Below, in pieces: positions 1 to 17,723 of a stretch of DNA of 17,723 nt. The position numbers and the translations under genes were made by a program. The DNA is from an uncultured bacterium. Lineage in GTDB: Bacteria; SAR324; NAC60-12. Numbering within the stretch: position 1 is the stretch's first letter; the number at the start of each line of letters is the position of its first letter. The stretch spans positions 1-17,723 of the forward strand of contig CAXGMD010000072.1 of assembly GCA_964010765.1 (NCBI GenBank), in the 5' to 3' direction. The notes beneath the pieces are model-generated. The model saw only the letters and a program-made list of their open reading frames with translations, did no database searches and was not told the DNA's origin.

Positions 1-2
1 TC

Positions 3-128
3 TCTTCCCCTGACACCATTGGGAGTTGGAGAAAGACGTTGAGTCCGGGTTCTTTTCAATTCATAAATTCAGTTGAACAAAATTTCAAACAACTTTTGAA
101 AGAATCTGGTATCTTCCCCAGACTTTAG
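3..128 (+). CDS. 3' end of an upstream CDS (partial); weak resemblance to a sulfotransferase-family C-terminus
   Basis: Frame 3 is open from the window edge to TAG at 126-128: SSPDTIGSWRKTLSPGSFQFINSVEQNFKQLLKESGIFPRL*. The IGxWrxxLs...L..xG pattern recalls sulfotransferase C-termini. Only 41 codons are visible. Confidence 0.35.
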   Translation, partial: SSPDTIGSWRKTLSPGSFQFINSVEQNFKQLLKESGIFPRL

Positions 129-208
129 AGGCTTTGTAACTGGAATCATCAACTAGAGTAATTAATTGGTTCTTGTGTATTTACTGAAGCCATTAAACGT
201 AGTCCTGA

Positions 209-810
209 CATATTGCGAACACCAAGAAACAGATTCGGACACCAAATGACGTGAACGGCTTAAAGGTCCGGACCATTAAAGCGGATGTCCAAATTGAACT
301 AGTGAAGGCAATGGGTGGAAATCCAACCCCGATTTTCTGGCCTGAGGTCTATACCTCTCTCACAACTGGCGTAGTTGACGGGACCAAAAATGGAATTACG
401 GATATTGTGGGAATGAAGTTTCATGAACATTTGAAACACATCACGTTGGATGGGCATGCCTGCATGGGAGCTTTGTGGTTCTTTAGTGAAGCAAGATGGC
501 AGCAAATCCCAAGAGCGCACCAACGAATTCTATTTGATGGTTTCCAGCGTCTAAAAACAACTGCTCCAGCGTTCCCAATGCGTAAGCAAGTACCAGCTTA
601 TGAAGATTTTAAAAAGGCAGGAGGTACCATCTATGTACCAACACCTTCAGAGAAAGCTGCTTTCAAAGCTGCAGCAACACCTGTTAATAATTGGTACCTC
701 AATAAATTTGGGGATGATTGGCTTTTTAAACTGGAAATGATGTCGCTCAGTGTAGTGCATCTGTAACCGATGAATTCCTAACAGCCACCCAACCAAAGCT
801 ACGAAACTAA
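209..810 (+). pseudogene. dctP: TRAP transporter substrate-binding protein (DctP family) remnant, 5'-truncated and probably frameshifted near the 3' end
   Basis: ORF 251..766 has DctP C-half motifs (GLKVRT, MGGNPTPIFWPEVYTSLTTGVVDG). The reading frame extends upstream (HIANTKKQIRTPNDV) only to an in-frame TGA at 206-208, with no signal peptide or N-terminal half. Adding one A at ~737 (ctggaaatgat) gives a plausible tail LENDVAQCSASVTDEFLTATQPKLRN* ending at TAA 808-810. Confidence 0.8.
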
Positions 811-822
811 ATTATTCACTTC

Positions 823-846
823 GCTCGGGTTCGAAGGGGCCCGAGT
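823..846 (+). terminator. GC-rich hairpin between convergent genes; probable terminator of the dctP remnant
   Basis: GCTCGGGTTC-GAAG-GGGCCCGAGT forms a 10-bp stem including G-U pairs that only work on the + strand. It lies 12 nt after the restored dctP stop at 810. The U-tail is weak. Confidence 0.55.
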
Positions 847-874
847 TCACGAAATTCGACTAAACAAGTCCTTC

Positions 875-1342
875 TCAATCATCAGAAAGAGGGCTCGTTA
901 GCCATTCCAACATATCTTTACTCGTAGAGATTAGGTACCCCCCGGCTCCTTTCAATCCTGAAACAAATCCAACCACCGTTTTTTGAGTGATACTGTCATC
1001 ACAGGATCCTTGTTGCTCCAGCCAGTGCACTGTATTTCCAACGACAACAACACTTCCTGAGACAATCAAAGAACCTGCGGATACAGTTATTGCACCAGCA
1101 GTGACAATGGCTAAGTTTGCCAGAACACATTCAGCATCTGGGCAACCCCGAGTAGCACCCGAGAGTCCTTCAATCACAATTGAATCAGAGTTGTCGAATC
1201 CTTTGACCTCCAGCGACCACTCCTTCGTAACCAGTTGACAATCGTAGTTCTGGTTTGGTTTGGTCTCTGGAACGAAGCAAGAACTCGTTAGCAAACAAGC
1301 AACTAATACTGAAAAATACTTAGAATTTTTTCGAATCATCAT
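875..1342 (-). CDS. Hypothetical lipoprotein
   Basis: 155-aa ORF with a basic N-terminus (RKNSK), a hydrophobic stretch and lipobox-like Cys (LVAC at 16 or TSSC at 22). It has four further Cys and an internal Gly/Ala/Val-rich hydrophobic segment. Confidence 0.65.
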   Translation of the reverse strand: MMIRKNSKYFSVLVACLLTSSCFVPETKPNQNYDCQLVTKEWSLEVKGFDNSDSIVIEGLSGATRGCPDAECVLANLAIVTAGAITVSAGSLIVSGSVVVVGNTVHWLEQQGSCDDSITQKTVVGFVSGLKGAGGYLISTSKDMLEWLTSPLSDD

Positions 1343-1376
1343 TTAACTAAATTTGTAAAAGAAAGATCGTTTCTTA

Positions 1377-2819
1377 ATGTCTAAACAGCTGATTACGTTC
1401 CTGTTATTTTTGATTTTCTTCATATCATCGACGACTTATTACTACTATTGGACGGTGCCCGCAAATAGTATTTGGTATGACCAGAGAGCAGCAATTGAAG
1501 TTTTCCAAAAGATTATAGACGGTCAATTTCCTTTAGTTGGATACAATCACAGCATCGGAATACCGTCATTTGCTGCATTCTATTATATCTTCTCACCAGT
1601 ATATTACTTTTTAAATCAGCCAATTCAATTATATTACTTTACAGCATTTATTAATGTCCTCTCTATACTAATTCTATCGACATTTTTATATTTCAAATTA
1701 AATCCATTTTCAGCGATTATTTTTGGAGTTTATAGCGTCACTAATATTTGGGGCTTGTATTATGGATCTTTTCTCTGGAATCCCAATTTTATTCCATTTT
1801 TCATGACATTTTTGTGCATTTTTATACTCAAGTATTTTGAAACAAAAAAAGTGCATTATTTCCATCTAAGTGGTCTTTTTATCAATTTAATCACACAATT
1901 TTCACCGCAAGCAATAATTCTTGTATTTTCGTTTGGTGTTTCAGTAATAAAATTTAAAAAGTTGCCTAAAATCATTCATCTATATTGGCACTGTATACTT
2001 CATTTAATTTTAGTTTCTCCTTGGTTAGTACATACTTTAATTCTACAACCAAAATCAAATACTCCTTCCCATGGAACACTTTTTAAAGATTTTTCATCTC
2101 CGTTACTGGAGTACACTAGCTACGTTGGTGGATGGGGATTGACTCAAGAATGGGGTAAGTTTCTAGACTATGGAACGATAATTTCTCAAGAAAACTTTAT
2201 TTTTATTCCTCTTCTATTATCTTCAACAACAGTTTCACTACTTTTAATAGCCTTCTTAAGTTTGAAGTATCTGAGAGGAAATCATATTTTTACTATTAAT
2301 AAATCTTGGGCAAACTTAACTTATTTTCTTTGTTTAACAAACATATGTTCACTCTTTTTTTTCGTATTAGGTATTCGAGTAAATACGCATCATTTTCAAT
2401 TCCTAACCCCTACTTTGGGATTAATTTTAATTATAGGGCTATGTCAACAAAAAAAGTACCTGAAACTCTATATTTCCCTGCTCTTATTCATAATTTTTTC
2501 TCAAGGAACATACAGCTATTGGCGAGCATACTCAGAATCAATTCGGCCCTATATCACTGATATTGGCTATCAGGAAATCTTTTCAGATTATGTCAAAGAT
2601 CAATGTTCTAATTCTGCAAGAGTAAGATATGTAACTCCCAATGGGATTCATGGATATATGCAATACGGAGAGTTAGAGGAAGAAGTCTCAAGTTGTGATT
2701 GGATGCTTGTACAAAAAAATCATTATGATCTATCAATTGTTATTCGTGATTTATTGAATGAAAAATTTCAGTTATCCCAAATTAATTTTAAAGATTATCT
2801 AATCTGGATCCCAAAATAA
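1377..2819 (+). CDS. Polytopic membrane protein, probable GT-C fold glycosyltransferase (ArnT/PMT-like)
   Basis: 480 aa with many hydrophobic helices. The first external loop has WYDQ...GQFPLVG...FYYIFSP, and WNPNFIPFF follows, typical of ArnT/PMT_2-like proteins. It ends in a soluble C-terminal domain. The DNA is very AT-rich. Confidence 0.65.
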   Translation: MSKQLITFLLFLIFFISSTTYYYYWTVPANSIWYDQRAAIEVFQKIIDGQFPLVGYNHSIGIPSFAAFYYIFSPVYYFLNQPIQLYYFTAFINVLSILILSTFLYFKLNPFSAIIFGVYSVTNIWGLYYGSFLWNPNFIPFFMTFLCIFILKYFETKKVHYFHLSGLFINLITQFSPQAIILVFSFGVSVIKFKKLPKIIHLYWHCILHLILVSPWLVHTLILQPKSNTPSHGTLFKDFSSPLLEYTSYVGGWGLTQEWGKFLDYGTIISQENFIFIPLLLSSTTVSLLLIAFLSLKYLRGNHIFTINKSWANLTYFLCLTNICSLFFFVLGIRVNTHHFQFLTPTLGLILIIGLCQQKKYLKLYISLLLFIIFSQGTYSYWRAYSESIRPYITDIGYQEIFSDYVKDQCSNSARVRYVTPNGIHGYMQYGELEEEVSSCDWMLVQKNHYDLSIVIRDLLNEKFQLSQINFKDYLIWIPK

Positions 2820-2822
2820 TAA

Positions 2823-3500
2823 ATGAGAAAAAAATTACTTTTTATTTATGCATTACTATTTTTTGCTTCTTTCTTTATTTTTTATTTTTTTTATCTTACA
2901 GAAAACGTTGAAAAATTTAATAGTCAAATAGAAAAAAATATTGAAAGAAATCTTTCAATAGATTGGGGCCCAAAAGAACCAAAACTTTTTGCAGAAGGAT
3001 ATTCTGCAGATATTTCTAATCTATCTTTAAATTTTGATAAATTTATCATTGAAATTCCGGCACATGATAAATCTCACATTCTAAATTTAGCAGAAAGATT
3101 AGTTTTTGACGAATGTAATTTTAAAATAAGTTTGATCTTCCTTCTTTTAGATCTTTATTGTAAAAAACTTACTACAAAACATGAAAATTCTATATTTGAT
3201 CCAAACACAGAGATTCTTTATTCCAACAACTTTTATTTTGATAATGATATTTTTCAGAGACTATTTAGTCGATTTAGATTTTTCGATCTCAAGTTTCATT
3301 TTGACGAGGTCTTAATTAACAATGTTTTGACACAAAATATTAATGGTGAATTGGAATTTCATAACGCTGAAAATGCGACTTTAACTATTGATGATCAGTT
3401 CATTGAATTTTTCAACAGATCAGAAGGTCTTGAGATTCAATATCAAAATCAGATTTTTTTCTTTTTGAACCAAAACTTCTTCCAACACTTTTGGAACTAA
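2823..3500 (+). CDS. Hypothetical protein with N-terminal membrane anchor
   Basis: 225-aa ORF in extremely AT-rich DNA, where long ORFs are unlikely by chance. It starts 3 nt after the upstream stop and begins MRKK followed by ~20 hydrophobic residues. Confidence 0.65.
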   Translation: MRKKLLFIYALLFFASFFIFYFFYLTENVEKFNSQIEKNIERNLSIDWGPKEPKLFAEGYSADISNLSLNFDKFIIEIPAHDKSHILNLAERLVFDECNFKISLIFLLLDLYCKKLTTKHENSIFDPNTEILYSNNFYFDNDIFQRLFSRFRFFDLKFHFDEVLINNVLTQNINGELEFHNAENATLTIDDQFIEFFNRSEGLEIQYQNQIFFFLNQNFFQHFWN

Positions 3501-3524
3501 CCCAATTTCTTCTCTTCCATACAT

Positions 3525-3540
3525 ACTAATTTCAGTAAGC
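3525..3540. promoter_or_regulatory. Degenerate copy of the candidate operator palindrome
   Basis: ACTAATTTCAGTAAGC matches ACTAACTGGAGTTAGT (7273-7288) at 11 of 16 positions and lies just upstream of a -35-like hexamer. Confidence 0.35.
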
Positions 3541-3552
3541 CCAACTCAATGG

Positions 3553-3588
3553 TTGACTTTTAGGAAAAAACTAATATATCAATATATC
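3553..3588 (+). promoter_or_regulatory. Putative sigma70 promoter of the gntR-led cluster
   Basis: TTGACT at 3553-3558 is followed by an AT-rich -10 zone containing the tandem repeat AATATATC-AATATATC (3573-3588). No consensus -10 sits at exactly 17-bp spacing. Confidence 0.45.
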
Positions 3589-3627
3589 GAAAATTTGGAG
3601 AACTCATAAATTATCCTTTAACCATCC

Positions 3628-4335
3628 ATGGCTCTTCGTTCGCAAAAATCCGATACCGAGACGATCCGCATCAATCGTCGCTTGCCTATCGTTCCCCAAG
3701 TGCACTCAACTCTACATCACTTGATTGTTCATTGTGTGCTTCCACCTGGTTCCCCCATCCGCGAGAAAGATCTGAGTGAACAAATGGAAGTTTCTCGAAC
3801 ACCAATTCGAGAAGCACTGTTGCAACTTGAGAAAGAAGGCCTTGTCGAGATCTATCCGCAATCTGGAACACGTATTTCCAAAATTAGTATGGAGGAAGTG
3901 CGTGAGAGTCATTTCATACGTGAAGCCATGGAAAGTGCCACTGTCCGATTTGCGGCACAACAGGGTGATTCTCAATTATACAAACAACTGAACACCCGTT
4001 TGCAAGAATTCGAGGCTGCCTTAGGCACCGCTGAAAAAGATCTCTTGTTCGAATTGGATGAACTCTTTCATAAAACGATAGCGGAATTCCGCTTCCAGAA
4101 TAGACTCTGGAAAATCACAAATATCGCAAAATCACACATGGATCGTGTTCGGCACTTAACCCTTCCACTCCCAAAAAGGATTTATGAAATTGCTGATGAA
4201 CACCAACGAGTTACTGATTGTATTACCCAGCACCAACCAGACGACGCTGTGAGAGCAATCAAGGATCACCTTAGCGTGATTTTTTCCGATATTGAGCGAA
4301 TTCGAGCAGAACATTCAGAATATTTTGTTGAATAA
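3628..4335 (+). CDS. GntR-family (FadR/FCD) transcriptional regulator, RspR/YdfH-like
   Basis: wHTH motif PGSPIREKDLSEQMEVSRTPIREALLQLEKEGLV and FCD domain (LDELFH...DRVRH...EHQRV...HL). IVHCVLPPG and KISMEEVRESHFIREAME closely recall E. coli YdfH/RspR (comparison from memory). Confidence 0.93.
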   Translation: MALRSQKSDTETIRINRRLPIVPQVHSTLHHLIVHCVLPPGSPIREKDLSEQMEVSRTPIREALLQLEKEGLVEIYPQSGTRISKISMEEVRESHFIREAMESATVRFAAQQGDSQLYKQLNTRLQEFEAALGTAEKDLLFELDELFHKTIAEFRFQNRLWKITNIAKSHMDRVRHLTLPLPKRIYEIADEHQRVTDCITQHQPDDAVRAIKDHLSVIFSDIERIRAEHSEYFVE

Positions 4336-4359
4336 CTTTTCATCTAAACATATTTACTA

Positions 4360-5211
4360 ATGCCATATCTAACCCCAACTCAACTTTCCGAATTTGAACA
4401 AAATGGATTTCTGATTGAAAGAAACCTTTTTGATCCTGAAGAAACACAACTACTTCAGAAAGCTGCAAAAGATGATCAGGAACTGGATCGCCGAAGCCAA
4501 GGAAGAAGAGACAGGTCTGGTGCCACAGTCCGCCTTACACTTTGGAATCACCCGGGAGAGGGCATTTACGGAATGTTTGCCCGTTGCAAAAAGCTTGTTG
4601 GCAGAATGGAAGAACTGCTTGGCGGAGAAGTCTACCATTATCATTCAAAAATGATCCTCAAAGACCCTGAAATTGGAGGTGCTTGGGAATGGCATCAAGA
4701 TTATGGTTACTGGTATCACTATGGTTGCCTCCAACCTCTGATGGCGAGCGCTATGATAGCAGTAGATCCTGCCAAAGTAAGCAACGGTTGTCTCGAAGTT
4801 CTGAAAAGAAGCCATGTTCTAGGCCGCCTTGATCATTCCTTAGCTGGAGAGCAATCCGGTGCAGACCCTGAAAGAGTAGGGATCGCCATGAAGCGCTTCG
4901 ACAGAGTTGCAGTTGAATTGGAACCTGGCGACACACTGTTTTTTCACTGCAATCTTCTGCATTGTTCGGGTCAAAATCACTCCCCTGATCCTCGCTGGGC
5001 AATGATTTGTTGCTATAACGCTGCCCGTAATAATCCATTTAAAACCTCTAGACATCCTCAGTATACTCCTCTAGAGCAAGTGGATGACTCCCTTATCAAA
5101 ATGGTTGGTCTGAAAAGATTCAGTGAAGGTGGAGAGGTTGATTTTATGGGTGATAATGTTGATCGAAGCATCCCCGCAGATCTTCACAAACCAATGTCTG
5201 AAACAATATGA
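4360..5211 (+). CDS. Phytanoyl-CoA dioxygenase (PhyH) family Fe(II)/2-oxoglutarate dioxygenase
   Basis: N-terminal LTPTQLSEFEQNGFL, facial triad WHQD...LLHCS, NGCL...SH, PGDTLFFH, and the 2OG-binding Arg in NHSPDPR. Confidence 0.92.
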   Translation: MPYLTPTQLSEFEQNGFLIERNLFDPEETQLLQKAAKDDQELDRRSQGRRDRSGATVRLTLWNHPGEGIYGMFARCKKLVGRMEELLGGEVYHYHSKMILKDPEIGGAWEWHQDYGYWYHYGCLQPLMASAMIAVDPAKVSNGCLEVLKRSHVLGRLDHSLAGEQSGADPERVGIAMKRFDRVAVELEPGDTLFFHCNLLHCSGQNHSPDPRWAMICCYNAARNNPFKTSRHPQYTPLEQVDDSLIKMVGLKRFSEGGEVDFMGDNVDRSIPADLHKPMSETI

Positions 5212-6407
5212 GACCAACCACTGGAATTCGTCTCAGTTGGCCTGAGCTCAGAAAATTTTTGCACCAACATCTCACTGAACATGTTCTCCCATTCTGGTTT
5301 CCGAAACTGATTGATCTGAAACACGGGGGCTTGAACAATTGTGTTCATGATGATGGTGAAGTTCTCTCCACCGAAAAATATCTTTGGTCACAGGGCCGAG
5401 CTCTTTGGGTGCTGAGCAAACTTTTTAATGACATTGATCAGGATTCTAAATGGCTGGAGATGGCGGCTCCTATCTCAAAATTATTAACAGGTTATGGGAG
5501 GAATACCGGTGGAGATTGGTATTTCAGTTTAAACGCAGACGGCACCCCTGCAAAAGAACCTCAATCTATCTATGTAGATGGTTTCTGTATTTATGGGCTG
5601 ACAGAATATGCGAAAGCAACTGGTCACTCAAAGAGTCTGGACATAGCTTTGGAGGCTTACACCCACGCGAGTCCCAAGTTAGAGGATCATCGCTTAGTAA
5701 GAACAATGCCTCACCCAATTCCAACTGGGTTCCAGTCCCATGGTCCCCTGATGTTGTTTGCGCATGTTTTTCATGAACTGGGAATCCTGAGTGGCAGAGA
5801 TGACATCAAGCAGCGAGCCCTTGAATTGGCAGAAAGGATTCTATCTCAACATCTTGATCCTGAGTCCGGCCAACTTCATGAGTTTGTGGTTCCTGGTGGT
5901 CAAAAAAATTCCAGTGACATTGGACAGACAGCAATTCCAGGGCATGTGGTGGAAAGCATGTGGTTTTTGGAAGAGATCTATCGCTATCATGGTCAATCTG
6001 AAAAGATTCCATTATTGCTGGAGACCATGCGTACCCATCTTGAGCTTGGCTGGGACCAGCAATTTGGGGGTTTGGTTCTAGCGACTCATCTTGGAGATGG
6101 GAAGCCCAAGTGGCACAATCCGTATGGTAAAATCTGGTGGCCCCACACAGAAAGTCTACAAGCACTGCTGATGGCTTACGCTCATAAAAGAGAAAAATGG
6201 GCTGAGGACTGGTACTGGAAAATCCATGATTACAGCTTCACTCACTTTCCCAATTGGGATTCAGGAGACTGGTTTCACAATCTGGATCGTGAGGGAAAAC
6301 CGACGGTTCCCTATTTACAAACTCTTCCGGTTAAGGATCCTTTTCATTTGCCCAGAGCCCTAATTTATTCAATTCAAATCCTTGATCAACTTGGAGAAAC
6401 ATCATGA
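5208..6407 (+). CDS. AGE-family epimerase, N-acyl-D-glucosamine 2-epimerase-like
   Basis: Motifs VLPFW...D..HGG, KYLWSQGRALW, PGHVVESMWF, GWDQQFGG, KIWWPHTE, GDWF and KDPFHLPR, with both catalytic His retained. ATGA overlap with the upstream stop. Confidence 0.9.
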   Translation: MRPTTGIRLSWPELRKFLHQHLTEHVLPFWFPKLIDLKHGGLNNCVHDDGEVLSTEKYLWSQGRALWVLSKLFNDIDQDSKWLEMAAPISKLLTGYGRNTGGDWYFSLNADGTPAKEPQSIYVDGFCIYGLTEYAKATGHSKSLDIALEAYTHASPKLEDHRLVRTMPHPIPTGFQSHGPLMLFAHVFHELGILSGRDDIKQRALELAERILSQHLDPESGQLHEFVVPGGQKNSSDIGQTAIPGHVVESMWFLEEIYRYHGQSEKIPLLLETMRTHLELGWDQQFGGLVLATHLGDGKPKWHNPYGKIWWPHTESLQALLMAYAHKREKWAEDWYWKIHDYSFTHFPNWDSGDWFHNLDREGKPTVPYLQTLPVKDPFHLPRALIYSIQILDQLGETS

Positions 6408-7180
6408 CTACGTCTGATCCTCAAAAACGTTGGCTTATCGACCAACTACCTGTTGAATTGTACGCTAGTAACGAAGAACTCGGACAGGCAGCGGCAAAGA
6501 AAGCTCAACAAATCTTAAGTGAGGCAATCGACAAAAAAGGATTCGCTAACTTGATATTGGCAACCGGGAATTCTCAACTAACTTTTTTAAAAGCGTTGAG
6601 AAATTTGGGGGATGTTGATTGGCAGAAAGTCAGAATCTTCCACATGGACGAGTACATTGGAATCAATCCATCCCACCCAGCTAGTTTCCCTCTGTTCTTG
6701 GAAAACCATTTTCTTCAATTTACCAAGCCTGGTCATTTTCATCCCATTCCGAGTGAGACTTCGGATGTGGATTCCGCCTGCAAGGCCTATGAGGCATTGA
6801 TTCGTCAACACCCTGCTGATCTTGTCGCAATGGGATGGGGAGAAAACGGACACATTGCCTTCAACGATCCTCCAGATGCACATTTTGATGACCCACATTG
6901 GGTAAAAGTCGTCGAACTAGCAGAGGAAAGCCGCCTTCAGCAGGTTGGCGAAGGTCATTTTACTTCACTGGATGAAGTACCAAAACAGGCGATTACCTTG
7001 ACAATTCCTGCTCTTCTAGCTCCAGTACACATCCTTTGTATTGTTCCTGAAGCGAGAAAGGCTTCGGCTGTAAAGGCCTGCCTATCCGAACCGGTGGATG
7101 AATCTCGGCCAGGCTCTATCCTGAGAACAATTTCACATGCTACCTTATTGCTGGATCAAGATTCAGCTTCGCTACTCTAA
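6404..7180 (+). CDS. Glucosamine-6-phosphate deaminase-like protein (NagB/6PGL superfamily, divergent subfamily)
   Basis: LATGNSQ, FHMDEYIG, HPASF, GWGENGHIAFNDP and VPKQAITLTIP motifs. GGAG RBS and ATGA overlap with the epimerase stop. Confidence 0.88.
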   Translation: MTTSDPQKRWLIDQLPVELYASNEELGQAAAKKAQQILSEAIDKKGFANLILATGNSQLTFLKALRNLGDVDWQKVRIFHMDEYIGINPSHPASFPLFLENHFLQFTKPGHFHPIPSETSDVDSACKAYEALIRQHPADLVAMGWGENGHIAFNDPPDAHFDDPHWVKVVELAEESRLQQVGEGHFTSLDEVPKQAITLTIPALLAPVHILCIVPEARKASAVKACLSEPVDESRPGSILRTISHATLLLDQDSASLL

Positions 7181-7272
7181 ATTATCCAACAATGGAGTTG
7201 CCTATGCTTTAAATTATGGGTAAATGACAGCAGTCTTTTGTCCAATGAGTTCATTTCATTCCAAAAATCTTC

Positions 7273-7288
7273 ACTAACTGGAGTTAGT
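7273..7288. promoter_or_regulatory. Perfect inverted repeat, candidate transcription-factor operator upstream of the SBP gene
   Basis: ACTAACT-GG-AGTTAGT has 7-bp arms and a 2-nt spacer, and sits immediately before the RBS (AAAGAGGA) of the gene at 7305. Confidence 0.5.
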
Positions 7289-7304
7289 AGAAAGAGGACA
7301 CTTC

Positions 7305-9215
7305 ATGAAACGATCTACTTTTCTCAAATCTCTCATTGCTCTTGGTTTTTCTGCGATCATTGGGAGCACAGGAGCAATTGCAGGGGAATCCCCTGATCTT
7401 GCAGCTATGGTCAAAGCAGGGACATTGCCACCCTTGAATGAGCGTCTCCCCGAAATTCCATTGATGCTGCCTGTTGTTGACGAAATTGGTCAATACGGTG
7501 GCACACTTCGTCGCGCGTTTCTGGGGCCTGGTGACCACAACAACTATACAAGAGCTGTCTACGACGCACTGGTTCGTTATGCACCAGACGGAAGCCAAAT
7601 TGTTCCTCATATCGCTGCAGGTTGGGAATCTAACGAGAATTTCACGGAATGGATTATTCGCCTGAGACCAGGAGCTAAATGGTCAGACGGCACACCATTC
7701 ACCGCTGATGACATTATGTTCTGGTACGACAATATCTTGATGAACCAAGAACTAATGCCTGGTGGTGTTGGCTGGATGAAAAACGGAGATGGTTCAATGG
7801 CCTCAGTCCAAAAGCTTTCGGACTACCTGGTCAAGTGGACCTACAAGCAGCCAAACACAGCCTTCCTGCTGAACATGGCCAACCTGGATGGGGCTGACAA
7901 ATCAATCAGCAATTTGGTATTTGTCCCAGCTCATTATTTGAAGCAATTCCATCCGGATCACACCAGCAAGGCTAGCTTGGATGCCAAGGTCAAAGAAGCA
8001 GGTTTTGATACCTGGACCCAACTATTCGCGGTGGAAGCACTCCCACATTTGAGCGGTAATCGTCCTGGCATGGCGGCTTGGGTTCCAGATGGAACAACTG
8101 TTTCGGATCAGGTTTTCACGATCAAACGTAATCCGTATTTCGTTGGAGTCGATCCACAGGGCAACCAACTCCCCTATATTGACGAAATTCGCTTTACCTT
8201 CTTTGCAGACAAGGAAGCTTTGAACCTTGCAGCAGTCGCGGGTGAGATTGATTTCCAGGGGCGTCACATCAACATGAGTAGCTATCCTGTTCTCAAAGAA
8301 AACGAGAACAACGCAAACTATCGTGTGGTTACCTGGCCAACTTTTGGAGGCTCAGATGCTGTTGTGATGCTGAACCAAACGTGGACAGGTCCTGAAGGTG
8401 AGTACTTCCGCGATAAGAACTTCCGCATCGCGCTTTCTCACGCAATTGATCGAGATGCCATCAAGGAACTGGCGTTCTTCGGCCTTGGTGAAGCTCGTCA
8501 AGGAGTCCCTGCCCCCTTCCACCCTTACTACCCTGGAGATGAATACGCTTTCCGCTATACCGAGTTCAAACCAGAAGAAGCCTCGGCAATGTTGGATAAA
8601 GTTCTTCCAAACAAAAACAGCGATGGACATCGCTTGATGTCAAATGGACAGGTTCTGGACATTGAAATTGGGGTTGTCCCTCAATTTGGTGCTTGGCCAG
8701 ATATCGCACAATTGATTGTGGAGAATTGGGCAGAAGTCGGAGTCAAAGCACACGTGGAAATTCGTGAGCGAGCTCAACACTTCTCGATGCGTCCGGCCAA
8801 TGAGTTGATGTCAGAGGTCTGGAACGAAGACACGACGGGCTTCCCTTTCAGCGGTCAACCTAAGTTTGATCCTCGAAGTGATCCAGCTCTGACTTTTGCA
8901 CCCTTGGTTGCCAAGTGGTATGCGTCCGGCGGTAAGGAAGGACAGGCTCCACCTGCTGAAATCAAGCGCTTGGTCGACATCATTGATGAAGCCAAAACTT
9001 CTGGACGTAATCGGCAAATCGCTCTAGCCAAAGAACTCTTCCAAATCTGGGCTGACAATGTCTGGGAAATTGGAACTGTTGGGATGACCCCAATGATCCA
9101 GGGAGTTCTGGTTGCGAATGATAAGCTGCGTAACGTTCCAGCTGTTGCTGGAAACGACTGGCCTCTGCGTACTCCTGGAGATACACGTCTCGAGCAGTAT
9201 TTCTATTCACGCTGA
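7305..9215 (+). CDS. ABC transporter substrate-binding protein, family 5 (OppA/DppA-like, probably carbohydrate-binding)
   Basis: Signal peptide ending AIA-GE; LPPLNERLP...GQYGGTLR; LRPGAKWSDGTPFTADDI family-5 signature; RNPYF..D..GNQLPYID; FRIALSHAIDRDAI. Strong RBS. Confidence 0.95.
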   Translation: MKRSTFLKSLIALGFSAIIGSTGAIAGESPDLAAMVKAGTLPPLNERLPEIPLMLPVVDEIGQYGGTLRRAFLGPGDHNNYTRAVYDALVRYAPDGSQIVPHIAAGWESNENFTEWIIRLRPGAKWSDGTPFTADDIMFWYDNILMNQELMPGGVGWMKNGDGSMASVQKLSDYLVKWTYKQPNTAFLLNMANLDGADKSISNLVFVPAHYLKQFHPDHTSKASLDAKVKEAGFDTWTQLFAVEALPHLSGNRPGMAAWVPDGTTVSDQVFTIKRNPYFVGVDPQGNQLPYIDEIRFTFFADKEALNLAAVAGEIDFQGRHINMSSYPVLKENENNANYRVVTWPTFGGSDAVVMLNQTWTGPEGEYFRDKNFRIALSHAIDRDAIKELAFFGLGEARQGVPAPFHPYYPGDEYAFRYTEFKPEEASAMLDKVLPNKNSDGHRLMSNGQVLDIEIGVVPQFGAWPDIAQLIVENWAEVGVKAHVEIRERAQHFSMRPANELMSEVWNEDTTGFPFSGQPKFDPRSDPALTFAPLVAKWYASGGKEGQAPPAEIKRLVDIIDEAKTSGRNRQIALAKELFQIWADNVWEIGTVGMTPMIQGVLVANDKLRNVPAVAGNDWPLRTPGDTRLEQYFYSR

Positions 9216-9226
9216 GTCACACTCCT

Positions 9227-9259
9227 TGCGGTCTGACTTCTTTTTGGAGCCAGACCGCA
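9227..9259 (+). terminator. Intergenic stem-loop after the SBP gene (transcript stabiliser or partial terminator)
   Basis: TGCGGTCTGACTTC-TTTTT-GGAGCCAGACCGCA forms a 14-bp stem with one mismatch and one G-U pair. There is no downstream U-run. Confidence 0.65.
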
Positions 9260-9288
9260 CTCCAAACGTCTGTCCCAGACATTCCTGA

Positions 9289-10278
9289 ATGCTAATCTAC
9301 ATTATCAAGCGGCTCCTGCTGTTGCCGTTCTTGCTACTGATCTTTTCTATCATCGCCTTCCTCTTGATCCAAGCTCCTCCTGGTGACTTTCTAACCAGCT
9401 ATATTGCTGAATTAGCAGCATCAGGTTCCTCGATGGAAAGGGCCCAGATTGATGCGCTGCGGGCGCTCTATGGCCTTGATCAGCCCATGTATCTCCAATA
9501 TTTCAAATGGATGGGAAGAATCCTGACTGGAGACCTAGGAGTCTCATTGGATTGGCAACGTCCCATTAGTGAGCTAATCGGTGAGCGCATGGGGCTCACC
9601 CTTGCCCTTGGCTTGGGAACATTTGTATTTACATGGTTGATTGCGATTCCGATTGGGATTTTCTCAGCTACACGCAAGTACTCTTTTTTTGATTACTTCT
9701 TCACTGTTTTTAATTACTTCGGTGTTGCCACACCAACCTTCATGACCGCTTTAGTCCTGATGTGGATTGCCTTCAAATACTATGGCGTGAGCATTACAGG
9801 ACTTTTCTCGGCAGAGTACATTGACGCTCCCTGGAGTTGGGATCGAGTTGTAGATTTGTTGCAGCACTTATGGCTCCCCGTTGTCATTCTTGGGTTGGAT
9901 GGAACTGCCCGGCTTGCCAGAGTGATGCGAGCCAACTTGCTCGACGAGCTAAAAAAACCCTATATGGAGATGGCAAGGGCTAAGGGCCTCTCCGAGTGGC
10001 GTCTCGTCATGAAATATCCTGTCCGTTTAGCACTGAATCCTCTTGTCAGTACGATTGGCTGGTATCTACCTCTCATCTTTTCTGGAAGTGTGATTGTCGC
10101 AACGGTAATGAATTTGCCCACGATAGGCCCCATGCTACTTAGGGCTCTGATCAGTCAGGATATGTTTCTGGCAGGCACAATCATTCTCTTCTACATGATG
10201 CTGGCAGTGGTTGGTACATTGATTTCTGACATCCTCTTGGCTTGGCTGGATCCAAGAATTCGACTGGATGAGGAGTGA
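9289..10278 (+). CDS. ABC transporter permease (OppB/DppB-like)
   Basis: YIIKRLL start, YGLDQPMYLQYFKWM...GDLGVS, EAA-loop equivalent YMEMARAKGL, DMFLAG and LDPRIR. Confidence 0.95.
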   Translation: MLIYIIKRLLLLPFLLLIFSIIAFLLIQAPPGDFLTSYIAELAASGSSMERAQIDALRALYGLDQPMYLQYFKWMGRILTGDLGVSLDWQRPISELIGERMGLTLALGLGTFVFTWLIAIPIGIFSATRKYSFFDYFFTVFNYFGVATPTFMTALVLMWIAFKYYGVSITGLFSAEYIDAPWSWDRVVDLLQHLWLPVVILGLDGTARLARVMRANLLDELKKPYMEMARAKGLSEWRLVMKYPVRLALNPLVSTIGWYLPLIFSGSVIVATVMNLPTIGPMLLRALISQDMFLAGTIILFYMMLAVVGTLISDILLAWLDPRIRLDEE

Positions 10279-10279
10279 G

Positions 10280-11782
10280 ATGTTACAAAAGTCAGAAAAT
10301 AAACCCAATATTGTTTTGATCGTGCCGGATCAACTCCGACCTGACTTTCTTGGGTGCTACGGTGCGAAGTTCATTCAAACCCCTAATATCGATAAGCTTG
10401 CCCAACAAGGGTTACAATTCAATCGGGCCGTATCGCCCTCCCCAATCTGCATTCCAGCTAGGGCATCCCTACTCACAGGACACAATGCCCTCTCCACTGG
10501 AGTGTTAACGAACAATTACTGGCTGCGCCCAGATCATGAGGATTGTGGTCTTCTCAGTATTACCAGCATCTTATTAGAAAACGGCTATCACACTGAGGGG
10601 ATCGGCAAGATGCACTTCATCCCCTGGGACCAAGAGGCGGGGTTCAGTCATCGATGGATTGCTGAAGACAAGCGCCACATCCATATTCAGGATGACTACG
10701 CTGATTATTTAGCAGCACAAGGTCTTCGGAAGCTTGCTGGAACAGAAGAACCTAACTACCGCGAGGGCCGAATGGCTTCGGTCAGCCCAATCCCGTTGGA
10801 ACATCAAGTAGATGTTTGGGTTGGAGATCGGAGTGTGGAGTTCATCAAGGATTGTCCTCAGGATAGACCATACTTTCTGTGGGTGGCTTTTCCAGGACCC
10901 CACGATCCTTATAATCCACCTGCAGAAATTCTTAATTCCATGCGCCCGGCAGAAGAGTTTCCCTTCTCAATTCCTGGAACATTTGACAGTCAGACCTTCC
11001 AAAGAGGGTTTATCCACGCCCACCTCAGTGGATCAGCCCAAGCAGATTTTCGAGAGTTTCCGGAACTAGCCAAACAGATCATTCGACGACACTATGCAGG
11101 TTTGGTTCAGATCATTGATCACCAAGTCGGAAAAATTTTAAGTGCTATCGAAGAGCAAGATTCTGAGCGTGAGACACTGATCATCTTCACATCAGATCAC
11201 GGTGATTTTCTGGGTGATTTTGACATGGTTGGCAAAGCTTTATTCTACGAATCTTCTTCTCGTGTACCCCTGATCGCGAGAGGAACGCCATATCGGGTTG
11301 GACAATCCAAGAGCTTGGTTTCGTTGACTGATCTTTATGCAACAATCCTCAATCACGCGGGAATAAAGATGATAGCTCAGGACTCCCAAGCAATCCCCAC
11401 AAAGCCTGATCAGCAGACTCGTAAACACATCATAGGAGCCACAGGTGCTGGGCTGATGTGGTGCGACGAGCGCTGGAAATTATCACGCTACAAGAATGGA
11501 CTTAGTACTTTGTTTGATTTGGAAGCGGACCCCCTCGAACAAAACAACCTACTTCTTGATCCTGATTTTGCTGATATTCGGAACCAGGTGGAAGCAGAGT
11601 TAACCAAATCTTTGATGGAAGGTCTGGTTCAGGGTCATCAAGAAAAATCATATCCCTACATGACACTTACGCCAGATCATGATGGGCATCATCGAAATTG
11701 GCAGCGCCCCTATCCAGCCAATACATGGGACAAATTTGAGGAAATCAAAGCCAATTGGGGAAAAGCAGGAATGCCCGTATGA
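10280..11782 (+). CDS. Formylglycine-dependent (Cys-type, S1) sulfatase, cytoplasmic
   Basis: KPNIVLIVPDQLR, TPNIDKLA, SPICIPARASLLTG (CxPxR), GKMH, PHDPY, FTSDHG and LFDLEADPLEQNNL. Start placed at ATG 10280 behind GAGGAG rather than 10268. No signal peptide. Confidence 0.92.
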   Translation: MLQKSENKPNIVLIVPDQLRPDFLGCYGAKFIQTPNIDKLAQQGLQFNRAVSPSPICIPARASLLTGHNALSTGVLTNNYWLRPDHEDCGLLSITSILLENGYHTEGIGKMHFIPWDQEAGFSHRWIAEDKRHIHIQDDYADYLAAQGLRKLAGTEEPNYREGRMASVSPIPLEHQVDVWVGDRSVEFIKDCPQDRPYFLWVAFPGPHDPYNPPAEILNSMRPAEEFPFSIPGTFDSQTFQRGFIHAHLSGSAQADFREFPELAKQIIRRHYAGLVQIIDHQVGKILSAIEEQDSERETLIIFTSDHGDFLGDFDMVGKALFYESSSRVPLIARGTPYRVGQSKSLVSLTDLYATILNHAGIKMIAQDSQAIPTKPDQQTRKHIIGATGAGLMWCDERWKLSRYKNGLSTLFDLEADPLEQNNLLLDPDFADIRNQVEAELTKSLMEGLVQGHQEKSYPYMTLTPDHDGHHRNWQRPYPANTWDKFEEIKANWGKAGMPV

Positions 11783-11804
11783 ATCATTTTGCGCGAGCCT
11801 ACAG

Positions 11805-12938
11805 ATGACTTCTCAAACTACCTTGAGCAGTGAAGTCAGCGAAAAGATTAAGGATGAGGCCTTTGACGTAGCCCCTAATTGGAAGCTTGTCTGGTGGCGT
11901 TTCAAGAAGCATCGGTTAGCTTTAGTCAGTGCATTCGTACTGTTTGGGATCATTCTAATTGCCTTGTTCCCTGATTTCTTCAGTATCCAAGATCCCAACA
12001 AATCAAGCGCTCGTGAATCTTTCATGCCGCCTCAGGGGATATCCTTTTTCCACAATGGAAGTTTTCAGGTCCATGTCAAACCACTCAAAGGGAAACGGAA
12101 TAAGACAACGCTTAAGATGGAGTGGGGAGTCGATGAGAAGAGAATTTTACCACTACATTTCTTCACAAGTGGTTATGAATACGAGGTTTTTGGGCTTTTC
12201 AAAACAGATCTACACCTCTTTGGTATTGAAAAACCGTCTGCTCGGAATTCGTTCCACCTACTGGGTACCGATCGTTTAGGCCGTGATCAGTGGTCTCGAC
12301 TGATGCATGGAACCAGAGTTTCACTTTCAATCGGGCTAGTCGCGGTTGGACTCAGTATTTTTCTTGGGATTCTGCTCGGTGGAATCTCAGGATATTACGG
12401 AGGCTGGCCTGACTTGGTCATTCAAAGATTGATCGAGATCCTTCAATCACTGCCACCTATTCCAATCTGGATGGCCTTGACTGCTGCCTTGCCCAGAGAC
12501 TGGACGGTAGAGCAGACTTACTTTGCGATCACTCTCATTCTTTCTCTACTGGGTTGGACCACACTCGGTCGAGAGGTTCGTGGTAGATTTTTGTCATTGA
12601 GAGAAGAAGACTTCGTCATGGCTGCAAAACTCTCTGGTTGCAGCCAAAGTCGTATCATCTTCCGACACATGCTACCCACCTTCACAAGTCACATCATTGC
12701 TACCAGTACTCTGGCGATTCCGGTAATGATCATTAACGAAACATTTTTAAGTTTCTTAGGTCTCGGTTTGCGTCCGCCTGCAATCAGCTGGGGTGTACTC
12801 TTACAAGAAGCGCAGAATCTTCAGTCGATTGCCCTGGCTCCTTGGTTGTTGCTTCCTGGCTTGGCTGTCATCTTTACCGTTCTTGCGCTGAACATCCTGG
12901 GGGATGGCTTGCGTGATGCCGCCGACCCTTACAGTTGA
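11805..12938 (+). CDS. ABC transporter permease (OppC/DppC-like)
   Basis: WWRFKKHRLA, LLGTDRLGRDQWSR, EDFVMAAKLSG, ETFLSFLGLG..PP..SWG and GDGLRDAADP. Start placed at ATG 11805 to avoid a ~100-nt overlap with the sulfatase. Confidence 0.95.
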   Translation: MTSQTTLSSEVSEKIKDEAFDVAPNWKLVWWRFKKHRLALVSAFVLFGIILIALFPDFFSIQDPNKSSARESFMPPQGISFFHNGSFQVHVKPLKGKRNKTTLKMEWGVDEKRILPLHFFTSGYEYEVFGLFKTDLHLFGIEKPSARNSFHLLGTDRLGRDQWSRLMHGTRVSLSIGLVAVGLSIFLGILLGGISGYYGGWPDLVIQRLIEILQSLPPIPIWMALTAALPRDWTVEQTYFAITLILSLLGWTTLGREVRGRFLSLREEDFVMAAKLSGCSQSRIIFRHMLPTFTSHIIATSTLAIPVMIINETFLSFLGLGLRPPAISWGVLLQEAQNLQSIALAPWLLLPGLAVIFTVLALNILGDGLRDAADPYS

Positions 12939-12946
12939 GAACAAAA

Positions 12947-13978
12947 ATGACAAATCAGCCCTTGCTGGAAGTCCGGGATCTGCAGACTGTTTTTGAACTT
13001 GATGAGGGGACCGTCAGAGCGGTTGATGGAGTCAGCTTTAATGTGTATCCAGGTAGAGTTTTAGGGATTGTTGGTGAAAGTGGCTGCGGCAAAAGTGTAA
13101 CCATCAAGTCCGTCCTACGATTGATCGAAGAACCCGGCAGAATTGCCAACGGTGCCATTCGCTTCCGGTCAAAAATTCTGGGTAATTCCTCTGCTGAGAT
13201 GGTTGATCTCGTTCAATTACCTGCTAAGAGTGCCCAATTGAGAGCCCTGCGAGGGAATGAGATCGCACTGATTCCCCAAGAACCCATGGCTGCCTTCAGT
13301 CCAGTGCATACCATTGGCAATCAATTGATGGAGGTGATTCAACTCCATCAACCCGTCAGTGACGGAGAAGCAAAAAAAATTGCGGTAAATCGTCTCAAAG
13401 AAGTTGGAGTTCCAAATCCAGAAAGCGCAATAGATCGCTATTCTTGGGAACTGAGTGGCGGGCTTCGTCAACGCGCAATGATCGGAATGGCTCTTACCTG
13501 TGATCCACTTCTTTTAATAGCTGATGAACCCACCACAGCCATTGATGTCACCACACAGGCTCAGGTGCTGAGCCTGCTGCGTAAGCTTCAGCAGGAGCAT
13601 CAGACATCAATCATCTTCATCACCCATGACCTTGGGGTGATCGCCCAACTCGCGGATGATGTCGTGGTGATGTACCTAGGCAAGGTGATGGAGAGCGGCC
13701 CAGTTGATCAAATTTTTCATAATCCCCAACATCCCTACACGCGGGCTCTACTAAGGTCTATCCCAACCGTCTACACAAAGAATCGTAGTCGTCTACCAAC
13801 GATCTCAGGATCAATTCCTCACCCATTCCAAAAGCGCACTGGCTGTCCCTTCGTGGCTCGCTGCCAAGAGGCTCTTCCAGAACAGCGGTGTGCCAATCAA
13901 GCACCAGCACTCAAAGCAATCAATGAACACCAATCAGTGAGTTGCTTCCTTCATGGAGAGGAGGTCAATGTCAGCTGA
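12947..13978 (+). CDS. ABC transporter ATP-binding protein (OppD/DppD-like)
   Basis: Walker A GESGCGKS, signature LSGGLRQR, Walker [14 protein letters not shown], and the C-terminal oligo_HPY region HPYT...[11 protein letters not shown] 12947 preferred over TTG 12935. Confidence 0.95.
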
Positions 13979-15032
13979 ACCAACCCAATCAACTTTGACC
14001 AATAATGCGCTCATATCTCCGGAGCGTTTGCTAGATGTTAAAGAGTTGAAAAAATATTTTCCTATCCGAAAGGGGGTTTTTAAAAGTGTAGTCGGCCAAG
14101 TACGATCTGTTGATGGGGTTACATTTCATTTAAACCAGGGAGAGACCTTAGGACTTGTGGGTGAAAGTGGCTGTGGAAAAACAACCACCTCCCGCTGTCT
14201 GCTGCGTGCCATAAATCCAACATCCGGTGAAATTCGTTATCGACAAGCTGATGGACAATTGGTGGATGTGACACAACTAGCCAGTGACCAACTGAGACCT
14301 GTACGTCGGGAAATGCAGATGATCTTTCAAGATCCATTTGCCTCTCTCAATCCTCGAATGAACCTACTGGATCTTGTCGGTGAACCTCTTTTGGTCAACG
14401 GTGTCGCCAATCGCAAAGAACGAAGCGATCGAGTCGCTGATCTGCTTCGTCTTGTGGGCCTGAGACCAGAATATATGCGTCGGTTTCCCCATGCGTTTAG
14501 TGGAGGTCAACGACAAAGAATCGTGATTGCCCGCGCCCTGGCACTCAATCCTCGTCTGGTTGTAGCCGATGAACCAGTCTCTGCTTTGGATGTTTCAGTA
14601 CAGGCCCAGGTACTCAATCTATTGCTGGATCTCCAGGAACAGTTGAAGCTGACGTACCTGTTTGTTGCCCATGACTTGAGTGTCGTCCGTCACATTAGCG
14701 ATCGTGTGGCCGTAATGTATGTGGGCCGGATCGTAGAAATGTCTCCAACGGATGAGCTTTTCCTGGCACCAAAGCACCCCTACACCGCAGCTTTGCTATC
14801 AGCCGTACCGGTTGCTGATCCTAGAATTCGCTCAAAGATGCAACCCTTGGAAGGTGACGTGCCCAGTCCTTCCAATCCCCCTAACGGCTGTCATTTTCAT
14901 CCCAGATGTCCCTTTGCCACTGAGTTGTGTCGGCAACAAGCACCAGACTTGGAAGAAGTCCAACCTAATCACTTCGTGGCCTGTCATCGGCAAGCTGAGT
15001 TAAAATTGTCTGGTGTCTCTGAGCCAACCTGA
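13968..15032 (+). CDS. ABC transporter ATP-binding protein (OppF/DppF-like)
   Basis: [37 protein letters not shown] and HPYT...[11 protein letters not shown] 13968 lies behind a GGAGGT RBS. Confidence 0.95.
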
Positions 15033-15044
15033 TCCTAGTAAAAC

Positions 15045-16169
15045 ATGCTCTTTTCAGCTGACCAAAAAGTTCACGTCGACAAGCAAGGGGCTCTAAAAGA
15101 GTCCCTTCAGACGGTTGATGGCACATTTCAATCTGAACGAAAGAGGACCCTTGGGTTGTGTGATATCCAGCTCAATGGCTTTGCTGGCATTGATTTTAAC
15201 AATCCAAACTTAAACCCCGAAGATTTTCATCGATCGATGCAGGCTCTCCTAAGAACTGGAGTGACCAACGTACTTCCGACATTGATCACTGCTAACCAAG
15301 GTGATCTGTATCGAAACTTTGAAGCATTGGAGAGGGCACGGGCGTTCTCTCCCATTGCCCAGATGATGGTGAAAGGATATCACCTGGAGGGACCTTTTCT
15401 CAATCCAGCCCAAGGTTTTGCAGGTTGCCATCCATCCCAGTTCATGGGTAGAAAGCCATCTTGGGAAAAGTTTGTGAGTTGGCAAGCTGCAGCAGGAGGT
15501 CGAATAAAGCTTCTAACTGTGGCTCCAGAGATGCCCGGTGTTCTTGAATTGATTACCAAATGCGTTGAAAGTGGGGTCCGCGTATCCCTCGGTCATACAA
15601 ACGCTTCGCACGAAGATATCCGAAAAGCTGTGGGGGCTGGGGCATCGTTGTCAACACACTTGGGCAATGGTGTTGCTCAGTTATTACCAAAGGTTGACAA
15701 TCCGATCTTGAGCCAACTTGCTGAGGAAGGTCTTACTGCCAGTTTTATTGCGGATGGCTTTCATCAGAAACCTCATGTACTGCGCGTCTACATCAAAGCC
15801 AAGGGTTCAGACCGAACCATCTTAGTCAGTGATGGAACTGCAGCTTCAGGGACAGTTCCTGGAACCTATTACTTAGGTGCTACAAAGATTCAGTCCAAAC
15901 CTGAGGGTGTGGTGCATCTCTTTGGAACCCAGAATCTTGCTGGTTCAGCGGCAACTCTGCTGGAATGTCTGCAAAATGTCATGAGTTGGTACAACACCTC
16001 TCTGGAACAAGGAATTCGCTGGACCTCAATCCAACCTAGAAAGCTTTTGGGCTGGCCAACTACACAAAATGTTGGAGATCTTGCTGAATTGTTGGAGTGG
16101 GAATACATCAATGATCGATGGACCCCAGCATCTGTTCAACTTGGCACGCAGATCATCAAAATTCATTGA
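15045..16169 (+). CDS. N-acetylglucosamine-6-phosphate deacetylase-like amidohydrolase (NagA family, divergent THLGNG type)
   Basis: DIQLNGFAG, LPTLIT, HLEGPFLN, GCHP, TVAPE, SLGHTNA, THLGNG, IADGFH, VSDG and LAGSA. Confidence 0.88.
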   Translation: MLFSADQKVHVDKQGALKESLQTVDGTFQSERKRTLGLCDIQLNGFAGIDFNNPNLNPEDFHRSMQALLRTGVTNVLPTLITANQGDLYRNFEALERARAFSPIAQMMVKGYHLEGPFLNPAQGFAGCHPSQFMGRKPSWEKFVSWQAAAGGRIKLLTVAPEMPGVLELITKCVESGVRVSLGHTNASHEDIRKAVGAGASLSTHLGNGVAQLLPKVDNPILSQLAEEGLTASFIADGFHQKPHVLRVYIKAKGSDRTILVSDGTAASGTVPGTYYLGATKIQSKPEGVVHLFGTQNLAGSAATLLECLQNVMSWYNTSLEQGIRWTSIQPRKLLGWPTTQNVGDLAELLEWEYINDRWTPASVQLGTQIIKIH

Positions 16170-16213
16170 AGAAACAACTGGAAGCACACAAAAACTCAAA
16201 TGGAGCGATACTA

Positions 16214-17644
16214 ATGAAACCCTCTTCGCCATTTAATCACCCAGATAGACTGTTCAGTTCAGATCCATCCCAACGCAATGTTGCGCGAAGGCTTTTTGAG
16301 GAAGTTCGTGATCTACCCATCGTTAGTCCACATGGTCACACCGATCCAAGTTGGTTTGCTCTAAACCAAAATTTTGGGAATGCAACAGAACTGTTCCTGA
16401 TTCCTGACCATTACCTATTCAGAATGCTCTACAGCCAGGGAATTTCCCTAACAGATTTGGGAATTCCGACCCGTGATGGCTCACCTACAGAGAACGATCA
16501 CAGGAAAATTTGGCGAATATTTACTGAGCATTATTATCTATTTCGTGGGACTCCCTCCAAGATTTGGTTCGATCACGCCCTCCATGAGGTTCTAGGGATC
16601 AACATTCCCATGTTGCCGGAGAATGCCGACCAAATTTACGACGAAGTGAACGCAAAACTCTCAAGCGAAGCCTTTCGTCCGCGTGCCTTGTTCGAACGCT
16701 TTCAAATCGAGATCCTGGCAACAACTGAATCTCCTCTAGATCCCCTGACTCACCATCAAACTCTTAAAGATTCAGACTGGCAGGGTAATGTCATTACCGC
16801 TTTCCGTCCAGATCCGGTGGTTGATCCTGAATTTGAGGGTTTTGCTGAGAATATTGAGAAGTTGGCTGAAACTACCGGAGAAAACGCTCTTACTTGGGAT
16901 GGATATCTCAAGGCCTTGCAACAGCGAAGAGAATATTTCAAGTCGATGGGAGCCGCCTCCACAGATCATGGGCACCCAACCGCGACTACAGCAGATCTTT
17001 CTCGAGCCGAATGCGAACGACTCCTGACGGGAGCACTTGCAGGGAAACTGAGTGCAGAAGAAGCAGATCAGTTTCGAGGGCAAATGATGACGGAAATGGT
17101 GAGGATGAGTCTGGACGATGATCTTGTTGTTCAGTTGCATCCAGGTTCATTCCGTAATCATAATCAACCGCTCTTCGAACGGTTTGGCCGTGACAAAGGA
17201 GCGGATATTCCAATGGCAACTGACTATGTCAATGGTCTGAGGCCACTACTAAATAAATTTGGCAATGAACCTCGACTCAGCATGATTCTGTTCACTTTGG
17301 ATGAGACCAGCTATAGCCGAGAGTTAGCTCCACTCGCTGGACACTATCCCATCCTCAAGCTAGGCCCTGCCTGGTGGTTCTATGACAGTCCTGAAGGGAT
17401 GTTACGCTTCCGTCGACAAACGAACGAAACCACGGGCTTTTACAACACTGTTGGTTTCAATGATGACACCCGAGCTTTCATGTCGATCCCTGCTAGACAC
17501 GATTTGGCTCGACGAATTGACTGCCGCTATCTTGCTGAACTTGTTTGTGAACATCGAATGAGCGAAGAGGAAGCAAGGGAAGTTGCCATTGATCTAGCCT
17601 ACCGGCTCGTAAAGAAAGCTTATCGATTCAATGAGGAAAAATGA
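16214..17644 (+). CDS. uxaC: Uronate (glucuronate) isomerase
   Basis: LPIVSPHGHTDP, PDHYLFRMLYSQG, FRGTPS, TDHGH, QLHPGSFRNHN, RELAPLAGHYP, GPAWWF, GFNDDTRAF and PARHD. Start at ATG 16214 behind GGAG. Confidence 0.96.
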   Translation: MKPSSPFNHPDRLFSSDPSQRNVARRLFEEVRDLPIVSPHGHTDPSWFALNQNFGNATELFLIPDHYLFRMLYSQGISLTDLGIPTRDGSPTENDHRKIWRIFTEHYYLFRGTPSKIWFDHALHEVLGINIPMLPENADQIYDEVNAKLSSEAFRPRALFERFQIEILATTESPLDPLTHHQTLKDSDWQGNVITAFRPDPVVDPEFEGFAENIEKLAETTGENALTWDGYLKALQQRREYFKSMGAASTDHGHPTATTADLSRAECERLLTGALAGKLSAEEADQFRGQMMTEMVRMSLDDDLVVQLHPGSFRNHNQPLFERFGRDKGADIPMATDYVNGLRPLLNKFGNEPRLSMILFTLDETSYSRELAPLAGHYPILKLGPAWWFYDSPEGMLRFRRQTNETTGFYNTVGFNDDTRAFMSIPARHDLARRIDCRYLAELVCEHRMSEEEAREVAIDLAYRLVKKAYRFNEEK

Positions 17645-17723
17645 GTCGCGCAGTAGCACTGCTAGAAAAATTTGGTAATCGCTACCCCCGAGAATCCTGT
17701 GGAATTGGTATTGTTCATCTCGG
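17641..17723 (+). CDS. Mannitol dehydrogenase family oxidoreductase, probably fructuronate reductase (UxuB-like); 5' end only
   Basis: ATGA overlap with the uxaC stop. It reads MSRAVALLEKFGNRYPRESCGIGIVHLG, and Y-x-R...GIVHLG is the N-terminal signature of the mannitol dehydrogenase/UxuB family. Not in the ORF track because it runs off the window. Confidence 0.8.
   Translation, partial: MSRAVALLEKFGNRYPRESCGIGIVHL

Follow-up and report, generated by a model that had tools for sequence, protein, structure and literature searches.

Gene content around a NagB-like clade in SAR324 and other phyla suggests a candidate kinase-free route for N-acetylhexosaminuronate catabolism

Surface polysaccharides of bacteria often contain N-acetylhexosaminuronates, and the literature searched offered no paper on their breakdown. 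The window analysed here is a stretch of 17,723 nucleotides from an uncultured SAR324 bacterium (contig CAXGMD010000072.1; source genome 92% complete) in which genes of amino-sugar and of hexuronate catabolism follow one another around an ABC importer. What would such an operon take up, and how would the two sets of enzymes be connected? From gene content, co-occurrence and residue conservation we infer every substrate and reaction proposed below. The reading that we put first, at slightly less than an even chance, is that the operon imports an N-acetylhexosaminuronate and, with no phosphorylation, would bring it to D-fructuronate by removal of sulfate, epimerisation, removal of acetate and deamination.

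Pfam matches and open reading frames place 12 whole genes and the first 27 codons of uxuB in the window, on the + strand throughout:

3553..3582, +, predicted sigma70 −35 box (3553) and palindromic operator over the −10 region (3571-3582)
3628..4335, +, GntR/FCD regulator (PF00392 and PF07729)
4360..5211, +, PhyH-family Fe/2OG dioxygenase (H112-x-D114, H201, R212; Pfam), accessory
5208..6407, +, AGE-family N-acyl-sugar 2-epimerase, distinct subfamily (extra His178; KDPFHLPR)
6404..7180, +, NagB-like deaminase (Glucosamine_iso; Pfam), separate clade by tree
7194..7212, +, mini-ORF (ATG-NNN-stop, two codons) with Shine-Dalgarno, between nagB and the SBP gene
7305..9215, +, family-5 (cluster C) solute-binding protein (SBP; SBP_bac_5) with uronate-site residues N79, R83, W619
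9289..10278, +, ABC permease, OppB type (Pfam, NCBIfam)
10280..11782, +, S1 sulfatase, Cys type, C-I-P-A-R motif (Pfam), accessory
11805..12938, +, ABC permease, OppC type (Pfam, NCBIfam)
12947..13978, +, ABC ATPase, OppD type (Pfam)
13968..15032, +, ABC ATPase, OppF type (Pfam)
15045..16169, +, NagA-like de-N-acetylase (amidohydrolase), E115, H184, H205, H240 and D263 kept
16214..17644, +, UxaC uronate isomerase (NF002794, 574.3 versus 387 bits)
17641..17723, +, UxuB (fructuronate reductase family), first 27 codons; the rest, and Ldh_2, on contig C56

Every family named in the initial annotation is matched by Pfam, and its string of 13 co-directional genes with overlaps or short gaps holds in order, strand and families, except that the thirteenth gene is present for only 27 codons. 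ATGA overlaps join PhyH to AGE, AGE to NagB and uxaC to uxuB, and the widest intergenic gap measures 124 nt (nagB-SBP). At its end, contig C56 has 20 nt in common with the end of the window, and it carries the remainder of uxuB; a 14th gene, of the Ldh_2 family, follows there and also in genomes G002 and G005. Contigs from RNA libraries of salt marsh and estuary samples span the operon, although a contig across genes is not proof of one transcript. An Rfam scan of the window gave no match.

In most SAR324 loci compared, a TTGAC box lies 5′ of the GntR gene and is followed after 12-13 nt by a TAATATATTA-like palindrome; the pattern is absent from loci L035 and L140, and in full, with box, spacer and palindrome, it occurs once in the source genome. 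The palindrome is likely an operator bound by the GntR protein. This promoter candidate comes from the locus comparison and not from the generic promoter/terminator scan of the window, which gave no excess over shuffles (8 versus 16.9; 12 versus 13.4). A second operator-like palindrome, lacking the −35 spacing, stands at C2:67129, 5′ of another PhyH-like gene. The mini-ORF is likewise conserved in most SAR324 loci, with variable codon and stop; the stop is missing in L033 and L129.

The gene string is more than chance: 43 importer loci from several phyla show the set again, a conservation that the initial annotation had proposed to look for. Its core comprises the family-5 importer, AGE (28/43 loci), the NagB-like enzyme (27/43), the NagA-like enzyme and a hexuronate lower route, and recurs in SAR324, Alpha- and Gammaproteobacteria, Chloroflexota and Trueperaceae. 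These related loci are not independent, and none of the counts given here is a statistical test. BT_3587 and BT_3588, which we take to be members of the window NagB/NagA-like clade, bear on a different reading, a mosaic scavenging operon in which ordinary GlcNAc/ManNAc and ordinary glucuronate catabolism share one regulator and no common substrate. The published account (PMC13634575) reports induction of both genes on mucin and regards them as NagB/NagA isozymes, which fits such a mosaic, as do the shuffled gene order among SAR324 loci and the occurrence of uxaC and manD without the amino-sugar module in relatives such as G001. However, different phyla build the same linkage from non-orthologous parts (two clades each of NagA and sulfatase, two AGE groups and several transporter types) and the importer itself has a uronate site, so that we consider a mosaic quite improbable.

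That site can be described from SPH1118, the cluster C pectin binder of Sphingomonas sp. A1 (PDB 7VER), which the window SBP matches with E 4e-73. In its published description (PMC9314435), Asn53, Arg57 and Trp594 hold galacturonate, Arg57 through a charged bond to the carboxylate. By alignment, these subsite-1 residues are retained as N79, R83 and W619, with Arg496 replaced by Lys; N79 and R83 are each present in 53/53 SBP orthologues, versus 2/93 and 24/93 distant homologues. SPH1118 binds pectin, whereas the subsite-2/3 residues Arg438, Asn324 and Asp483 are not conserved in the window-type SBP and no pectin enzymes lie close by. The OppA, DppA and NikA cut-offs of NCBIfam are missed (best 78.7 versus 393 bits), and the closest solved relatives with a named ligand are sugar binders. 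The retained galacturonate grip argues for an N-acetylhexosaminuronate as cargo. Against this, R83 could grip sulfate, because the sulfo group of MES is a further ligand of Arg57 in SPH1118 (PMC9314435), and the solved relatives bind oligosaccharides.

The upper enzymes keep the catalytic residues of known amino-sugar enzymes while scoring below the NCBIfam cut-offs, which among the enzymes only UxaC reaches. The best PDB matches of the epimerase are AGEs (E 8e-62; cellobiose epimerase 1e-15, YihS 6e-4), and by motif comparison it retains the conserved Arg, the two catalytic His and the Glu, at 249.1 bits versus the NF052547 equivalog cut-off of 600. In the NagA-like protein (TIGR00221, 197.7 versus 225.65 bits), E115, H184, H205, H240 and D263 correspond to E131, H195, H216, H251 and D273 of E. 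coli NagA, and the position of Arg227 is taken by the basic Lys216. Window-type NagA is sister to NagAs that stand beside an ordinary-motif NagB in 6/11 SAR324-family control loci, a pairing that counts against the reading put first. A class-wide search around G066 found NagA-like proteins in 3/401 genomes, too few for counting.

The NagB-like proteins form a single clade of 71 sequences (FastTree support 0.915), and the window member reaches 131.3 bits versus the TIGR00502 cut-off of 236.9. In E. coli NagB, Arg172 and Lys208 are residues with known functional roles. The catalytic D82, H150 and K219 (E. coli Asp72, His143, Lys208) are present in 71/71 clade sequences, which carry their own signature, S-Q replacing T-P plus H80, E147, D155 and a QQxxEG lid. 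S57, Q58 and D155 occur in 69/71, 68/71 and 69/71, whereas ordinary NagBs have T in 20/21, P in 21/21 and the Glu of the Glu148 motif in 21/21. The phosphate contacts Arg127 and Arg159 of Streptococcus mutans NagB (PMC8369159) correspond to E147 and G184 of the clade, the latter present in 68/71 sequences. With the window protein as query, 7892 of 8000 scored candidates pass E 1e-40, a figure for matches and not for clade size. By analogy with the conversion of GlcN-6P to Fru-6P, the enzyme is predicted to turn 2-amino-2-deoxy-glucuronate into D-fructuronate and NH3 by deamination-isomerisation. Such kinase-free deamination straight to fructuronate is a sharper mechanism than the initial annotation contained, and the data favour it; the distinct signature is among them.

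Two arguments for a non-phosphorylated substrate were rejected as proof. The lid Arg is also absent from 14/21 ordinary NagBs (present in only 7/21), and most of the 11 SAR324-family control loci likewise have no adjacent HexNAc kinase; since the ordinary-NagB controls show both features, neither is diagnostic.

Other evidence comes from the genes beside the clade. Four different uronate lower routes adjoin the same NagB clade: UxuB with ManD in SAR324; UxuB with UxuA at other loci; UxaE, SDR, LarA and FGGY (with or without 6PGD) in Chloroflexota, which by family assignment we take to be the Thermotoga uxaE/uxaD/gntE/gntK/gnd set; and KduI with SDR at further loci. Among metagenome loci of 9 kb or more, a uronate gene is present in 22/33 (11/21 outside SAR324) versus 1/31 ordinary-NagB loci. 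ROK-kinase, BadF and AnmK were found in 0/43 importer, 0/33 metagenome and 0/12 plasmid loci, and a glycoside hydrolase (GH88) in 1/43 importer loci. Of 45 family genomes, the 14 that have AGE are also the 14 that have clade NagB, with UxaC in 13/14 and ManD in 12/14 versus 5/31 and 3/31 of the rest; in 6/14 an ordinary NagB coexists with that of the clade. Three of 12 plasmid loci combine clade NagB with uxuA and uxuB, and uxaC is on 0/3 of these plasmids, in a search of the plasmid sequences. Other observations pull the opposite way. UxaC would be unneeded for an N-acetylhexosaminuronate, yet it is found in 16/43 importer loci and elsewhere in the genome in 4/5 alpha/gamma genomes tested. 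In a random Chloroflexota sample the contrast is nearly flat (a uronate gene at 2/15 clade loci, or 3/15 with a short uxaE piece, versus 1/20 controls), and a kinase-sized ROK stands beside clade NagB in 2/15. At locus L158 the clade NagB adjoins PGI, and the source genome has a ROK kinase (C61).

Candidate genes for further steps of the lower route lie in the source genome. Its UxaC is the only copy, and the uxuB fragment is 96% identical to a relative's full-length Mannitol_dh protein. Outside the window lie the remainder of uxuB (C56), a ManD at C10:6165 (84% identity with the ManD linked to the cluster in G009; best PDB matches mannonate dehydratases) and a KdgK-like kinase at C162:101; the initial annotation had suggested reading downstream for manD and kdgK. 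The aldolase and glycosidases that it named alongside did not appear: KDPG aldolase (PF01081) was not found in this 92%-complete genome, which weighs against the proposed route, and a GH20/GH88/PL22 search gave no match. A KduI query had a sole match of 37.5%, within an inositol-type cluster. N-acetylmuramate, with its lactyl ether, was rejected as substrate, as it leaves the uronate genes unexplained and the source genome has no MurQ match.

Could the imported compound be larger? GAG-like or EPS polymers might supply a disaccharide of uronate and HexNAc(sulfate) that is taken up and then split by an unrecognised step, for which PhyH oxidation (aerobes), Gfo/cupin elimination (Chloroflexota) and a hydrolase encoded elsewhere are candidates; the uronate would then pass to UxaC, UxuB and ManD, and the HexNAc would be desulfated, epimerised, ROK-phosphorylated and handed to NagA and NagB. 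UxaC and the ROK kinase would each have a task here, the nearest solved SBPs bind oligosaccharides, the phosphate position of the NagA-like enzyme is still basic and the operon holds the only NagA and NagB of the source genome. Gfo (11/43) and cupin (13/43) genes recur in importer loci, and GH88, KduI or PL22 adjoin some homologues (L046, L180). However, the loci have no conserved glycosidase or lyase, the three uxuA-uxuB plasmids show no hydrolase in the fetched 25 kb, SPH1118 subsites 2 and 3 are lost, and a separate NagB clade would be needless, yet it coexists with ordinary NagB. On balance we think a disaccharide rather unlikely; the GAG-like or exopolysaccharide fragment named in the initial annotation is possible to that extent, the hydrolase counts speaking against it.

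How much does the sulfate matter? The sulfatase carries the CIPAR form of the S1 C/S-x-P-x-R motif, and the maturation-enzyme family PF03781 is matched in the genome (family-level matches); with no visible signal peptide, it is predicted to be cytoplasmic. Its closest solved relative is 7oz8 (E 3e-41), taken as BT1918 because the HATCY motif is present in the aligned chain. BT1918 is described as an S1_46 3S-GlcNAc sulfatase in which Y94, R327 and Y408 recognise the N-acetyl group (bioRxiv 10.1101/2021.07.23.453482). In pairwise alignment the window sulfatase retains the R143 equivalent but not Y94, R327 and Y408. The S1_46 residue set Y94, N174, R327 and Y408 is thus not matched as a whole, and no subfamily is assignable. 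The window-type sulfatase occurs in 10/43 importer loci, and another 11/43 have S1 sulfatases of an unrelated clade (24-28% identity); plasmid loci have a sulfatase in 0/12. PhyH, which among solved proteins comes closest to amino-acid hydroxylase-like ones (E 2e-25), is found in 14/43 importer loci, confined to SAR324 and two Granulosicoccus-type loci, and would possibly strip a methyl or other decoration. A 54% PhyH paralogue stands alone at C19. Because both the sulfatase and PhyH are interchangeable additions to the core, sulfate does not define the substrate: of the sulfated, N-acetylated uronate compound first proposed, the acidic amino sugar with N-acetyl and uronate stands. A sulfated N-acetylhexosamine, whose 6-sulfate would replace phosphate through the NagA-like and NagB-like steps with the uronate genes as passengers, seems very improbable to us. 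In-operon sulfatases in 21/43 loci, the sulfo binding by Arg57 and a partly kept NagB-like anion pocket (S57, K219; less positive charge) agree with it, but a sulfatase is missing from roughly half of the importer loci and from each of the 12 plasmid loci, the N-acetyl-binding residues of BT1918 are not kept, and four unrelated uronate routes accompany the clade.

For an N-acetylhexosaminuronate the steps can be laid out as follows. The family-5 ABC system would take in a ManNAcA/GlcNAcA-type sugar acid, sometimes O-sulfated, by gripping its C6 carboxylate; the cytoplasmic sulfatase, perhaps with PhyH, would remove decorations; AGE would invert C2 of the free N-acetyl sugar; and the NagA-like enzyme would take off acetate. 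After the NagB-like step, UxuB would yield mannonate and ManD KDG, with the KdgK-like kinase acting next, and UxaC would handle plain glucuronate. More broadly, and somewhat further below an even chance, the widespread NagB clade may be a hexosaminuronate deaminase that, with AGE and NagA-like enzymes, recycles N-acetylhexosaminuronates from the capsules and EPS of other microbes into hexuronate pathways without a kinase; decorations would be removed interchangeably by sulfatases, by PhyH in aerobes and by URO-D/corrinoid proteins in anaerobes. If true, this would name a route for N-acetylhexosaminuronate breakdown, re-annotate a large family now labelled GlcN-6-phosphate deaminase or 6-phosphogluconolactonase, and give the abundant marine lineage SAR324 a specific dissolved-organic-matter substrate. 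Carriers in culture include Nitratireductor, Ancylobacter, Devosia and Martelella, so that the route is testable.

How does the operon compare with known systems? The initial annotation did not recognise the combination as a characterised pathway, and the literature searched likewise contained no match. GAG disaccharide clusters consist of a lyase, GH88 and KduI/KduD; GH88 in 1/43 loci, and neither GH88 nor PL22 in the genome, set the present loci apart. The ong pathway of Pseudoalteromonas prydzensis is described as converting GlcNAc1A to KDG-6-phosphate, acetate and NH3 (PMC9537276); it likewise breaks down an N-acetylated sugar acid with release of acetate and NH3, but the acid is at C1 (an aldonate) and its reactions resemble D-amino-acid degradation, whereas the window has a predicted C6 acid and AGE, NagA and NagB folds. 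E. coli nagAB (L206) shares these NagA and NagB folds and the catalytic residues (NagA E131/H195/H216/D273, NagB D72/H143/K208). A variant of the NagA/NagB amino-sugar route with AGE and a ROK kinase exists, and its AGE Arg and two His are likewise present in the window; the differences lie in scores below the NCBIfam cut-offs, a NagB loop and lid of its own, no locus kinase and hexuronate genes downstream. With the Ashwell route (UxaC, UxuB, and UxuA or ManD) the window shares a true UxaC and UxuB, plus the genomic ManD. Compared with that route and with the Thermotoga uxaE/uxaD/gntE/gntK/gnd set (PMC3750489), the operon joins an amino-sugar upper module to hexuronate catabolism, with predicted entry at fructuronate.

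The window holds a real and conserved operon, apparently uncharacterised, for the catabolism of an N-acetyl amino sugar that bears a uronate. Pfam assigns the families given in the initial annotation to 12/12 complete genes, whose starts in the window were refined afterwards; UxaC is the one enzyme that scores above its NCBIfam cut-off. The thirteenth gene is indeed UxuB-like, but the window, the whole of contig C72 in a 3.86-Mb, 92% complete genome, holds only 27 of its codons; the remainder lies on contig C56, which has 20 nt in common with the window end, and is followed by an Ldh_2 gene, an arrangement shared with relatives G002 and G005. No NagA or NagB homologues were found in the genome apart from the window copies. 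Elsewhere it carries ManD (C10), a KdgK-like kinase (C162), a ROK kinase (C61) and three GH4 genes (C25), while a search of this 92%-complete genome found no BadF kinase, NagE, GH20, GH88, PL22 or PF01081 aldolase.

Querying with the family-5 solute-binding protein (SBP) returned 74 loci, of which 43 at 51% identity or more were analysed, five after extension; the other 31, more distantly related, were used solely as an alignment control. By record label, or by similarity for those labelled just "bacterium", the loci belong to SAR324/Deltaproteobacteria, Alphaproteobacteria, Granulosicoccus-type Gammaproteobacteria, Chloroflexota and Trueperaceae. Among the 43, AGE occurs in 28, NagB-like in 27, a uronate gene in 20, NagA-like in 16, PhyH in 14 and URO-D-like in 6, all lower bounds as contig ends cut many loci. 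Across 45 genomes of the window's own family, AGE and clade NagB (window-type NagB-like proteins) pick out the identical 14 genomes; UxaC is present in 13/14 and ManD in 12/14 of these, against 5/31 and 3/31 in the rest. These counts therefore define a core of importer, AGE, NagB-like, NagA-like and the hexuronate route, with PhyH and sulfatase as accessories. The earlier proposal of one pathway for one sulfated compound thus stands as a conserved gene set but loses sulfate as a core feature, since the in-operon sulfatases form two unrelated clades found in at least 10 and 11 of the 43 loci. One SAR324 branch has extra operon genes, desaturase-like (L035, L150, L152) or an inserted aldo-keto reductase (L035, L040, L048, L143).

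What does the importer bind? The solved proteins closest to the SBP are T. maritima 5IPW, the pectin/uronate-binding SPH1118 and an alpha-galactoside binder. SPH1118 binds galacturonate through Asn53, Arg57 and Trp594, and 5IPW is described as lacking the latter two (PMC9314435). These residues align with N79, R83 and W619 of the window SBP. The SPH1118 subsite-2/3 residues are not conserved. N79 and R83 are each present in 53/53 orthologues, compared with 2/93 and 24/93 distant homologues; W619 and R489 are non-diagnostic (80/93). From this alignment the ligand is predicted to carry an acid group, with the caveat for R83 that SPH1118 Arg57 also binds sulfonate (PMC9314435).

Thinning at 75% identity left 71 NagB-like sequences, which group as one clade apart from 21 ordinary NagBs (support 0.915). 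The catalytic residues D82, H150 and K219 are invariant, and the signature comprises S-Q replacing T-P, H80, E147, D155 and a QQxxEG lid. The phosphate contacts of the S. mutans enzyme, Ser37, Thr38, Lys194, Arg127 (through water) and lid Arg159 (PMC8369159), correspond to N56, S57, K219, E147 and G184, so the clade pocket appears less positive; the lid arginine, however, is also missing in 14/21 ordinary controls. Both types coexist in 6/14 family genomes. In SAR324 relatives (L254–L256, L259–L261) a second nagB-nagA pair has ordinary NagB motifs and no lid arginine; it mostly lacks an adjoining kinase and neighbours GH20-like or sugar ABC genes. Mesorhizobium L210:11983-15832 has a divergent clade NagB beside an amino-acid ABC transporter and an N-methyltryptophan-oxidase-like gene.

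The mechanism we rank as likeliest, though tentatively, is N-acetylhexosaminuronate breakdown without a kinase. By analogy with GlcN-6P to Fru-6P, clade NagB would convert 2-amino-2-deoxy-glucuronate to fructuronate, which would enter at UxuB. Such entry would explain loci without uxaC, kinase or glycosidase. AGE requires a free, unphosphorylated sugar, for which the fructuronate route would likewise account. Of 80 metagenome loci, the 47 under 9 kb were set aside, among them L166 with a ROK-like gene on the opposite strand; a uronate gene occurs in 22 of the 33 kept, and a ROK, BadF or AnmK kinase in 0/33. Plasmid searches with the NagA-like and NagB-like proteins gave 27 and 17 records, and 12 regions were opened. 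There the pair is accompanied by transporters of other kinds and by SIS, ceramidase-like and divergent AGE genes. Three plasmids (Agrobacterium, Nitratireductor, Ancylobacter) carry uxuA and uxuB, and uxaC was found on 0/3; that of Ancylobacter also has uxaA and AGE, without NagA. A divergent AGE-fold group (GWIQGRG ... GH-IEF ... LDPGYH; L047:5371-6567, L123:17614-18855, L119, L121, L122, L125) has no Pfam match at 1e-8; its neighbours in alphaproteobacterial loci are SIS and ceramidase-like genes.

Against this route, UxaC is frequent in importer loci, and 4/5 tested alpha/gamma genomes carry it elsewhere. In a control of 401 Chloroflexota genomes, covering 15/16 clade matches (centre genome excluded) and 20/56 weaker ones, uronate genes occur in 2/15 clade loci (3/15 with a short uxaE piece) versus 1/20 controls, and kinase-sized ROKs adjoin two of the 15 clade genes. 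At L158, PGI adjoins the clade NagB gene. The own-family control, 11 of 19 ordinary-NagB loci, has a uronate gene in 0/11. The clade NagB–uronate link is therefore not universal: it is strong for the sub-branch of the window and also occurs in two further branches. In 6/11 of these ordinary-NagB loci there is a window-type NagA that is sister to the copy in the window, so GlcNAc-6P may be a substrate of the NagA-like enzyme. A split disaccharide as substrate is ranked second, as less likely.

As no signal peptide is visible in the sulfatase sequence, a sulfated compound would be taken into the cytoplasm. The enzyme does not keep the N-acetyl-binding residues described for BT1918 (bioRxiv 10.1101/2021.07.23.453482). 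Its gene (10280–11782) sits between both permease genes in SAR324 and L050; the permeases adjoin in other lineages. PhyH was seen in loci of SAR324 and of Granulosicoccus type, and URO-D-like proteins in Chloroflexota and several metagenome loci, some also with B12-binding, pterin-binding and RACo genes. Speculatively, a methylated sugar could be demethylated oxidatively in the former loci and by a corrinoid route in the latter, a split that is confounded by lineage. In L211–L214, L181, L187, L189 and L190, two or three URO-D/MtaA-like proteins follow nagB-like, sometimes with corrinoid, pterin methyltransferase and RACo genes, possibly a sugar demethylation module.

Upstream of GntR, most SAR324 loci carry a TTGAC box, then a TAATATATTA-like palindrome; the full pattern occurs once in the window genome. 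An operator-like palindrome also lies in front of a further PhyH-like gene that belongs to an enolase/SDR/aldolase cluster (G000:C2:67129-68059). In four metatranscriptome runs, contigs cover 3547–17723 (first bin missing in one run), one running 5630–8815, which fits operon expression without proving a single transcript. A Shine-Dalgarno and ATG-NNN-stop mini-ORF (7194–7212), ~95 nt 5' of the SBP start, is conserved in most SAR324 loci, although its middle codon and stop vary, and is lost in L033 and L129; it could be a ribosome holder stabilising processed SBP transcript. In the same runs 1774–3546 is almost without contigs; the upstream genes may be missing from sampled strains. The flank contains:

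251–766: lone C-terminal portion of a TRAP DctP gene (PF03480)
875–1342, − strand: 155-aa ORF, lipoprotein-like N-terminus, no Pfam match, also in G005
1377–3500: two co-directional ORFs, low GC (about 0.28–0.30), no Pfam match

The DctP piece, with an extra base at 734 in relatives' contigs and a degenerate copy in G005, may be a pseudogene. The paired ORFs encode a 480-aa multi-pass membrane protein, glycosyltransferase-like by eye, and a 225-aa protein; they recur in G005, L126 and L127, and other genes take their place in G002, G003 and G006.

How does the operon compare with known systems? Four Chloroflexota loci run on as NagA-NagB-URO-D-epimerase-UxaC-UxaE(-SDR, LarA, FGGY), and by family assignment we take the genes from UxaE on to match the Thermotoga uxaE/uxaD/gntE/gntK/gnd set. 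Their lower route resembles this hexuronate set (PMC3750489). In Bacteroides, BT_3587/BT_3588 are treated as NagB/NagA isozymes, mucin-induced and fitness neutral on knock-down (PMC13634575), and BT_3605 is named a nanE-II (PMC8461474). A literature search, in which subscription journals were thinly covered, returned nothing on aminouronate catabolism or a window-type cluster, and PMC8225759, PMC9812318 and PMC4008608 add nothing further. The closest logic is that of the ong pathway, which differs in having a C1 acid and other chemistry (PMC9537276).

Follow-up and report, generated by a model that had tools for sequence, protein, structure and literature searches.

Introduction

The catabolism of GlcNAc and ManNAc involves NagA and NagB, as in the E. 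coli nag operon, and, in the Bacteroides-type route, AGE and a ROK kinase. Hexuronates are degraded through the isomerase pathway, in which UxaC and UxuB are followed by UxuA (E. coli) or, in a variant, by ManD. Streptobacillus uses glycosaminoglycan disaccharides by means of an ABC importer, an unsaturated glucuronyl hydrolase, a sulfatase, and KduI/KduD-like steps, and the GlcNAc-6-sulfate cluster of Bifidobacterium breve encodes a transporter, a sulfatase, and a maturase. In Sphingomonas sp. A1, SPH1118 is a pectin-oligomer binding protein associated with an ABC importer (PMC9314435).

Here, we analyze a conserved operon from a deep-sea SAR324-type bacterium. As in GlcNAc/ManNAc catabolism, it encodes AGE-, NagA-, and NagB-family proteins, and the catalytic residues of the latter two align with those of E. 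coli; in contrast to that pathway, its nag-like proteins score below the curated cut-offs, no kinase or GH20 enzyme accompanies them, and their genes are embedded among sulfatase, dioxygenase, and uronate genes. The hexuronate isomerase pathway is resembled in that UxaC passes its cut-off, a UxuB-like gene comes next, and ManD, which passes its cut-off in relatives, has an orthologue in the source genome. Unlike in that pathway, these genes are combined in a single unit with those for amino-sugar enzymes and for an Opp-type importer whose gene block includes a sulfatase, the reductase falls short of the cut-off for fructuronate reductase, and a search of the source genome for KDPG aldolase found none. 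The import of a small sulfated HexNAc-uronate, its desulfation, and the breakdown of each half by a route of its own, as we propose here, would parallel the Streptobacillus system; the latter differs in its transporter family and in its 4-deoxy-uronate route, which is replaced here by UxaC/UxuB, whereas AGE and PhyH are added and GH88 is missing from both operon and genome. A cytoplasmic sulfatase encoded beside a transporter is shared with B. breve, where it serves a sulfated amino sugar, but no anSME or FGE gene is adjacent here, and uronate and dioxygenase genes are extra. The binding protein and SPH1118, a peptide-type binding protein used for acidic oligosaccharides (PMC9314435), fall into one long SBP_bac_5 branch (E 3.7e-73 for the match between them); the operon differs from that system in the sulfatase gene inside the transporter block and in its amino-sugar enzymes.

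We tentatively favor an operon that serves to import a sulfated HexNAc/uronate fragment and to remove its sulfate in the cytoplasm; the hexosamine would be processed by AGE, NagA, and NagB with a kinase acting in trans, and the uronate by UxaC, UxuB, and ManD.

Organization and conservation of the operon

The window, that is, the whole analyzed stretch of 17,723 nucleotides, is one complete contig (C72) of the source genome assembly (G000), and its 16 ORFs of at least 100 amino acids were taken as genes and scanned with Pfam and NCBIfam profiles. Three ORFs within positions 875-3500 matched no Pfam or NCBIfam family. The operon, encoded on the forward strand, begins with the gene for a GntR/FCD-family transcription regulator (3628-4335; Pfam GntR, 3.2e-16, and FCD, 7.3e-20), followed by genes encoding a PhyH-family Fe(II)/2-oxoglutarate dioxygenase (4360-5211), an AGE-family N-acylhexosamine 2-epimerase homologue (5208-6407), and a divergent NagB-type deaminase/isomerase, hereafter NagB-like (6404-7180). 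Next come the five genes of an Opp/Dpp-type ABC importer (7305-15032), with a sulfatase gene (10268-11782) among them, and then the gene for a NagA-type N-acetylhexosamine deacetylase, hereafter NagA-like (15045-16169), behind which lie uxaC (16214-17644) and the first codons of a UxuB-like gene (17641-17723).

The epimerase, NagB-like, NagA-like, and UxaC genes and the UxuB-like start listed in the initial annotation were all recovered by the profile scans, and the reported lack of kinase and PTS genes in the window holds (ROK, NagK, and PTS proteins, 0 of 16 ORFs). Three conserved parts of the operon had been missed, namely the importer, the cytoplasmic Cys-type sulfatase, and the PhyH dioxygenase, and the operon starts, with its regulator and PhyH genes, upstream of the range assigned to it (5208-17723). 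The regulator, which had been described as RspR-like, is a GntR/FCD protein by its Pfam matches, but the scans did not confirm a likeness to RspR beyond the family level. Its gene precedes the PhyH gene in relatives too (52-91% identity), and in G009/L026, L053, and L083 a gene for ManD, an RspA-family protein, is oriented divergently to it.

Genomes of the same genus retain this gene order (85-98% protein identity), and the operon core occurs in other genera at 52-95% protein identity. This core, comprising the regulator, PhyH, AGE, the NagB-like protein, the binding protein, the OppB-type permease, the sulfatase, the OppC-type permease, and two ATPases in that order, was found in same-genus genomes, in several other SAR324 genera, and in 12 SAR324-type metagenome loci, usually with genes for UxaC, a UxuB-like reductase, and ManD adjoining it. 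Given the conserved order across genomes, the clustering of these genes is not a matter of chance.

Predicted importer and cytoplasmic sulfatase

The Opp/Dpp-type set is complete. It consists of a family-5 (SBP_bac_5) periplasmic binding protein of 636 amino acids with a signal peptide (7305-9215; Pfam, 5.3e-53), permeases of the OppB/DppB type (9289-10278; Pfam BPD_transp_1) and the OppC/DppC type (11805-12938; Pfam OppC_N and BPD_transp_1), and two ATPases with an oligo_HPY C-terminal region, one OppD-like (12935-13978) and one OppF-like (13953-15032), recognized by Pfam (ABC_tran, oligo_HPY) and NCBIfam. The OppC-type ORF opens at 11679, with 11805 as the likely start, and the proteins of relatives have 377 amino acids. 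The OppB-type permease is 87-99% identical in relatives possessing the SAR324-type importer, including a Gammaproteobacteria locus (L029). The structures nearest to the binding protein are those of Thermotoga 'OppA' (5ipw, no ligand known), of SPH1118, which binds pectin oligomers, and of AgpA, which binds alpha-galactosides; its nearest liganded relative is an oligogalacturonide binder.

The sulfatase gene (10268-11782; Pfam Sulfatase, PF00884, 4.7e-44, 151 bits) is located between the two permease genes, as it is in SAR324 relatives. The protein carries the maturation motif C-I-P-A-R followed by ASLLTG, typical of the Cys-type (formylglycine) class assigned to it, and no signal peptide was seen in its sequence. 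No anSME or FGE maturase gene adjoins the operon, and eight FGE-domain matches are located elsewhere in the source genome. Alphaproteobacterial relatives of the sulfatase (50-58% identical) are encoded beside genes for lactonase, MR_MLE dehydratase, and SDR proteins, a neighborhood that likewise suggests a sugar-acid context.

Proposed uronate branch

UxaC, a glucuronate/galacturonate isomerase, scores 574 bits against NF002794 (cut-off 387), spanning profile positions 3-459 of 459; its ORF opens at 16118, the likely start is 16214, and the same-genus protein has 476 amino acids. At 17641, an ATG begins a reading frame of which 27 codons (MSRAVALLEKFGNRYPRESCGIGIVHL) precede the contig end; they correspond to the N-terminal residues of the mannitol-dehydrogenase-family protein encoded after UxaC in a same-genus genome. 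The terminal part of contig C56 in this assembly carries the remainder of this UxuB-like reductase gene (amino acids 22-494, 93% identical to its G005 orthologue) and an Ldh_2 dehydrogenase gene. The G005 orthologue is best matched by fructuronate reductase NF011611 (468 bits, below the cut-off of 603).

These genes adjoin the core in differing arrangements. UxaC, UxuB-like, and Ldh_2 genes follow it in G005 and G002, where the operon then ends, and likewise in the source genome via C56; in G009, UxaC and UxuB-like genes lie downstream and ManD divergently upstream. Four loci (L053, L084, L089, and L091) show the order GntR-UxaC-PhyH-AGE, in L063 the NagA-like gene is followed by UxaC and UxuB-like genes, and in L030 the UxuB-like gene comes directly after the NagA-like gene. 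ManD of relatives passes its cut-off (765 and 746 bits versus 550), and the ManD orthologue of the source genome (83% identical) adjoins a TRAP transporter. A search for KDPG aldolase (PF01081) gave no match in this genome, which is 92% complete.

Amino-sugar enzymes and the question of phosphorylation

The epimerase homologue carries the AGE-family Pfam domain (PF07221, 1.1e-35, 124 bits versus a cut-off of 23.4; PDB matches 6f04, 8e-62, and 2gz6, 3e-60), with 249 bits against the equivalog NF052547, below its cut-off of 600. The NagB-like protein (TIGR00502, 131.3 bits) and the NagA-like protein (TIGR00221, 197.7 bits) likewise fall below their curated equivalog cut-offs (236.9 and 225.65, respectively). 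In the NagB-like protein, D82, H150, and K219 align with the catalytic D72 and H143 and the anion-binding K208 of E. coli NagB. The E. coli TGGT loop is replaced by TGNS, E148 is replaced by Asp, and R172 is not kept, as is also the case in ordinary SAR324 NagB. The protein is part of a distinct clade that is tightly conserved and shares about 30% identity with ordinary SAR324 NagB. In this clade, the motifs ATGNSQL and GEGHF are invariant or nearly so (n = 40 sequences), and there are invariant Arg/Lys residues besides that at position K208. The metal ligands and catalytic residues of E. coli NagA (E131, H195, H216, D273, H143, and H251) all align in the NagA-like protein, which groups with other cluster-linked copies apart from those of nagB-nagA operons; the R227 position is Lys in both NagA groups. 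G019 has a cluster-linked NagA copy in addition to an ordinary nagB-nagA pair, and the NagB-like orthologue coexists with an ordinary-type NagB in G009, G020, and G021. The sub-cut-off scores and this coexistence hint at a different substrate.

The initial annotation envisaged a kinase-free route from ManNAcA to D-fructuronate. In the form considered here, N-acetyl-aminouronates would be imported and, if sulfated, desulfated; AGE would convert ManNAcA to GlcNAcA, the NagA-type enzyme would yield glucosaminuronate, and the NagB-type enzyme would release D-fructuronate and ammonia, with UxuB and ManD following and the C6 carboxylate playing the part of the 6-phosphate. Several observations fit this route. 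In none of the relatives examined (G005 and G002 with long flanks, G009, G020, and SAR324-type metagenome loci) does the cluster contain a kinase gene or have one behind it, and a genome search of the source assembly revealed no nagA or nagB besides the two operon genes. Both nag-like proteins form groups of their own, their genes accompany those for UxuB-like proteins and ManD in several orders (with the NagA-like and UxuB-like genes directly adjacent in L030), a monosaccharide would need no glycosidase, and the route would fill a gap, as a literature search found no described catabolic route for N-acetyl-aminouronates. However, no kinase gene lies near the examined SAR324 loci of the ordinary GH20-nagB-nagA type either, so that within this lineage the lack of a kinase has no diagnostic value. 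Orthologues of the NagB-like protein in other phyla (57-68% identical) are usually paired with NagA: among 29 non-SAR324 metagenome loci, 23 contain a NagA homologue. The orthologue itself was called in 28 loci, in 18 of which the NagA gene immediately precedes it, and all three partners scored pass the GlcNAc-6-P deacetylase profile TIGR00221 (255-273 bits versus 225.65). These findings suggest that the clade uses ordinary phospho-sugar chemistry. Comparison of the active sites is equivocal; because K208 is kept, other Arg/Lys residues are invariant, and R227 is Lys in both NagA groups, no carboxylate-specific change can be demonstrated. The route would also render UxaC, a frequent conserved partner, superfluous and leave two core genes, those for the sulfatase and PhyH, unexplained, and the binding-protein family is known for oligosaccharides. 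We therefore regard it as unlikely.

The kinase in trans required by the favored sulfated-fragment reading could be the only ROK sugar kinase of the source genome (C61:106-990). It is of the housekeeping type, being present in 21 of 24 family genomes, including some without any nag gene, and adjoining parC, and its best NCBIfam match is fructokinase (244 bits, below the cut-off). A second ROK paralogue, found in sister genera mostly together with ordinary nagB-nagA loci, is absent from genus g1; this absence would also suit the aminouronate route. The fructokinase match would fit a further scheme, in which a 6-O-sulfate replaces the 6-phosphate: GlcNAc-6-sulfate, or ManNAc-6-sulfate after AGE, would be deacetylated and deaminated as the ester, the sulfatase would free fructose, and the ROK kinase would phosphorylate it. 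The sulfatase is indeed a cytoplasmic core gene product, the anion-site Lys is kept in the NagB-like protein, and E. coli NagA reportedly accepts GlcNAc-6-sulfate. Nevertheless, in the non-SAR324 loci encoding NagB-like orthologues, the permease genes do not flank a sulfatase gene, and a close orthologue of the sulfatase is missing (25-28% identical sulfatases in 5 of 29), so the chemistry of the clade is independent of sulfate; with no role given to UxaC, UxuB, ManD, or PhyH either, this scheme is highly improbable.

Neither the operon nor its SAR324 relatives contain a glycoside hydrolase or lyase gene, and the source genome yielded no GH88 match, no GH20 by tblastn, and one weak GH2_C match (27 bits).

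PhyH dioxygenase and a possible oxidative route

The PhyH protein (PF05721, 118.7 bits versus a cut-off of 22) has an H-x-D motif at residues 112-114, and the solved structures closest to it are those of amino-acid hydroxylases, among them leucine hydroxylase (5nch) and ectoine hydroxylase. KanJ and KanK of kanamycin biosynthesis provide a model for oxidative deamination followed by keto-reduction. By analogy, PhyH might act on the sugar, with AKR or Ldh_2 as the keto-reductase, or might oxidize C6 stepwise, turning the amino sugar into a uronate for UxaC, which would assign the latter a role. The PhyH stop overlaps the AGE start, implying translational coupling, and PhyH occurs in 12 of 12 SAR324-type metagenome loci, 6 of which, as well as L025, have an AKR gene between the AGE and NagB-like genes; in L089 and L091, an oxygenase-family (FA_desaturase) gene lies between those for UxaC and PhyH. 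However, this route would make the NagB-like protein redundant. The nearest solved relatives of PhyH act on free amino acids, and with 26 PhyH-family matches in the source genome, the presence of one in a given operon is less telling. The oxidative route is accordingly improbable in our view.

Discussion

The sulfated-fragment reading draws on the uronate genes adjoining the core in varying order and on ManD passing its cut-off. It is also consistent with an importer relative that binds oligogalacturonides, with a predicted cytoplasmic Cys-type sulfatase, with the usual position of NagB-like genes behind NagA homologues in other phyla, and with the presence of a candidate ROK kinase. Against it stand the lack of a bond-cleaving enzyme, which leaves the splitting of a di- or oligosaccharide unexplained, the housekeeping type of the sole ROK kinase, the sub-cut-off scores of both nag-like proteins, the PhyH, Ldh_2, and AKR genes, which have no role in the scheme, and the incomplete end of the pathway. 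The kinase-free proposal is favored by the absence of other nagA/nagB genes and of kinase genes behind the cluster, the latter being weak evidence in SAR324, and it is weakened by NagA pairing and by UxaC, sulfatase, and PhyH.

The data directly establish what the genes encode, that the operon is conserved, and that it is linked to uronate genes; from these we infer the substrate class, the order of the steps, and the kinase in trans as follows. The fragment would be taken up by the Opp/Dpp-type importer, whose binding protein falls within the oligosaccharide/oligouronide-binding branch, and its sulfate would be removed by the formylglycine sulfatase encoded within the transporter block. The hexosamine would then be brought into the gluco configuration by AGE and phosphorylated, after which the NagA-type enzyme would remove its acetyl group and the NagB-type enzyme its amino group; the uronate would be converted to fructuronate by UxaC, to mannonate by the UxuB-like reductase, and to 2-keto-3-deoxygluconate by ManD. 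For this deep-sea SAR324-type bacterium, the conserved operon would thus represent a GntR/FCD-controlled catabolic system for a small, sulfated, acidic glycan fragment containing N-acetylhexosamine and hexuronate, possibly derived from a glycosaminoglycan-like polymer or from a microbial or algal sulfated heteropolysaccharide.

Gene content and organization of the operon

Pfam and NCBIfam scans of the 16 open reading frames (ORFs) in the window, which is an entire 17.7-kb contig (C72) of the source assembly (G000; 3.86 Mb, 92% complete), identified the operon as a single co-directional gene string on the forward strand. It comprises genes encoding a GntR/FCD regulator (3628-4335), a PhyH-family Fe/2OG dioxygenase (PhyH; 4360-5211), an AGE-family 2-epimerase (AGE; 5208-6407), a NagB-like protein (NagBl; 6404-7180), a family-5 binding protein (7305-9215), the first permease (9289-10278), a sulfatase (10268-11782), the second permease (about 11805-12938), two ATPases (12935-15032), a NagA-like protein (NagAl; 15045-16169), and UxaC (about 16214-17644). 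The contig ends within a mannitol-dehydrogenase-family (UxuB-like) gene, whose first 27 codons occupy 17641-17723; the remainder of this gene, with an Ldh_2-family dehydrogenase gene after it, is located terminally on contig C56. Overlapping stop and start codons at PhyH/AGE, AGE/NagBl, and UxaC/UxuB-like show that the genes are tightly coupled. The sulfatase ORF and the first permease gene have 11 bases in common (10268-10278). In its long form, the ORF of the second permease starts inside the end of the sulfatase gene (11679-11782); a start at 11805, giving a shorter protein, agrees with the relatives. No inverted repeat turned up in front of the regulator gene in an operator search. The clustering of nag-like genes with uxaC and a UxuB-like gene, and the absence of a ROK, NagK, or PTS gene from the window, both reported in the initial annotation, are thus borne out. 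That annotation passes over the importer, sulfatase, and dioxygenase, which are parts of the conserved core.

The region preceding the operon (875-3500) has a low GC content (30-35% vs about 46% for the genome) and contains three ORFs (155, 480, and 225 aa) with no match in Pfam, NCBIfam, or PADLOC. They are kept in a same-genus genome (95, 72, and 68% identity) and occur in two metagenome contigs. The segment looks like an insertion between a TRAP/ManD region and the operon. A TRAP DctP binding-protein ORF (251-766) matches only positions 134-279 of the 286-position profile, and therefore its N-terminal half is missing; the same-genus copy is likewise short (138 aa), and the ORF is possibly a gene remnant. 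In G000, a ManD ortholog (83% identical) adjoins a TRAP transporter on contig C10; judging from a near-identical metagenome contig (L066), this region probably precedes the operon by ~12 kb.

Conservation of the cluster in SAR324

Strong NagBl orthologs were found in 9 of the 41 related genomes searched (G000 included), six in the source genus (g1) and three in two other genera. Two same-genus genomes show an identical gene order followed by UxaC, UxuB-like, and Ldh_2 genes, beyond which lie unrelated genes on the opposite strand. Other genera retain the GntR-PhyH-AGE-NagBl-binding protein-OppB-type permease-sulfatase-OppC-type permease-ATPases core with variable ends. The core of genome G009 and locus L027 runs straight into UxaC and UxuB-like genes without a NagA-like gene, and G009 carries ManD divergently upstream (765 bits vs a cut-off of 550). 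Neither a NagA-like gene nor UxaC adjoins the core in G020; ManD, GntR, and UxaC precede PhyH in L053; an aldo-keto reductase (AKR) gene separates AGE and NagBl in L025; and NagA-like, UxaC, and UxuB-like genes are all present in L063. A metagenome scan with the NagBl alignment returned at least 534 relatives, from which 41 loci of at least 6 kb were analyzed (12 SAR324-type, 29 not). The 12 SAR324-type loci typically read GntR-UxaC-PhyH-AGE-AKR-NagBl-importer with sulfatase-NagA-like, with a UxuB-like gene or ManD divergent upstream. These conserved arrangements provide good support for a functional link of the nag-like genes with both the sulfatase-bearing importer and the UxaC/UxuB/ManD branch. 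In two of the SAR324-type metagenome loci, a gene for an FA_desaturase-family membrane protein (di-iron oxygenase) lies between UxaC and PhyH (L089:4969-6120 and L091:4722-5867).

Importer, sulfatase, and dioxygenase

The nearest solved relatives of the binding protein are Thermotoga 'OppA' (5ipw), which has no known ligand, the alpha-galactoside binder AgpA, and Sphingomonas SPH1118, described as binding pectin oligomers (PMC9314435). Judged by these relatives, the protein belongs to a sugar-binding, acid-oligosaccharide-friendly branch of the peptide-type family. The sulfatase carries a C-I-P-A-R formylglycine motif and is predicted to be cytoplasmic, because no signal peptide was found on it and the protein begins directly at the catalytic domain. 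Named carriers of 87-93% identical copies are SAR324-cluster or 'Deltaproteobacteria' genomes.

We tentatively propose that the operon serves a sulfated fragment holding an N-acetylhexosamine and a hexuronate, which would be imported and desulfated, after which its two parts would enter split catabolism. This reading covers the importer type, the cytoplasmic sulfatase, AGE, NagA, and NagB, as well as the conserved UxaC/UxuB/ManD genes. However, a glycosidase is missing (no GH88, no GH20, and one weak GH2 match in G000), a dedicated kinase is lacking, and the PhyH, AKR, and Ldh_2 genes are left without an account.

Relatives of the sulfatase in Alphaproteobacteria and Granulosicoccus (50-58% identical) adjoin other Opp-type importers, and in several loci they are also adjacent to an SMP-30 lactonase, an MR_MLE dehydratase, short-chain dehydrogenases, and a PhyH homolog (43-44%), a neighborhood of the sugar-acid type. 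The Granulosicoccus locus (L032) shows the order PhyH-sulfatase-NagBl-importer. Among the alphaproteobacterial orthologs (55-58% identical), those of L034, L035, and L036 adjoin another Opp-type importer; SMP-30 lactonase and MR_MLE dehydratase genes lie nearby in L031 and L035, an extended-SDR dehydrogenase gene in L031, a short-chain dehydrogenase gene in L035, a UxuA-like gene in L034, and GntR regulator genes in L034, L035, and L036. ORFs were called by a greedy longest-ORF procedure that is crude at high GC, and genuine genes were in places supplanted by spurious ORFs, for instance in L034 and L035, whose neighborhoods were only partly read; as they stand, these four loci suggest an oxidative route of the sugar-acid type acting on a sulfated substrate.

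A second operon of the source genome, on contig C134 (L147:1607-6382), has the order IclR-PhyH-GFO/IDH/MocA-MR_MLE-cytoplasmic sulfatase, and PhyH dioxygenases tend to travel with cytoplasmic sulfatases. G000 has 26 PhyH-family matches vs none in 14 control genomes, together with 12 sulfatase matches and 8 FGE-domain matches. The nearest solved relatives of the operon PhyH hydroxylate free amino acids, and an oxidative route driven by this dioxygenase seems improbable to us. We also considered PhyH as the formylglycine maturase of the sulfatase, as it lies near a sulfatase in the window operon, the C134 operon, L032, and two alphaproteobacterial loci. This idea was not adopted: given the numbers of FGE-domain and PhyH matches in G000, about one chance pairing is expected.

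Characteristics of the NagB-like and NagA-like proteins

NagBl is about 30% identical to the ordinary SAR324 NagB and scores 131 bits vs a cut-off of 236.9; the ESM Atlas names it only generically, as 'glucosamine-6-phosphate deaminase family'. Residues aligned with E. coli D72, H143, and K208 are conserved, while E148 is changed to Asp, the TGGT loop to TGNS, and R172 is lost. Loss of R172 was dropped as an anion-site clue, since the ordinary SAR324 NagB also lacks this residue and three alignments (MAFFT and two phmmer), which differ locally, place it differently. Among 40 members of the clade, the motifs ATGNSQL, FHMDEY, GENGH-AFNDPP, SR-QQVGEGHF, and VPE-RKA show little or no variation. 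Among their residues are several basic ones that could bind any anion, and the site is therefore no guide to whether phosphate, carboxylate, or sulfate is recognized. In NagAl, every catalytic and metal residue of E. coli NagA is retained. Cluster-linked NagA copies group apart from those of nagB-nagA operons (56-64% identity within and 43-52% between groups), one genome (G019) carrying a copy of each; such a separate group is compatible with a different substrate.

The initial annotation proposed a kinase-free route from ManNAcA through GlcNAcA and glucosaminuronate to D-fructuronate. NagBl (with its ATGNSQL and GEGHF motifs), the cluster-linked NagA, and AGE would then act on unphosphorylated N-acetyl-aminouronates, with direct deamination of glucosaminuronate to D-fructuronate, linking amino-uronic acids of bacterial and archaeal surface polymers to the hexuronate pathway. 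For SAR324, sulfated or otherwise modified forms would be made ready by the cytoplasmic sulfatase and perhaps also by PhyH. Such a route accounts for the missing kinase, the missing glycosidase, and the distinct NagBl and NagAl clades, but leaves UxaC, the sulfatase, and the dioxygenase unexplained, and we regard it as unlikely. No catabolic route for N-acetyl-aminouronic acids was described in the open literature searched, at listing or abstract level.

Kinase genes in SAR324 genomes

No sugar kinase was found in or beside any of the SAR324 NagBl clusters examined, a check that the initial annotation had called for in homologous clusters; the sole PfkB gene, in L030, has as its partner a pseudouridine-glycosidase-type gene two genes further on. 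G000 has no other NagA or NagB homolog, which answers the question of separate canonical copies. Its single full-length ROK kinase (C61:106-990) adjoins parC; orthologs occur in 21 of the family's 24 genomes, some without any nag gene, and the protein therefore looks like a housekeeping hexokinase. A second ROK paralog (39-43% identical to the housekeeping ROK), a candidate GlcNAc kinase encoded away from nag loci, occurs in G009, G011, G018, G019, G020, G021, G024, and G027. An ordinary-type NagB accompanies it in six of these eight genomes, and both are absent from genus g1. The lack of other NagA and NagB homologs in G000, the housekeeping-like ROK, and the absence of the second ROK from g1 fit the amino-uronate route. 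However, the ordinary amino-sugar loci of G018 and G024 (GntR/UTRA, sugar ABC importer, GH20, nagB, and nagA), and their variants in G019 and G021, also have no kinase nearby, so that a missing kinase is normal in the lineage and proves little.

The wider NagBl clade

The 29 non-SAR324 loci are mostly of high GC and contain no PhyH and no close sulfatase. A NagA homolog occurs in 23 of them and, among the 28 loci with a called NagBl, immediately precedes it in 18; an Opp-type importer of the same kind is represented by an ATPase homolog in 13/29 and a binding protein in 8/29. AGE and UxaC are each found in six. Kinases comprise one adjacent ROK and, once each in other contexts, GHMP (L094) and FGGY (L145); the glycoside-cleaving enzymes seen are limited to GH127 (L115) and, in L123, a PL22 lyase accompanied by KduI and KduD. 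The possibility that a 6-sulfate serves as a phosphate surrogate is improbable, as most non-SAR324 NagBl clusters have no sulfatase.

UxaE follows UxaC in all four UxaC-bearing loci whose next gene was scanned (L073, L077, L094, and L132), and also in L145. In these five loci, one to three URO-D/MtaA-like proteins come after NagA-NagBl, and UxaC and UxaE (tagaturonate epimerase) come after these, with a GalU-like nucleotidyltransferase and a GHMP kinase next in some of the UxaC-UxaE loci. A search of the open literature for the UxaE/URO-D-like/NagB combination found no description of this module.

No assayed member of the NagBl clade was found. Within a particular ecological setting, the clade may carry out the usual reaction on GlcN-6-P, and the strongest argument for this comes from the NagA partners: all three scored from non-SAR324 loci pass the NCBI GlcNAc-6-P deacetylase cut-off (255-273 bits vs 225.65). 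These partners, covered by the sulfated-fragment reading, are left unexplained by the amino-uronate route, and weight therefore shifts away from the latter. There is a modest chance that the clade hides new chemistry.

Significance for SAR324

Every gene of the operon belongs to a known family, and the logic of import, desulfation, and split catabolism is already known; we found no description of the cluster itself in the open literature, at listing or abstract level and outside subscription journals. Its build is unusual: a cytoplasmic sulfatase is set among the genes of an Opp-type transporter, a dioxygenase is included, the NagB-like protein belongs to a distinct clade that is common in metagenomes (at least 534 relatives), and neither glycosidase nor kinase is encoded. 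SAR324 bacteria are uncultured and widespread in the deep ocean, and to our knowledge the organic matter they consume is poorly known. The conserved operon points to SAR324 taking up fragments of acidic sugars that are sulfated and contain nitrogen, and that would serve as a joint source of carbon, nitrogen, and sulfur.
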